Origin: an uncultured Anaerolineales bacterium
GTDB taxonomy: Bacteria; Chloroflexota; Anaerolineae; CG2-30-64-16
Length of the DNA stretch: 64,000 nt
Direction of reading: 5' to 3'
NCBI GenBank assembly: GCA_964614645.1
Contig: CAZTMA010000004.1
Location: 13,555-77,554, forward strand
The notes under the pieces were generated by a model. It was not told the DNA's origin and searched no databases. It saw nothing but the letters and a program-made list of their open reading frames with translations. The position numbers and the translations under genes are program-made. Shown piece by piece: positions 1-64,000 of this stretch (within the stretch, counting starts at the first letter, position 1; the number at the start of each line of letters is the position of its first letter).

Positions 1-13
1 CGAGGGTAAGGTC

Positions 14-532
14 ATGGGCTATCTTGAGGTCGCCTTCATTGCGGTTTGGATCATGTTCGCCATCATCGGCGTGATTCGCGGCTACCCGCGCGAACTGGGC
101 GTCACGGCAATGCTGCTCATCGCCCTGTTCGTCACCGAATTCATCGAGGAGCGCTACCAGCCGCGTGTCAATCAGGTGCTCGCCTACTTCGCCGGTCCTG
201 ATGCAGCCTCCCAACTGACCGCGCGCATCCTGATTTATTGCGGCTTTCTGATCGTGATTGCCTATATCGCCTACGAAGGCGATACGCTCGTGTACCGGGG
301 CAAACGCGGCAAGGTCCCCTTCGACCTGGGCAGCGGCATACTCAACGGTTACTTGTTCGTCGGTAGCCTGTGGTATTATCTGCATTCAGCCAGCTACCCG
401 CTTCTGGCGCGCAGCGCAGAGTTCTCGCCACTGCACCAGACGATTATCCGGTTTCTGCCGCCTTCGGTGTTCACGTGGCAGTACTTGATAGGGTTGGCGA
501 TTCTGTTGATTCTGGCAAGGTTCTGGAAATGA
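14..532 (+). CDS. integral membrane protein (multi-TM, possibly CvpA-like), stop overlaps murC start (ATGA)
   Basis: 172-aa ORF with several hydrophobic helices; GAGGGTAAGG SD upstream; translationally coupled to murC. Confidence 0.45.
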   Translation: MGYLEVAFIAVWIMFAIIGVIRGYPRELGVTAMLLIALFVTEFIEERYQPRVNQVLAYFAGPDAASQLTARILIYCGFLIVIAYIAYEGDTLVYRGKRGKVPFDLGSGILNGYLFVGSLWYYLHSASYPLLARSAEFSPLHQTIIRFLPPSVFTWQYLIGLAILLILARFWK

Positions 533-2037
533 GCGTACCGATGTCCGACGCCAACCGGCCTGACCGCACACCTGCAGGGGACGCCGATATCCCCGCCTGG
601 GTCGCGCGCCTGAACAGCGCGCCCGAGGCCCGGGCTGCCTTTCACATCCACATGGTCGGCATCGGCGGCACCGGCCTGTCGGCCATCGCCGGGTTCTTGC
701 TCCAGCGCGGCTTCACAGTGACCGGCTCGGACCAGCGGCCCAACGAAGCGACCGATGAGCTGGCCGGTCGCGGCGTCACCGTGTACCGCGGCCATCAGGC
801 CGAGCATATTGCCGGCGCCGACCTGGTGCTGGTCTCGTCCGCCGTGCCGGAGAATAACCCCGAGATTATTGCGGCGCGCGCCGCGGGCATCCCGATTGTC
901 AAGCGGTCGGACTTCCTCGGCCCGCTCATCGAAGGGCATCACGGCATCGGCGTAGCAGGCAGCCACGGCAAGACGACGACGACCAGCATGGTTGCGATTG
1001 TGCTGCTGCGCGCGGGCATGGACCCCAGCTTCATCGTCGGCGGACGGATTGCCGTCGGCCCGGCGGAAGGCACGATGATGTCCGCGACCGTCGCCGCCCG
1101 CGCGGGCGAGGGCCCCTTCGTCATCGAAGCGGACGAATATGACGGCATGTTCCTGGGGCTGCGTCTGGAAATCGGCATCGTCACCAACGTGGACTGGGAT
1201 CACGTCGATTGCTACCCCACCCCGGCGAGCTTCGCCGATGCGTTCCGCAGGTACGTCGCCCAGCTCCCTGCGCACGGCCTGCTCATCGTGTGCGCGGATG
1301 ACGCGGGCGCGCTGGCGCTGCGCGACGCGCTGCAGCCGGGCGTGGCGGTCGAGACCTACGGCCTGGCCGACGGCGCCGACTGGCAGGCGCGCGACCTCGC
1401 GCCGAACGAGCGCGGCGGATTCGATGCGGAAGCGTGGCACGCAGGCACGCCGGTGGCCCATCTGAGCCTGTCCGTGCCGGGCCGCCATAACGTGCGTAAC
1501 GCGCTCGCCGCGCTGGCCGCGGCGAACTGGCACCGCATCCCACCGGCCCGCGCGGCCATCATGCTGCGCGACTTCCGGGGCGCGGGGCGGCGCTTCGAGC
1601 TGGTGGGCGAGGCAGATGGCGTGACGGTCATCGACGACTATGCCCATCACCCAACCGAAGTCGCGGCGACCCTGTCGGCCGCGCGGCTGCGCTATGCCAC
1701 GCGGCGCATCTGGGCCGTATTCCAGCCGCACACCTTCAGCCGGACGAAGGCCCTGCTGCGCGACTACGCACACAGCTTCGATGACGCGGACCGGGTGCTG
1801 TTCCTGGATATCTACCCGGCGCGCGAAAAAATCGACCTGGGGATGCACAGCCGGCTCCTGCTCGAGACCGTCAAGCACGAGGGCGCGGCCTACGTCGGAG
1901 GCATCGACGCTGCGGTCGACCGCCTGCTGGCCGAGGTCGAACCGGACGACATCGTCATCACCATGAGCGCGGGGGATGGCAACCTGGCCGGCCAACTGTT
2001 GCTCGACCGGCTGCGCGAGCGGGAGAAACGGGGGTGA
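529..2037 (+). CDS. murC: UDP-N-acetylmuramate--L-alanine ligase
   Basis: Mur ligase motifs GIGGTGLSAIAG (N-terminal Rossmann) and GSHGKTTTTSMV (P-loop); start ATG 529 overlaps upstream stop; conserved dcw position. Confidence 0.9.
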   Translation: MSVPMSDANRPDRTPAGDADIPAWVARLNSAPEARAAFHIHMVGIGGTGLSAIAGFLLQRGFTVTGSDQRPNEATDELAGRGVTVYRGHQAEHIAGADLVLVSSAVPENNPEIIAARAAGIPIVKRSDFLGPLIEGHHGIGVAGSHGKTTTTSMVAIVLLRAGMDPSFIVGGRIAVGPAEGTMMSATVAARAGEGPFVIEADEYDGMFLGLRLEIGIVTNVDWDHVDCYPTPASFADAFRRYVAQLPAHGLLIVCADDAGALALRDALQPGVAVETYGLADGADWQARDLAPNERGGFDAEAWHAGTPVAHLSLSVPGRHNVRNALAALAAANWHRIPPARAAIMLRDFRGAGRRFELVGEADGVTVIDDYAHHPTEVAATLSAARLRYATRRIWAVFQPHTFSRTKALLRDYAHSFDDADRVLFLDIYPAREKIDLGMHSRLLLETVKHEGAAYVGGIDAAVDRLLAEVEPDDIVITMSAGDGNLAGQLLLDRLREREKRG

Positions 2038-3092
2038 GCGCGCTGGCGGCCGCAGCGGAACGCACAGGCGTCGAGTTGCGACGCGCGGAACCGCTCGCCC
2101 GCCACACGACCTTCCGCATCGGCGGCCCGGCAGAGTGGTACGCGGTCGCGACGAGCACTGCACAACTGGCCGCGCTGGCTGACGCGGGGCTGGCGAACGG
2201 CTTGGCCGTGACCGTCCTCGGCGGCGGCAGCAACGTCCTGGTGGCGGATGAGGGCATACGCGGGCTCGTCATCGCCAACCAGGCGCGCGGCCACGGCGTT
2301 CAGCCCGCTGCGGACGTTGTAGATGTTGTGGAGTCCGCATCCTCAGATGCGGACCGCTCGCAAACGGAGCTCGTATCCTCAGATGCGAGCTCCTCGAGAA
2401 CCGCAGGGGACGGCGCGATTGTCCTCGTCGCTGATTCCGGCGTGCTGCTGGCAGGGCTCGCCCGCTGGGCCATCCGCAATGGGCTGAGCGGGCTGGAATG
2501 GGCCGTCAGCGTGCCTGGGACGGTCGGCGGCGCGGTCATCGGGAATGCGGGCGCGCACGGCAGCGACACCGCTGCAAACCTAGCGTGGGCGGAGGTGCAC
2601 TACCCCGGCCAGGGGACGGAACGGCTGACTTGCGAGACGCTGGCGTACACTTACCGCAGCAGCCTGCTCAAGCGGCAACTGGCCGAGAGCGACGCCCTTG
2701 CGCCGGCCCCGGTCGTCTTGTCCGCTGCGTTCAGCCTGACCTCGGGCGACACTGTGGAGATGGCCGCCCGTGCGGATGGCTACCTGGCCCGGCGCCGTGC
2801 CAGCCAGCCGGTCGAGCCGAGCGCCGGCAGCATCTTTCGCAACCCGCCTGGCGATTATGCGGGGCGGCTGGTCGAATCAGTGGGGCTGAAAGGCCATGTC
2901 ATCGGCGGCGCGCAGGTTTCGCCCCGCCATGCGAATTTCATCATCAACACGAGCAGCGCGACCGCGGCGGATGTCGTAGCGCTGATGAACCTGATGCGCC
3001 GCCGGGTCTATGAGGTGACTGGGCACGAACTCGTGCCCGAAATCCTGTTCATCGGCGCATGGGCGAGCCAGCCGCCGCTGGAAACTTTGTAG
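2034..3092 (+). CDS. murB: UDP-N-acetylenolpyruvoylglucosamine reductase, with ~45-aa in-frame insertion encoded by hairpin repeats
   Basis: RHTTFRIGGPAEWY FAD-binding N-terminus, GIPGTVGGAV, C-terminal MurB domain; GTG start overlapping murC stop (GTGA); insertion ...ESASSDADRSQTELVSSDASSS... between conserved blocks. Confidence 0.88.
   Translation: MSALAAAAERTGVELRRAEPLARHTTFRIGGPAEWYAVATSTAQLAALADAGLANGLAVTVLGGGSNVLVADEGIRGLVIANQARGHGVQPAADVVDVVESASSDADRSQTELVSSDASSSRTAGDGAIVLVADSGVLLAGLARWAIRNGLSGLEWAVSVPGTVGGAVIGNAGAHGSDTAANLAWAEVHYPGQGTERLTCETLAYTYRSSLLKRQLAESDALAPAPVVLSAAFSLTSGDTVEMAARADGYLARRRASQPVEPSAGSIFRNPPGDYAGRLVESVGLKGHVIGGAQVSPRHANFIINTSSATAADVVALMNLMRRRVYEVTGHELVPEILFIGAWASQPPLETL
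2330..2393 (+). repeat. two tandem GGAGY-stem-ATCCTCAGAT-stem' hairpin units (REP-like) embedded in-frame in murB
   Basis: ggagtccgcATCCTCAGATgcggac and ggagctcgtATCCTCAGATgcgagctcc; same unit family as at 17457-17564 and 53171-53246. Confidence 0.7.
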
Positions 3093-3251
3093 GGAAACGA
3101 GTACGACGGCTCACGCAAAGCCGCCAAGAGCGCATAGAAGATTAGATAACCTTTGCGCCTCTGCGTGAGACAAAAAAATCGCACAACCGGCGCCTTTATG
3201 CGCTTCGTAATATGCAGGGCTTAAAAATGGTAATCCCTGGAAAAGATTGCT

Positions 3252-4376
3252 ATGAAATCTAAGATCCGCGTGGGGCTGATTTTCGGGGGACGATCCGGCG
3301 AGCATGAGGTGTCCCTCGCTTCGGCGCGCTCGGTCATGGCCGTGCTTGACCCGGGGAAATACGAGGTGGTGCAGATCGGCATCACGCACGAAGGTCACTG
3401 GCTCACACAGGGCAACCCGCTGGCGCAACTGACCGCCGCCCGGGCCGCGCTGCTGGCGGAGGGCACACCTGACACCCCGGTGCCGCCTGAGCCGTCCGCG
3501 AGCGCCGGCCGAGAGCTGGTGCCCGGCGCGACGGGCGCCGCGTTCCCGCCCCTCGACGTCATCTTCCCGGTCCTGCATGGGCCTTTCGGCGAAGATGGGA
3601 CGGTGCAGGGCCTGTTGGAACTGGCAGGGGTCGCCTATGTCGGCTGCGGCGTGCTCGCCAGCAGCGTCGGCATGGACAAGATTGTGAGCAAGCAACTCTT
3701 TCAGGCACACGGCATCCCGGTCGTGCCCTACTGCACGGTCAAGCGCCGGGACTGGGAGACGCGGCCCGACGCCATAATTGCGGACATTGAGGCGCAGCTG
3801 CCCTACCCGGTGTTCGTCAAGCCGGCCAACCTGGGGTCGAGCATCGGCATCAGCAAGGCGGCAGACCGGGAAGGACTGCGGCGCAGCCTGGCCGAGGCTG
3901 CGCACTATGACCGCAAGCTGCTCATCGAGACGGCGGTGGCCAATCCGCGCGAGATCGAGTGCAGCGTTCTGGGCAACGATGACCCGCTGGCGTCCGTGCC
4001 CGGCGAGATTGTGCCGAGCAAGGAATTCTACGACTACGAGGCCAAGTACCTCGATGGCCGGTCGGACCTGTTGATTCCCGCGCCGCTGACGGCTGAGACT
4101 GCGGCGCAAGTGCGCGCGCTGGCCGTGCGGGCCTTCCTGGCGCTGGATGCCGCGGGCATGGCCCGCGTGGACTTCCTGCTGGAACGGGACACCGGCAGGC
4201 TGTACCTGAACGAAGTGAACACGATTCCCGGCTTCACGAGCATCAGCATGTATCCGAAGCTCTGGGAGGCCAGCGGGCTTCCGTATGCGGAACTGGTGGA
4301 CCGGCTGATTGAGCTGGCCCTGGAGCGCCACGCCGACAAGGCGCGCTCGCTCACCCGGTTCGAAGACGCGATGTAG
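3252..4376 (+). CDS. ddl: D-alanine--D-alanine ligase
   Basis: MKSKIRVGLIFGGRSGEHEVSLASARSV N-terminus, ATP-grasp C-terminal motifs (EVNTIPG). Confidence 0.9.
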   Translation: MKSKIRVGLIFGGRSGEHEVSLASARSVMAVLDPGKYEVVQIGITHEGHWLTQGNPLAQLTAARAALLAEGTPDTPVPPEPSASAGRELVPGATGAAFPPLDVIFPVLHGPFGEDGTVQGLLELAGVAYVGCGVLASSVGMDKIVSKQLFQAHGIPVVPYCTVKRRDWETRPDAIIADIEAQLPYPVFVKPANLGSSIGISKAADREGLRRSLAEAAHYDRKLLIETAVANPREIECSVLGNDDPLASVPGEIVPSKEFYDYEAKYLDGRSDLLIPAPLTAETAAQVRALAVRAFLALDAAGMARVDFLLERDTGRLYLNEVNTIPGFTSISMYPKLWEASGLPYAELVDRLIELALERHADKARSLTRFEDAM

Positions 4377-4398
4377 ACGGTCAAAAGTGGCGGCCAAG

Positions 4399-5343
4399 AT
4401 GGCAAAGAAGAAGAGCAAGGCATCCTCCGGCGCATCCAGCACCCAGACGGCCCGACCAGCACAACCGAGCTGGCGGAAGCCGCCTGCGCGCTCGCGTCGC
4501 CAGATGCACAGCCAGAAGGCCAATAGCCGCCGGCTCTCCGCCCAAGTAACGCCGCCTGAGGAGGCGCGACGGACCGTGCGCTCCGGCATTCGCATGGCCG
4601 CCCGGCTGCACGACGGCAGCGAGGCAGCGGCCCCGCGGGACTGGCGCACGCCTTTGCGCACTATCCTGCGCCAGGGCTTCGTGCTCGTCCTGCTCGGGGC
4701 GGTGATATACGGCCTGGTTGAGTTTTTCCAACTGCCGGCGCTGGCTGTGACGTCAGGCGCCGCACAGATCGGCGGTGCACACCGCCTGACCCCGCGGGCC
4801 ATTTACGATGCCAGCGGCGTCGAAGGACGCAATATCTTCCTGGTGCGGCAGGCCGAAGTTGAAGCGAATCTCCGGGAGATGCCCGGCATCGCCAGCGCGG
4901 ACGTCCATCTGCGGCTGCCCAACCAGATACTGATTGACGTGAAGGAGCTGCGGCCGCTCGTGGCCTGGCAGGCCGGCGAGGAAACGGTCTGGCTCGCTGC
5001 AGACGGAGGCGTTGTGCCCCAGGCCGGCGCCGCGCCGCCGCTGACTCTCGTGGATACGACCAACACCGCGCTCGCGGGGAGCGACGGATGGCGGCAGAAG
5101 GTGCTGGCGCACCTGGCCGAGCTGCAGGCCGGCCACCCCGAGTTGATGACGTTCGGCTATGGCGATCCGCAGGGGCTCTACTACCAGTCTGCGGAAGGGT
5201 GGGAGGTCTGGCTGGGCGACACCGGGCCGATGAGCCACAAGGTAAAGGTGGCCGCAGGAGCCAGCGCGCAAGTCAGCCAGTCCGGCACCCAAGCCAAGGT
5301 GATAGACCTGCGCTTCAGCGACGAACGCGCCTTGTGGTGGTGA
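4399..5343 (+). CDS. ftsQ: cell division protein FtsQ/DivIB (POTRA domain), basic cytoplasmic N-terminus + single TM
   Basis: Position between ddl and ftsA; TM helix ILRQGFVLVLLGAVIYGLV; POTRA-like NIFLVRQAEVEANLREMPGIASADVHLRLPNQILIDVKE; start chosen at MAKKKSK (alternatives 4309/4387). Confidence 0.65.
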   Translation: MAKKKSKASSGASSTQTARPAQPSWRKPPARSRRQMHSQKANSRRLSAQVTPPEEARRTVRSGIRMAARLHDGSEAAAPRDWRTPLRTILRQGFVLVLLGAVIYGLVEFFQLPALAVTSGAAQIGGAHRLTPRAIYDASGVEGRNIFLVRQAEVEANLREMPGIASADVHLRLPNQILIDVKELRPLVAWQAGEETVWLAADGGVVPQAGAAPPLTLVDTTNTALAGSDGWRQKVLAHLAELQAGHPELMTFGYGDPQGLYYQSAEGWEVWLGDTGPMSHKVKVAAGASAQVSQSGTQAKVIDLRFSDERALWW

Positions 5344-5362
5344 CAGATGCAGTGGGGGAATT

Positions 5363-6591
5363 GTGAGTGAGTTGATTTGCGCCCTCGACGTGGGGACGAC
5401 GAAAGTGTGTGCCCTCATCGGCAAGCTCGATGACAACAATGCGTTGCGGGTCATCGGTGTGGGCCGGGTGCCGGCGCGCGGCCTGCGCCGGGGGGTCGTC
5501 GTCAACACCGTCGAGGCAACCGCCTGCATCGGCCAGGCGATTGACGCAGCCGAAGCCGCAGCCGGCGTGCCGCTCGAAGCGGCCTATGTCGGCATTTCCG
5601 GCGCACATATCGGCGCAATTGGCAGCAAGGGGGTCACAATCCTGGGCCGCAACGGGCGCAAGATTACGCCGGAGGATTGCCAGCGTGCACTGGACCAGGC
5701 CCGCGATATTGCGCTGCCGCACAATCGCGATATCATCAACGCAGTTGCGCGAAGCTACACAGTCGATGATAATCAGGATGTACAAAATCCGATCGGCATG
5801 TTCGCCTACCGGCTGGAAGTGGATGCCAGCCTCATCACTGGCGCGACATCCGCCATCACGAACCTGACGAATTGCGTTACCGAGAACGGCGTCGAGATCG
5901 AGGACCTCGTGCTGCAGCCGCTGGCGTCTGCAGAGGCCGTACTGACTAACGATGAACGCCAGGCCGGCGTGGCCGTGGTGGACATCGGTGGCGGCACCAC
6001 CGACATGGCAATCTTCCTCGAATCGGCAGCCTGGCACACACACGTGCTGGACGTGGGCGGCGACCACTTTGTGCGCGACGTGGCAGCCGGCCTGCGAATG
6101 CCTTATGACAAAGCGGAATCGCTCATCCGGCAGTTCGGTCACGCACTGCCCCACCTCGTTCCACCTGATGCTGAGGGCCCGCCTTCGGTGAAGGCGGTTC
6201 TCAGGTCATCCAGCGGCGTGCGCTGGCTGACATCATCTACTTCCGGGCGGAAGAAGTTCTGGACCTCATCGTAGATGAGATCAAACGCAGCGGCTATGAC
6301 GGGCTATTGCCCGCCGGCGTGGTCCTGACAGGCGGGGTGGCCCAGCTCGACGGCATCGGCGAGATGGCCCACGACCGGCTGACCTGGCCCGTGCGCATCG
6401 GCCGGCCCAACGGAATTGGTGGGGCCGTCGTTGACTTGAGCAGCCCGGAATATGCTACGGCAGTCGGACTGCTCCTCTGGGGGTTGCGCCGCGACAGCCA
6501 GCCGCGCGTGGCAACTCCGCCGGGCGGCGCGCCGCCCTGGCAACGCATTCTCGATTACTTGAAGCGCATTTTGCCGATTCCGACATCTTAA
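5363..6591 (+). CDS. ftsA: cell division protein FtsA, reading frame broken by single-nt frameshift in G3C3 run at ~6175-6181 (ORFs 5363-6274 and 6307-6591 are one gene)
   Basis: Actin-like ATPase motifs (DVGTTKV, VVDIGGGTTD); C-terminal half (LADIIYFRAEEVLDLIVDEIKRSGYDGLLPAGVVLTGG...) continues in +1 frame from 6181 while frame of 5363 hits a stop at 6272; frame 1 has TGA at 6172. Confidence 0.85.
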
Positions 6592-6646
6592 CTATGTACA
6601 GAAGGTTTCCGACAGGAACCACCCTATAGCGTAAAAGGAGCGTCAG

Positions 6647-7738
6647 ATGAACCCGAAAGGACAACAACCGGCCTTTGTTGAGAATCCGGCCCAAATCAAG
6701 GTGCTTGGCGTGGGCGGCGGTGGTTCCAACGCGGTTAACCGCATGATCGAACAGGGGATCCGTGGCGTGGAGTTCATCGCAATCAACACGGATGCCCAGG
6801 CCCTGATGCTGGCGAATGCGCCGCAGCGTCTCCGCATCGGCGACAAGCTCACCAAGGGGTTGGGCGCGGGCGGCAATCCCGAGATCGGGGACAAGGCCGC
6901 GCAAGAGTCCGCCGAGGAGATCAAGGCCCTGATGAAGGGCACCGACATGGTGTTCGTGACGTGCGGCATGGGCGGCGGCACAGGCACAGGCGCCGCGCCG
7001 GTCATCGCCAAACTCGCAAAGGATTCGGGCGCGCTGACGATCGGGGTTGTCACGAAGCCGTTCACCTTCGAAGGCGCACGCCGCCGCCGGCTGGCAGATG
7101 ATGGCATCAAGCGGCTCAAGGACAGCGTGGATACGCTCATCGTGATCCCGAATGACCGGCTGCTGCAGGTGGTGGACAAGAAGGCCAGCATCCAGCAGGC
7201 GTTCCTGGTGGCCGACGATGTGCTGCGCCAAGGCATCCAGGGCATCTCGGAACTCATCACGATCCCCGGCCTCATCAACCTGGACTTCGCGGACGTGCGG
7301 ACGGTGATGAACGAAGGCGGCTCCGCCCTGATGGCCATCGGCCAATCCAGCGGCGACAACCGCGCCCAGCAGGCCGCGGAACAGGCCATCCACAGCGCGC
7401 TGCTGGACGTGAGCATCGAGGGCGCCGGCGGCATCCTGTTCAATGTCACGGGTGGACCGGACTTGAGCCTGTACGAGGTCAACGAGGCTGCGGAGATCAT
7501 CCGCCGCACAGCCGATCCGGATGCGAACATCATCTTCGGTGCCGTCATCGACCCGAACGTCAAGGACAGCATCCGCATCACCGTCATCGCGACCGGTTTC
7601 GACATGGCTCACGAGCAGCAAGCGCCCGTGGTTGATGAGAGCCACGGCGCGACGACGACGCTGCCGTTCCCGAAGCGGGAATACCAGCGCGACGACCTGG
7701 ATATCCCGGCCTTCCTGCGGCGGTCGCGCCAAAGTTAA
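6647..7738 (+). CDS. ftsZ: cell division GTPase FtsZ
   Basis: [11 protein letters not shown], tubulin signature [16 protein letters not shown]7 loop [11 protein letters not shown]; AAAGGAG SD. Confidence 0.95.
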
Positions 7739-7763
7739 AACCGCACTATAGGGTGACCCTTAC

Positions 7764-7797
7764 CCCCTCTCCCGGCCTGCGGGAGAGGGGCTTTTTT
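7764..7797 (+). terminator. rho-independent terminator after ftsZ
   Basis: cccctctcccg-gcctg-cgggagagggg followed by CTTTTTTC. Confidence 0.7.
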
Positions 7798-7923
7798 CAA
7801 CCTCGCGCCCATAGCCACTTTCACCTCCCAAACCTTGGCCCGATAACTCAACCTTAAAATTATGCCGAAAAGGGCCAATCCCCTTATACTCCCGGTCTCA
7901 TGTGTGTTATACTCTGCTGGTCA

Positions 7924-7939
7924 ATACAATATCTTGTAT
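7924..7939. promoter_or_regulatory. candidate NrdR box (ATACAATATCTTGTAT) upstream of nrdR-nrdJ
   Basis: 16-bp palindrome matching NrdR-box consensus acaCwAtATaTwGtgt at ~13/16 positions, in AT-rich spacer 200 bp upstream of nrdR. Confidence 0.35.
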
Positions 7940-8145
7940 TAAACTGAACTTGACATACTACTGGTTGTGGCGCGGCTCACGAGCTTCATTTACAGATCAG
8001 GCAATGACTGGATCAGGGCCGCTGACTGCTCTAGCCCACTGGGTGTGCAGGAGAGGCATCTGATCGACCCCGGATCGTCCTCTACCCTCCCCGTCTGTGG
8101 CTGCGCGCGCCAGTGCAACTCGATGCACAGTGGAAAGGTGATACG

Positions 8146-8595
8146 ATGCAGTGCCCATACTGTGGTCAGGCGGACTCGCGCGTGGTCGATACCCGCGCGA
8201 CCGGTGAAAGTATTCGGCGCCGGCGTGAATGCCAGACCTGCCGCAAACGCTTCACCACCTACGAGCAAATCTCGGAGGCGCTACTGATCGTGAAGCGTGA
8301 TGGCCGGCGCGAGCCTTTCGACCGGCACAAGCTGCTCCAGGGGGTGCGCATCGCCTGCGCCAAACGCCCCATCGCTATGACCGAGATTGAGCGCATCGTT
8401 AGCCAGATCGAGGAGCACCTGTTCAGTCTGGGCCGGGCCGAAGTGAGCAGTGATGCGATCGGACAACTGGTGCTGGAGAAGCTGAAGGAACTGGATTCAC
8501 TGGCCTACATCCGCTTTGCCATCGTCTACATGGCGATGGAAGACGTGGAAACCCTGCAGCGTGAAATCCAGCGGCTGCTGACCGAGCCCAAGTAG
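8146..8595 (+). CDS. nrdR: transcriptional repressor NrdR (Zn-ribbon + ATP-cone)
   Basis: MQCPYCGQADSRVVDTRATGESIRRRRECQTCRKRFTTYE; start at internal ATG 8146. Confidence 0.9.
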   Translation: MQCPYCGQADSRVVDTRATGESIRRRRECQTCRKRFTTYEQISEALLIVKRDGRREPFDRHKLLQGVRIACAKRPIAMTEIERIVSQIEEHLFSLGRAEVSSDAIGQLVLEKLKELDSLAYIRFAIVYMAMEDVETLQREIQRLLTEPK

Positions 8596-8773
8596 AGATC
8601 GCGCCGACGACAATTCTGGCCCAGTCGACCGGGACAAGCTATCCGTCAGAGCCGAAGCAAGCCCTTCCAGACCACAGGTGATTCGCCGCCGTCTGTACCG
8701 GTGACCTTATTGAGTGTTAGCTTTACGCCGCTTTTTGTGGCGTTGACGATAGAATGGATGAGAGGAGTCAGGG

Positions 8774-11700
8774 ATGAAGCCCCAGGACAAAGCACGGCCT
8801 TTTGCGCCCGCATTGACACCGCCCGCCGAGTTGGAGCTTTCAGAGAATAGCCAGCAGGTACTGCGCAAACGCTATCTGCGGCGTGGGCTGGACGGTCAAC
8901 CCACCGAAACTATCGAGGGAATGTTCCGGCGGGTAGCCCGGGCCGTTGCGGAACCGGACGCCGCCCAAGGGTATGACATTCACAGCACGGAAGACAGCTT
9001 TTATGCGCTGTTGACCGATTTACGTTTCTTCCCAAATTCTCCTACTTTTACCGGGGCGGGCACGCCCCTGGGCCAGCTTGCTGCTTGCTTCGTCCTGCCT
9101 ATATCCGACGACATGGGCCGCGACTCCGCCGGTATCTTCCAAACACTGCGCGATGCTGCGCTCATCCAGCAGACCGGCGGCGGCAACGGCTTCTCCTTTT
9201 CGAACCTGCGTCCCAAGGGTGACTCCGTAGCCTCCAGCGCGGGCGTTGCCACCGGGCCGGTCGGCTTCCTGCGTGTGTACGACACGGCCTTCGGTGAGGT
9301 GGCACAGGGGGGAACCCGGCGCGGGGCCAATATGGCCGTGCTGCGCGTGGACCACCCCGACATCGAAGAATTCATCACCTGCAAGGCGCAGGAAGGTCAG
9401 ATCACCAACTTCAACATCTCTGTCGGCATTACCGATGCGTTCATGCAGGCGGTCGAAGCGGATACCGATTTCGCGCTGGTCAATCCACGCGACGGCAAGA
9501 CCTGGCGCACCGTGCGGGCGCGTGACCTGTTCGACAAGGTCGTCACCTACGCGCACCACAACGGTGAGCCGGGCGCGCTGTTCCTCGATGCAGCCAACCG
9601 CACGAACCCGGTGCCGCATCTCTACGAGCTGGCAGCCACCAACCCCTGCTTCACCGGCGACGCGCGTGTCGCGACGGATCAGGGTTTCCTGTCGCTGGCC
9701 GAACTGCACGCCCTCAACAAGCCGCTCGCTGTGGCAACCGACGAGCGCGCCCGACCGGAGTGGGTGCGTCAGGCTGGGTTCGGCACTGCCAGCCCGGTGA
9801 TGCTGACGCGCCGGAACACTCCCGTCCTGGCCCTGCGCACGACCCATGGCTACCGCGTGACCGCCACGCCTGACCACCGTTTCCTGACTGCCGACCGCGG
9901 CTACGTGCCACTGCAGGAGCTAAAACCCGGCGAGCGTTTGCTCATCCAGTCGGAAGAGGGACCCTGGTCGCAGCAGTTCGAGCTCCCCAATGTCCGCTAT
10001 ATACAGGAGAAGATGGCCGTCATGGGCCGCGGCGGCGATCACGCCAGCGGACGCACGGTTACGCGCCATGATTTCAGCGAGCTCTATGCCGCGGTGCCCA
10101 CACTGTGGAGTTATGAACTAGGTGTGGCGCTCGGCTGGCTCGTCGGCGACGGTTGGCTGAGCCCCACGAGCGGTTCGCCTGTCGGGCTGGCCTTCGGAGT
10201 CGAAGAAGGTGGTTATTGCGGGCTTGAGACCCTCCAACCCAACCTTCAGCAGTGGTTCGGCCCAGGCCATGTTCACGAGCGCGGCAGCGTCCGACAGTTG
10301 ACCTATGGCCGGCTGCCGTACGAGTTCTTCGCCTCCCTGGGGGTCTCGACCGCCTCAGCCACGGAGAAGCGGGTTCCCACCAGCCTCTGGCAGGCGCCCC
10401 GTGACGCGGTGCGCGGCTTCCTTGCCGGCCTGTTCAGCGCGGATGGCTCCGTCCAGGTCAATGAAGCGAAGCAGGACTGCACTGTGCGGCTGGCCAGCTC
10501 ATCGCGCGGGCTGATCGAGGATGTGCAGCTGCTCCTCGCCAACTTCGGTATTGCCTCCCGCATCTACCGGCGCCGTGACCAGATGACCCGCCCGATGCCC
10601 GATGGCAAGGGTGGGAGCAGGAACTACACGAGCGCACCGCAGTTCGAGCTGGTGATCGGCAAGTCGAACCGCGTCCGCTTTGCCCAGGTGATCGGCTTCG
10701 CACATCCGCGCAAGCAGACCCGTCTGCTGGAACACGCCGCAGGGGCCGTCCGCGGCGCGTACCGGGAGCGTTTCGAAGATCGCGTCGCCAGCATCGAAGA
10801 CGCCGGGACAGCGGATGTCTATGATCTCACCGAACCGTTGACCAGCAGCTTCATCGCCAACGGGTTCGTCGTGCACAACTGCGGCGAGCAGTGGCTCGGC
10901 CCGTACGAAAACTGCTGCCTGGGCTCCATCAACCTCGCTCAACATGTCACGCCAGACGGCCAGGTCGATTGGGAGAAGCTGCGCGAGAGCACGGTGGTCT
11001 CCACCCGCTTCCTGGACAACGTGGTCGACGCGAACAAGTACGTGCCGGCCGTGCCTGCGCTGCGTGAAGCCGCGCTGCGCGCCCGGCGCATCGGCCTCGG
11101 CATCATGGGGCTGGGCGACCTGATGTACCAGTTGGGCGTGCGCTACGGCTCGGAAGAGGGCCAGGAGTTCGCCGCGCAGGTCATGGAGTTCGTGCGCTAC
11201 CACTGCATGTTGACGAGCGTCGAGCTGGCCCAGGAGCGCGGACCGTTCCTCGCCATCACGGGCAGCATCTACGACCCGGCGAACCTGCGCTGGCAGCCGC
11301 CTCAGCCCATCACATCTTACCGGCACGACTGGGGCCGCCCGGTCGTGGACTGGCACCGCGTGGTGGATGGCATCAAGCAGCACGGCATCCGCAACGCCGC
11401 GCAGACCACCGTCGCACCCACCGGCACCATCGGGACGGTCGCGGGCTGCGAAGGCTACGGCTGCGAGCCGGTCTTCGCGCTGGCCTACACGCGGACGGTC
11501 AAGGACGGTACGCGCGACCTCAAGCTGACTTACACCAGCCCGTTGTTCGAGGCTGCGCTGGAGCGTGCGGGCCTGGACAAGGCCACGCGCGAACGCATCA
11601 GCGAACAGGTCAGCGCGGTCGGCAGTTGCCAGGGCCTGGAGGAAGTGCCGGAAGCCCTGCGCCACGTCTTCGTCGTATCCCAGGACATCACTGCGGAAGA

Positions 11701-12499
11701 GCACGTCCGCATGCAGGCGGCCATCCAGGCTTTCGTCGACAATTCGATCAGCAAGACGATTAACTTTCCGCCCGCAGCCACGGTGGATGATGTGGCGGAG
11801 GCCTACCTGCTCGGCTGGCATCTCGGCTGCAAGGGGCTGACGGTCTACGTCACGGGCAGCCGGCAGGAGGTCGTGCTGGAGACGAAGGCCACAGCCGAGT
11901 CGAAGGCGGCAGGTGAGGCCGCGTCCGCGGTCCCTTCCTCACCGGTTGAGACCGCGACCAAGTACCCGATGATGAAGCGTCGCCCGCGGCCCACCACCCT
12001 GCACGGTATGACCTACCGCAAGGAGACACCGCTGGGGACAGCCTTCGTCACTGTGAATATCAACGGCGGCAACCGGCCGTTCGAGGTCTTCATGAACGTG
12101 GGAAAGGCCGGCAGCGATGTCGCGGCGGTCTCCGAGGCGTTGGGGCGCCTCATCTCGCTCATCCTGCGCCTGCCCTCACCGCTTGACGAGAACGAGCGCC
12201 TGCAGGAGGTCATCGACCAGCTTGCCGGCATCGGCGGCGGCCGGTCGCTCGGCTTCGGCGCCAACCGGGTTCGGTCGCTGCCCGACGCCGTGGCCCAGGT
12301 CCTGCGCGAACATCTCAACAGCCACTTCCCGTCGGACAGCGGCGCGGTGGGAGAAAACGCCGAGCCTTATGTCGAACAGCTCCCGCTGCCCATCGCTGAC
12401 CGCGTGATCGGGGACCTGTGTCCGGACTGCGGCCAGGCGACGTTTATCCCGACGGAGGGCTGCCGCAAATGCTACGCCTGCGGCTACAGCGAATGCTGA
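8774..12499 (+). CDS. nrdJ: class II (adenosylcobalamin-dependent) ribonucleotide reductase NrdJ, intein-containing, Cys-rich C-terminal tail
   Basis: RNR barrel motifs; active-site NPC|GEQ split by intein; C-terminal CPDCGQ...[12 protein letters not shown]; GAGAGGAG SD. Confidence 0.9.
9647..10879 (+). mobile_element. intein (411 aa) with LAGLIDADG homing endonuclease domain inserted in NPC|GEQ motif of nrdJ
   Basis: Begins CFTGDARV (Cys1), ends FVVHN followed by +1 Cys of CGEQ; internal LAGLIDADG blocks GWLVGDGWL and [11 protein letters not shown]. Confidence 0.85.
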
Positions 12500-12547
12500 G
12501 TCGTATGCCATAACATGCACTGAACCGGCTCACAAAACCCGCCGCGA

Positions 12548-12610
12548 GGACCTTCGAGGTCCCAGGCCAGGCTTCGCCTGGTACGAGACCTCGAAGGTCC
12601 TTGTTTGTTC
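12548..12610 (+). terminator. nrdJ terminator: nested GACCTTCGAGGT hairpin + T-rich tail
   Basis: ggaccttcgaggtc...gacctcgaaggtcc (14-bp stem) with inner ccaggc/gcctgg, then TTGTTTGTTC; same outer stem as at 63314-63363. Confidence 0.6.
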
Positions 12611-12691
12611 GGACGACTTTGCGCAGGAACAGATTCCGTTTACAATGCGTCCCATGTGTGTACTGAGAAAGATGCGAGTATGGAGGTGAAT

Positions 12692-13789
12692 ATGAACCGT
12701 TTGAGTGTCCGATTGCTGTTCGTCGTCGTACTGTGCATGTCCCTTGTCGGGGCTGCACCCCACCCCGCTGCCGCGCAGGCATCCGAGGGCTGGCATGCAG
12801 AATACTACGCCAATCCTCACCTGATCGGCGCTCCCGCCCTTACCCGGATCGACGGCCTGATCGAATTCCAGTGGGGCACCGGCACGCCTGACCCCAGCAT
12901 GACCGGCGACAGCTTTTCGGCTCGCTGGACCCGCTACCTGGACCTGACCGCCGGCGCGTACACCTTCTATGCGGCCACGGATGACGGCGTGCGCGTCTTC
13001 GTGGACGACCGGCTGCTCATCGACGCGTGGCAGCCGCGCTCCGTCACCACCGACCAGGCCACCATCGACCTGGCCGGCGGCCAGCATGCTTTGCGCGTCG
13101 AATACTTCGATGCCGGCGGTGCAGCCAGCGCCAACATCTGGTGGGAGCAGGCAGCCAGTCCCACACCGACGCCGACCGCCCAGCCTACGGTAACACCGCC
13201 GGCCCAGAAGACGCCCACCGGCGGCCAGACGACCTACGTCGTCCGCTCCGGCGACACCCTGGCCCGGATTGCCGCGCGCTTCGGTGTGACCGTCGCGGCG
13301 ATCATGGCCGCGAACCCGATCATCACGAATCCGGATCGCATCCGCGTGGGCCAGCGGCTCATCATTCCGGCCCGCGGCACGCAACCGCCCACGACCACCT
13401 TCAGCCAGGTCCGCGTCTATCTCATCAGCGAGGGCACGGGCAGCGTCGGCTGTGGCGATGAAGTCGTCGGGGTGCGGCGCAACATCACGCCCACCACCGC
13501 GCCGCTGACCGCCGCGCTGAACCAGTTATTCTCTATCAAGACGCGCGACTACGGCCAGTCCGGCCTGTATAACCCGCTGTATCAGTCGAACCTGGCAATC
13601 CAGGAAATCACCCGCACCGGCACAAGCTGGACCGTCAAGCTGACGGGCACGCTGGTGCTCGGTGGCGTGTGCGACAACCCGCGCGTCGAAGCGCAGTTGC
13701 GCCAGACCGCGCTGCAGTTCGACACAGTCAAGCAAGTGAAGTTCCTCATCAACGGCGTGCCGCTCGAGCAACTGCTGTCCGGCCGTTGA
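12692..13789 (+). CDS. secreted protein with PA14 domain, LysM domain and C-terminal GerMN/Gmad2-like domain
   Basis: Signal peptide MNRLSVRLLFVVVLCMSLVGAAPHPAAAQA; PA14-like WHAEYYANP...DDGVRVFVDDRLLIDAW; LysM YVVRSGDTLARIAARFGVTVAAIMAANP; GGAGGTGAA SD. Confidence 0.65.
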   Translation: MNRLSVRLLFVVVLCMSLVGAAPHPAAAQASEGWHAEYYANPHLIGAPALTRIDGLIEFQWGTGTPDPSMTGDSFSARWTRYLDLTAGAYTFYAATDDGVRVFVDDRLLIDAWQPRSVTTDQATIDLAGGQHALRVEYFDAGGAASANIWWEQAASPTPTPTAQPTVTPPAQKTPTGGQTTYVVRSGDTLARIAARFGVTVAAIMAANPIITNPDRIRVGQRLIIPARGTQPPTTTFSQVRVYLISEGTGSVGCGDEVVGVRRNITPTTAPLTAALNQLFSIKTRDYGQSGLYNPLYQSNLAIQEITRTGTSWTVKLTGTLVLGGVCDNPRVEAQLRQTALQFDTVKQVKFLINGVPLEQLLSGR

Positions 13790-13796
13790 CGAGGTT

Positions 13797-13895
13797 TTGC
13801 CACCGAAAACACTGAGCACACGGAGAGCCGTTACAGGTTGCAGGTTACAGGTTGGACGACGTCGGGTCAACAACCTGCAACCTGCAACCTATAAC
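13797..13895. repeat. palindromic element with mirrored tandem CAGGTTG/CAACCTG heptads; left end (TTTGCCACCGAAAACAC) shared with GCCACAGAGG-TIR family
   Basis: gttacaggttgcaggttacaggttg ... caacaacctgcaacctgcaacctataac form ~25-bp stem; loop contains gacgacgtc palindrome. Confidence 0.5.
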
Positions 13896-13937
13896 CCATC
13901 CCCCACCCTTCTTTCGTGTCCAGCAAAGGAGTCCGCC

Positions 13938-14984
13938 ATGGTCACCGCCGACGCCCGCGCCTACCCGCTCATCATCCCAGGCTACACCGGCTCCCGCTCC
14001 GGCATCCAGATTGGCACCCAACTGCCTGCCGACGCTTCCACCGAAGACATGCAATTCGCCCGCCAGTTGGGCATCGAATGGGTCATGACAACCGTCCCGG
14101 CCGCCGATGCCTCGGTCGAGACCTACCGCGCCGTCGTGCGCCACTTTGCCGAGGGCGGGCTGAAGGTCTACCGGCTTGCCAACCACGCAGTGCACAACAT
14201 GGAAGCCGTCACGCTCAACCTGCCGGAGCGTGACGGCAAAATCGCCGAGTACCTGGCCTACATCCGCATGTTGGCCGCCGCAGGCATCTACTACGCCACC
14301 TATGCGCACATGGCGAACGGCATCTGGAGCACCGAGCCGGAGCCAGTGCGCGGGGGCGCGAATGGCCGTGCCTTCCGGCTGGATCAGGCCCGCACCGGCC
14401 GGTGGATTGATGAGTCCTGGGACCTCCCCTTGACACACGGCCGCGAGTACACCGAAGACGAGCTGTGGGAGAACTACGCGTACTTCATCCGTCAGGTCGT
14501 CCCGGTCGCAGAGGAAGCGGGGGTCTACATCGGCATCCATCCGGACGATCCGCCGGTTTACCCGCTCGGCGGCATCCCCCGCTGCATCTTCGGCAACTTC
14601 GAGGGCTACAGCCGCGCGCTGGAGATTGCAGACAGCCCGAACGTCGGCGTCTGCCTCTGCTTGGGCTGCTGGCTGGAGGGCGGTCCGGCGATGGGCAAGA
14701 GCGCAGTCGAGGCCATCCGCTACTTCGGCAGCCAGCGCAAGCTGTTTAAGGTGCACTTCCGCAACGTGACTGCGCCCATGCCCGAGGGCTTCGTAGAGAC
14801 TTTCCTGGATGATGGTTACGCGGATATGCTCGAAATCATGGCCGCGCTGCAGGAAGTGGGGTTCAATGGAGCCATCATCTCCGACCACCTCCAGCAGGTT
14901 GTCGGCGGGCGTTACGCTGCCGAGGCGTATGCCGTGGGCTACATGCGCGGGCTGGTTCAGGCGGTGGCCGCGCGAAACCGGTAA
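13938..14984 (+). CDS. uxuA: mannonate dehydratase-like (UxuA family, xylose-isomerase-like TIM barrel)
   Basis: VVPVAEEAGVYIGIHPDDPPVYPLGGIPR matches UxuA [35 protein letters not shown] SD before ATG 13938. Confidence 0.7.
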   Translation: MVTADARAYPLIIPGYTGSRSGIQIGTQLPADASTEDMQFARQLGIEWVMTTVPAADASVETYRAVVRHFAEGGLKVYRLANHAVHNMEAVTLNLPERDGKIAEYLAYIRMLAAAGIYYATYAHMANGIWSTEPEPVRGGANGRAFRLDQARTGRWIDESWDLPLTHGREYTEDELWENYAYFIRQVVPVAEEAGVYIGIHPDDPPVYPLGGIPRCIFGNFEGYSRALEIADSPNVGVCLCLGCWLEGGPAMGKSAVEAIRYFGSQRKLFKVHFRNVTAPMPEGFVETFLDDGYADMLEIMAALQEVGFNGAIISDHLQQVVGGRYAAEAYAVGYMRGLVQAVAARNR

Positions 14985-14987
14985 CCG

Positions 14988-15048
14988 CGAAGACGCGAAG
15001 AACGTCAAAGTTCTCTGATTGGAATGTCTTTGCGTCTTCGCGGTTCAA
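14988..15048 (+). terminator. stem-loop after uxuA (ccgcgaagacgc...gcgtcttcgcgg)
   Basis: 12-bp perfect inverted repeat flanking 37-nt loop between uxuA and next gene. Confidence 0.4.
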
Positions 15049-15063
15049 ACACAGGAGGTTGAC

Positions 15064-15822
<759 letters not shown>

Positions 15823-15840
15823 GAAGCTGTATGAGGAAGC

Positions 15841-16434
15841 ATGGAGAGGATTCGCTGGGCACCCAAAATCGTGCGAGCCAGAATCTGGCAGCTTTATCAA
15901 AACGACGCCCGAGGCATTGTAGACGAAGTGTTGCTCGAGGATGTCGGCTTCTCCCTGTGGTTACGCTGCCAGGCCATCCTCATGGTCAGTCATCACGAAG
16001 TCGAATGCCCACGTTGCCGACAGGTGTTTAGCCTGGGCGACTGGTCGGCCACCGAGCCGGATCCGGTTACTTGTCCTGCGCCCAACTGCGACTGGCAGAC
16101 ATCGCGCCAGGATTACCATCTATCGTGGCGTCATCGGGACCTTATTGGGAGCAACGCCTTACCAGCGTTCCAGGCTTACGTGGACGACTACCCGCGCGCA
16201 CGTTCACCGCAAGCGCGGATGGTTTGCATAGACCAACTGATACATGCCTTCCACTGGGACTTGAAGCAGAATCTGCCGAACCGCTCAGTCGGCAACAACC
16301 TCATTGAGGGCAGCCACGAGAGCGTGCTTGGGTTACTGGACAAACTGCATGACGGCGAGCCGACTGAGGATAAACGGCGCTGGCGTGAGACGGTGCAGAT
16401 GATGATGCAGCGACGACGTGGGGTCAAACCGTAG
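15841..16434 (+). CDS. hypothetical protein with CxxC...CxxxC zinc-ribbon-like motif
   Basis: 197-aa ORF, GAGGAAG SD; ECPRCRQ...CPAPNCDW; no recognisable family. Confidence 0.45.
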   Translation: MERIRWAPKIVRARIWQLYQNDARGIVDEVLLEDVGFSLWLRCQAILMVSHHEVECPRCRQVFSLGDWSATEPDPVTCPAPNCDWQTSRQDYHLSWRHRDLIGSNALPAFQAYVDDYPRARSPQARMVCIDQLIHAFHWDLKQNLPNRSVGNNLIEGSHESVLGLLDKLHDGEPTEDKRRWRETVQMMMQRRRGVKP

Positions 16435-16471
16435 ACGCTCCGGCGCATACTTACCATAGACAGGAGTTTTT

Positions 16472-17446
16472 ATGCCACTCACCTTCGATTTCCCTCTCGA
16501 CAAGCTCCAGACCTACCAGGGCATCAACCCGCGACCCGCGGACTTCAACGCCTACTGGGACGCCGCGCTCGCGGAGATGCACGCGCTCGACCCACAGGTC
16601 GAACTCGTGCCCGCGGAGTTCCAGGCACCCGGCGCGGAATGCTTCCACCTGTACTTCACCGGCGTCGGCGGCGCACGCGTGCATGCCAAGCTGCTGCGGC
16701 CCAAGCACACCGCATCTGCTGCCCCGGCAGTCGTAATGTTCCACGGCTACAGCGGGCACTCGGGCGACTGGTTCGATAAGCTGGGCTATGTGGGCGCGGG
16801 CTACACCGTGGCCGCGCTGGACTGCCGCGGGCAGGGCGGCCTGTCGGAGGACAACAGCGACGTAGTGGGCAACACGCATCGCGGCCACATCATCCGCGGG
16901 CTGGCCGATGCGCTGGCCGGGCGGCCGGATAAGCTGCTGTTCCGCCAGATCTTCCTCGACACCGCCCAGCTGGCGCGCATCGTCATGGACATGCCGGGCG
17001 TGGATGCGACGCGCGTGGGTGCAACCGGCGGCAGCCAGGGCGGCGCACTGACCGTCGCATGTATGGCGCTGGAGCCGCGCATCAAGCGCGCTGCACCTAT
17101 CTTCCCCTTCCTTAGCGACTACCTGCGCGTCTGGCAGATGGACCTGGCGAAGGACGCCTACGAGGAGCTCCGCACCTTCTTCCGCCTCTTCGACCCGCGC
17201 CACCAGCAGGAAGCGGCCGTCTTCGAACAGCTCGGCTACGTGGACATCCAGCACCTGGCCCCGCGCATCCGCGCGGAGGTGCTCTGGCCCATCGGCCTGA
17301 TGGATCAAATCTGCCCGCCATCCAGCCAGTTTGCGGCCTACAACAAGATCACGTCACCGAAACGCATGGCGATTTACCCGGACTTCGGCCACGAGGGTCT
17401 GCCCGGCGTGAACGACATCGTTTTCGAGTTCCTGATGGGGCTGTAA
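16472..17446 (+). CDS. acetyl xylan esterase / cephalosporin-C deacetylase (CE7, AXE1 family)
   Basis: CE7 N-terminus DFPLDKLQTYQGINPRPADFNAYWD; GGSQGG nucleophile motif; alpha/beta hydrolase. Confidence 0.85.
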   Translation: MPLTFDFPLDKLQTYQGINPRPADFNAYWDAALAEMHALDPQVELVPAEFQAPGAECFHLYFTGVGGARVHAKLLRPKHTASAAPAVVMFHGYSGHSGDWFDKLGYVGAGYTVAALDCRGQGGLSEDNSDVVGNTHRGHIIRGLADALAGRPDKLLFRQIFLDTAQLARIVMDMPGVDATRVGATGGSQGGALTVACMALEPRIKRAAPIFPFLSDYLRVWQMDLAKDAYEELRTFFRLFDPRHQQEAAVFEQLGYVDIQHLAPRIRAEVLWPIGLMDQICPPSSQFAAYNKITSPKRMAIYPDFGHEGLPGVNDIVFEFLMGL

Positions 17447-17452
17447 TCCCAA

Positions 17453-17566
17453 ACCCGCGGAGTGGGCATCCTCAGATGCCCACGTCGGACCCGTTCCGCG
17501 TCTGAGGACGCTCCACTCCTCACGCAAGAAACGCGGAGTGGGCATCTGAGGATGCCCACTCCGCAC
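17453..17566. repeat. composite palindromic REP-like element: 3 hairpin units of the GGAGT-stem-ATC-CTCA/TGAG-GAT-stem'-ACTCC family
   Basis: cggagtgggcatcCTCAgatgcccac ... gcgtcTGAGgacgc ... gcggagtgggcatcTGAGgatgcccactccgc; first and last units are exact reverse complements. Confidence 0.7.
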
Positions 17567-17604
17567 GTCCCTCCCTGGCAGCCGACCGGCTGCTAGTGTC
17601 CCGG

Positions 17605-18051
17605 TCAGCCGCAGTCATCGTCGGGCGCACGCAGGCGCTCCACCTCCGGGTCCACCGCAAACCAATGCCCGTTGAACAGGCCATACGTCGCCCCGCTGGA
17701 AAGCACCCCACCCTCCGCCGGCACCCACCGTACCCCTTCACGCATTAACGATACGTCACCGCGATAAGGCGCGCCGTCAGGTGCAGCACGGTCGTTGCCG
17801 TAATCGGGATCGTAGCGAAAGAAAGCTTCCACGCGAACGGTCGCACGATTGAGGCCGGGCAATAGCACGCGCGTCTTCACCTGCTGCGGCGTCAGGTCCC
17901 GGGTGTACGTGCTCGCCAGATAGCGGCGCACCGCCAGCGACGGCCCGGCCCAGCTGAACACGATGACGGCGGCGACCGCGACGACGCACAGCCACACGGG
18001 CCACAGCACGCGCCGTCTGATAATCGGTTGAGAATTTGCACTCATTGGCAC
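17605..18051 (-). CDS. hypothetical membrane-anchored protein (N-terminal TM)
   Basis: 148-aa ORF; TM WPVWLCVVAVAAVIVFSWAG; no family match. Confidence 0.45.
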   Translation of the reverse strand: MPMSANSQPIIRRRVLWPVWLCVVAVAAVIVFSWAGPSLAVRRYLASTYTRDLTPQQVKTRVLLPGLNRATVRVEAFFRYDPDYGNDRAAPDGAPYRGDVSLMREGVRWVPAEGGVLSSGATYGLFNGHWFAVDPEVERLRAPDDDCG

Positions 18052-18287
18052 AAGGCTCCCAGAGGGGCTATCGACCCGGGGTCACGGAAGTTATCATAGC
18101 AGACTCTAAATGCAGGGGCAAACCACTTGACTTTTTCTCAAGTTCGGTTAAGCTTGTCCTTATCTTGGATTAAGCTTGTTCGTTCTCATAAATGTGTTGT
18201 TTGATTGTCAACCGCTGTCCTGACGGGGCGCAGCGACCCTCCGCCATCTGACAGGGCAAATCCAATCGCGCGTGCTGAATCGGAAGA

Positions 18288-18944
18288 GTGCCAATGCGAC
18301 AAATCTTCGGTCCCAGCGCAAACGTCATTGCTCGGGCTTCGATTATAGGTGGGTTGCTGACGCTGGTCGTCCTCGTGGCAACCGGGTTCGCCTATATCCG
18401 TTCTCCCTATAACACCGAGCAGCGCGTCCACGTGGAGCAGCCGGTGCAGTTCGCGCACCGCACCCACGTCGGCAACGTCGGCCTCGATTGCCGCTACTGC
18501 CACACCACAGTCGAGGACTCCCGCTTTGCAGGCATCCCCCCTATCGCGACCTGCATGAACTGCCATTCGCAGCTGCACGTCAATGCACCCATCCTGGAGC
18601 CGATCCGTGAAGCCTACCGGACGGGCCAGTCGGTGCAGTGGGTACGCGTCCACAACCTGGCCGACTTCGCGTACTTCGACCACAGCGCCCATCTCGCGAA
18701 GGGCGTCGGCTGCACGACCTGTCATGGGCCGGTCGGCGATATGCCCCTCACGTGGCAGGAAAGCACCCTCCTGATGAACTGGTGCCTCGACTGCCACCGC
18801 GCGCCGGAGAAATACCTCCGCCCGCGCGAAGAGGTCTTCAATGCCAACTGGGTGCCGCCGGCCAACCAGCTTGAGGTCGGGCGACAACTCGTCGCCGAAT
18901 ATCAGGTGAACGCCAGGGTCGACTGCTCGACCTGCCATCGGTAG
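18288..18944 (+). CDS. actA: Alternative Complex III pentaheme cytochrome c subunit ActA
   Basis: N-terminal TM then five CxxCH (CRYCH, CMNCH, CTTCH, CLDCH, CSTCH); first gene of act operon. Confidence 0.85.
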   Translation: MPMRQIFGPSANVIARASIIGGLLTLVVLVATGFAYIRSPYNTEQRVHVEQPVQFAHRTHVGNVGLDCRYCHTTVEDSRFAGIPPIATCMNCHSQLHVNAPILEPIREAYRTGQSVQWVRVHNLADFAYFDHSAHLAKGVGCTTCHGPVGDMPLTWQESTLLMNWCLDCHRAPEKYLRPREEVFNANWVPPANQLEVGRQLVAEYQVNARVDCSTCHR

Positions 18945-18967
18945 AACCATCCGAGGGGAAGATATAT

Positions 18968-21951
<2,984 letters not shown>

Positions 21952-21955
<4 letters not shown>

Positions 21956-23352
21956 TACATGAGCAGCCTATCCGCAAGGAACTGATCGGGCCGCCGCTGG
22001 ATCGGGCGGACCTCGTGCCGGTCATCGAGCCCGGCCAAACCTTCGAGTCGGTCAACGAGCAGATCGGCTCCGTCGTCCTGCGCCGCGGCTTCCAGCGTGG
22101 CTGGCTGCTGGGGTTAGCCATCGCGTTCCTGCTGCTGATGGTGTTCCTCGGCGCAGTCACCTGGTTGTTCATCCGGGGCGTCGGAATCTGGGGCATCAAC
22201 ATTCCGGTGGGCTGGGGGTTCGCGATCATCAACCTGGTGTGGTGGATCGGCATCGGCCACGCGGGCACGCTCATCTCGGCCATCCTCCTCCTGCTGCGCC
22301 AGCAGTGGCGCACGTCCATCAACCGGTTTGCCGAGGCCATGACGCTGTTTGCGGTCGCGTGCGCGGCGCTGTTCCCGATCCTGCACCTGGGCCGGCCCCA
22401 ATACTTCTACTGGCTGGTGCCCTACCCGAACACGCTGGACTACTGGCCGCAGTTCCGCAGCCCGCTGATGTGGGACTTCTTCGCCATCGCCACTTACGGC
22501 CTGGTCTCGCTGCTGTTCTGGTTCGTCGGCCTCATCCCCGACATGGCGACGCTGCGAGACCGCGCCAAGAGCACCTTTGCCCGCGTGACCTTCGGCATCC
22601 TGTCGATGGGCTGGCGCGGCTCTGCGGTGCATTGGAAGCGCTATCAGGACCTGTACTATCTCCTGGCAGCGCTGGCGACACCGCTGGTCGTGTCCGTCCA
22701 CAGCATCGTGAGCTACGACTTTGCCGTGAGCGTGATTCCCGGCTGGCACTCGACCATCTTCCCGCCGTACTTCGTGGCCGGCGCGATTTACGCCGGGTTT
22801 GCAATGGTGCTGCTCATCTCCATCCCGCTGCGCAAGTACTACCACATGGAGAACTTCATCACCGACCGTCACCTGCGCAACATGGCGATCGTGATGTTAA
22901 CGTCCGGGCTGGTCGTGGCCTACGGTTACGCCATGGAAATCTTCACCGCCTGGTATAGCGGCAACGAGTACGAAGGCTTCATGATGCTCAATCGGGTGAC
23001 GGGCCCCTACGGCTGGGTGTTTGGCCTGATGATGCTGTGCAATGTCGTCATTCCGCAGCTCCTGTGGATCAAACGCATCCGCACAAACTCACTCTGGCTC
23101 TGGGGCATTTCGCTCGTCATCAGCTTTGGCATGTGGTTCGAGCGCTTCGTCATCGTCGTCACCAGCCTGCACCGGGACTTTCTGCCGTCCTCCTGGGCGA
23201 TGTACACGCCGACGGTCTGGGACTACGCCACGTTCATCGGCACGTTGGGGCTGTTTGGCACGCTGATATTCCTGTTCATCCGCTTCCTGCCGTTCATCTC
23301 GATGGCTGAGACGCGCGAGCTGGTGCACCAGACAGGAGGGAAGGTCGAATGA
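21952..23352 (+). CDS. actC: ACIII membrane subunit ActC (NrfD/PsrC-like, ~10 TM)
   Basis: Polytopic NrfD-like protein, 4-nt overlap with actB. Confidence 0.8.
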
Positions 23353-23927
23353 CCGAGCATGTGGCCCACGACATGACGCATGAGGCTGAAGAGGCCGCGG
23401 TCCGGCCCTACGGTCTCGTGGCCGAGTTCGTGGACGAGCACACTATTCTGGATGCCGCACGCCGCGCATATGCCGAGGGTTACCGCCGGCTGGACGCCTA
23501 CACGCCGATACCGGTGGAAGGTCTGTCGGAGGTGGTCGGCTTCCGCAAGAGCCGCATCCCGCTGCTGATGCTGCTGGGCGGCATCGCCGGGCTGGTGGGC
23601 GGGTTCGCGCTGCAGTATTGGGTACACGTCATCAACTATCCGATTAACATCGGCGGTAAGCCGCTGAACAGCGTGCCCATGTGGGTGCCCATCACGTTCG
23701 AGACGACCGTCTTGCTGGCGGCGTTGACGGGTGTGCTGGCGATGATTCTGCTCAACGGCCTGCCCGCGCCCTACCATCCGCTGTTCAACGTGGCCGAGTT
23801 CGCCCGCGCCAGCCAGGATCGCTTCTTCCTGGCGATTGAGGCGACCGACCCGCGCTTCGATATGACCCAGACCCGCCGGTTCCTGGAGAGCCTGGGCCCG
23901 GCCAGCGTGCACGAGGTGTTGCCGTGA
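23349..23927 (+). CDS. actD: ACIII subunit ActD
   Basis: 192-aa protein with two TM helices (IPLLMLLGGIAGLVGGFALQYW; TTVLLAALTGVLAMILL), 4-nt overlap with actC. Confidence 0.7.
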   Translation: MTEHVAHDMTHEAEEAAVRPYGLVAEFVDEHTILDAARRAYAEGYRRLDAYTPIPVEGLSEVVGFRKSRIPLLMLLGGIAGLVGGFALQYWVHVINYPINIGGKPLNSVPMWVPITFETTVLLAALTGVLAMILLNGLPAPYHPLFNVAEFARASQDRFFLAIEATDPRFDMTQTRRFLESLGPASVHEVLP

Positions 23928-23941
23928 AGGTGAAACGCTTT

Positions 23942-24012
23942 GCCACCGAGAACACAGAGAGCGTAGAGTCTTTCTCTCTCAATAACTCAGTGTCCTCTGT
24001 GACCTCTGTGGC
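23942..24012. repeat. MITE-like element with GCCAC(C/A)GAG...CTCTGTGGC terminal inverted repeats, inserted between actD and actE
   Basis: gccaccgagaacacagagagcgtagagtctttctctctcaataactcagtgtcctctgtgacctctgtggc; 25-nt 3' block shared with copy at 47521-47601. Confidence 0.55.
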
Positions 24013-24589
24013 TAGAAAGCTAAGCTTCCTGCTCCTGGGACTCTTCGCGCTGGTGGCGCTGACGGGCTGCCAGGCGATGGCCGACCAGCCGCGCTATGAT
24101 CCGCTGGAGCCGAGCGCGTTCTTCGCGGACGGGCAGTCAGCGCGGCCGCAGGTCGAGGGGTCTGTAGCGCAGGGCCAGTTGCGCACCAGCGACGTGCGCT
24201 ATACCGGCCAGTTCAACGGTGCGCCGGCGACCGAGTTTCCCTTCGAACTGACCGCCGACCTGCTCGAGCGCGGCCGGCAGGAGTATGACATTTACTGCAC
24301 GCCCTGTCACGGCTTCACCGGCGCGGGCGACGGCATGGTCATCCAGCGCGGATTCCCTGCGCCGCAGACCTTCCACCAGGACCGCCTGCGCACGGCGGCG
24401 CCCGGCTACTTCTTCCAGGTCATCACCAACGGGTTTGGCCGGATGCAACCGTACGCCAGCCAGATCCCCGATGTGGATGACCGCTGGGCCATCGCCGCTT
24501 ACGTGCGGGCCCTGCAACTCAGCCAGGCGGCGCCCGCCGAGGCCCTGCCGGCGGAAGACATGCAGCAACTCGGAGGGGCAACCCAATGA
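24008..24589 (+). CDS. actE: ACIII monoheme cytochrome c lipoprotein ActE (alternative GTG start 23924 overlapping actD stop)
   Basis: Signal peptide + lipobox LFALVALTGC; single CTPCHG heme motif; 4-nt overlap with actF. Confidence 0.75.
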   Translation: MARKLSFLLLGLFALVALTGCQAMADQPRYDPLEPSAFFADGQSARPQVEGSVAQGQLRTSDVRYTGQFNGAPATEFPFELTADLLERGRQEYDIYCTPCHGFTGAGDGMVIQRGFPAPQTFHQDRLRTAAPGYFFQVITNGFGRMQPYASQIPDVDDRWAIAAYVRALQLSQAAPAEALPAEDMQQLGGATQ

Positions 24590-25788
24590 TGACACCACAA
24601 GGCATTCTCCGCCGCATGATGCCCGGCGCACTCGTGGTCGGCGCAGTCGGGCTGATCGCGACGCTGGCGGGCATATTCCTGGGCGTCCCCGGCGCATACC
24701 CCGCCTACCTGTTCGCTTTTGTCTTCTGGACCGGCATGGGCATCGGCAGCCTGCTGCTGGCGCTGCTGCAGCATTTGACCCGCACAGGTTGGGGCGCACC
24801 GATCCAGCGGTTCGTGGAGGCGGGCGCGCGCACCCTGCCGCTGATGCTCGTGCTCTTCATCCCCATCATCTTCGGGATGAAGGCGCTGTACTCGTGGGCG
24901 GACCCGGCGCACGTCATTGGTGACCCGGTCCTGGAGCACAAGCAGCCGTATCTCAACGTGCCTTTCTTCATCATCCGTACGGTCATCTACTTCGCGGTGT
25001 GGACGTTCTTCGCCTACCGGACGGGCGCACTCTCGCTCAAACTCGACGAGACGGGCGACGTGAACATCGCGGGCACGCTGCGGGGCATGGGCGCGGGCGG
25101 GCTGCTCGCCGTCACACTGACCGCTTCGTTCGCCGCCTTCGACTGGGTGATGTCGCTGGATCCGCACTGGCTGTCCAGCATCTTTGGCCTGATGGTCACG
25201 ATGGGCATGATGCTGGGCGCGTTTGCGCTGGCCATAGCCCTGGCAACCTGGGCGTCGGACTGGCCGCCGCTCGATGCGGCTGTCTCTCCCCGGCGCTTCA
25301 ATGACCTGGGCAGCCTGATGCTTGCCTTTGTCATGATCTGGGCCTATCTGTCGTTCTCCCAGTACTTGCTCATCTGGGCCGCAAACATCACCGAAGAAGT
25401 GCCGTGGTACCTGGCACGCATGGCGGGCGGCTGGAAATACATCGCCATCGCCATCATCGCGCTGCACTTCGCACTGCCCTTCATCATGTTGATGTTCCGC
25501 GATGTGAAGCGCAACCGGAGGCTGCTGACGGCCATCGGACTCTTCCTGGTGCTCATGCGTGCGGTCGACACCTTCTGGCTGGTCGTCCCGTCGCTGGGCG
25601 CCGCCGGTGTGGGCGCCATCTGGCCCCACCTGACCGCGCTGGTCGGGGTTGGAGGCCTGTGGGCCGCCTTCTTCGCCTGGAACCTGGCGCGGGCGCCGCT
25701 GCTGCCCGTCGGCCTGCCGGCGCCCATGCAGGACCATGCGGCGGTTTCTGAACCTCATAACAACAGGATCGTGCGGCATGAGCGATAA
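24586..25788 (+). CDS. actF: ACIII membrane subunit ActF (NrfD-like)
   Basis: Polytopic membrane protein paralogous to ActC. Confidence 0.8.
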   Translation: MMTPQGILRRMMPGALVVGAVGLIATLAGIFLGVPGAYPAYLFAFVFWTGMGIGSLLLALLQHLTRTGWGAPIQRFVEAGARTLPLMLVLFIPIIFGMKALYSWADPAHVIGDPVLEHKQPYLNVPFFIIRTVIYFAVWTFFAYRTGALSLKLDETGDVNIAGTLRGMGAGGLLAVTLTASFAAFDWVMSLDPHWLSSIFGLMVTMGMMLGAFALAIALATWASDWPPLDAAVSPRRFNDLGSLMLAFVMIWAYLSFSQYLLIWAANITEEVPWYLARMAGGWKYIAIAIIALHFALPFIMLMFRDVKRNRRLLTAIGLFLVLMRAVDTFWLVVPSLGAAGVGAIWPHLTALVGVGGLWAAFFAWNLARAPLLPVGLPAPMQDHAAVSEPHNNRIVRHER

Positions 25789-26506
25789 GCCAAATCCGAC
25801 TGACCCGCGGGGTAAGCCGCGAGAACGCCACCAGCCGTCCGGCTATTTCCGAGGCGCCGAGCCTAAAGGGCGCAAGCTCACCGAGCAGGAGGCGCATGAC
25901 CGGGGGGTCAGCGATCCGGAGACGGCCGAGCGGCTGGGCACCGACCGGCTTGCGCAGGAACAGCCATCCCCTGCACAAGGCGCGGTCGAGGAGCGCGCCG
26001 CCAACCGGCAGGCCGCTCAAGCTGTGCCGCCTGGGGCGGCGCAGCCCCACGAGCGCCGAGAAGTGCACCAAAGCCAGCATGATGTGGATGCCGTGCGGGA
26101 TGACCCCCACGCCCCGGCCATCGCGCACGGCGCGCCATCGGGCACGACCGAGGCGCAGCACGAGACGTCCGATGTGGGGCTGAACATCCTGGTCGTGGCC
26201 GGGGCCATTGTCGGCGGGTTAATCATCATCGCACTGATCGTGGTCGGCCTGCTCACGAATGTGTTCTACAGCTCGCCGGACACGCAGCCGCAGGGCGGCT
26301 CGCCCATCGAAACTGCTGCGCCGCCCGCTGCGGTCGAAATGCGCGTCAACCCCGTGAGTGCGCTCGACCGCTACCAGGCGGCTGCACAGGAGACACTCAA
26401 CAGCTATGGCTGGGTGGATGAGGCGACGGGTGTCGCCCGTATCCCGATCACGCGTGCCATGACGCTGATTACCGAGGGCCTGACGCCGGCGGTGGGCCAG
26501 GAATGA
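25778..26506 (+). CDS. ActG-like single-pass membrane protein with low-complexity Pro/Ala/Gln-rich N-terminus
   Basis: Last ORF of act cluster; TM VGLNILVVAGAIVGGLIIIALIVVGLL; periplasmic C-terminal tail; assignment to ActG by position only. Confidence 0.4.
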   Translation: MSDKPNPTDPRGKPRERHQPSGYFRGAEPKGRKLTEQEAHDRGVSDPETAERLGTDRLAQEQPSPAQGAVEERAANRQAAQAVPPGAAQPHERREVHQSQHDVDAVRDDPHAPAIAHGAPSGTTEAQHETSDVGLNILVVAGAIVGGLIIIALIVVGLLTNVFYSSPDTQPQGGSPIETAAPPAAVEMRVNPVSALDRYQAAAQETLNSYGWVDEATGVARIPITRAMTLITEGLTPAVGQE

Positions 26507-26602
26507 AACGTAAGCCCGGCGCGTGATGGCAGTTAAACCAACATACAAGGGGACAGCAGGGGCATATATTAGGGGCCATTATCACAGAAGGGTTAAGGGT
26601 TA

Positions 26603-27544
26603 ATGGTTATGTTCGACACAAAACGACAGGCATCCCACCAGGGCCGATCGACGGGCGAGAACCGGGTCGGCTTTGTTATGCTGCTGGCCCTGCTGATGAC
26701 GCTGCTGACATTACCGGCCGGCGCGGTCTACGCGCAGGATGATTCAGATATGAATCACACTGCTGAGGAAGCCATACTCAACCAGGTGTCATTCGATCAG
26801 AATCTCGACAGCCAGATGCCCCTGGAAGTGCCCATGATCGACGAGCAGGGGCGCCGCGTGACGCTCGGCCAGTACCTGGGCGCAAAGCCGGCCATCCTGG
26901 TGTTCACCTACTACGACTGCCCCAACCTGTGCCCCATCATCTTGCACGGGTTGAGCGAATCGTTGCGCACCATGCAGGTCGAGGTGGGCAAGGAATTCGA
27001 CGTCGTGGTCGCCAGCATCGACCCGCGCGAGACGCCGGAGCAGTCCACCGCGGCCAAAGCCGCCATCATCGCCAGCTATGGTCGTTGGGGCTCCCAGGAC
27101 GGCTGGCACTTCCTGACTGCGCCGGAAGATTCGATCGTGCGGCTGGCGGATACCGCGGGTTTCCATTATGTCTACGACCCTAAGTCCGACCAGTACGCGC
27201 ACCCCGCTGGCATTCTGGTGATGACGCCGGGCGGCCGGATTTCGAAGTATCTCTACGGGCTGGAGTTTTCGCCGCGTGACCTGAAGCTGGCGCTGGTGGA
27301 TGCCTCCGCGGGCAAGATTGGCAGCGCGGTGGACCAGCTCCTCCTGCGCTGCTTCCACTATGACCCGACGCGGGGCAAGTATACCGTCGCCATCCGGGAG
27401 ATTCTCAAGTATGCTGCCCTGCTCACGATGTTCGGGCTCGGTGCCATGGTGCTGGTGCTGGCACGTTCAAAGCCCCGCCAGTCGGAGCCACCGATTTTGT
27501 CGACCGAGGAGCAGGTTGATGACCAGAAGGAGAGCCAGTCGTGA
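26603..27544 (+). CDS. SCO1/SenC copper chaperone (thioredoxin-like)
   Basis: N-terminal TM/signal; CPNLCP CxxxC copper-binding motif; located before cox genes. Confidence 0.8.
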   Translation: MVMFDTKRQASHQGRSTGENRVGFVMLLALLMTLLTLPAGAVYAQDDSDMNHTAEEAILNQVSFDQNLDSQMPLEVPMIDEQGRRVTLGQYLGAKPAILVFTYYDCPNLCPIILHGLSESLRTMQVEVGKEFDVVVASIDPRETPEQSTAAKAAIIASYGRWGSQDGWHFLTAPEDSIVRLADTAGFHYVYDPKSDQYAHPAGILVMTPGGRISKYLYGLEFSPRDLKLALVDASAGKIGSAVDQLLLRCFHYDPTRGKYTVAIREILKYAALLTMFGLGAMVLVLARSKPRQSEPPILSTEEQVDDQKESQS

Positions 27545-28496
27545 ATACCCAGTGGACGCTTGACCAGGCAACCGCCCATGCAGGCCGGGTGGACACGCTC
27601 TTCCTGGTCCTGGTGGCCGCCAGTGCGATCGTCATTATTGGCATAACAAGCGCACTGACCTACTTCATCCTGAAGTACCGCCGCGGCAAGGATGCTGACC
27701 GCACCAACCCGGTGGAGACGCATCACAAGCTGGAATTGACGTGGACGATTGTCCCGCTGGTGCTTTCCCTGGGCGTGTTCCTCTGGGCCGGCCGCCTCTA
27801 TTTTCAGATGTACGATGTGCCATCCGACGCCATGGAAGTATATGTCATCGGCAAGCAGTGGATGTGGAAGTTCCAGCATCCGGACACGGGCCAGATCGAG
27901 GTTAACGACCTGCACGTACCCGTCAACCGGCCTATTAAACTCACAATGACATCTGAGGACGTGATCCACAGCCTGTACGTCCCCGCGTTCCGCATCAAGA
28001 CCGATGTACTGCCGGGGCGCTACACGACCGTCTGGTTTGAGGCCACTGAGACGGGCAATTATCACCTGTTCTGCGCCGAATACTGCGGCACGGACCACTC
28101 GGGCATGACCGGCCAGGTGATCGTGATGCCGGAAGAAGAGTACCTCGCCTGGGCCAGCGGAGGAGGCGCGGCGGGCGGCCAGCCGGTCTCTGCGGCGCAG
28201 GCCGGTGAGCAGCTGTTCACCCGGACGGGCTGCGTAGCGTGCCACAAGCTCGACGGCACTGCGGCAGTCGGCCCGGCACTTGCTGGCATCTTCGGGCAGG
28301 AAGTCAGGTTGGCGAGCGGAGAAACCGTCACGCGTGACGAGGCGTACCTGCGGAAATCCATCCTCGAACCGGCCACTCAGGTGGTCGAGGGTTACCAGCC
28401 GGTGATGCCGCCATACCAGGGGCAGTTGACCGAGGATCAGGTGTTACAGATCATCGCCTATATCAAGGAGTTAGGCGCCGAACAAGGGGGTGCGCA

Positions 28497-28500
<4 letters not shown>
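27541..28500 (+). CDS. coxB: cytochrome c oxidase subunit II, caa3-type (C-terminal cytochrome c domain)
   Basis: CuA site HSLYVP...[15 protein letters not shown]; C-terminal CVACH heme-c motif. Confidence 0.9.
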
Positions 28501-30162
<1,662 letters not shown>

Positions 30163-30170
<8 letters not shown>

Positions 30171-30831
30171 CATATCGCAAATCGCAATCGAAGCACGGCC
30201 GGGCGTAGCGCACCATTTCGATGACGTTGAACAGCAGCACGAGGCCAACACCCTCGGCATGTGGGTGTTCCTCACAACTGAGGTACTGTTCTTCGGCGGC
30301 GTGTTCCTCGGCTACCTGGTGTTCCGTTCGCTGTACCCGCAGGCGTTCGCGCAGGCGAGCCACCACTTGAACGTTCCGTTGGGCACGGCCAACACGGCGC
30401 TCCTGCTGTGCAGCAGCTTGGCGATGGTTCTCGCGGTCTACTTCGTACGTCGAGACCAGAAGCGCACCGCGGTCATGCTGTTGCTGCTCACCGCAGCGCT
30501 CGGCACGGCCTTCCTGGGCATCAAGGCGGTCGAGTGGATCGTGGACTGGAACGAGGGGCTGGTGCCGGGCCTGAACTGGCTCGTCACGGGGCCCAATGCA
30601 GACCAGGAAGAGTTGTTCTTCGTCCTGTACTTCACCATGACAGGCCTGCACGCCATCCACATGATCATCGGCATTGCCGTCGTGGGCCTTGCGGCGCTGT
30701 GGCTTCTGCGCAAGCGGCACGTCGCGCAGATGTATACCAACATCGAGATGATCGGACTCTACTGGCACTTCGTGGACATCGTGTGGGTCTTCCTGTTCCC
30801 ACTGCTCTACCTGATTAACCTGCACGGCTGA
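30163..30831 (+). CDS. coxC: cytochrome c oxidase subunit III
   Basis: 222-aa 5-TM protein following coxA with overlap. Confidence 0.85.
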
Positions 30832-30838
30832 GGGTGAC

Positions 30839-31117
30839 ATGGCTAACCTGAACGCTGAACTGCGAACCTACCTGCTGGTCTTCCTGGCGCTGCTCGTGCT
30901 GGTCGGCGTCACGGTCGGCGCGGCGCTGCTCGACCTGGGCCCATTCGGCCCGATCGTGGCGCTGCTCATCGCCGGCCTGAAGGCCGGGCTGATCATGGTC
31001 TTCTTCATGCATCTGCGCCACACGACGAAAGTCGCGTGGGTGTTCGCAGCCCTGGGGCTGCTGTGGCTGTCCATAATGCTCGGCCTGACCATGGCCGATT
31101 ACCTCACGCGCGGCTAA
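30839..31117 (+). CDS. coxD: cytochrome c oxidase subunit IV (bacterial caa3 small subunit)
   Basis: 92-aa, three hydrophobic helices, immediately after coxC. Confidence 0.6.
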   Translation: MANLNAELRTYLLVFLALLVLVGVTVGAALLDLGPFGPIVALLIAGLKAGLIMVFFMHLRHTTKVAWVFAALGLLWLSIMLGLTMADYLTRG

Positions 31118-31151
31118 AACTCGCGGGTCGGGTTGCAGCGCAAATTGCCTC

Positions 31152-31180
31152 TTGCGCAACGCGCTGGAATGTAGTATATT
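31152..31180 (+). promoter_or_regulatory. candidate sigma70 promoter for leuS (-35 TTGCGC, 17-bp spacer, -10 TATATT)
   Basis: Sequence match only; overlaps a GCGCAA-N8-TTGCGC inverted repeat. Confidence 0.4.
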
Positions 31181-31315
31181 GCAGCCATGCAGACACAAAC
31201 GACTGTCCAGGTACTCGGTCTTACGGGGCTCCTCGCTGAGAGGAGAGAGTTCCGCCTGGGCAGCCGCCAGCACTTGACCGCATAGCCGTTCATTCTCAGT
31301 GCATCGCCGGTCGAA

Positions 31316-31341
31316 GGCCTCCCCAGGTGGGAGGCCTTTTT
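31316..31341 (+). terminator. leader terminator/SD-sequestering hairpin immediately upstream of leuS start
   Basis: ggcctccc-caggt-gggaggcc then TTTTT; GGGAGG within 3' arm is the only SD for the TTG start at 31344. Confidence 0.5.
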
Positions 31342-31343
31342 GA

Positions 31344-33944
31344 TTGCCTTGCGCACGCGAAAGGAGAGTTTCAAATGGGGCTTACAGAGTAACCAGCAGC
31401 ACATCTGATGGGGAGGCAGCGACACGAGGCCAGCGCGCCGTCTATGACCACATCGCGATCGAGCAGAAGTGGCGGGCACGCTGGGCCACCGACGCGCTGT
31501 ATCGTACCCCGGCGCCCGCACCGGACCGGCCCAAGTACTATTGCCTGGATTTCTTCCCCTATCCTTCAGGGTACGGGTTGAGCGTCGGGCACGGCCGCAA
31601 CTACGTGCCCAGCGATGTCATCGCGCGCTTCTATCGGATGCAGGGCCGCGCGGTGTTGCACCCGATGGGCTGGGATGCATTCGGCCTGCCCGCTGAGAAC
31701 GAAGCCATCAAACGCGGCGTCCACCCGCGCGAAACCACCTCGCAATACGCCGCGAACTACCGCCGCCAGATGACCCTGATGGGCTGCTCGTACGACTGGG
31801 AACGCGAGATCAACTCGAGCACGCCCGACTTCTACCGCTGGACGCAGTGGTTCTTCCTGCTGCTGTACCACCGCGGGCTGGCCTATCGCGCCGTGGGCCG
31901 GCAGTGGTGGTGCCCCGGCTGCCAGACTGTCCTGGCCAATGAGCAGGTCGATGCCAGCGGGACCTGCTGGCGCGGGCACACCGGCGTCTACAAGCGCGAC
32001 ATGGAGCAGTGGTATCTGCGTATCACAGCCTATGCCGAGCAACTGCTGGATGACCTGGCCACGCTGGACTGGCCGGAGCACATCGTCGCAATGCAGCGCA
32101 ACTGGATCGGGCGCAGCGAGGGTGTCGAGTTCAGCATGCCCATCCACGATGCCTCAGGTGAGAGCGCGGGGCTGCAAATCGACGTCTTCACCACGCGACC
32201 GGACACCATTCCGGGCGTGACGTTCGTGGCCATCGCGCCGGAGCATCCGCTCGTCGGGCAAGTCATCGACGGCGAAGCGATTCCCGGCGAGCAGCGTGCT
32301 GCGGTGGCTGCCTACCGCGAGCAGGCTGTCCGCCGCAGCGACATCGACCGCATGCAGGGCGACCGCACGCGCGCGGGCGCGTTCACGGGCATGTACGCGG
32401 TCAACCCGCTGAACGGCGAGCGCGTCCCCGTGTACCTGGCCGACTATGTGCTGATGGCCTACGGCAGCGGGGCCATCATGGGCGTGCCCGCGCACGACCA
32501 GCGCGACTTCGAGTTCGCGGTCCAGCACGGCATCCCGGTCAAGGTCGTCGTCGCACCACCCACCGGGGATGTGCCGGGACAGGCCGCCTACACGGAAGCG
32601 GGCATGATGGTGGATGCCGGGGCGTGGACCGGGCTGCCCTCCAAGGAGGCTGCAGTACGCATCACCGCCTGGCTGACCGGCCAGGGCACCGGACGCTCCA
32701 GCGTCCAATACAGGATGCGCGACTGGCTGATCTCGCGGCAGCGGTACTGGGGCGCGCCGATCCCGATTGTCTACTGCGACCGCTGCGGGATGCTACCCGT
32801 GCCTGAGTCCGAGCTGCCGGTGCTGCTGCCGGACATCGAACGCTGGCTGCCGGGTGACGACGGTCGCTCGCCGCTGGCAGGGCTGCCGTCGTTTGTCGAG
32901 ACCCGCTGTCCGCAGTGCGGCAGGCCGGCGCGCCGCGAGACCGATACGATGGACGGCTTTGCCTGCTCCAGCTGGTACTTCCTGCGCTTCGTCAGCCCGG
33001 ACTACGCCGACGGCCCCTTTGACCCGGCAGCCCTGGCGCAGTGGGGCAGCCCGGACATCTACGTTGGCGGTGCGGAGCACGCGGTGATGCACCTGCTGTA
33101 CGCCCGCTTCTGGACGAAGGTGATGGCAGACGCCGGGATCGTGCCGTTCCACGAGCCGTTCCCGGTGCTGCGCAGCCAGGGCACAATGCACGCCCGCGAC
33201 CCGCTGAACGGCGAGCTGCGGCGCATGTCCAAGTCCACGGGCAACGTGGTGACGCCTGACAGCGTGGCCGAGTCGCACGGCGCAGATGCGCTGCGGGTCT
33301 ACCTGCTGTTCATGGCTCCCTTCGAGAACAACACCGTCTGGGATGGGGGGGGCGTCAACGGCGCGCGACGCTTCCTGGAGCGTACGTGGCGGCTGGTGAA
33401 CGAGGTCGCCGGCGCCCGCGCGGCAGGTGACACTGCCCGCTCACCGAACGCTGCGGAGGAGGAACTGGCCCGCGCCGTACGCCGTACGGTGCGCAAGGTG
33501 ACTGAGGACATGGAGACGCTGGCCTTCAACACCGCGGTGGCTGCGCTGATGAAGTGCCTGAACACGATGAACGAGTATCGCGCCGCCCACGGCATCACAT
33601 GGGCGCTGAGCCGGGCCGTACGCGACTTCGTGCTGGTGCTGGCGCCCTTTGCACCCCATATCGCGGAAGAGCTGTCGGAGAGGTTGGGCGAGCCGTACAG
33701 CGTCCACTGCCGGCAGTGGCCCGCTCACGATGACCCGGCCGATGCTGACGGGGAGGGCATCGTCCTGGTCGTGCAGGTGGATGGCCGGGTGCGCGACCGG
33801 CTGGTCCTGGCGGCAGGGGTCCCCAAGGACGAAGTCCGTGCGCGCGCGCTGGGCAGCCCCGCGGTGCAGCGCGCGCTGCGCGGCAGCACGGTGGCACGCG
33901 TGATATACGTGCCGGGTCGCCTGCTGAACATCGTAACGGAATAA
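31344..33944 (+). CDS. leuS: leucyl-tRNA synthetase
   Basis: HMGH-type class I motif, KMSKS (RMSKSTGNVV), CP1 editing domain; only in-frame start before conserved block is TTG 31344. Confidence 0.9.
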   Translation: MPCARERRVSNGAYRVTSSTSDGEAATRGQRAVYDHIAIEQKWRARWATDALYRTPAPAPDRPKYYCLDFFPYPSGYGLSVGHGRNYVPSDVIARFYRMQGRAVLHPMGWDAFGLPAENEAIKRGVHPRETTSQYAANYRRQMTLMGCSYDWEREINSSTPDFYRWTQWFFLLLYHRGLAYRAVGRQWWCPGCQTVLANEQVDASGTCWRGHTGVYKRDMEQWYLRITAYAEQLLDDLATLDWPEHIVAMQRNWIGRSEGVEFSMPIHDASGESAGLQIDVFTTRPDTIPGVTFVAIAPEHPLVGQVIDGEAIPGEQRAAVAAYREQAVRRSDIDRMQGDRTRAGAFTGMYAVNPLNGERVPVYLADYVLMAYGSGAIMGVPAHDQRDFEFAVQHGIPVKVVVAPPTGDVPGQAAYTEAGMMVDAGAWTGLPSKEAAVRITAWLTGQGTGRSSVQYRMRDWLISRQRYWGAPIPIVYCDRCGMLPVPESELPVLLPDIERWLPGDDGRSPLAGLPSFVETRCPQCGRPARRETDTMDGFACSSWYFLRFVSPDYADGPFDPAALAQWGSPDIYVGGAEHAVMHLLYARFWTKVMADAGIVPFHEPFPVLRSQGTMHARDPLNGELRRMSKSTGNVVTPDSVAESHGADALRVYLLFMAPFENNTVWDGGGVNGARRFLERTWRLVNEVAGARAAGDTARSPNAAEEELARAVRRTVRKVTEDMETLAFNTAVAALMKCLNTMNEYRAAHGITWALSRAVRDFVLVLAPFAPHIAEELSERLGEPYSVHCRQWPAHDDPADADGEGIVLVVQVDGRVRDRLVLAAGVPKDEVRARALGSPAVQRALRGSTVARVIYVPGRLLNIVTE

Positions 33945-34027
33945 CCCCGGCTCTCGATTTGACACATCGACGAGGGGAGCCTACACTTGCAACGCAGTAG
34001 CATTTGCAACAAGTGGAGGTTCCCCTC

Positions 34028-34849
34028 ATGTCTCCTCAGTCTGAGTTGCGCGACACCTTGCGCGAGTCCGGCCGGCGGCTGACTGACCAGCGACAACTGC
34101 TGCTGGAGTTGCTCCAGGAGCACGGCGGCCATCTGGACGCGCGCGAACTCTATCGCCTCGCACAAGAGCGTGACCCCCGGCTGAACCTTTCCACGGTCTA
34201 TCGCACGCTCGGTTTGCTGCGCGATCTCGGCCTCGTGGACGAGCAACACCTGGGCGAAGATCACCATCACTATGAATTGAAGGCGCCGGCCACACACTAC
34301 CACCTCGTCTGCCGGACCTGCGGCTCGGTCATCGAGTTCACCAGTCCCTTGATCGAGCAGTTGAAGGAAGCTATCGGGCGAGAACTGGATTATGCGATTG
34401 CCGATGCACAGGTGGACCTATTGGGCATCTGCGCCGCCTGCCGCGCGGCCACCGCTTCGCCGTCGGCTGAGCCTGAGCCCGTGCCGCCGCGCAGGACGGG
34501 CCCGCGTACCCGCATGGTGAATATCCTCCGTCGATCCCTGCACCCTGGAGATGCCGCGCCTACGGAAACACAGCCGAATGCAGCCGGCCAGGACGAGGCG
34601 CTCTCCCTGCGCACGCTGCTCACCGGCAGCTCGGCGCGTGTGGCTGCGCTGACGGGCGGGCATGACCTGGTGGCGCGACTGGCTGCGCTGGGCCTGACGC
34701 CGGGCACGACGCTGGAGGTGGCGCAAAATCCGGGCCAGGGACCGGTCATCGTCCTGGTGCGCGACACGCGCCTGGTGCTCGGCCGCGGAGAGGCGGCCCA
34801 TATCCTGGTCGTACCCACTGAGGCAGCGCATGGCCGACAAGTCGATTGA
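34028..34849 (+). CDS. Fur-family metalloregulator fused to C-terminal FeoA (SH3-like) domain
   Basis: Fur fold: HHHYEL, HLVCRTCGSVIEF, ICAACR (Cys4); linker; FeoA-like LSLRTLLTGSSARVAALTGGHDLVARLAALGLTPGTTLEV...LVLGRGEAAHILVVP; no stop between domains; overlaps feoB start. Confidence 0.65.
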   Translation: MSPQSELRDTLRESGRRLTDQRQLLLELLQEHGGHLDARELYRLAQERDPRLNLSTVYRTLGLLRDLGLVDEQHLGEDHHHYELKAPATHYHLVCRTCGSVIEFTSPLIEQLKEAIGRELDYAIADAQVDLLGICAACRAATASPSAEPEPVPPRRTGPRTRMVNILRRSLHPGDAAPTETQPNAAGQDEALSLRTLLTGSSARVAALTGGHDLVARLAALGLTPGTTLEVAQNPGQGPVIVLVRDTRLVLGRGEAAHILVVPTEAAHGRQVD

Positions 34850-36839
34850 GCCGCGCACCCTCACGGTCGCGCTGGTCGGCCAGCCCAACGTGGGCAAGTC
34901 GATCATCTTCAACATGCTCACCGGTCTCTCGCAGCATGTCGCCAACTGGCCCGGCAAGACCAGCGAGCAGCGCGTGGGAGAGCACCGGCAGAACGGCACG
35001 CTGCTGCGCGTGGTCGACCTGCCCGGCATCTACAGCCTCACGGCCAACTCCGAAGAAGAGCGCATTGCCCGTGACTACATCATCTGCCAGCGGCCGGATG
35101 TCGTGGCAGTGATCGTCGATGCCGCGGCGCTGGAGCGCAACCTCTACCTGCTGGCCGAGCTGCTGGGCCTGCCGATTCCCATCGTCGTGGGCCTCAATCT
35201 GATGGACGTGGCCGCGCAGGAGGGGCTGCAGGTCGAGCCGCACGTGCTGGAGGCCGCGCTGGGCGTGCCGGTGGTGCCGATGGTCGCCACCCGTAATCAG
35301 GGTGTGCGCGAGCTTGTGGAGGCCGCCACCCGGGCAGCGCGCCAGCCGGCCAGCCTGTCTCCCCGGCGGCCGGAGATTCGGGCTGACCACGCGGCCGTCC
35401 TGGCTGAGGTGGGCCGGCTGATTGCCGGTCGCGTGCCCGAGCCTTACCCTGAACATTGGGTGGCGCTGAAGCTGCTGGAAGGGGACGCCGAGATCACCGC
35501 TATGCTGCGGCCGCGGCTGGGCGACCGGTGGGACAGCCTGCACGCGCTGCTGATGCAACACGAGGATGCGGTGCTGGCAGTCGCGAGCGGCCGCTATGAG
35601 TGGATCGGGCGGATGGTGCGCGCGGCGGTCACACGGCCGCGGCCGGGACGGGTGTCGCTCACCAGCCGCATCGACCGGCTGGCCACGCACCCGCTGGTGG
35701 GGCTGGTGATCCTGGCCGCGGTGCTCGGGCTGACGTTCTGGCTGACGTATGCAATCGGCACGCCGCTGCAGGCGTTCCTGGACACGCACCTGGTGCACGC
35801 GGGCGCAGCCTGGGCGCGGGATGCACTGGCCGGCGCGCCGGCGTGGGTCGGCAGCCTCGTGGCCGACGGCATTATCGCGGGCGTCGGGCTCGTACTGACG
35901 TTCCTGCCCATACTGCTGATTTTCTTCGCGGCGCTCGGGTTGCTGGAAGATGTGGGGTACATTGCGCGCGCGGCCTATGTCACTGACCGGTTCATGCACT
36001 TTATGGGGCTGCACGGCAAGAGTTTCCTCCCCCTCTTTCTCGGCTTCGGCTGCAACGTGCCCGCCATCATGGCGGCCCGCACTATCGATTCCACGAAGGC
36101 GCGGCTGCTGACGATCATCCTGGCCCCTTTTGTGCCCTGTCCCGCGCGCATGAGCGTGGTCGCGATCCTGACGCCGATCTTCTTCACTGCACATGCCCCC
36201 TGGGTCGCGCTGGGCCTGATGGCTCTGGCTATGCTGGTGATGGTGTTGGTTGGCCTGCTGCTCCACGAGCTGCTGCTGGGCGGCGAGCACGTCGCCTTCA
36301 TTATGGAGCTGCCGCTGTACCATCCACCCGATGCACGGGCCATTCTGCGCTCCATCTACGAGCGGCTGATTGACTTCCTGCGCGTGGCGGGCAGCATCAT
36401 CCTGATCGTCTCCGTGTTGCTGTGGGGCCTGCTCAGCCTGCCGACGGGGCAGGTGGAAACGAGCTACCTCGCCGCGTTTGGCCGCCTGCTGGAGCCGGTC
36501 GGCGCACTGATGGGCCTGAGTTGGCAGTTGATGGTGGCACTGGTGACCAGCTTCGTCCGCAAGGAGAATGTCATCGCTACCCTCGGCGTGTTGTATGGCT
36601 CGGGGGAGGCCGGGGCTGGGCTGGCGGAGACGCTGACGGGCATCGTGACGCCCGCCACCGCGCTGGCATTCATGGCCGTCCAGATGTTGTTCGTGCCGTG
36701 TGTCGCGACAGTGGCTGCCATCCGGCAGGAGACGCGTAGTTGGGGCTGGACGGCTCTCAGCATTGCGCTGCCCCTGGTCATTTCGCTCGCGCTGGGTACG
36801 GCCATCTATCACGCTGCCAGGTGGCTGCTGACAGTGTGA
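34830..36839 (+). CDS. feoB: ferrous iron transporter FeoB
   Basis: G-domain LTVALVGQPNVGKSIIFNMLTG, DLPG, membrane permease C-terminal region; 669 aa. Confidence 0.9.
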   Translation: MADKSIEPRTLTVALVGQPNVGKSIIFNMLTGLSQHVANWPGKTSEQRVGEHRQNGTLLRVVDLPGIYSLTANSEEERIARDYIICQRPDVVAVIVDAAALERNLYLLAELLGLPIPIVVGLNLMDVAAQEGLQVEPHVLEAALGVPVVPMVATRNQGVRELVEAATRAARQPASLSPRRPEIRADHAAVLAEVGRLIAGRVPEPYPEHWVALKLLEGDAEITAMLRPRLGDRWDSLHALLMQHEDAVLAVASGRYEWIGRMVRAAVTRPRPGRVSLTSRIDRLATHPLVGLVILAAVLGLTFWLTYAIGTPLQAFLDTHLVHAGAAWARDALAGAPAWVGSLVADGIIAGVGLVLTFLPILLIFFAALGLLEDVGYIARAAYVTDRFMHFMGLHGKSFLPLFLGFGCNVPAIMAARTIDSTKARLLTIILAPFVPCPARMSVVAILTPIFFTAHAPWVALGLMALAMLVMVLVGLLLHELLLGGEHVAFIMELPLYHPPDARAILRSIYERLIDFLRVAGSIILIVSVLLWGLLSLPTGQVETSYLAAFGRLLEPVGALMGLSWQLMVALVTSFVRKENVIATLGVLYGSGEAGAGLAETLTGIVTPATALAFMAVQMLFVPCVATVAAIRQETRSWGWTALSIALPLVISLALGTAIYHAARWLLTV

Positions 36840-36919
36840 TAGCCATACCACTTCGACCATTGCCGCAGTAACGCGCACATGCGACGGACGGCTATAGTGC
36901 TTTTCCTCACTTCTGAGTT

Positions 36920-36948
36920 TTGACACAAAAAGCACAATGTGATACCCT
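36920..36948 (+). promoter_or_regulatory. possible promoter for cytochrome gene (-35 TTGACA, weak -10 TACCCT)
   Basis: Perfect -35 hexamer 17 bp upstream of weak -10; sequence only. Confidence 0.25.
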
Positions 36949-37017
36949 TCATGTGGTCCTCATTACATTCAGACCGCAAATCTCCATCCCACTATCCTCA
37001 ATGGAGAGAAAGGCAAC

Positions 37018-39420
37018 ATGAAGAGAACACTCGTGGTCCTCCTTGCATTGGTGGTCGTCTTGACCACCCTCGCGGCCTGTTCAGGCACCGCTGGTCCCGC
37101 CGGCCCTGCCGGCCCGCAAGGTCCTGCCGGTCCCGCAGGCCCTGCTGGCCCTGCCGGTCCTGCTGGTCCTGCAGGCCCCGCTGGCGCGGAAGGCGCAGCA
37201 GGCGTGACGATGGTCGCCGACACGACGACCCCGCCCGAGACCTGCGCGATCTGCCACAAGGGCGCTGGCGAAAAGCACCAGGCGTCCTACGATGACTTGT
37301 ACCAGGACGCCGTGATTCGGGTCACCGATGTGGCTTATGCCTTCACGGCGGCGCCCGATACAACCACCATCACCTTCAAGATGACGAAGAACGGCGAGCC
37401 ATTCGACCCGAAGCAGGCGGATAATATATCCATCTACTTCGTGCCCTACGCGGACGGCAAATTCCAGTTCGACCCGCCCGCCGAACGCGTGTCGTTGAAG
37501 GGAACGCTGGATTCGGATGGCGCCGGCAACGGGACGAGCACGCTGGTCGAGAAGGAAGCGGGCGCCGAGGATTTCGTTGACTACACCGACATCAGCGGCG
37601 TCAACGGCCTCATCGTCATCTACGGCCGCGACGAAACCGTCCAGCGGCTGCCAGGCACGCGCGTCGACCAGAACCGGTTCCCGTTCGCGGCAGTGCTGGA
37701 GACCGGCGCAGGCGTCGACTACGTTTCGCCGGCCAACAACGATGGCTGCGAACTCTGCCACACGCAGCCCTATCTCAAACACAGCTACATCTACGGCCAG
37801 GTCGACAACGACTCTGCCACCGACTTCTACACCTGCAAGGCCTGCCATCTCGACAATGGCACGGGCGAGCACTTCGAATGGCAGCTCCTGGTGGAGGATC
37901 CGGAGCTGGCCGCGCAGTTCCTGGCTGGCGAGGTGGAGCTGACCGAAGAGCAACATCAGCAGTTCGCGTACAACCCGTCCGTGATGAACGACGTGCATAT
38001 GTCGCATGCCATGGAATTCCCGTATCCGCAGTCCATGGCGAACTGCGTCACCTGCCACGAAGGCAAGCTCGACGCCATCCTGACGGACGCAGCCTTCAAC
38101 ATCACGACCTGCCGCAGCTGCCATCCCATGACGGGCGCGAAGGCTGAGTCCGCTGAGGGTGAGGACCCGGCCTACGACACGACCGCTCTGGCGCTGAAGA
38201 CGCTCCTGACCGGCCCGCATGCCGACATGGACCTGGCGACGACCGACTGCTCGACCTGCCACGGCGAAGGCAAGATGGCGGGCACCTGGAGCCTGGTCCA
38301 TACCGGGTATGACGATATGATCTACACGGCGGACGGCATCCGGTATTCCGAGGCCATCTCCGTCACCATCGAGAGCGCCACGTTGGACGGCGATACGCTC
38401 AGCGTGAAGTTCAGCGCGGCCGAATCGCCGGACATCGAAGGCGTGGACGCAGCCGACATCGTACCCACCGTCCTGGTGGGCCTGTACGGCTGGGACACGA
38501 AGGACTTCATCGTCGGCGCGCACGAGCGTCTGTTCGACGATAACGGCGACGGCGCGATCACCAGCGACGATAGCCGGACCCTGGAGTTCGAAGTCGGCGC
38601 CGAGCATCCTCGCATGAAGACGGTCTCGGCCGAAGGTGGCAGCTGGGAAGTCACTGCCGACTTGGCGCCCTGGAAGGACCTCATCGCGGACGGCACTGTG
38701 AAGCGCGTCGAAGTGGGCGTCCTGCCAGCGCTGGTCGTCGATGAGCAGGAACTTGCCATCGATGCGGCCACCAAGACGTTCGACCTGGCCGCGAACGCGT
38801 TCGATGACGAGTACTTCCAGCCCATCGCGGACATCGAACGCTGCGAGAACTGCCATGCGGCGCTCGCCACGAACTTCCACAGCCCGGATTACGGCGGCAG
38901 TGTCACTGCCTGCCGGATGTGCCATGTCACCAAGTCGGGTGGCTCGCACCTGGAGATGCAGTCGCGGTCGCTGGATTCCTATGCGCACGCGATCCACTCC
39001 GGCCAGGCCTTCGACATCGCTGATGTCGACTTCGGCGACCCGGTGCAGGCCCTGGCGTACGAGCACCACATCGGGTTCCCGTATCCGACACATGCCAACA
39101 CGAACTGCGAGTCCTGCCACTTCCCGGGCACCTACGAAGTGCCTGACCAGGCCAAGTCGCTGCCGGGGCTGCTTTCGGCATCCGACGACAACGAGACGCT
39201 GGACCGGGACATCGAGGACGTGCCGTCCTATGTCACGGGGCCGGCCACTCGGGCCTGCGGCGGCTGCCACCGGGCGGAGCTGATCAAGGAAGACAGCGCA
39301 GGTGGGTTCGCCATGCTGAAAGAGCACATGGACATGGGCGGCTACTTCATTGAAGCTGGGGAGAAGCCTGCAGAGACGCTCCAGTCAGTGTTCGACGAGG
39401 TCATGCCGCTGTTCAAGTAA
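37018..39420 (+). CDS. decaheme c-type cytochrome lipoprotein with N-terminal collagen-like (Gly-Pro-Ala)n tether
   Basis: Signal peptide + lipobox LAACSG; ~13 Gly-X-Y triplets; ten CxxCH motifs (CAICH, CELCH, CKACH, CVTCH, CRSCH, CSTCH, CENCH, CRMCH, CESCH, CGGCH). Confidence 0.85.
37083..37197 (+). repeat. tandem 9-bp (GGNCCNGCN) repeats encoding collagen-like GPAGPAGPQ... segment
   Basis: ggtcccgccggccctgccggcccgcaaggtcctgcc... ~12 degenerate 9-bp units. Confidence 0.7.
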
Positions 39421-39475
39421 GCGGTATCCGGTCGCAGAGACGCTCCGGTGGAACGTCTCTGCGACAACTGAAGAT

Positions 39476-39510
39476 AAAGAAGGAGGGCCCCCGTGGGGGC
39501 CCTCCTTTTG
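39476..39510 (+). terminator. rho-independent terminator after cytochrome gene
   Basis: aaggagggcccc-cgt-gggggccctcctt followed by TTGTGTG; preceded by second hairpin tcgcagagacg...cgtctctgcga. Confidence 0.7.
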
Positions 39511-39535
39511 TGTGACTTGGATTGACCGGGCACGC

Positions 39536-39958
39536 TCAGGAATAGCGCCAATCCTCCAAGCTCAGACCTTGAAAAGAAGCATAGTCATTACGATTGAGCG
39601 TCACCAGCTTCAAGCCGTTCGTGACCGCAATGGCCGCAATCTGTCCATCAGCAAACGGTGGCAGCCTGCCAACAGCCGCTAGTCGCGCGCGCTCTTCCGC
39701 GTGCCAATATGCCGCTCGCTGGTCATACGCCAGGATCGGGATTGCACGACCAACCACATCTTTGAGATAAGCCTCGATTGTTGTGCGCTTGGATGATGGC
39801 GGCAACCGTTTGCAGCCGTACCATAACTCGTGCCAGACCACAGAGGCAATCGCGATCTCGGCCTGATGCGCTCGTAAGTTATCCAGCAACTCCTGGTTGG
39901 GGACGGGTCGCAGCGGTTCTGAAACAACATTCGTATCGAGGAGATACTGGAGCGTCAC
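39536..39958 (-). CDS. vapC: VapC-family PIN-domain toxin
   Basis: MTLQYLLDTNVVSE...; PIN acidic residues; 4-nt overlap with upstream antitoxin. Confidence 0.85.
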   Translation of the reverse strand: MTLQYLLDTNVVSEPLRPVPNQELLDNLRAHQAEIAIASVVWHELWYGCKRLPPSSKRTTIEAYLKDVVGRAIPILAYDQRAAYWHAEERARLAAVGRLPPFADGQIAAIAVTNGLKLVTLNRNDYASFQGLSLEDWRYS

Positions 39959-40233
39959 CAGTTCATCTCCCGTCCGGGCGATGTGTCCCGCACGCCATCG
40001 AAAACATCTGGCTCGATGCCCTCCTTAGCCAGGTCTACCGCCTTGCGGAACGCATCATAGGCGCTTGTGAAGGTCACGGTACCCGCGCTGAGCCTCTCGA
40101 ATTCCTCCACAGAGATCAAAATCGCCACCGGCCGGCCGCGCCGCGTCACCTCAACCCGCGAGACGTGTCGGAGGTCTTGGACAATTTCAGCAAAACGATT
40201 GCGCGCTTCGGCTATAGAATATCTGGGCATCAT
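39955..40233 (-). CDS. type II antitoxin (Phd/YefM-like)
   Basis: MMPRYSIAEARNRFAEIV...VTRRGRPVAILISVEEFERL; GGAGG SD 5 nt before ATG; overlaps vapC. Confidence 0.7.
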   Translation of the reverse strand: MMPRYSIAEARNRFAEIVQDLRHVSRVEVTRRGRPVAILISVEEFERLSAGTVTFTSAYDAFRKAVDLAKEGIEPDVFDGVRDTSPGREMNW

Positions 40234-40349
40234 AGGAGCCTCCAAATGGCTATCTTGATAGCCATCTTACACCTTCTGCGTTTCGGTGTCAACTGCGCTC
40301 GTCTCACCAATCCCCGGTTTTGACACGCCAACAACCGTACGTGAGCGCC

Positions 40350-42011
40350 CTATTCCACCCGCCGCGGCCGATACTGAATCGCCTCTGCAATGTGCGCGGG
40401 CTGGATGCGTTCGCTGCCTGCCAGGTCCGCAATCGTCCGCGCCAGCTTGAGGATGCGGTGATACGCCCGCGCGCTCAGGTTCATCTGCCGCATGGCCGCG
40501 GCCAGCAGTTGCTTACCGGCTTCGTCCACCTGGCAGAAGTCCCGCACCTCGGTCGGCCCCATGTCGGCATTGCAGGTCAGGCCAGCCGTGAGTCGCGCGT
40601 GCGGATGCGTTCCCGACTTCTCCTTCTCGCCCGCGTGTTGAGCGAAGCGAGCCGTCTGGCGGGCTCGTGCCTCCTCCACCCGCGCGCGAATCGCCGCCGA
40701 GGGTTCGCCGCGGCGCTCATCGGAGAGCTTCTGGAAGGGCACGCGCGGCACCTCGACGTGGATGTCGATGCGGTCGAGCAACGGGCCTGACAGCCGCTTC
40801 TGGTACTTGCTGACCAGACCTGGACTGCACGAACACGCGCGCTCTGCGTCGCCCGCGTAACCACACGGGCATGGATTCATCGCGCCAACCAGCATGAAAT
40901 TGGCCGGGAAGGTCAGGCTGCCCTGGGCCCGGCTGATGGTGACGATCTTGTCTTCCAGCGGCTGCCGCAGCACCTCCAGCGTGTGCGACGAGAACTCGGG
41001 CATCTCGTCCAGGAACAACACCCCCCGATGTGCCAGGCTGATTTCCCCCGGCCGCGGCCACTGCCCCCCGCCGACCAGCCCCGCATGCGAGATGGTGTGG
41101 TGCGGTGCACGGAAAGGCCGATGCCGGATGAGCGGCGCATCGCTCGCGACCGTGTGCAGCATGTCAGCCACCGAATAGATGCGCGTCACATCCAGCGCCT
41201 CGCCTAGCGTCAGTCGCGGCAGGATCGAGGGCATCGAACGCGCCAGCAAAGTTTTGCCCGCGCCGGGACTCCCGGTCATCAAACAGTTGTGCCCGCCGGC
41301 TGCGGCCACCTCCAGCGCACGCTTGACGTGCTCCTGCCCCTTGATGTCCGAGAAGTCGCACGCATATGGCGGCGGGTCCGCGTCCAGGTCAAAGGTCGTT
41401 CGGTACGGCTCGATGGGGTGGTAGTTGCGGAAGTGCGCGGCCAGCCGGCCCAAGGTGTCCACCGGGTAGACGTCGATGCCCTGCACCAACGCGGCCTCCG
41501 GCGCATCGGCCTGCGGCACGAACACCGACTTGTACCCCAGTTCCTGCGCCAGGTGCGCCATGGGCAGCAGCCCGTTCACGTGGCGCAGCGAGCCGTCGAG
41601 CGACAGCTCGCCCAGGAAGAGGCAGCCATCCAGGTCCGGCGGAATCTGCTCAGCCAGCATGAGCAGCGCGACCGCGATGGGCAGGTCGTACGCAGGGCCT
41701 TCCTTGCGCAGGTCCGCGGGCGCGAGGTTGACCGTCACCCGGCCGCGCGGGTAGTACAGGCCCGAGTTGACGATGGCCGCGCGCACGCGTTCGGTGGATT
41801 CCTTGACCGCGGCGTCGGGCAGGCCGACGAGCGTGACCGAGGGCAGGGACTTGGTGTTTAGGTCGGCCTCCACCTCGACGATGGCGCCGTCGAGGCCGAT
41901 GAGCGCGCAACTGTGGACTTTGGCGAGCACGGCAGGGTCTCCTGGCAGGGATGAGGGAGAAGAGGTGCGCTCCCGGGCAGCAAATGGCTCACTCGCAAGA
42001 AGCCGCCCCAT
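40350..42011 (-). CDS. YifB/ComM Mg-chelatase-like AAA+ ATPase
   Basis: Lon-like N-domain, Walker A GSPGAGKT, ChlI-type AAA+ and C-terminal domain; start set at ATG 42011 (ORF extends to TTG 42038). Confidence 0.8.
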   Translation of the reverse strand: MGRLLASEPFAARERTSSPSSLPGDPAVLAKVHSCALIGLDGAIVEVEADLNTKSLPSVTLVGLPDAAVKESTERVRAAIVNSGLYYPRGRVTVNLAPADLRKEGPAYDLPIAVALLMLAEQIPPDLDGCLFLGELSLDGSLRHVNGLLPMAHLAQELGYKSVFVPQADAPEAALVQGIDVYPVDTLGRLAAHFRNYHPIEPYRTTFDLDADPPPYACDFSDIKGQEHVKRALEVAAAGGHNCLMTGSPGAGKTLLARSMPSILPRLTLGEALDVTRIYSVADMLHTVASDAPLIRHRPFRAPHHTISHAGLVGGGQWPRPGEISLAHRGVLFLDEMPEFSSHTLEVLRQPLEDKIVTISRAQGSLTFPANFMLVGAMNPCPCGYAGDAERACSCSPGLVSKYQKRLSGPLLDRIDIHVEVPRVPFQKLSDERRGEPSAAIRARVEEARARQTARFAQHAGEKEKSGTHPHARLTAGLTCNADMGPTEVRDFCQVDEAGKQLLAAAMRQMNLSARAYHRILKLARTIADLAGSERIQPAHIAEAIQYRPRRVE

Positions 42012-42036
42012 GATAACTTGATCTCTCTGAACAGGC

Positions 42037-42065
42037 AACTTGGCTCAGATAGGGCATGGTATAAT
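42037..42065 (+). promoter_or_regulatory. candidate promoter with extended -10 (TGgTATAAT) for VOC gene
   Basis: catgGTATAAT at 42057-42065; weak -35 TTGGCT. Confidence 0.4.
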
Positions 42066-42134
42066 CGACGCACGCCAGAGCGGCGGTTCACTTGACGCCA
42101 TGATGCGTCGACTGCAGAAAAGGAGACCACTATA

Positions 42135-42542
42135 ATGCCACAAACACGCGGGCCGGTCATATCTGTTATGCTGGCTGTGACCGATGTTCCAACGGCGGTC
42201 GCGTGGTACAAGGCGGCCCTCGGAGCCACCGAACTGTGGAACCTGGGACCGGTGGCCGGACTGGAGATTGCCGGCGCGCCTTTCTTCCTGGGTGAGCCGG
42301 AAAACAATGGCTGGGACAGCCCCACGAAACTGGGCATGCCATCCGCTCGGGTTGAGGTGTTTTGCGACGATCCGGACGCCTTCATCGAGGGCGCCGTGAA
42401 AGCGGGCGCCAGGGGCGATTTAGACCCCATCAGGGATCACCGCGCGCTGTGGGGTATCCACCGGCAAGGTGGGTTCATCGATCCTTTTGGTCACATCTGG
42501 CTCGTCGGTGACAGGTCACCCTTGAGCCGATTTCCTCGCTAA
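42135..42542 (+). CDS. VOC/glyoxalase-bleomycin resistance family protein
   Basis: 135-aa, beta-alpha-beta-beta-beta module pattern; AAAGGAGACC SD. Confidence 0.7.
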   Translation: MPQTRGPVISVMLAVTDVPTAVAWYKAALGATELWNLGPVAGLEIAGAPFFLGEPENNGWDSPTKLGMPSARVEVFCDDPDAFIEGAVKAGARGDLDPIRDHRALWGIHRQGGFIDPFGHIWLVGDRSPLSRFPR

Positions 42543-42554
42543 ACCGGAGGCCCT

Positions 42555-42752
42555 GTGTCTGCATCCGCACCGTATCCCATCACGTATCCTCCCGAGAAGC
42601 TCAACCGCGTTATCATCAACACCGACGCCAAGAACGAGGCGGACGACCAGTTCGCCATCGTTCACGCGCTCCTGACGCCTTCCTTCGAACTGCACGGCTT
42701 CATCCCAGATCAGGGAAGCTCGATGGGCGGGCCGGTCACTTCCATGCCGTAG
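42555..42752 (+). pseudogene. N-terminal remnant (65 aa) of inosine-uridine-preferring nucleoside hydrolase
   Basis: VIINTDAKNEADDQFAIVHALLTP matches IUNH DTDxGxDDxxA signature; truncated after ~65 of ~310 aa and overlapped by convergent cupin gene. Confidence 0.6.
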
Positions 42753-43177
42753 GCGCGCCACAGCGCGGGTTCGGGCACGGGCATCCGGTTCTCCGGCGTC
42801 ACCAGCCGGAAGAACGCCTCCATCTGGCCCGCAGGCGAGAAGGCCACGAGGAGCCGGCCCAGCGCGTCGCCCACATGGGCCGGCGCGTGGGGCACGCGGC
42901 GCGGGGCGAACACCGAATCGCCCGGCTCCAGCCGGAACTGCTCGCCGCCGACCTCGACGATGAACTCGCCCTCGAGGACGTAGAACCACTCGTCCTGCGC
43001 ATAGTGCAGGTGACGCGGCGGGCCCCCCTTCGCATGGAAGGTGTTTTCGAGCACGAACAGGCCCTGTTCGCCCTGCCCGGCCACCTTGAAGGCCATCGTG
43101 CTGACGCCCAGCCCCCAACGTGCACCATAGATATCCTGCCCTGCCGGGACGAATGTAGCACCGGAAGTGGTCGTCAC
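42710..43177 (-). CDS. cupin-domain protein
   Basis: Cupin motifs G(X)5HXH-like HLHYAQDEWFYVLEGE...PGDSVFAPRRVPHA; GTG start with AGGAGG SD. Confidence 0.7.
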   Translation of the reverse strand: MTTTSGATFVPAGQDIYGARWGLGVSTMAFKVAGQGEQGLFVLENTFHAKGGPPRHLHYAQDEWFYVLEGEFIVEVGGEQFRLEPGDSVFAPRRVPHAPAHVGDALGRLLVAFSPAGQMEAFFRLVTPENRMPVPEPALWRAYGMEVTGPPIELP

Positions 43178-43206
43178 GGTCTCGCCTCCTGAGCGTGCGG
43201 GCGAGG

Positions 43207-44235
43207 TTATCTCGCCCCTGCCAGCTGCTCTTGCCGCGCCGGCAGCTCGGGCACATACTCGTAGGTCGGGTCCACTTTCTGCTTGCGCAGGATCGCGATG
43301 ATCTCCTGCCACGTCTCCACCAACCCGACCGGGCAGTGCGGCAAGTCGGGCTTGATGGCCCGGTGCAGCTTGCCCAGGTTATAGCACGGCACGGCTGCGT
43401 ACATATGATGCTCGGTGTGGAAGTTCATGTGCCAGTAGACGAAGCGCACGAACGGGTTCAGGATGATAGTACGGCAGCACAACCGATAGTCGGGCACGTT
43501 ATCCTGGAGCCCGACGTGCTGCGTGTTGTTGCACAGGTAGAGCAACCAACCACCGTAGAACGGCGCCAGCGTCACCAACACCGGCAGCATGTACCAACCC
43601 AGCAGCAGCGAGACAGCCGTCAGCAGCAGGTGGCCGACCAGCAGGATACGCGCCCAGGTGAACAGCCGCGCACGCGCGTCAACCGCTGACTCGGGGAACA
43701 GGGCCTGCTCCCACTGGCCTTCAAGCCTGCCCAGGCTCAACCGGATGACGCCCTTCCACCGGCCCACGAAGCCCCACGGGTTGACGACTGCGCTCTTGAG
43801 GAAGCTTTCCAGGGTCAGCTCGACCGGCAGCACCACTTCAAGATCATCTGGCGGGTGCAGCGTGTACTTGTGGTGCTCCTGGTGGCTGGCCCAAAACAGG
43901 ACCGGGTTGAACTGGCCGAGGAAACTGATGATGTACAAGAAGGCCGTATTCAGCCACTTGGTCCTGAACACCGACCCGTGACACAGCTCGTGAAACCCGT
44001 TGAGCAGGAAGGCATAGAACGTCCCGTGAACGAACAGGAGCAGCAGCGTGACCGGCAGGGGCAGATGCTCTGCAGCATACCATGCGGCCGCGCCCGTTAA
44101 CACGAGCAGCCCGAGATGTCCCAACGTCTGCGCAAATCCCTTCAGGTCGCTCCGCTGATTCAGCCGGGCGAGCGTCTCCCGGTCCACCGGCGAACGGTAC
44201 CAAGCAATCTTCGACTTCTTCATTCCCGCGTCCAT
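43207..44235 (-). CDS. membrane fatty acid desaturase
   Basis: Three His boxes HELCHG, HQEHHKY, HTEHHMY; multiple TM helices. Confidence 0.8.
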   Translation of the reverse strand: MDAGMKKSKIAWYRSPVDRETLARLNQRSDLKGFAQTLGHLGLLVLTGAAAWYAAEHLPLPVTLLLLFVHGTFYAFLLNGFHELCHGSVFRTKWLNTAFLYIISFLGQFNPVLFWASHQEHHKYTLHPPDDLEVVLPVELTLESFLKSAVVNPWGFVGRWKGVIRLSLGRLEGQWEQALFPESAVDARARLFTWARILLVGHLLLTAVSLLLGWYMLPVLVTLAPFYGGWLLYLCNNTQHVGLQDNVPDYRLCCRTIILNPFVRFVYWHMNFHTEHHMYAAVPCYNLGKLHRAIKPDLPHCPVGLVETWQEIIAILRKQKVDPTYEYVPELPARQEQLAGAR

Positions 44236-44449
44236 GTGTCTGCACTCCGTACTCGGGTTTGGCCTGCTAAGCAAGCGTACAATCAGTTGAAATTCGCAGG
44301 ACAAGAATAGTCCAAACACAAGCGCATGTCAAGGTAAATACAGCCAGGCATTGGAATTCCTGGCAACTGAAACTAGGCATTCAAGGCCAACCGGAGTATA
44401 CTGACGGGGCAAAAAGGTTTTTCCACCATTTTCCTCAGGAGGCAGAATC

Positions 44450-45190
44450 ATGGAGCACAAGCGGGTAGCCGTTGACGGCTATACTGACACCCCCCTCGTC
44501 CCCGGTTCGGAGTGGCACGTGCACGACCCCAATCGACCGCAGCCGCCGGTAGTGACGCCGGGCACCGCGGGCGGTCCGCCGTCGGATGCGACCGTCCTGT
44601 TCGACGGCACTGATGCCTCGGCCTGGATCACCGCAAAGACGGGCGAGGCCGCTGGTTGGAAGGTCGAGAATGGCTACATGGAAGTGGTGCGCGGCGCAGG
44701 CAGCATCCGGACGCGCGGCCAGTTCAGCGACTGCCAGTTGCACCTCGAGTTTGCCACCCCGACGGAGATCGTCGGCCAGGGCCAGGGCCGCGGCAACAGC
44801 GGCGTCTTCTTCCTGGGCCTGTATGAAGTGCAGTTGCTCGACAACTACGACAACTACACCTATGCCGACGGCACCTGCGGCGCAGTCTACGGCCAGTTTC
44901 CGCCTCTCGCGAACGCCTGCCGCCGCCCCGGCGAGTGGCAGACCTACGACATCGTCTTCCTGGCGCCCCGCTGGAATGATGCGGGCCAGCTCGTCCAGCC
45001 CGCGCGGTTGACCGTGTTCCTCAACAACGTGCTGGTACAGCACTGCCAGGCAGCCCAGGGTCCGACCAACCACAAGATAACGGCGAGCTATAACACGCAA
45101 CATCCGGCGGAGGGCCCGCTGGAGCTGCAGGATCACGGCAACCCGATCCGGTTCCGCAATATCTGGGTCCGGCCTCTGGCGACGGCCTGA
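44450..45190 (+). CDS. DUF1080 / 3-keto-disaccharide hydrolase-like (LamG/GH16-like jelly roll)
   Basis: WKVENGYMEV...GNSGVFFLGLYEVQLLD...GPLELQDHGNPIRFRNIWVRPL family signature; AGGAGG SD. Confidence 0.8.
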   Translation: MEHKRVAVDGYTDTPLVPGSEWHVHDPNRPQPPVVTPGTAGGPPSDATVLFDGTDASAWITAKTGEAAGWKVENGYMEVVRGAGSIRTRGQFSDCQLHLEFATPTEIVGQGQGRGNSGVFFLGLYEVQLLDNYDNYTYADGTCGAVYGQFPPLANACRRPGEWQTYDIVFLAPRWNDAGQLVQPARLTVFLNNVLVQHCQAAQGPTNHKITASYNTQHPAEGPLELQDHGNPIRFRNIWVRPLATA

Positions 45191-45225
45191 CCTTCTGAAT
45201 TCCCGTTTGAGCGGGGAGATCCTCT

Positions 45226-45273
45226 TATAGGGGGTGTTCCGGGTGGCGCGGCCACCCGGAACACCCCCTATAA
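45226..45273 (+). terminator. strong hairpin terminator after DUF1080 gene
   Basis: tatagggggtgttccgggtggc-gcg-gccacccggaacaccccctata (22-bp perfect stem). Confidence 0.7.
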
Positions 45274-45450
45274 ATTGGGGAAGCACTTGTAGTTGGATTG
45301 CATCTCACGGTCTCTCTGTTTGTATCACTGTAGAATAATGCTTGCGACTTGACGCCGGTCCGGAGGACCCTTATACTCCTCGCTGCACCAGCGCCCTGAC
45401 CGCGGCGTGCATCGTAACAACACCACTTCAACGTGACCGGAGAGAGAACT

Positions 45451-46248
45451 GTGAGCCTATCAGAACTGCAGATGGAACTGTATCGCCGCAACGGATTCGT
45501 CAACGGCGGCCCGGTATTGGATGATGAAACCGTCGAGGTCTTGCGCGCGGAGACGTTGCGCGTCATCGACGACCGGAACAATCCTCAGGTGAAGCAGCCG
45601 GTACTCCTGCGCAACCTGACCAATGATGAGAACCGGCCGATCTGGCAGATCGTGAACATCTACGAGGCCAGCCCGGCCTTCCGCAAGCTGATCACCAACC
45701 CGTTGATCGCGGAGATGGCCGCGCAACTGACCGGCGCGCGCGAGCTGCGCATCTGGCACGACCAGATCCAGTATAAGCCCCAGGCACACGGCGGCCGGCT
45801 CCACTGGCACCAGGACTCACCTGCCTGGCCTACCCTCCAGCCTAAGACCGCGCAGATTACCGCGTGGGTCGCGCTGGATGACGCGGACCTGGACAACGGC
45901 TGCATGTATATGGTCCCGGGCTCGCAACGGTGGGGCAACCGTGACGCTTTCCTGCACTCCGTGCCTGACGGCGCACCCCTGCCCGATGAGTTCGAGGGCC
46001 AGCCAGTTTACGTGGTCACGACCCCCGTGAAGAAGGGACATGTCCACTTCCACCACTCGCTGACCTGGCACGGCTCCGGCTCGAACACGAGCAATCGCCC
46101 GCGCCGCGCCATCGCGCTGCACTTCATGACCGAGGAAACGGTTTACGACGCCAGCGGCAACCATCCGATGAAGCCATTCATCACCGTGAGCGACGGCGCG
46201 CAGGTCGTGGGAGACAACTTCCCGCTCATCTGGTCGGCCGGCCGGTAG
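45451..46248 (+). CDS. phytanoyl-CoA dioxygenase (PhyH) family Fe(II)/2OG oxygenase
   Basis: WHQDSPAW, WVALDDADLDNGCMYMVPGSQRWG, HFHHSLTWHGSGSN; GTG start 45451 after GGAGAG. Confidence 0.8.
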   Translation: MSLSELQMELYRRNGFVNGGPVLDDETVEVLRAETLRVIDDRNNPQVKQPVLLRNLTNDENRPIWQIVNIYEASPAFRKLITNPLIAEMAAQLTGARELRIWHDQIQYKPQAHGGRLHWHQDSPAWPTLQPKTAQITAWVALDDADLDNGCMYMVPGSQRWGNRDAFLHSVPDGAPLPDEFEGQPVYVVTTPVKKGHVHFHHSLTWHGSGSNTSNRPRRAIALHFMTEETVYDASGNHPMKPFITVSDGAQVVGDNFPLIWSAGR

Positions 46249-46285
46249 GCCGGCCGGTAGACCGCCCGGTGAGGGCGGCGAAGCC

Positions 46286-46316
46286 TTGCAGCACGATCGC
46301 CCGGCCCTAAATGGTC
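46286..46316. terminator. bidirectional hairpin between convergent genes
   Basis: gatcgcccgg-ccctaaatggt-ccgggcgatc. Confidence 0.5.
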
Positions 46317-46332
46317 CGGGCGATCTTCCGCT

Positions 46333-47415
46333 CTACCGCCAAACCATCGGTAAGAACGCCTGCTCGTTGCAAACTACCGTACGGGCCACCCGCACGGGCG
46401 CAGATTCCTGCCAGACGCCACTGAAACGGTGGTTCGGCCGCGCACCCGGCTCCCCGGCGGGCTGCTCGGCGCGGACGCGCAAGCGGAAGCGATAGGTCCG
46501 CTCTGCGCACGACCCTCCGATAGGCAACACCGCACTGCCTGCCGGCTGATTGCTGAGCCAGGGCTGCCAGGCGGCCGCCGCGCCCGCGGCAACCTCCACC
46601 TCGAAATAGAGCCGGTAGTTGCCGTTCGGAATCGCAGCGATGTCCGGGCCGACGCTCCCCGTCCACGCGACCGATATGCCATCGCGCGACGGCTGCAGCT
46701 GCGCGAATTGTGCAGTGGGCGCGCGCACCAGCTTCACGGCATCCGCAAAGCCATGGTTGCCATGATGATAGAAGGGGCTGTACAGCCGCACGAACACGGT
46801 CATGGCGTCGCTCTCCGCGGTGGCGGCGGTCACAAGATCGACCCAGCGCGCGGTATAGTTGGGCCGCCGGTCCTCCACCCAGCCGACCGTCGCGGCGCGC
46901 GTGTCGGTTCCGCCCGTTGCGTCCAGCCCGGCCAGCTTGGACAGGTAGTAACCGACGGGACAGTCGTTCGGCATCGCGCTGCCGCCGCACAGGCTGACCA
47001 TCCACGCACTGAGGCTGTAGGCCGTGCCCGGCGTCACCGCGACGCGCTGGTAGACCGCCGCATCGAAGGGCGGCGCGAGATCGCTGCCGCCCGGCGGATA
47101 GGCCAGCATGATGAGGCTGTCGTGGCCTTCCAGCTTCTCCCAGCGCATGTCGGCCGGGTCGCAGCTCCCGCCGCGGGCCCAGATTTGCGTGCTGTTGATG
47201 TGAGGCGACCCGTTGAGCACGGCGGCAGTCCACCCGTTCGGCGCCATACCGCTGATGCCCGGCTGCGGATGATAGCCCTGCCCGCATTCGAAGCCGGGGT
47301 TGACCACCACCGGCGCACCTGTGTCGGCCGGTGTAGTGCCCTGTGCGTGTGCGGGCAGCAGAGGGAACAGCGCCAGGCACACGCCCAGCACCAACAGTCT
47401 CGTCTTGAAAAGCAT
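46333..47415 (-). CDS. secreted protein with N-terminal CBM4/9-like carbohydrate-binding beta-sandwich
   Basis: Signal peptide MLFKTRLLVLGVCLALFPLLPAHAQG; NPGFE...W pattern; 360 aa. Confidence 0.5.
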   Translation of the reverse strand: MLFKTRLLVLGVCLALFPLLPAHAQGTTPADTGAPVVVNPGFECGQGYHPQPGISGMAPNGWTAAVLNGSPHINSTQIWARGGSCDPADMRWEKLEGHDSLIMLAYPPGGSDLAPPFDAAVYQRVAVTPGTAYSLSAWMVSLCGGSAMPNDCPVGYYLSKLAGLDATGGTDTRAATVGWVEDRRPNYTARWVDLVTAATAESDAMTVFVRLYSPFYHHGNHGFADAVKLVRAPTAQFAQLQPSRDGISVAWTGSVGPDIAAIPNGNYRLYFEVEVAAGAAAAWQPWLSNQPAGSAVLPIGGSCAERTYRFRLRVRAEQPAGEPGARPNHRFSGVWQESAPVRVARTVVCNEQAFLPMVWR

Positions 47416-47520
47416 CCTTGTGTCTCCCTGGGGACCGCAGACAGATGTGGGCGGCTTCGGGCGCAGGGGCGACCCAGACGACCGTAATCGGTCAAGAAGT
47501 CAAGATGTAGTCAGAGGCGT

Positions 47521-47601
47521 GCCACAGAGGACACCGAGGACACTGAGATTTGAGCCTCGCAACTCAAAATCACTCTCTATGTCCTCTGTGCCCTCTGTGG
47601 C
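47521..47601. repeat. MITE-like element, GCCACAGAGG...CCTCTGTGGC terminal inverted repeats (second full copy)
   Basis: gccacagaggacaccgaggacactgag...tgtcctctgtgccctctgtggc; shares TGTCCTCTGTG(A/C)CCTCTGTGGCTA with copy at 23942-24012. Confidence 0.55.
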
Positions 47602-47623
47602 TATTCTAATTCACTGGCGCGTC

Positions 47624-48907
47624 CTACTTCAGCGTCAGTTCGATCACCGGGACGACCGTGTCCGGCTGCTTGATCGGAATCGTCAGGACCAGTGCAGACT
47701 TGTCCAGCCCGAAGTGCGTCAACTGCCAGTCGGGGATGGCGTTCATCAGCACCTCGCTCCCATCGTGCAGGAAGCGCGCGAACTTCACCTTGTCGCCCAT
47801 GCCCTCAAACAGCAGGTAGCGGAACGGCCACGCATAGATGTGAAGGTAGAGCTTGTCGCCCTTCTGCGTCAGGCGGCAATCGGGCGGCGCGGTGAACTCG
47901 CTCTGCGTGCAGCCGTAGATGGCCTCGCCGTGGAACTTCATCCAGTCGCCGTAGATTTTCAGCGCGTCGAGCGCCCGGCTGTCCCACGTGCCCAGGGGGG
48001 TCGGCCCCACGTTCATCAGCAGGTTGCCGCCCGTGGAAACGGTGTTGACCAGCATGCGCACCAACTGGCCCGCATCCTTCCAGGTGGCTTCGTCGCGGTG
48101 ATAACCCCACGAACCGCTGAAGGTCTGGCAGGCTTCCCACACCACCGGCTCCCCGTTCACCCGCACCCACTCGGCCGGCTGGTACTGCTCAGGTGTGTAG
48201 ATGTCGGCCGAGCCGGGGAGGTCGAGCCGGTCATCCAGCAGAATCTTCGGCTGCAGCTCGCGAATCATCGCGACCAGCTTCTCGCTCTCCCAGTCATCGC
48301 GGCCCTTGCCGGGCATGCCCTTGTACTCGCGGCCCGGGTATGAGAAGTCGCACCACAGGACGTCCACCTGCCCGTAGTTCGTGAGCAGCTCGCGCACCTG
48401 GTTGCGCATGTACTCGGCATACTTGCGCACGTCACGGCTCTTGTTCATTTCGAGCGCGTCGGGATGGTTGCGCAGCGGGTGGATGCCGTCGATGGGGAAC
48501 TCGGGGTGGTGCCAGTCAATCAGCGAGTAGTAGAAGCCGATGCGGAAGCCTTGCTTGCGGAAAGCGTCCACGAACGGGCGCAGGATTTCCTTGCCATACG
48601 GCGTGTTCGTGACCTTATAGTCCGTCTGCTGGCTGTCCCACAGGCAGAAGCCCTCGTGATGCTTCGTCGTCAGCACGACGTAGCGCATCCCCGCGTCCCA
48701 CGCGGTGCGCGCCCACGTCTCAGGGTCGAACATGTGGGGATCGAAATTCTCGAAGTACTTCTCGTAGGCCTCGTTGGGGATCTCCTCGTGATGGCGCACC
48801 CACTCGTGCCGCGCAGGCAGCGCGTACAGGCCCCAGTGGATGAACATCCCGAAGCGATCGTGGACGAACCACGACGTGTCACCGGCGGTCGGTTTGGGGT
48901 GATACAT
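47624..48907 (-). CDS. alpha-L-fucosidase (GH29)
   Basis: GMFIHWGLYA, HHEGFCLWDS, GH29 catalytic region; 427 aa. Confidence 0.85.
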   Translation of the reverse strand: MYHPKPTAGDTSWFVHDRFGMFIHWGLYALPARHEWVRHHEEIPNEAYEKYFENFDPHMFDPETWARTAWDAGMRYVVLTTKHHEGFCLWDSQQTDYKVTNTPYGKEILRPFVDAFRKQGFRIGFYYSLIDWHHPEFPIDGIHPLRNHPDALEMNKSRDVRKYAEYMRNQVRELLTNYGQVDVLWCDFSYPGREYKGMPGKGRDDWESEKLVAMIRELQPKILLDDRLDLPGSADIYTPEQYQPAEWVRVNGEPVVWEACQTFSGSWGYHRDEATWKDAGQLVRMLVNTVSTGGNLLMNVGPTPLGTWDSRALDALKIYGDWMKFHGEAIYGCTQSEFTAPPDCRLTQKGDKLYLHIYAWPFRYLLFEGMGDKVKFARFLHDGSEVLMNAIPDWQLTHFGLDKSALVLTIPIKQPDTVVPVIELTLK

Positions 48908-48993
48908 GATGCGTTGCTCCTTGTGAAGATATGTGCGTCTTGGCGACCTTTGCGTCCTTGTATGCTAGAGACTCACGCAAAGACCGCCAAGCT

Positions 48994-50220
48994 TTACGGA
49001 ACTGTCTCCTGAACGGCTACCTGCAGCGGCGGGTGCACTTTCACCTGCGCGTAGAACACGAACAGCACAGCGATGGCGACGATGCAGAGCAGCGCCGCCA
49101 CGGCGAAGGGCAGGCCGGTTGCGACGCGCATCAGCGCGCCGCCCGCGATGGACCCGGTCATAAATGCGATGTTCCACGAGACGTGCAGCAGGCCAAACAC
49201 GCGGCCATGCTCGTCGCGCGCCACGCCGTCCGACACGAGCAGGAAGAGCAAGGCCGCAATCGACCAGGCGGCCGCGCTGCCCAGGATGCCGAAGACGAAG
49301 ATGCCCCACAGGCGGTCGGAGAAGAAGGCCAGGCCCAGCCCCGCAACCATCAGCGCGGCGAACCCGATGATGTTCGGCCAGCGATGGCCGTACCGGTCGG
49401 CCAATCGCCCGGTCAACAACTGTGCGAGCGAGGCGAAGACCAGGCTGGCTGCGGTATAGATGGCGACGGTGGTCTTGTTGCCCGCCAGGTCGTTGATGAG
49501 CAGCGGAATCAACACGAGCGACATGCCGTAATAGATGGTGGGCAGAAAGCGCAGATACACCAGCAGCCGCACGACCGGGCGCCGGAACATGGCGAGCAGG
49601 TTGCCGCGCGGCCGGCCGCCGCCGCGGTCAGCGGACAGCACCGGCAGCAGCCACAGCGCCAGCAGGCCCGCCACGACCAGCAGAGCCAGCCCGGTCAGCC
49701 CATAGACAGAGAACCCTGCAGTATCCAGCACGCGGCCCGCGACCGGGTTGCCCGCCGCGCCGCCGGCCGTCCCGCTGAGCGCGTAGAGCGCAGACAACAC
49801 GCCCAGGCGTCGAGGGTCGGCCACGCGCGTCAGGTAGCTGGAGCCGCCGAGCGTAATCAGCCCCATCCCCAGGCCGGACAGGAACCACAACACGGCAATC
49901 GCAGGCGGAAACCGAACCTGAAAGACGAGGCTGGCAAGGGCCATCGTGAAGACGCCGACAATCAGGAGGCCGCGGCTGCCGAGCCGGTCGCTGAGAAGCC
50001 CGCCCAGGAACCCGGACAGCATACCCGACACCTGGCCGGCCGAGACCATCGTCGCCACCGCGACCGCCGTATAAGCCAACCGCTCGTTCAGGTAGATGGC
50101 AAAGAAGGACCCCTGTGACAGCGTCCACGCGCCGGTCAGGAATTGCACCAGGAGCAAGGGTACGACCGGCCAGCTCTCGTCCCGAGTGAAATCAGCCAAC
50201 CTTGCACGCAGCCTCTCCAT
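48994..50220 (-). CDS. MFS transporter
   Basis: 12-TM MFS signature loops; start at MERLRARL with AGGAGG SD. Confidence 0.8.
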   Translation of the reverse strand: MERLRARLADFTRDESWPVVPLLLVQFLTGAWTLSQGSFFAIYLNERLAYTAVAVATMVSAGQVSGMLSGFLGGLLSDRLGSRGLLIVGVFTMALASLVFQVRFPPAIAVLWFLSGLGMGLITLGGSSYLTRVADPRRLGVLSALYALSGTAGGAAGNPVAGRVLDTAGFSVYGLTGLALLVVAGLLALWLLPVLSADRGGGRPRGNLLAMFRRPVVRLLVYLRFLPTIYYGMSLVLIPLLINDLAGNKTTVAIYTAASLVFASLAQLLTGRLADRYGHRWPNIIGFAALMVAGLGLAFFSDRLWGIFVFGILGSAAAWSIAALLFLLVSDGVARDEHGRVFGLLHVSWNIAFMTGSIAGGALMRVATGLPFAVAALLCIVAIAVLFVFYAQVKVHPPLQVAVQETVP

Positions 50221-50311
50221 CACCTCCGCCTCCTGCCTCAAGTCTACTTCAGATTGGTCCGTTCGTGAAAAACTGGCCGGGCGGTTGAAACGATTTATCG
50301 ATCTGCCCGAA

Positions 50312-50341
50312 TTGAGCAAGCGCACCCCGCGCCGTTATAAT
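50312..50341 (+). promoter_or_regulatory. candidate sigma70 promoter (-35 TTGAGC, 18-bp spacer, -10 TATAAT) for S58 peptidase gene
   Basis: Consensus -10 hexamer; sequence only. Confidence 0.45.
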
Positions 50342-50417
50342 GCGACTGCCTGATCCAAACAAACACGCGCAGGATGGGGCGGCAGCCCGTCCTGCCACAT
50401 CTGCGAAGGAGCCATCT

Positions 50418-51500
50418 ATGAGCAAACCACGGGCGCGCGACCTGGGCATCCCATTCGACGGGAAGCCGGGCGCACACAATACCATCACCGACGTCGCGGG
50501 CGTGACGGTCGGCCACGCCACGCTGGTTTCCGCCGGCACACCAGCTGCCGTGCGGACAGGGGTCACGGCCATCCTGCCGCGCGGCAACAACTCCGAGCCG
50601 GTCTTCGGCGCGTGGCACACGCTCAACGGCTGCGGCGAGATGACGGGCACGACCTGGCTGGCGGAATCCGGGCTGCTGGCCGGCCCGGTCATGCTGACCA
50701 ATACCATGAGCGTCGGCGTCGTGGCGGATGCGGTGGCCGACTGGTGGTACGGCGTGCCGCGGCCCGCATTCGTGCTGCCGGTCGTCGCGGAGACCTACGA
50801 CGGCTACCTGAACGACATCTCCGGGCGGCACGTCCGGGAGCAGCACGCGCTGGCCGCGCTCGCAGCTGCTGCGTCCGGCCCCGTCGCGGAGGGCAATGTC
50901 GGCGGCGGGACGGGGATGATCTGTCACGGGTTCAAGGGCGGCATCGGCACGGCTTCGCGCGTGCTGGCGGACCAGGATGGTGGCTACACGCTCGGCGTGC
51001 TCGTGCAGGCGAACCACGGCGGCCGCGACCGGCTCACGATCGCGGGCGCGCCGGTCGGCGCAGAAATCCCCGACCTGCTGCCGGCGGAGCCGCCTGCGCC
51101 TGATCTGCCGTCCAGCTCGATCATTGCGGTGGTCGCAACCGACTGCCCGCTCCTGCCCCACCAGCTCCGCCGGTTGGCGCAGCGCGTCAGCCTGGGCATC
51201 GGCCGGGTCGGTGGCTTGGGGGAGAACAGCTCCGGCGATATCTTCATCGCGTTCTCGACCGCTGCGTTGGGTGCGGAGTCTGAAGGGGGCGTGCGCCAGG
51301 TGGCGATGCTGGAAAACAGCCGGATGAATGCGCTCTTCGCCGCGACCGTCCAGGCGACCGAGGAAGCGATCGTGAATGCGCTCGTCGCGGCCGAGGATAT
51401 GACCGGGCAGCGGGGCCGTACGGTTTACGCGCTGCCGGCCGACCGGCTCCAGGCAGTCCTGCGCAAGTACAGCCGCCTGGCAGGGGAAAAGGCGCAGTGA
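50418..51500 (+). CDS. DmpA/OAT-family (peptidase S58) L-aminopeptidase/D-Ala-esterase
   Basis: MSKPRARDLGIPFDGKPGAHNTITDVAGVTVGH; self-processing Gly-Ser/Thr site region; 360 aa. Confidence 0.8.
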   Translation: MSKPRARDLGIPFDGKPGAHNTITDVAGVTVGHATLVSAGTPAAVRTGVTAILPRGNNSEPVFGAWHTLNGCGEMTGTTWLAESGLLAGPVMLTNTMSVGVVADAVADWWYGVPRPAFVLPVVAETYDGYLNDISGRHVREQHALAALAAAASGPVAEGNVGGGTGMICHGFKGGIGTASRVLADQDGGYTLGVLVQANHGGRDRLTIAGAPVGAEIPDLLPAEPPAPDLPSSSIIAVVATDCPLLPHQLRRLAQRVSLGIGRVGGLGENSSGDIFIAFSTAALGAESEGGVRQVAMLENSRMNALFAATVQATEEAIVNALVAAEDMTGQRGRTVYALPADRLQAVLRKYSRLAGEKAQ

Positions 51501-51859
51501 TGCATACAGACACCTGGCGGCAGATTGCCCCAGTCCTCGTTTCAATCCTCATTATCGTCGCAGTGGCCTTGCTGCGCAACCATTCGCGCGTGCTGGCGGG
51601 CATCCTGGGGACGATGCCCGTCAATGTCGCGCTGTCGTTGTGGATCGTCTACAGCGGCGCGAACGGCGAGAAGTCCGGCGTCCAGCAGTACACCAACACG
51701 CTGCCCTTCGGCATTCTCGGCACGGTGGCCTTCATCCTGGCTGTGTGGCTGGCTGCCCGCGCCGGTTGGAAGCTGTTGCCCATGTTAGCTGTCGGTTATG
51801 TCACCTGGGGCGTGACCCTGGCGCTGATTTTCGCCCTGAAACAATGGCTCAAGTTCTAG
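51497..51859 (+). CDS. small integral membrane protein (3-4 TM), function unknown
   Basis: 120-aa hydrophobic ORF overlapping stop of upstream gene by 4 nt. Confidence 0.45.
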   Translation: MMHTDTWRQIAPVLVSILIIVAVALLRNHSRVLAGILGTMPVNVALSLWIVYSGANGEKSGVQQYTNTLPFGILGTVAFILAVWLAARAGWKLLPMLAVGYVTWGVTLALIFALKQWLKF

Positions 51860-53102
51860 GGACCGCCAGCGCCAGCAGCGGGATCTCCATCTCCTGCCGC
51901 GTCAGGCCGCCGTGATGCCCGTAGAACCGCTGCTCGAAGCGGTCCTTCTCATACCACCACACCGCCTCACCGTGATACGGCAGGATGACCAGGTTGCCGA
52001 GCCGCGCGCGCAGCACATCTGACGGCGGCTCGCTGCCGAAGAAACCCGCCTCAACGAGGTCGGCCGTACGCGCGACCTGCGCGATGCCAGCCAGCCGCTC
52101 CGCAAAGAACGCCTGCGCCTCGGCCAGGAGGGCCTCCTCCACGTACAGGAAATAGTCGCGCACCGAGCCGGCCGGCTCGCGCGGCTTACCCTTGCCGTTC
52201 TGCACCAGGTAGCGTTCATACCCCTTGAACCGGCCATCTCGGTTGATGTAGATGCACGTGGCCGGATCCGTCTCCATCATGCCGTGGTCTGCGGTCAGCA
52301 GCACCAGCGTATCCTGCTGCGGCGCGAGCGGTGCGAGAAAGTGCCGTTCCAGCGCAGTCAGGAACAGGTCGATCTCAGCAGCCACGTGCGGCGAGTTGGG
52401 TCCGTACTCGTGGGCCAGCCCGTCAATCCGGTCGTAGTAAAGCAGGAAGTAGGCCAGCCCCTCAGCCTTCGCCAGGGCCCTGCGCGCGTTGACGAGCGCC
52501 TCCGCCAGGGAGCGATATCCGGCCGTCTGCGCGCCTGCCATCAGCGCGTCTGTGTATGTGGACTGCAGGTACTCGCGGTGCTGGAAGATGGTTGCGCGGA
52601 TGCCGAACTCAGCAAGATCCTGGTAAATCGTGTGCGTGGGGAGGATGCGCTTGGGGTCGACCTTCGCCTTGCGCAGTTGCTCGCGATCCTTGGTCCCCGC
52701 CCAAGAATAGAGCAGCGGGACCACCACTGCGTCCACCTCCGGCTCGTAATACTGCCACTCATAGACGCCGTGCCGGCCCACTTCCTGTCCCGTGTGCAGG
52801 CTGGTGATGTGCGCCGCGGTCGTGGAAGGGAACTGCGTGGTGAACCGGTTCGCGCGGCCATACTTCAGGAAACGCTGCAGGGCCGGGCATTGCTCCGCGT
52901 ACTGCTCGATGAAGCGCCAGCCGAACCCGTCGATAACGAACAGCACCACCGCACCGTAGGGCGCGGCACGGTCGGGCAGCGTCTCCGGGGACAGCAGAAT
53001 AGGCTGCTGCCCGGTCAACAGACCGGCAATGCTCGGGGGAATCGCGGAGAAGCAGTGCCCGTCGTAGACCGGCGGGATGAAGTGGGGATCAAGTTGGAAC
53101 AT
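51849..53102 (-). CDS. alkaline-phosphatase-superfamily enzyme (type I phosphodiesterase/nucleotide pyrophosphatase family)
   Basis: VIDGFGW metal-site motif, TADHGM; start set at MFQLDPHF (ORF N-extension 53103-53306 is repeat DNA). Confidence 0.7.
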   Translation of the reverse strand: MFQLDPHFIPPVYDGHCFSAIPPSIAGLLTGQQPILLSPETLPDRAAPYGAVVLFVIDGFGWRFIEQYAEQCPALQRFLKYGRANRFTTQFPSTTAAHITSLHTGQEVGRHGVYEWQYYEPEVDAVVVPLLYSWAGTKDREQLRKAKVDPKRILPTHTIYQDLAEFGIRATIFQHREYLQSTYTDALMAGAQTAGYRSLAEALVNARRALAKAEGLAYFLLYYDRIDGLAHEYGPNSPHVAAEIDLFLTALERHFLAPLAPQQDTLVLLTADHGMMETDPATCIYINRDGRFKGYERYLVQNGKGKPREPAGSVRDYFLYVEEALLAEAQAFFAERLAGIAQVARTADLVEAGFFGSEPPSDVLRARLGNLVILPYHGEAVWWYEKDRFEQRFYGHHGGLTRQEMEIPLLALAVPRT

Positions 53103-53170
53103 GACGACCTTGTCAGAAACTGGAGTCGAGGCTGGCGAGTGTTGACCGTTAATTTCTGTGATCGACCGGT

Positions 53171-53246
53171 GGAGTTCCGCATCCTCAGATGCGGAACGGC
53201 CCGCCTGAGAGGCAGCACCGTTTGCATCTGAGGATGCAAACTCCTC
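53171..53246. repeat. composite palindromic REP-like element: two mirror hairpin units (CTCA and TGAG loops) flanked by GGAGT...ACTCC
   Basis: ggagttccgcatcCTCAgatgcggaac ... gtttgcatcTGAGgatgcaaactcc; preceded at 53121 by GGAGTCGAGGCT motif. Confidence 0.7.
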
Positions 53247-53253
53247 TTTATAC

Positions 53254-54078
53254 TCAGAAGATGTTCTGCTGGACGTTGAACGCGCGGCAGATGGTGCGCA
53301 TTTCATCGTCCGACAGGCCCTCGGCCTGCTCGCCGTTGACCAGGTTCATGTACTCGTACCTGGCGCCGGTCTCTGCATACTCGATGCGGTCGGAGGCGCG
53401 CTTCACGGACTGGTCCGAGCGGGCCATCACGCCGTGCTTGGCCCACAGCACGACCCGGTGCGTGCGCAGGGTTTCGACCGTTGCCGCCATCAGCTCCGGG
53501 GAGCCCGGCAGGCGGAACGGGATGACGCCGACTCCCTCGGGCAGGTTGATGATGGTCTCCGGCTGCCAGCGGAGCAGCCGCCGGTTGAGAAAAGACTCGT
53601 CCAGATAGCGCGGGACGTGGCTCAGATAGGTCAGGTGCGGCGGCTGCGCGTGGATGACGGCGTGGAAGTTCGTGCCGGTCAGCGCAACCTGGTCGCGGTG
53701 CACCGAGAGGTGCGAGTTGAACTCGCTGGTCAGCCGGGCGTACAGGCGGCGCTGCGAGGTGTAGAGTCTGCCCGTGACGCCGCCTTCATCCACGATGACG
53801 CAGCCCAGATTTGCCGCGGGGTCGTGGATGATCTCGCGCAACCGCCGGCCCGACCCGCTCACCAGGAACGCACGGCCCGCCAGTTCGGGCAGGGGCTCCG
53901 GCAGGACGAGCGTCTCGACATTCGGGAAGACGCGCCGGGGGTCCAGGGGCCAGCCCACATACACCGAGATGTTGCCCGCGGCCGCTTCGGTTGCGTCGAT
54001 CTCGGACATGCGCTGCCCGGCCTCGCCCATCAGGGTCAGCAGCTCGCTGAGTTCAGGATAAGGTGTTTCGATTGCCAC
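53254..54078 (-). CDS. class II aldolase/adducin-family protein
   Basis: Class II aldolase fold motifs (metal-binding His region); 274 aa. Confidence 0.7.
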   Translation of the reverse strand: MAIETPYPELSELLTLMGEAGQRMSEIDATEAAAGNISVYVGWPLDPRRVFPNVETLVLPEPLPELAGRAFLVSGSGRRLREIIHDPAANLGCVIVDEGGVTGRLYTSQRRLYARLTSEFNSHLSVHRDQVALTGTNFHAVIHAQPPHLTYLSHVPRYLDESFLNRRLLRWQPETIINLPEGVGVIPFRLPGSPELMAATVETLRTHRVVLWAKHGVMARSDQSVKRASDRIEYAETGARYEYMNLVNGEQAEGLSDDEMRTICRAFNVQQNIF

Positions 54079-54113
54079 AGTGACTCCTTCACCGGTTGTG
54101 AACCGGCGGCCCT

Positions 54114-54878
54114 CTACTTCAGGCCCAACTGCTGCTGCCGATACAGCTCATCCGGCCTCGTGTGGATGCGGCTGACGTCGTGCGCGGTCATGAAGCGCGG
54201 CCCGCCGGCGGCGAACGTACCGAGCAGGATGCGCGCGGTCTTGACGGCCATGGCCGTGACATCAAGCACCTGCTGGGGTGTCTTGCCCAGCACGATCAGG
54301 CCGTGGTTCTGAATCATGATGACCTTCGGCCGCTCGCCCCATTCCTCGATATAGCGCTGGATGCGCGCCCACACCTCGCACGCCAGCGGGACGCCGGGAT
54401 CGGTGTAGGGCACCAGCACGGGCGCCGGCCCGCACAGTACGATCTCATCCGGGAAGAGCCGCCCGGCATACGCCTGCTCGAAACCGACGGAGCAGGTGAG
54501 CATGTTCACCGCGCTGGCATGGGTATGCCCGACGAAGTTGACGTCCGGCAGGCTCAACGCCAGCGCGTGCAGCAGCGTCTCGACGGAGGGATGCTTCGTC
54601 GCGGCAGGGTCCACCCGTGCCGCGGTCATGCCCTCCTTAACCTGCTGATCCGTTAGGTCGGGCTGGTCCATCAGCGCCTTCACCCGCTCGAACGAGCAGC
54701 GCACGAAGCCCTCTGCCGTGATAGTGCGGAGCTCAGTGCCGCTGGCCTTGACCCAAAACGTCTCGGCATCAGCCCGCGCGGAGGTGTTGCCCTCGCCCAG
54801 GATGACGTAGTCGTTCTCGGGGCGGCCCAGGCTGTTCGACAGGGTGACCAATTGTGAAAGAATGTCGTCGTTCATCAT
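54114..54878 (-). CDS. class II aldolase/epimerase family protein (fuculose-phosphate aldolase/ribulose-5-P epimerase-like)
   Basis: GEGNTSAR N-terminal motif, HTHASAV metal-binding His; 254 aa. Confidence 0.75.
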   Translation of the reverse strand: MMNDDILSQLVTLSNSLGRPENDYVILGEGNTSARADAETFWVKASGTELRTITAEGFVRCSFERVKALMDQPDLTDQQVKEGMTAARVDPAATKHPSVETLLHALALSLPDVNFVGHTHASAVNMLTCSVGFEQAYAGRLFPDEIVLCGPAPVLVPYTDPGVPLACEVWARIQRYIEEWGERPKVIMIQNHGLIVLGKTPQQVLDVTAMAVKTARILLGTFAAGGPRFMTAHDVSRIHTRPDELYRQQQLGLK

Positions 54879-54908
54879 GTGTCCTTTGTTGGATAGAGTG
54901 ACGCCGGC

Positions 54909-56156
54909 CTACTCAGGCGCCCGTGCATCCCATTCCTGCTGGGCAAATATCATCGCCTCTTCGGCCGTGAGCTGCCCGTCCAGAACGCCGAGTACCGCCA
55001 TATAGAATATCTGGAGCACATCCTCGTATTCGGCCAGTTCAGCCGAAACCAGGACCACGTCCTCAATGGCCGCGCGTGCGGTTGCAGCGGCCTCACGGCC
55101 GACCAGCCGCTCGTAGGCCTCCGAATTGATGACGGACTGCCGCGGCGGGATCATGCGCACGATAGCCTCATGCGACAGATAGGAGAGCCACTGCCAGCAG
55201 GCTTCCGTATTGGGCGAATCGGCGGAGATGAAATAGCCTTCCGCAAACGCCATCGTGACCGACGCTTCGCCGCGCGGCAGCGGCGCCATGCCCCACTTCA
55301 TCGGCCATTCGATGTCCCACGTCAGGCCGCCGCGGTCCTGGAACCAGCCGATCCACGTGCCGACCTGGTTCTGCATGATGCCGCGATAGACCGAGCGGTT
55401 GTCGCTGCCGAAGGTCTCCCGGCTCTGCTCCTGAGTCGGTGCGACGTTATGATCGTTGATGAGCCGGACGTACCATTCCAGCGCCTCGATGGTCGCCGGG
55501 TCATCCAGCGTCACCCGCGAGGGATTCTGCAGGTCGTCGAGGATGCGCCCGCCCCTGCTGTAGAGAAACATCAGGGCATCGGGCATATCTGTGACCGGGG
55601 GGCTGGCATAGCCGAAGACGTTGTTATCGGGGTCGCGAATGGCATTTGCTGCGGCCAGGAAGTCGTCCAGCGTCCAGTTGGCGGCCGGGTAGTCCGCGTC
55701 GTACCGGTCGAACAGGTCCTGGTTGTAGTACATGACGGCCGGGTTGAAGCCCGCGGGGATGGCCCACAGCTTGTTCTCGGTGGTGAAGATCTCGAGCATC
55801 CCGGGCACGAAATCGCTCTTGTCGAAATCCTCGTTCTGGTCCAGGAAGGGATTGAGGTTGACGATCTCCTCGTTGGCCACGAGACCGGTGATGTCGTAGG
55901 ATTCGTCCACGAAGCAATCGGCCGCGGAGTCGGTAGTGCTCAGGTTGACCGTGATATGCGGATACTTCTCGTTGAACCCGGTCAACGCATTCTCGAAGTA
56001 TTGCTGGTCCCGGTCGGGGTGGCGGAAGGTGATTTCAACCGGCTCAGGCGGCGGCGCAGAACGGCCGCAGCCGGTCAAAGGGACGAGCAGCAGACAGAGC
56101 GCGAGGCCGATGAGCACAGCTCGCGCCGGGCGGGGGAAGGTGACAGAATGGGGCAT
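54909..56156 (-). CDS. ABC transporter extracellular solute-binding lipoprotein (family 1, sugar-type), orphan
   Basis: Signal peptide + lipobox LVPLTGC; SBP_bac_1 architecture; no permease/ATPase genes adjacent. Confidence 0.75.
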   Translation of the reverse strand: MPHSVTFPRPARAVLIGLALCLLLVPLTGCGRSAPPPEPVEITFRHPDRDQQYFENALTGFNEKYPHITVNLSTTDSAADCFVDESYDITGLVANEEIVNLNPFLDQNEDFDKSDFVPGMLEIFTTENKLWAIPAGFNPAVMYYNQDLFDRYDADYPAANWTLDDFLAAANAIRDPDNNVFGYASPPVTDMPDALMFLYSRGGRILDDLQNPSRVTLDDPATIEALEWYVRLINDHNVAPTQEQSRETFGSDNRSVYRGIMQNQVGTWIGWFQDRGGLTWDIEWPMKWGMAPLPRGEASVTMAFAEGYFISADSPNTEACWQWLSYLSHEAIVRMIPPRQSVINSEAYERLVGREAAATARAAIEDVVLVSAELAEYEDVLQIFYMAVLGVLDGQLTAEEAMIFAQQEWDARAPE

Positions 56157-56272
56157 CTTGTGTACTCCTGGGAGACATACATACGCGTGGCCTGTATCTT
56201 ACCCAAGTTCGCGCGAATTGGGAAGTAGGGATGTTCCGGGAATCCCAACTGTAGTGCCATTACGGAGGCTTG

Positions 56273-56341
56273 GAGTCGAGGCTTCAGCCGGTTTGGGTGG
56301 CTTCAGACACAGACTGCCTGACCGGCTAAAGCCTCGACTCC
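56273..56341. terminator. 21-bp-stem hairpin downstream of helicase gene; GGAGTCGAGGCT...AGCCTCGACTCC palindrome (same GGAGT/ACTCC termini as REP-like family)
   Basis: ggagtcgaggcttcagccggt ... accggctaaagcctcgactcc, one mismatch. Confidence 0.55.
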
Positions 56342-56352
56342 TGATAGCTCTA

Positions 56353-59300
56353 TTACAGCTTGCGCAGCTTGGCGAATCCGGCCAGCAGGGTCTTGGTTCC
56401 CTTGCCCGCGAACGCCACCGTGACTTCCTCATCATCCGCAGTCGGCTCGGACCTGATGACGATGCCCTGCCCGAACAGGCCATGGTCAACGCGGTCGCCG
56501 GGCTTGAACTGAAGGGGACGTTCCTGACGCGCCGGAGGTTTCGCCGGAGAGCGCGATGCCATGCTGCCGGCGCTGCGGACCGGCGGCTCACTCGCGCGGC
56601 CCAAGCCGCGCGGTGCGGGGCGCGATCGCTGGCCCCACGGCGGATCGTCGCCGGCGCGCGCGGCGCTGCGGCCGCCGTATGGGCCGCCATATCCGGTGCG
56701 CTCAGACAGCCCGCCATTGCCGTAGCCGCTCGCACGGTCACTCGCAGCCCGGCCACTGGTCGCATCGTTGTGCACCCCCTGCACCTTTGCCACATCCTTG
56801 AGAAAACGCGATGGCTCATTCATCTCGCTACGGCCGTACAACATGCGGCGGAACGCACGCAGCAGGTACAGCCGGTCCTTCGCGCGGGTCACCGCGACAT
56901 ACATGAGCCGGCGCTCTTCCTCCATCTGGTCGGGGTCTTCCAGGCTCCGGCTGTGAGGGAAGATGTTCTCTTCCAGCCCGACGATGAAGACGACCGGAAA
57001 CTCCAGGCCCTTCGACGTATGGATGGTGAGCAGCGTCACCCGGTCCTCGGGGTCTGCCAGGTCATCCTGGTCCGACACGAGCGCGACTTCCTCCAAAAAG
57101 GCAGTCAGCCGGAGGTCAGGCGGGAAGTCGTCGTAATGCGCAGCCACGCTGCGGAGTTCCTGGACGTTCGCCCAGCGGTCCTCACCTTCTTCGGTGCCAT
57201 CGCGCAGCCACGTCGTGTAGCTGGATTCCTCCGTGATGCGGTCGAGCAGCTCTGCAACGGTCAGGCCGTCCTTCACCGCCAGCCAGCGTGCCAGCATCTT
57301 GTAGAACGCGGTGAGCGACTTGACCGCGGCCGAGCCAAAGGGATGCTGCGGAGCCTGTGTGTGACGCGCCCGGAATTCGTCGTCGAGCAGCGCGCTGTTC
57401 AGGTCGCCGGCCAATAGCGCCAGCCCGCCTACCATCGGTACGCCCAGCTCTGCGCTCCACGCCGCGAGGTTAGACACGGTCTTGTCACCGATGCTGCGCG
57501 GGGGCACATTGATGATCCGGCCCAGGCTGATATTGTCCGCCGGATTGTGCACCAGCCGCAGATAGCCCAGCGCATCCTTGATTTCCCGCCGCTGATAGAA
57601 CCGCACCCCACCGACCAACCGGTAGGGGATGCCCCGCGCGATAAAGGCATCTTCGAGCGAGCGCGACTGCGCGTTGGTGCGATACATGACCGCGCAGTCA
57701 CCCAACGTGGCCTCGTGCTGGCGCACCAGTCGCTGAATCACGCTGACGATGAACGCGGCTTCGTCTGCCTCGTCATACGCCTCGTGCGAGATGATTTCGA
57801 GGCCCTGCCCGCGGTCGGTGCGCAGCTTCTTGGGGGTGCGGTGCTGGTTGCGCACGATGACCGCGTTTGCGACATCGAGGATGGTCTGCGTCGAGCGGTA
57901 GTTTTGCTCCAGCAGCACGACCTTCGCCTCGGGGAAGTCCTCCCGGAAGCGCATCACGTTCCGGTAGTCCGCACCGCGGAACATATAGATAGAGTTATGA
58001 ACCACAATGCCACCAGCAACATAGTTCCGATAATTCGGCACCGACAGGTCATAGACGAGCCCATCGTAGTGCCGGTGATTCACTGCAACAACTTCGTCTT
58101 CCGTCACTTTCCCATTCACGTCAAGCACCGGCAAGATTGCGCCGGGAACCAGGTTGCCGATGGGCATGAATTCAAACGTCTCGTCGGTCAGTTTTGCTCG
58201 CTTCCAGATCCGGGCGTCAGGGATAGCAGCAGTGAGTTCATCCAGGGTAAGCAGCATTGCATCGTAATCGCCGTGCGTACGTCGGGCCTGCCAGTAGATT
58301 TCCTTGTGAGGTCGCGTCGGCAACACCTGCTCAACCTGCTGACGATACGGCTCATCCGAGCTACAAATAGACAACTCGTGTAGATGCCATGGATCGAATG
58401 GTCTGTGCCAGCGACCGCCGCCATACTTAACGTTACTGGCGCCGAACATGTTAAGCGAGATGGTCTTGCGCAAGGACGCACCCCGAATAGTAGTTTGAGG
58501 CACGTGATGCGGGTGCGCGAGGCTAAGTCCCAGATCATTCACCAGTCTGGCTGCACAACCAGCAGTATCAAGTTCTGAGTACAGGCGCTGGATATGCTCG
58601 TTCGTCATAGACACTCGTCGCCCATCGGCATAGAAACATGCCGTCGGCAATCCGTATTTGGCTGCGTAGTAGGACTCCCAGTAGGTTGCCTCCCCTGCAT
58701 CTCCACAGGCGCGGAGCAACCAAATCGCGTCACCGCGTTCCTGGCGCAAACGTTCAGTAAAGCCAGGATATTTCTTGTCACCGTTCGAGCGAATCGCCCC
58801 CGTCTGGCCGATGCGATATCCAAGCCTGCGGGAATACATCAAGTATACGTAACGGTATCGATCGTTGTTAGGGTCGAACCTGGCGAAAACGCAATGCTCA
58901 GGCGTCGCAGTTAGTTGCCGCCCATACGCAGTACATACCGTGACCACGTCGCCAGCATAATGGTGGCTTGGACAGGCGTCCACTGTACCGACTGCTCGAC
59001 TGCCGTGTCCTGCAGCCGCGAGTACTCTGTCGCCGACGCGCACTTGCTCGACGGTGACCGGACCAGTAGGCGTTAGAATCTCAGTTCCAGCGACCAGACA
59101 CTGATCCTCATCACCGACGGCGAAGAGGTTGCGCGACGCAGAGGCAAGCCGGCAGACAAGGTCATACTGCGCCGTGTTCGTGTCCTGGAACTCATCGACC
59201 AGCAGGTACTCGTACCGGTCCTGGTAACGCTTCAGCACCTCGGGCTGCTCGCGGAACAGCCACGCGACGCGGCACAGCAGGTCGTCGAAGTCCAGCCCGC

Positions 59301-59874
59301 CGTTCGCGGTCAGGATTTCCTCGTAACGCGTGTAGACCCGCCGCGCAATCTCGGCCCAGTAGGTCGTCGCCTCGAACTGCTGGGGGCGAATCAACTCGTT
59401 CTTGGCCTTCGAGATGGCGCTGCGCATGGCCTCGGGCTTGTAGAGCTTCTCGTCCAGCTTCAGGTCGCGCAGCGCCTGCTTAACTGCAGTGAGCTGCTCG
59501 CCGTCATCGTAGATGACAAAGTTGGGATTGAGGCCCGCGGCCTGAGCATCCGCACGCAGGATGCGCGCACAGATGCTGTGAAACGTGCCGATGGTCAGCC
59601 CGCGCCAGCCCGTGCTCACGGGCACAGCCTGGCCCACCAGCTTGTTTATGCGCTCGCGCATCTCGCCCGCGGCCTTGTTGGTGAATGTGACGGCCATAAT
59701 CGACCGGGGATGCGCGTTGGCGTGGCGCAGCAGGTAGGCCACGCGGTGCGCCAGCACGCGCGTCTTGCCCGACCCGGGCCCTGCCAACACCAACACCGGA
59801 CCCTTGATCGTGGTAACAGCTTCTCGCTGGGCCGGGTTCAACCCGGCCAACAATTCATCAGGCATGTTTGTCAT
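56353..59874 (-). CDS. pcrA: UvrD/PcrA-family ATP-dependent DNA helicase, intein-containing
   Basis: Motif I GPGSGKTRVLAHR, motif II LVDEFQDTN, motif III VGDEDQ|SIYMFRGA split by intein, downstream helicase motifs IV-VI, C-terminal Tudor-like tail; alternative starts 59883 (TTG)/59865. Confidence 0.88.
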   Translation of the reverse strand: MTNMPDELLAGLNPAQREAVTTIKGPVLVLAGPGSGKTRVLAHRVAYLLRHANAHPRSIMAVTFTNKAAGEMRERINKLVGQAVPVSTGWRGLTIGTFHSICARILRADAQAAGLNPNFVIYDDGEQLTAVKQALRDLKLDEKLYKPEAMRSAISKAKNELIRPQQFEATTYWAEIARRVYTRYEEILTANGGLDFDDLLCRVAWLFREQPEVLKRYQDRYEYLLVDEFQDTNTAQYDLVCRLASASRNLFAVGDEDQCLVAGTEILTPTGPVTVEQVRVGDRVLAAAGHGSRAVGTVDACPSHHYAGDVVTVCTAYGRQLTATPEHCVFARFDPNNDRYRYVYLMYSRRLGYRIGQTGAIRSNGDKKYPGFTERLRQERGDAIWLLRACGDAGEATYWESYYAAKYGLPTACFYADGRRVSMTNEHIQRLYSELDTAGCAARLVNDLGLSLAHPHHVPQTTIRGASLRKTISLNMFGASNVKYGGGRWHRPFDPWHLHELSICSSDEPYRQQVEQVLPTRPHKEIYWQARRTHGDYDAMLLTLDELTAAIPDARIWKRAKLTDETFEFMPIGNLVPGAILPVLDVNGKVTEDEVVAVNHRHYDGLVYDLSVPNYRNYVAGGIVVHNSIYMFRGADYRNVMRFREDFPEAKVVLLEQNYRSTQTILDVANAVIVRNQHRTPKKLRTDRGQGLEIISHEAYDEADEAAFIVSVIQRLVRQHEATLGDCAVMYRTNAQSRSLEDAFIARGIPYRLVGGVRFYQRREIKDALGYLRLVHNPADNISLGRIINVPPRSIGDKTVSNLAAWSAELGVPMVGGLALLAGDLNSALLDDEFRARHTQAPQHPFGSAAVKSLTAFYKMLARWLAVKDGLTVAELLDRITEESSYTTWLRDGTEEGEDRWANVQELRSVAAHYDDFPPDLRLTAFLEEVALVSDQDDLADPEDRVTLLTIHTSKGLEFPVVFIVGLEENIFPHSRSLEDPDQMEEERRLMYVAVTRAKDRLYLLRAFRRMLYGRSEMNEPSRFLKDVAKVQGVHNDATSGRAASDRASGYGNGGLSERTGYGGPYGGRSAARAGDDPPWGQRSRPAPRGLGRASEPPVRSAGSMASRSPAKPPARQERPLQFKPGDRVDHGLFGQGIVIRSEPTADDEEVTVAFAGKGTKTLLAGFAKLRKL
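57994..59100 (-). mobile_element. intein (369 aa) inserted in helicase motif III (VGDEDQ|S) of UvrD/PcrA
   Basis: Starts CLVAGTEIL (Cys1; block A), block B LTATPEH, ends GGIVVHN + Ser+1; removing it restores VGDEDQSIYMFRGAD; boundaries checked at nucleotide level. Confidence 0.85.
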
Positions 59875-60535
59875 CTCTACCAACCGTCATCTCCCGGGCG
59901 CAGCACCGCCCCCCGTTGAGACGCTCACAGACCGTTATCACGTCGCCGGGCACGCGCACCCCCGCGTCGTGCAGCATGTCACGGGCCAGGCGCAGAGGCA
60001 GCCCCATGATGCCCGCATAGCACCCCGTCCACGCGGCGACCGGTGAAAACCACGGATGCTGGATGGCATACGCGCCGGCCTTGTCCAGCGGGTCGCCGCT
60101 GGCGACATAGCGGCTGACCTCAGCGTCGCTGTACGCACGCATGGTCACATCGCTGATGGAGAGGCGCGCGTCGTGCACGCTGCCCTGCGCCAGGCACACT
60201 GCGGTGTAGACCTGGTGCGTTCGACCGCGCAGCTGGGTGAGCATGGCGACCGCCTCGCCTGGATCCACGGGTTTGCCCAGCAGCAGGCCGTCCAGCACGA
60301 CCAGCGTGTCGGCGGCCAGCACCAACGCTCGGGGGTGACGCTGGGCGACGGCCGCGGCCTTGGCCCGGCACAAGCGGCAGACCAGCGCGTCCGGCTGCTC
60401 ACCGGGGAGCGGTGTCTCGTCGACGTCCGCCACATCAACGGTAAAGGCGAGACCCAGCGCGGCCAGCAACTGTGACCGCCGCGGCGACTGCGAGGCCAGG
60501 ATCAACGGTCGTTCCAAACAGCACTCCCCGAACAA
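59858..60535 (-). CDS. maf: Maf-like nucleoside triphosphate pyrophosphatase
   Basis: LILASQSPRRSQLL N-terminal Maf motif; 3' end overlaps helicase start. Confidence 0.8.
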   Translation of the reverse strand: MFGECCLERPLILASQSPRRSQLLAALGLAFTVDVADVDETPLPGEQPDALVCRLCRAKAAAVAQRHPRALVLAADTLVVLDGLLLGKPVDPGEAVAMLTQLRGRTHQVYTAVCLAQGSVHDARLSISDVTMRAYSDAEVSRYVASGDPLDKAGAYAIQHPWFSPVAAWTGCYAGIMGLPLRLARDMLHDAGVRVPGDVITVCERLNGGRCCAREMTVGRDDKHA

Positions 60536-60601
60536 GATTCTGATCGATTGTACCTTTAGCGGGGCGAAAGGCCAAGAAGTGACCCAAACTACCTCCCGAC
60601 G

Positions 60602-60630
60602 TTGCCATCTCCCCCAAAACCCGGTATACT
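60602..60630 (+). promoter_or_regulatory. candidate sigma70 promoter (-35 TTGCCA, 17-bp spacer, -10 TATACT) for hbd
   Basis: Good hexamers and spacing ~90 nt upstream of hbd start; CT-rich leader with TTCGTCAC direct repeats follows. Confidence 0.5.
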
Positions 60631-60718
60631 GGGGCAGTATGATCGTCCGTCGGCTCGTTCGTCACTTTTGCTCGTTACTCGTTTCTCATCCGTCTTTCGT
60701 CACCCAGGAGGGTCTGCC

Positions 60719-61582
60719 ATGACGCAACCGGTCTCACGCGTCGGCATCGTCGGCTGCGGGCTGATGGGCTCCGGCATAGCCGAGGTCTGCGCGAAAGCTG
60801 GTTACACGGTCATCGTGCGCGAGGTTAGCCGCGAGCTGCTGGCAGGCGGCCTGGCGCGCATCAACGGCTCGCTGGACAAGGCTGTCGCCAAGGGCAAGCT
60901 CTCCGCCGCAAATCGCGACGCAGCCCGCGCCCGCATCATCGGCGCAACGGACTTCTCTGCATTTTCGGATTGTGACCTCGTGGTGGAGGCGGTGGCTGAG
61001 AACCTGGACCTCAAGCGCAGGGTCTTTACGGAGCTGGACGCGGTCACCCCACCGCACGCGATTCTCGCCAGCAACACCTCGTCGCTCGCCATCACCGATA
61101 TGGCTGCCGCGACGAAACGGCCCGCGCAGGTACTGGGCCTCCATTTCATGCAGCCGGTGCCCGTCATGCCGCTGCTCGAGATGGTGCGCACGTTCCTGAC
61201 CAGCGAGGAGACCTTCCAGGCGGCGAAGGCGTTCGGGGAGAGCCTGGGCAAGACCATTGTCGTCAGCAAGGACTCGCCCGGCTTCATCGTCAACTTGCTG
61301 CTGATTCCGTATCTCCTGCACGCGATCGACGCGCTGGAAAAGGGAGTCGCTACGAAGGAAGACTTCGACACGGCGATTGTGTTAGGTCTGAACCACAAGA
61401 TGGGGCCCTTCGCCCTGCTCGACTTCATCGGGCTCGACACGACGCTGTTCATTGCGGACGCCGTGTTCAATGAGACAAAGGATGTTCGCTTCGCCGCTCC
61501 GCCCCTGCTGCGGCGGATGGTGAGCGCCGGCTACCTGGGCCGCAAGAGCGGCCGCGGGTTTTACGATTATTCGAATCAATAG
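60719..61582 (+). CDS. hbd: 3-hydroxybutyryl-CoA (3-hydroxyacyl-CoA) dehydrogenase
   Basis: NAD-binding VGIVGCGLMGSGIAEV; 3HCDH N and C domains; CAGGAGGG SD. Confidence 0.85.
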   Translation: MTQPVSRVGIVGCGLMGSGIAEVCAKAGYTVIVREVSRELLAGGLARINGSLDKAVAKGKLSAANRDAARARIIGATDFSAFSDCDLVVEAVAENLDLKRRVFTELDAVTPPHAILASNTSSLAITDMAAATKRPAQVLGLHFMQPVPVMPLLEMVRTFLTSEETFQAAKAFGESLGKTIVVSKDSPGFIVNLLLIPYLLHAIDALEKGVATKEDFDTAIVLGLNHKMGPFALLDFIGLDTTLFIADAVFNETKDVRFAAPPLLRRMVSAGYLGRKSGRGFYDYSNQ

Positions 61583-61594
61583 GAGAGATGAGAC

Positions 61595-62458
61595 ATGGGT
61601 ACGATTGAGAAGAAGGTGTTTGGCCGGACCGGCCACCTCAGCACGCGCGTCATCTTCGGCGCGGCCGCGTTCGGCAACGTCACGCAGGCTGAGGCGGACC
61701 AGACCATCGACCTGCTGATGCAGTATGGGATCAACCACTTCGACACGGCGGCCAGCTATGGCAAGTCCGAAGTGCTGCTTGGCCCGTGGGTCAAGCACAA
61801 CCGCGACAAGATCTTCCTGGCGACCAAGACCGGCGAGCGCACCTACCAAAAGGCAAAAGAGGAAATCCATCGCTCGCTCGAACGGCTGCAGACCGACCAT
61901 GTGGACCTCCTCCAATTGCACTACCTGGTGGACCCGCAGGAGTGGGAGACCGCGATGGGGCCGGGCGGCGCGCTCGAGGCCGCAGTTGAGGCCAAAGCGC
62001 AAGGGCTGGTCAGCTTCATCGGCGTAACGGGCCACGACCTGGTCGTGCCGAAGATGCACATGAAGAGCCTGGAACGTTACGACTTCGATTCCGTGCTGCT
62101 GCCCTACAATTTCCCGTTGGTGCAGAACCCGGAATACGCAGCCAGCTTCGAGGCATTGGTCGCGCTCTGCAAGCAGCGCAATGTGCCGGTACAGACGATC
62201 AAGGGCGTCACGCGCCGGCCTTGGGGCGAACAGGAACGCGTCCGCGCCACCTGGTACCAACCACTGGAGAAGCAAGAGGACCTGGACAAGGCCGTCTGGT
62301 GGGTGCTGGGCCGGTCCGATGTGTTCCTGAACACGGTCGGTGACATCCATGTGCTGCCGCGCGTGCTGGATGCGGCAACTCGCTTCGAGCACCGCCCCGG
62401 CGACAACGAGATGCAGGCCCTCGTCGCGCAGGCCGAGATGGCGCCGCTGTTTGTGTAA
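61595..62458 (+). CDS. aldo/keto reductase
   Basis: AKR motifs FDTAASYG, catalytic Tyr/Lys region; 287 aa. Confidence 0.85.
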
Positions 62459-62469
62459 ATACACCTAAG

Positions 62470-62510
62470 AGCTCTTTTGCTGGCCTGGTTTCACCAGGCC
62501 AGCAAAAGAG
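62470..62510. terminator. strong bidirectional terminator hairpin between AKR (+) and GNAT (-)
   Basis: gctcttttgctggcctgg-tttca-ccaggccagcaaaagagc, 18-bp perfect stem. Confidence 0.75.
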
Positions 62511-62520
62511 CATCAATGAT

Positions 62521-63291
62521 TTATTCCTCGCAGAACGCCAGTCCCGTTCCCACCCGGTTGAATCCTGCGCGCTGGTAGACCCGGCTCGCCGCATCATCCG
62601 CGGCGGTCAGAAATGCTGTGTGCACCCCTTCATCGAGCAACTGGCGCGCCATCGCCGCAGTGACTGCGCCTGCGATGCCCTGCCGCCGGTATTCCGGCAG
62701 CGTCGCGATGCCCACCAACTCGCTGAACCCCTCCAGCGGTACCATGTATGCGCCGACGCCGACGGGCGCTCCGTCCAACAGCGCGAGAGTGTACCCGCTG
62801 CCCAGACGCAGCCGGCGGCGCAGGTCCGCGATCCGCTCCGCGTTCACCTCGCGGCCGTCGCCGCCAAACCCCCGGCTGCTTACGGTGATTTGCGCTGCCA
62901 GATACGTTTCCGGTGAGTCTGCCGTCAACCGCAGAATCTCCAGTCCCTCCGGTCCAGGCACAGCCCGCCATGTCTCCTGCGTACAAACCAGCAGCGGGGT
63001 CTCGCTCTCAAGGGGCACACCCAGACCCTCTAACAGCCCGCGCAGCATCGGCGTGTACTCATGGATAAATTCGAACCGCATCACCCGCCCCTGCATCGCA
63101 AATGCCACGCGCAGGCGCGCCAGGTCGTCATGGCTCAACGCTTCGACCGGAATATCCGGGATGGCGTAGTTGAAGAAACGGAAGGTGTCGGTCGGGTGGA
63201 TGTAGAGATGAAAAGGCGAGCAGACGACCGTGTTGCGTGTGTGCGCCGAGGCTTTGCGCTGGTAGGACTGGAGTTCGGCAATCGTTGCCAT
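62521..63291 (-). CDS. GNAT family N-acetyltransferase
   Basis: Acetyl-CoA-binding R/QxxGxG/A motif (RRQGIAGAVTAAM); start at MATIAELQ with GGAAGGA SD. Confidence 0.75.
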   Translation of the reverse strand: MATIAELQSYQRKASAHTRNTVVCSPFHLYIHPTDTFRFFNYAIPDIPVEALSHDDLARLRVAFAMQGRVMRFEFIHEYTPMLRGLLEGLGVPLESETPLLVCTQETWRAVPGPEGLEILRLTADSPETYLAAQITVSSRGFGGDGREVNAERIADLRRRLRLGSGYTLALLDGAPVGVGAYMVPLEGFSELVGIATLPEYRRQGIAGAVTAAMARQLLDEGVHTAFLTAADDAASRVYQRAGFNRVGTGLAFCEE

Positions 63292-63313
63292 GCTGGGTTC
63301 CTTCCCGTGTAAA

Positions 63314-63363
63314 GACCTTCGAGGTTGTGCCAACCTGCGGGTTGGCCTGAAACCTCGAAGGTC
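63314..63363 (-). terminator. nested GACCTTCGAGGT hairpin after trxB (second copy of this hairpin family)
   Basis: gaccttcgaggt...acctcgaaggtc outer 12-bp stem, inner gccaacc-tgcg-ggttggc. Confidence 0.55.
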
Positions 63364-63374
63364 CATAATATGCC

Positions 63375-64000
63375 CTATGCGGCCATCTCCACCTCGGTAT
63401 AGGTCTCCTCGCGGCCCGGATAGGTCCGATCCTCCAGGTCGGCCAGGTACTTCTCGACCTCCATTGCCGCGGCCACGCCTTGCCCTGCAGAGGTGGCAGC
63501 CTGCTTGAAACGATGATCCTGGATTTCGCCCGCCGCGAAGATGCCGGGCACGCTCGTGCGCATCAGCTTGTCCGTGATGAGGTAGCCATCCTCATCCATC
63601 TCCAACTTGCCCTGGAACAACTGGTTGTTGGGCAAGTGGCCGATGTAGACAAACACGCCGTCTGTCGGGGTATCGTGGGTCTCCCCGGTCACCAGGTCGC
63701 GCAGCGTGACCGACTCGACCTTGTTCTGGCCGTTGATGCTGGTCACGACCGTGTTCCACACGAACTCGATCTTCGGATTTTCCTTCGTGCGGCGCTGCAA
63801 AGTCGCGCCCGCACGCAACTGGTCGCGGCGGTGCACGATGCGCACGCGCGACGCAAACTTGGTCAGGAACAAGGCTTCCTGCAGCGCACTGTCGCCGCCG
63901 CCGATGACCATAACATCCTTGTTGCGGAAGAAGAAACCGTCACAGGTTGCGCAGTAGCTCACCCCGCGGCCGGTCAGCGGTTCTTCGTCCGGCACGCCCA
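63375..64000 (-). CDS. trxB: thioredoxin-disulfide reductase, 3' portion (gene continues beyond window end)
   Basis: Active-site CATCDG, GGGDSA NADPH motif, C-terminal [10 protein letters not shown]; N-terminus outside window. Confidence 0.85.

Follow-up and report, generated by a model that had tools for sequence, protein, structure and literature searches.

A decaheme lipoprotein of the OmcA/MtrC superfamily with a collagen-like tether in an uncultured Anaerolineales bacterium

Surface cytochromes and collagen-like proteins already described

Lipid-anchored decaheme cytochromes are represented by MtrC, OmcA, MtrF, and UndA of Shewanella (PDB 4LM8, 4LMH, 3PMQ, 3UCP, 6QYC), in which four domains follow one another in the order β-barrel, pentaheme, β-barrel, and multiheme. 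The hemes of these proteins are laid out as 5 + 5 in a “staggered cross,” domain III carries a conserved CX8-15C disulfide (Edwards et al., 2015), and an MtrAB porin-cytochrome complex is their partner. The protein described here is encoded in a window of 64,000 nucleotides from an uncultured Anaerolineales bacterium (GenBank assembly GCA_964614645.1, contig CAZTMA010000004.1, positions 13,555–77,554), and all coordinates below are those of this window. Like the Shewanella proteins, it has ten CxxCH motifs, an N-terminal lipoprotein anchor, the same order of domains, and matches to Pfam PF22113, whereas its identity to MtrC-type proteins of Shewanella is only 11–15% and no link between them emerges from a sequence search of PDB. 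In contrast to the 5 + 5 arrangement, its motifs are distributed as 1 + 5 + 4, with one motif preceding domain I and domain IV lacking its last heme. Furthermore, it has neither the domain III disulfide, its cysteines being confined to the heme motifs and the lipobox, nor the MtrAB partner, and its host, unlike Shewanella, is presumed to have no outer membrane. After the lipobox Cys, a Gly-X-Y sequence reads GSD-GKD-GED-GKP-G.. in OmcA and UndA of Shewanella and GSD-GNN-GND-GSD in MtrC, that is, 4–5 triplets compared with 14 Pro-rich triplets in the Anaerolineales protein, and the short linker of these Shewanella model proteins and the Anaerolineae tether are thereby shown to be variations on one theme.

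The fold of OcwA, a multiheme cytochrome from the Gram-positive bacterium Thermincola potens, is reportedly related to those of NrfA-type enzymes. OcwA is the cell-surface terminal reductase of this organism and plays the role that is proposed below for the Anaerolineales protein, namely, a surface multiheme cytochrome that passes electrons outward in a cell without an outer membrane (PMC6703420). However, OcwA has nine hemes as against ten motifs, a collagen-like tether is not reported for it, and the OcwA-type fold is absent among the matches of the Anaerolineales protein. Among Chloroflexi isolates, extracellular electron transfer has been demonstrated only for Ardenticatena maritima, whose ARMA_0580 (PMC5808234) is likewise a multiheme cytochrome located at the surface of a filamentous organism presumed to be monoderm. 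Compared by its description only, ARMA_0580 is a different protein with seven hemes, and neither a relation to the MtrC fold nor a collagen-like tether is reported for it (PMC5808234).

Like the tether described here, Scl1/Scl2 of Streptococcus, BclA of Bacillus, and Lcl of Legionella (PF01391) contain unbroken Gly-X-Y repeats in which Pro occurs mainly at X and hydroxyproline is absent. The repeats of bacterial collagen-like proteins extend up to about 80 triplets or more. These longer repeats are combined with a globular trimerization domain in adhesins or spore filaments, whereas the repeats of the present family comprise 7–20 triplets, start at the lipid anchor, and carry a redox domain. 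A design analogous to this order of anchor, rod, and head is known from animal collagens XIII and XVII, MARCO, and SR-A, in which a collagenous rod directly behind the N-terminal membrane anchor carries a functional head away from the membrane. However, these are eukaryotic proteins with a transmembrane helix, a coiled coil, and hydroxyproline, and they are unrelated to the cytochrome in sequence and function.

The gene, its product, and the family

The cytochrome gene (37018–39420, + strand) starts with ATG, located 10 nt downstream of a Shine-Dalgarno-like GGAGAG (37003–37008, + strand) that is conserved in the two closest genomes (L004 and L005), and encodes a lipoprotein precursor of 800 residues. 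Residues 1–20 form a predicted signal peptide with a basic n-region, a hydrophobic core, and a lipobox, LAAC, that conforms to [LVI][ASTVI][GAS]C (37018–37080, + strand; the codon for the Cys21 to be lipid-modified is 37078–37080). The same design of signal and lipobox is found in 52 of the 116 relatives with full N-termini. A lipoprotein signal followed by a Gly-rich linker, as seen here, is a trait of the OmcA/MtrC decaheme family. Between the tether and β-domain I, a neck (residues 65–75) leads to the first heme motif, P-E-T-C76AICH80 (37210–37257, + strand). This layout is common to the subfamily: 11 residues is the commonest length of the neck across the family, and E74, C76, C79, H80, and H87 are invariant in the family alignment. 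The ten CxxCH motifs are located at residues 76, 244, 273, 343, 365, 411, 609, 632, 697, and 747, the sole non-heme Cys is that of the lipobox, and all ten motifs are kept in 118 of 121 sequences (this protein and 120 relatives). Ten motifs in one frame, the absence of any stray cysteine, and this degree of conservation together exclude chance, and an earlier note on this DNA, made from the sequence alone, was correct in describing an 800-residue decaheme lipoprotein. An antisense ORF for 748 amino acids (37081–39327, − strand) was set aside as a shadow of the high-GC coding frame.

Searches of PDB with a profile and with the single sequence returned nothing for the heme part, not even reaching MtrC, and only collagens and BclA for the tether, so that a comparison of folds was needed. 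The AF2 model has the four-domain fold of the superfamily, with β-barrels alternating with the two domains of pentaheme type. Domain I (residues ~100–230; 37315–37707, + strand) is a β-barrel that is modeled with pLDDT values mostly of 80–92 and aligns to MtrC-family structures, and domain II (37735–38307, + strand) is the pentaheme domain with the motifs at residues 244, 273, 343, 365, and 411. A second β-barrel constitutes domain III (residues ~447–590; 38356–38787, + strand; pLDDT 80–95), which is without the Shewanella-type Cys pair, and domain IV (38815–39420, + strand) contains the last four motifs and the helical C-terminus up to the stop codon. The heme domains are modeled with low confidence (mean pLDDT 67, with heme regions often below 50), because hemes are absent from the model; residues 22–84 also have pLDDT values below 50. 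In a Foldseek comparison, the best 15 matches were all MtrC, MtrF, OmcA, or UndA (E-values from 2e-13 to 3e-9), and nitrite- or hydroxylamine-reductase, NrfA, or OcwA-type multiheme folds were absent among the fold matches.

Profile searches point in the same direction. PF22113, the Pfam model for domains II and IV of MtrC and MtrF, matches the heme domains in two stretches with an E-value of 6.9e-24 (84.8 bits against a cut-off of 30); in domain IV, positions 5–132 of the 176 in the profile are aligned and its last heme position is unmatched. TIGR03507 of NCBIfam aligns to residues 244–775 with 114.3 bits, a score below its curated cut-off of 209.3. The Anaerolineales protein can be assigned, as a remote member, to the OmcA/MtrC superfamily of four-domain decahemes. 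The earlier note had called it MtrC/OmcA-like, to be refuted by a periplasmic fold of the nitrite/hydroxylamine reductase type, and the two profiles and the fold matches bear this identity out. Besides the ten CxxCH motifs, at least 13 additional His residues are invariant in 52 relatives, and these are enough for bis-His ligation. The searches yielded more than 1,500 relatives, and a collection of species-representative genomes contains 197 matching stretches, mostly in MAGs of Anaerolineae/Caldilineae. The protein belongs to a large subfamily, mostly of Anaerolineae/Caldilineae, that shares the 1 + 5 + 4 layout and is devoid of the domain III disulfide and an MtrAB partner. Many of the relatives are named “OmcA/MtrC family” by JGI.

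The collagen-like tether

The tether consists of 14 uninterrupted Gly-X-Y triplets (residues 23–64; 37084–37209, + strand), ten of which are exactly GPA; the earlier note, which had counted about 13 Gly-Pro-Ala triplets, was essentially right. The Pfam Collagen model PF01391 matches it with 27.2 bits, a borderline score that exactly equals the gathering cut-off of 27.2, and weak matches to collagen-like models, BclA, and collagen chains are also obtained. Among the 116 relatives with full N-termini, seven or more triplets (range 7–20) are present in 46 of the 52 that have a lipobox and in none of the 64 that do not (Fisher test, 4e-26). On a neighbor-joining tree, lipobox and tether were gained or lost jointly about 16–17 times, and members that lost the lipobox Cys keep decayed Gly-X-Y remnants. 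Anchor and tether are tightly coupled in evolution. Diverse codons and indels of whole triplets within the run likewise speak for a functional stalk. In a few orthologues, Pro/Ala- or Pro/Thr/Glu-rich linkers of similar length replace the Gly-X-Y run.

The same tether is carried by at least three unrelated families of multiheme lipoproteins. In about 1.3 Mb of sampled DNA, it is found in 35 of 46 multiheme lipoproteins as against none of 18 other lipoproteins, which use non-periodic Pro/Ala/Thr linkers, and within this DNA the tether is restricted to cytochromes. In a family of hexaheme cytochromes, 101 of 102 full-length members have it. Across Anaerolineae, the tether recurs as a module on thousands of multiheme lipoproteins. 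It is also carried by relatives in MAGs of Xanthomonadales, so that the stalk is not solely a monoderm adaptation. In the literature, no description of a collagen-like segment or tether on a multiheme cytochrome was found, and papers naming MtrC or OmcA in Anaerolineae report automated annotation only. For the architecture that the earlier note held to be undescribed, no published description was thus found, but the stalk is not peculiar to this gene. Some distant relatives have Ala/Leu/Gln-rich, coiled-coil-like N-termini in place of Gly-X-Y; Pfam gave only sub-threshold matches on these and on the “KSAYEIAVxNGFTGTEEEW” N-termini of distant relatives.

A 9-bp period is detected in the tether by Tandem Repeats Finder, and the number of triplets varies among close relatives (14 compared with 15 in the closest ones), as could be expected if the run were neutral low-complexity sequence generated by slippage of a 9-bp repeat. 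Such an origin is hardly credible, since the 9-bp units match each other by only 76% and use mixed synonymous codons, the Gly periodicity is kept at 52–68% protein identity and in unrelated cytochrome families, and the run is lost along with the lipobox. A different possibility, to be taken as tentative, is that the run forms a true collagen triple helix nucleated at three lipid anchors and serves as an assembly element, not only as a spacer. In this case, short triple helices registered by the anchors might bundle three cytochromes on each rigid stalk of 6–17 nm, either three of one kind or a mixture such as a decaheme with two hexahemes encoded adjacently. The strict periodicity of Gly over 7–20 triplets, the preference of Pro for X (72%) over Y (10%), and the start of the run 0–2 residues past Cys in most members are consistent with a triple helix, as are the restriction of the tether to multiheme lipoproteins in the sampled DNA, its presence in almost all of the hexahemes, and the coiled-coil-like N-termini that substitute for it in some distant relatives. 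Furthermore, co-encoded tethered cytochromes have similar tether lengths, and their leader-plus-tether cassettes are 82–83% (L014) and 71% (L028) identical in DNA, compared with 57–67% between genomes, while their heme domains are unrelated. On the other hand, the similarity of the cassettes, seen in two genomes, could have arisen by recombination of neighboring repeats. The run is short and devoid of hydroxyproline, and no trimerization domain was recognized by Pfam. Known structures of the MtrC family are not trimers, the 4–5 triplets of the Shewanella homologues are too few for a stable helix, and non-periodic linkers take the place of Gly-X-Y in some orthologues; we therefore regard the triple helix as possible but doubtful. 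If it is true, trimeric stalks would create a defined, heme-dense layer outside the wall, which would be a previously unrecognized design of an extracellular electron conduit in bacteria without an outer membrane and the first case of a collagen fold put to redox use.

Gene neighborhood and proposed role in electron transfer

Upstream of the cytochrome gene, a single ORF in which Fur and FeoA domains are fused (34004–34849, + strand) is followed by feoB (34830–36839, + strand). A promoter-like TTGACA-17-TACACT (33959–33987, + strand) precedes fur-feoA and is overlapped by an inverted repeat, CACTTG-N20-CAAGTG. A site upstream of the cytochrome gene (36920–36948, + strand) comprises TTGACA (36920–36925), a 17-nt spacer with TG at 36940–36941, and TACCCT (36943–36948), and from its sequence it may well act as a promoter; it was missed by a consensus scan because its −10 hexamer matches at only three of six positions. 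The proximal ~115 bp including both hexamers are conserved in the two closest genomes, and the intergenic part nearer to feoB is variable, with an insertion of ~100 bp in L004. At the other end, two tandem hairpins (39431–39465 and 39474–39513), the second followed by UUUUGUGUG, lie between the convergent cytochrome and vapC genes and constitute a bidirectional terminator (39431–39513). With −57.9 kcal/mol and z = −6.3 against shuffled sequences, the strong terminator reported in the earlier note is confirmed as a double hairpin. An Rfam scan of 33900–39600 gave only sub-threshold matches, on these hairpins.

Apart from the cytochrome itself, the respiratory heme machinery encoded in the window consists solely of alternative complex III (ACIII; actABCDEF, 18288–25788) and a caa3-type cytochrome oxidase (27541–30831). 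These genes and SCO1 (18288–30831 as a whole, + strand) encode a candidate electron partner. ActA is the only other multiheme gene, and no MtrA/B-like gene is found within the window, so that the association with an MtrA/MtrB pair, by which the OmcA/MtrC family is recognized, is not seen there. Likewise, Arbour et al. (2020) did not find porin-cytochrome complexes in Anaerolineales and attributed this to the envelope. Clustering of every ORF located no more than 10 kb from one of 80 homologues revealed no conserved partner: NarL-type response regulators are the most frequent neighbors, at 18 loci, followed by generic ABC ATPases at 17 and a pentaheme cytochrome at 13, and at most of the related loci the cytochrome gene stands alone. 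Elsewhere, the cytochrome family adjoins quinol-oxidizing respiratory modules. An ACIII-like cluster is located directly 5′ of the homologue in L014 and L084/L085, the homologue lies 3′ of a cytochrome b/multi-c fusion in L021, and NapC/NirT-type 15-heme proteins are encoded near it in L003, L033, and L036.

The earlier note had placed the cytochrome immediately after fur-feoA/feoB, which is accurate, and had combined them into a reduce-then-import unit. In this assimilatory scheme, the decaheme would reduce extracellular Fe(III), FeoAB would import the Fe(II), and the Fur-FeoA protein would co-regulate both. The gap from feoB is indeed 178 bp on the same strand without a terminator-like site in between, and the gene order is the same in the two closest genomes. 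However, these genomes are 92% identical and fully syntenic, and FeoB is encoded within 10 kb of a homologue only in these two and is missing at the other ~78 species-level loci; no recurrent iron-uptake gene was found among the neighbors of the 80 homologues. The cytochrome has its own conserved −35/−10-like region next to variable feoB-proximal sequence, and a surface protein of 800 residues and ten hemes would be a costly way to obtain trace iron. A Fur-box search with the E. coli consensus (up to three mismatches) gave no match, and nothing similar to the inverted repeat of fur-feoA is present 5′ of the cytochrome, so that a regulatory link is not demonstrable. For these reasons, a Feo-linked iron-acquisition operon was rejected as very unlikely, and a functional partnership of the cytochrome with its Feo neighbors is not supported. 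Electrons might also travel in the opposite direction, from extracellular Fe(II), a cathode, or a partner cell into the ACIII/caa3 chain located 6–19 kb upstream. In favor of this, the window encodes no respiratory heme system besides the cytochrome other than ACIII and the caa3 oxidase, ACIII-like clusters adjoin tethered cytochromes in L014 and L084, A. maritima performs both anodic and cathodic electron transfer, and metagenomic work flagged Anaerolineae as possible iron oxidizers. Nevertheless, the direction is not readable from sequence, the closest MAG derives from an anaerobic membrane bioreactor, and the linkage of cox/ACIII to the cytochrome is unconserved beyond the closest genomes; we consider inward flow unlikely.

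The reading that we prefer, with a probability of roughly 0.6, is that the protein acts as a terminal cytochrome of extracellular electron transfer, anchored in the membrane and mounted on a stalk. Chloroflexota are regarded in the literature as bacteria without an outer membrane, and in such an envelope the exported precursor would be lipid-modified at Cys21 and stay in the outer face of the cytoplasmic membrane. The 14 triplets and the 11-residue neck could make an extended stalk, ~12 nm long if helical or polyproline-like (6–17 nm across the family), which would place the heme domain at the cell wall or outside it. Ten bis-His hemes may then carry respiratory electrons from a quinol-oxidizing module of the membrane to extracellular acceptors, candidates being Fe(III)/Mn(IV) minerals, humics, electrodes, and partner cells, and this transfer may run in both directions. 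ACIII or an ACIII-like complex is a candidate donor, as are, in other genomes, NapC/NirT-like proteins or cytochrome b-c fusions. Since a stiff 12-nm stalk would keep the cytochrome off donors in the membrane, an intermediate carrier or a flexible tether would be needed.

Anaerolineae are among the most abundant bacteria of sediments, digesters, and wastewater systems and are often enriched on electrodes. For these bacteria, an MtrC-type decaheme that has no porin partner and is fixed by a lipid and a stalk is a concrete candidate for electron exchange with solids. The stalk itself poses a testable structural question, namely, whether it is a spacer or a trimerizing rod. Because the tether is coupled to the anchor, restricted to multihemes in the sampled DNA, and common to unrelated families, it offers a simple sequence signature by which surface redox proteins can be sought in metagenomes.

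The decaheme lipoprotein and its family

The ORF at 37018–39420 on the forward strand, read in an earlier note as a decaheme lipoprotein, is a genuine gene for a protein of 800 residues. Its lipoprotein signal is of the classical type, with Cys21 as the sole cysteine outside the heme motifs, and the ten CxxCH motifs are located at residues 76, 244, 273, 343, 365, 411, 609, 632, 697, and 747. The collagen-like GPA run proposed in the same note consists of 14 unbroken Gly-X-Y triplets (residues 23–64), 10 of which are exactly GPA, and the strong terminator corresponds to two tandem hairpins behind the stop codon (−57.9 kcal/mol, z = −6.3), the second of which ends in a U-run. In Pfam, the MtrC/MtrF domain II/IV model matches two stretches (6.9e-24), generic multiheme models also match, and the score of the collagen repeat equals its cut-off exactly; NCBIfam TIGR03507 (OmcA/MtrC) aligns with residues 244–775 at 114 bits, below its cut-off of 209. 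An antisense ORF of 748 residues (37081–39327, reverse strand) spans the whole cytochrome gene; it was rejected as a gene, and across loci its counterparts group only as coding-frame shadows typical of high-GC DNA.

An AlphaFold2 model based on an alignment of 52 relatives (mean pLDDT 67) has two beta-barrels of high confidence, at residues ~100–230 and ~447–590, and lower confidence in both heme-binding regions, as expected because hemes are not modelled. All 15 significant Foldseek matches in the PDB are MtrC, MtrF, OmcA, or UndA, with alignments of 640–880 columns at 12–14% identity. A nitrite-reductase or hydroxylamine-oxidoreductase fold, which the earlier note had named as evidence against its reading, is absent from the Foldseek PDB matches, as is an OcwA-like fold from the significant ones. 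Sequence searches of the PDB never reached MtrC, MtrF, OmcA, or UndA, and the relationship is therefore remote. All ten CxxCH motifs and at least 13 further histidines are invariant in the alignment, a count compatible with ten bis-His hemes.

The protein differs from the Shewanella clades (Edwards et al., 2015) in several respects. Its heme motifs are arranged as 1+5+4: the first one, P-E-T-C-x-x-C-H, is located 11 residues past the tether and ahead of beta-domain I, and domain IV is without the last heme of the profile. This layout is found in nearly all full-length subfamily representatives, and the classical 5+5 layout in three rare members. Furthermore, the two cysteines that form the domain III disulfide in the Shewanella clades are missing, and so are MtrA and MtrB genes, from the window and from most related loci; the only other multiheme gene in the window encodes ActA of alternative complex III (ACIII).

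This kind of protein is known and already recognised by automated annotation. A word-indexed database contains 1,532 relatives among the scored candidates; the top 120 are 58–92% identical to the query, nearly all decaheme, and assigned, where names are given, to Anaerolineae/Anaerolineales MAGs or to the “OmcA/MtrC family decaheme c-type cytochrome.” A species-representative genome collection has 197 matching stretches, mostly in MAGs of Anaerolineae, Caldilineae, and other Chloroflexota, the nearest (92%) being in a MAG from an anaerobic membrane bioreactor. An exhaustive search of 50%-identity representatives gave 417 clusters at E ≤ 1e-3, of which 181 remain at E ≤ 1e-30, and some of the more distant ones are from Xanthomonadales and Burkholderiales MAGs.

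The collagen-like tether

For a census of the tether, the query was taken together with its 120 nearest relatives, and the 116 sequences with complete N-termini were kept. The lipobox cysteine is present in 52 of the 116, and 46 of these 52 carry at least seven Gly-X-Y triplets; the other 64 members, which have no lipobox, are all without such a run (Fisher 4e-26). Triplet counts in the 46 range from 7 to 20 (median 11), the run begins 0–2 residues past the cysteine in most members, and the neck between the run and the first heme motif is most commonly 11 residues long. Because the members are related by descent, both traits were mapped onto a heme-core tree built by neighbour joining, on which the lipobox requires at least 16 changes and the run at least 17, both shifting together. 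In a few lipobox members, a linker of similar length, rich in Pro/Ala or Pro/Thr/Glu, takes the place of the run, and extended length is therefore at least part of the requirement.

Protein-level selection on the run, not recent slippage, is argued for by several features: decayed Gly-X-Y remnants persist in members that have lost the lipobox cysteine; Pro occupies 72% of X positions vs. 10% of Y positions, which are mostly Ala, Glu, Gln, Thr, or Pro; the 9-bp repeat units in the window match each other at only 76%, with mixed synonymous codons; and the tethers of the two closest relatives are unequal by one whole triplet.

As judged from the sequences, the tether is not an invention of this single gene. 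In a scan of ~1.3 Mb, covering the window and 80 related loci, 35 of 46 multiheme lipoprotein candidates had six or more triplets in a run, and none of 18 other lipoprotein candidates did; the latter have non-periodic Pro/Ala/Thr/Glu-rich linkers; in the window, a sugar-binding lipoprotein (54909–56156, reverse strand) and the ActE lipoprotein are without such a run. In this sampled DNA, the tether is restricted to cytochromes. Several of the tethered cytochromes are unrelated to the decaheme: a hexaheme of ~350 residues, found as two tandem copies directly behind the decaheme in locus L014 and also in L028, L084, and L087, an octaheme in L042, and a pentaheme of 448 residues in L084. For the hexaheme, more than 2,600 relatives were identified. 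Among 102 complete N-termini, 101 combine a lipobox with 7–18 triplets, and in the last one, whose start was mis-called, both elements are present as well. Cytochromes encoded in one locus have a similar spacing between the Cys and the first heme (L014, 45/47/47 residues; L028, 35/43; L042, 51/59). Over the first 120 nt, which cover the signal peptide, lipobox, and first triplets and were compared in two genomes only, decaheme and hexaheme genes are 82–83% identical in L014 and 71% in L028, vs. 57–67% between the genomes.

A short form of the motif directly follows the lipobox cysteine in Shewanella OmcA and UndA (GSD-GKD-GED-GKP-G) and MtrC (GSD-GNN-GND-GSD), and the tether is thus an expanded family-typical linker. 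No description of collagen-like segments on multiheme cytochromes was found in the literature. Other designs also occur. For example, a different decaheme lipoprotein of 720 residues with the 5+5 layout in L084 (12845–15007, forward strand) has a Cys/Pro-rich linker, PCPVPEPCPECPQVSCPDCPECPEP, behind the lipobox in place of Gly-X-Y. The N-termini of six distant relatives (P0250, P0253, P0265, P0280, P0285, and P0297) also deviate: some have Ala/Leu/Gln-rich, coiled-coil-like segments, others the motif KSAYEIAVxNGFTGTEEEW behind a short GSDGSDG run, and neither type matched a Pfam family.

Gene neighbourhood and regulation

Upstream on the forward strand, one ORF joins a Fur domain (residues 22–138) to a FeoA domain (residues 201–270) in a protein of 281 residues (34004–34849), likewise annotated in the closest genome, and overlaps the following feoB by 20 nt. 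An inverted repeat, CACTTG-N20-CAAGTG, overlaps the promoter-like site of fur-feoA (33959–33987). The “reduce-then-import” unit with Feo, suggested in the earlier note, finds no comparative support: the order cox–leuS–fur/feoA–feoB–decaheme is seen in the two closest genomes, where the entire region is syntenic, FeoB is absent within 10 kb in the other ~78 loci, and clustering of all neighbouring ORFs revealed no conserved partner gene. The decaheme gene has its own promoter-like element (36920–36948; TTGACA, 17-nt spacer, TACCCT, with TG at the extended −10), and ~115 bp ahead of the start codon are conserved across three genomes; the feoB-proximal intergenic part is variable, with an insertion of ~100 bp in one of the three. 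The ~70-nt leader from this site to the start codon (36949–37017, forward strand) shows hardly any variation among the three closest genomes and matched no Rfam family. No Fur box was found. Because no terminator-like site lies between feoB and the decaheme gene, transcription from feoB may read through into it.

On the other side, a VapC (PIN)/Phd-YefM toxin-antitoxin pair (39536–40245, reverse strand) is oriented convergently with the cytochrome gene. A restriction-modification pair of a BsuBI/PstI-type endonuclease and an Eco57I-type enzyme is inserted between the two in the closest genome (L001, 12382–14816), and this spot is therefore variable. Inteins are found in the genes for ribonucleotide reductase (8774–12499, forward strand; with a LAGLIDADG endonuclease domain) and UvrD/PcrA helicase (56353–59883, reverse strand; Intein_splicing and Hint domains).

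Where the family has informative neighbours, these are quinol-oxidising respiratory modules. An ACIII-like cluster lies directly upstream of the decaheme in L014 and adjoins tethered hexahemes in L084/L085; a fusion of cytochrome b with several cytochrome c domains is encoded in L021, and NapC/NirT-type multiheme proteins in L003, L033, L036, and L087. The large respiratory clusters of L014 (CP070639.1, 1–15092) and L084 (CP070764.1, 1137–15007) encode an ACIII-like complex in which the molybdopterin/FeS subunit is split and additional cytochrome c subunits are present; on its flanks lie several multiheme cytochromes with lipid anchors, the majority of them carrying collagen-like tethers. In the window, a canonical, complete ACIII (actA pentaheme, fused actB, actC, actD, actE lipoprotein, and actF), SCO1, and a caa3-type oxidase (coxII with a cytochrome c domain, coxI, and coxIII) are encoded at 18288–30831 on the forward strand, ACIII and oxidase lying 6–19 kb upstream of the decaheme; the host should therefore be able to respire oxygen, yet its nearest relative is the anaerobic bioreactor MAG.

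A probable stalk-mounted terminal cytochrome

Probably (at roughly 60%), the decaheme serves as a terminal cytochrome in extracellular electron transfer, anchored by a lipid and mounted on a stalk. Anaerolineales (Arbour et al., 2020) and Ardenticatena (PMC5808234) are taken to be without a Gram-negative envelope, and large multiheme cytochromes without porin partners are described in the literature on them; in a published survey, mtrCAB was absent from Gram-positive bacteria. New or undescribed are a large porin-less Chloroflexota subfamily with the 1+5+4 layout and no disulfide, and a collagen-like tether as a module coupled to the anchor, confined to cytochromes in the sampled DNA, and common to several cytochrome families.

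The state of the stalk may be that of a monomeric extended linker; a triple helix bundling the cytochromes is a possible but less likely alternative. Collagen rises by 0.286 nm per residue. At this rise, 42 residues would make a stalk ~12 nm long, and the heme domain would then sit at the wall or outside it. A stiff stalk poses a problem for electrons reaching the head, and a flexible tether or intermediate carriers would thus be required. In a stalk-mounted terminal cytochrome of this kind, electrons would flow from a membrane quinol oxidase through carriers to the decaheme, in a direction that may be reversible.
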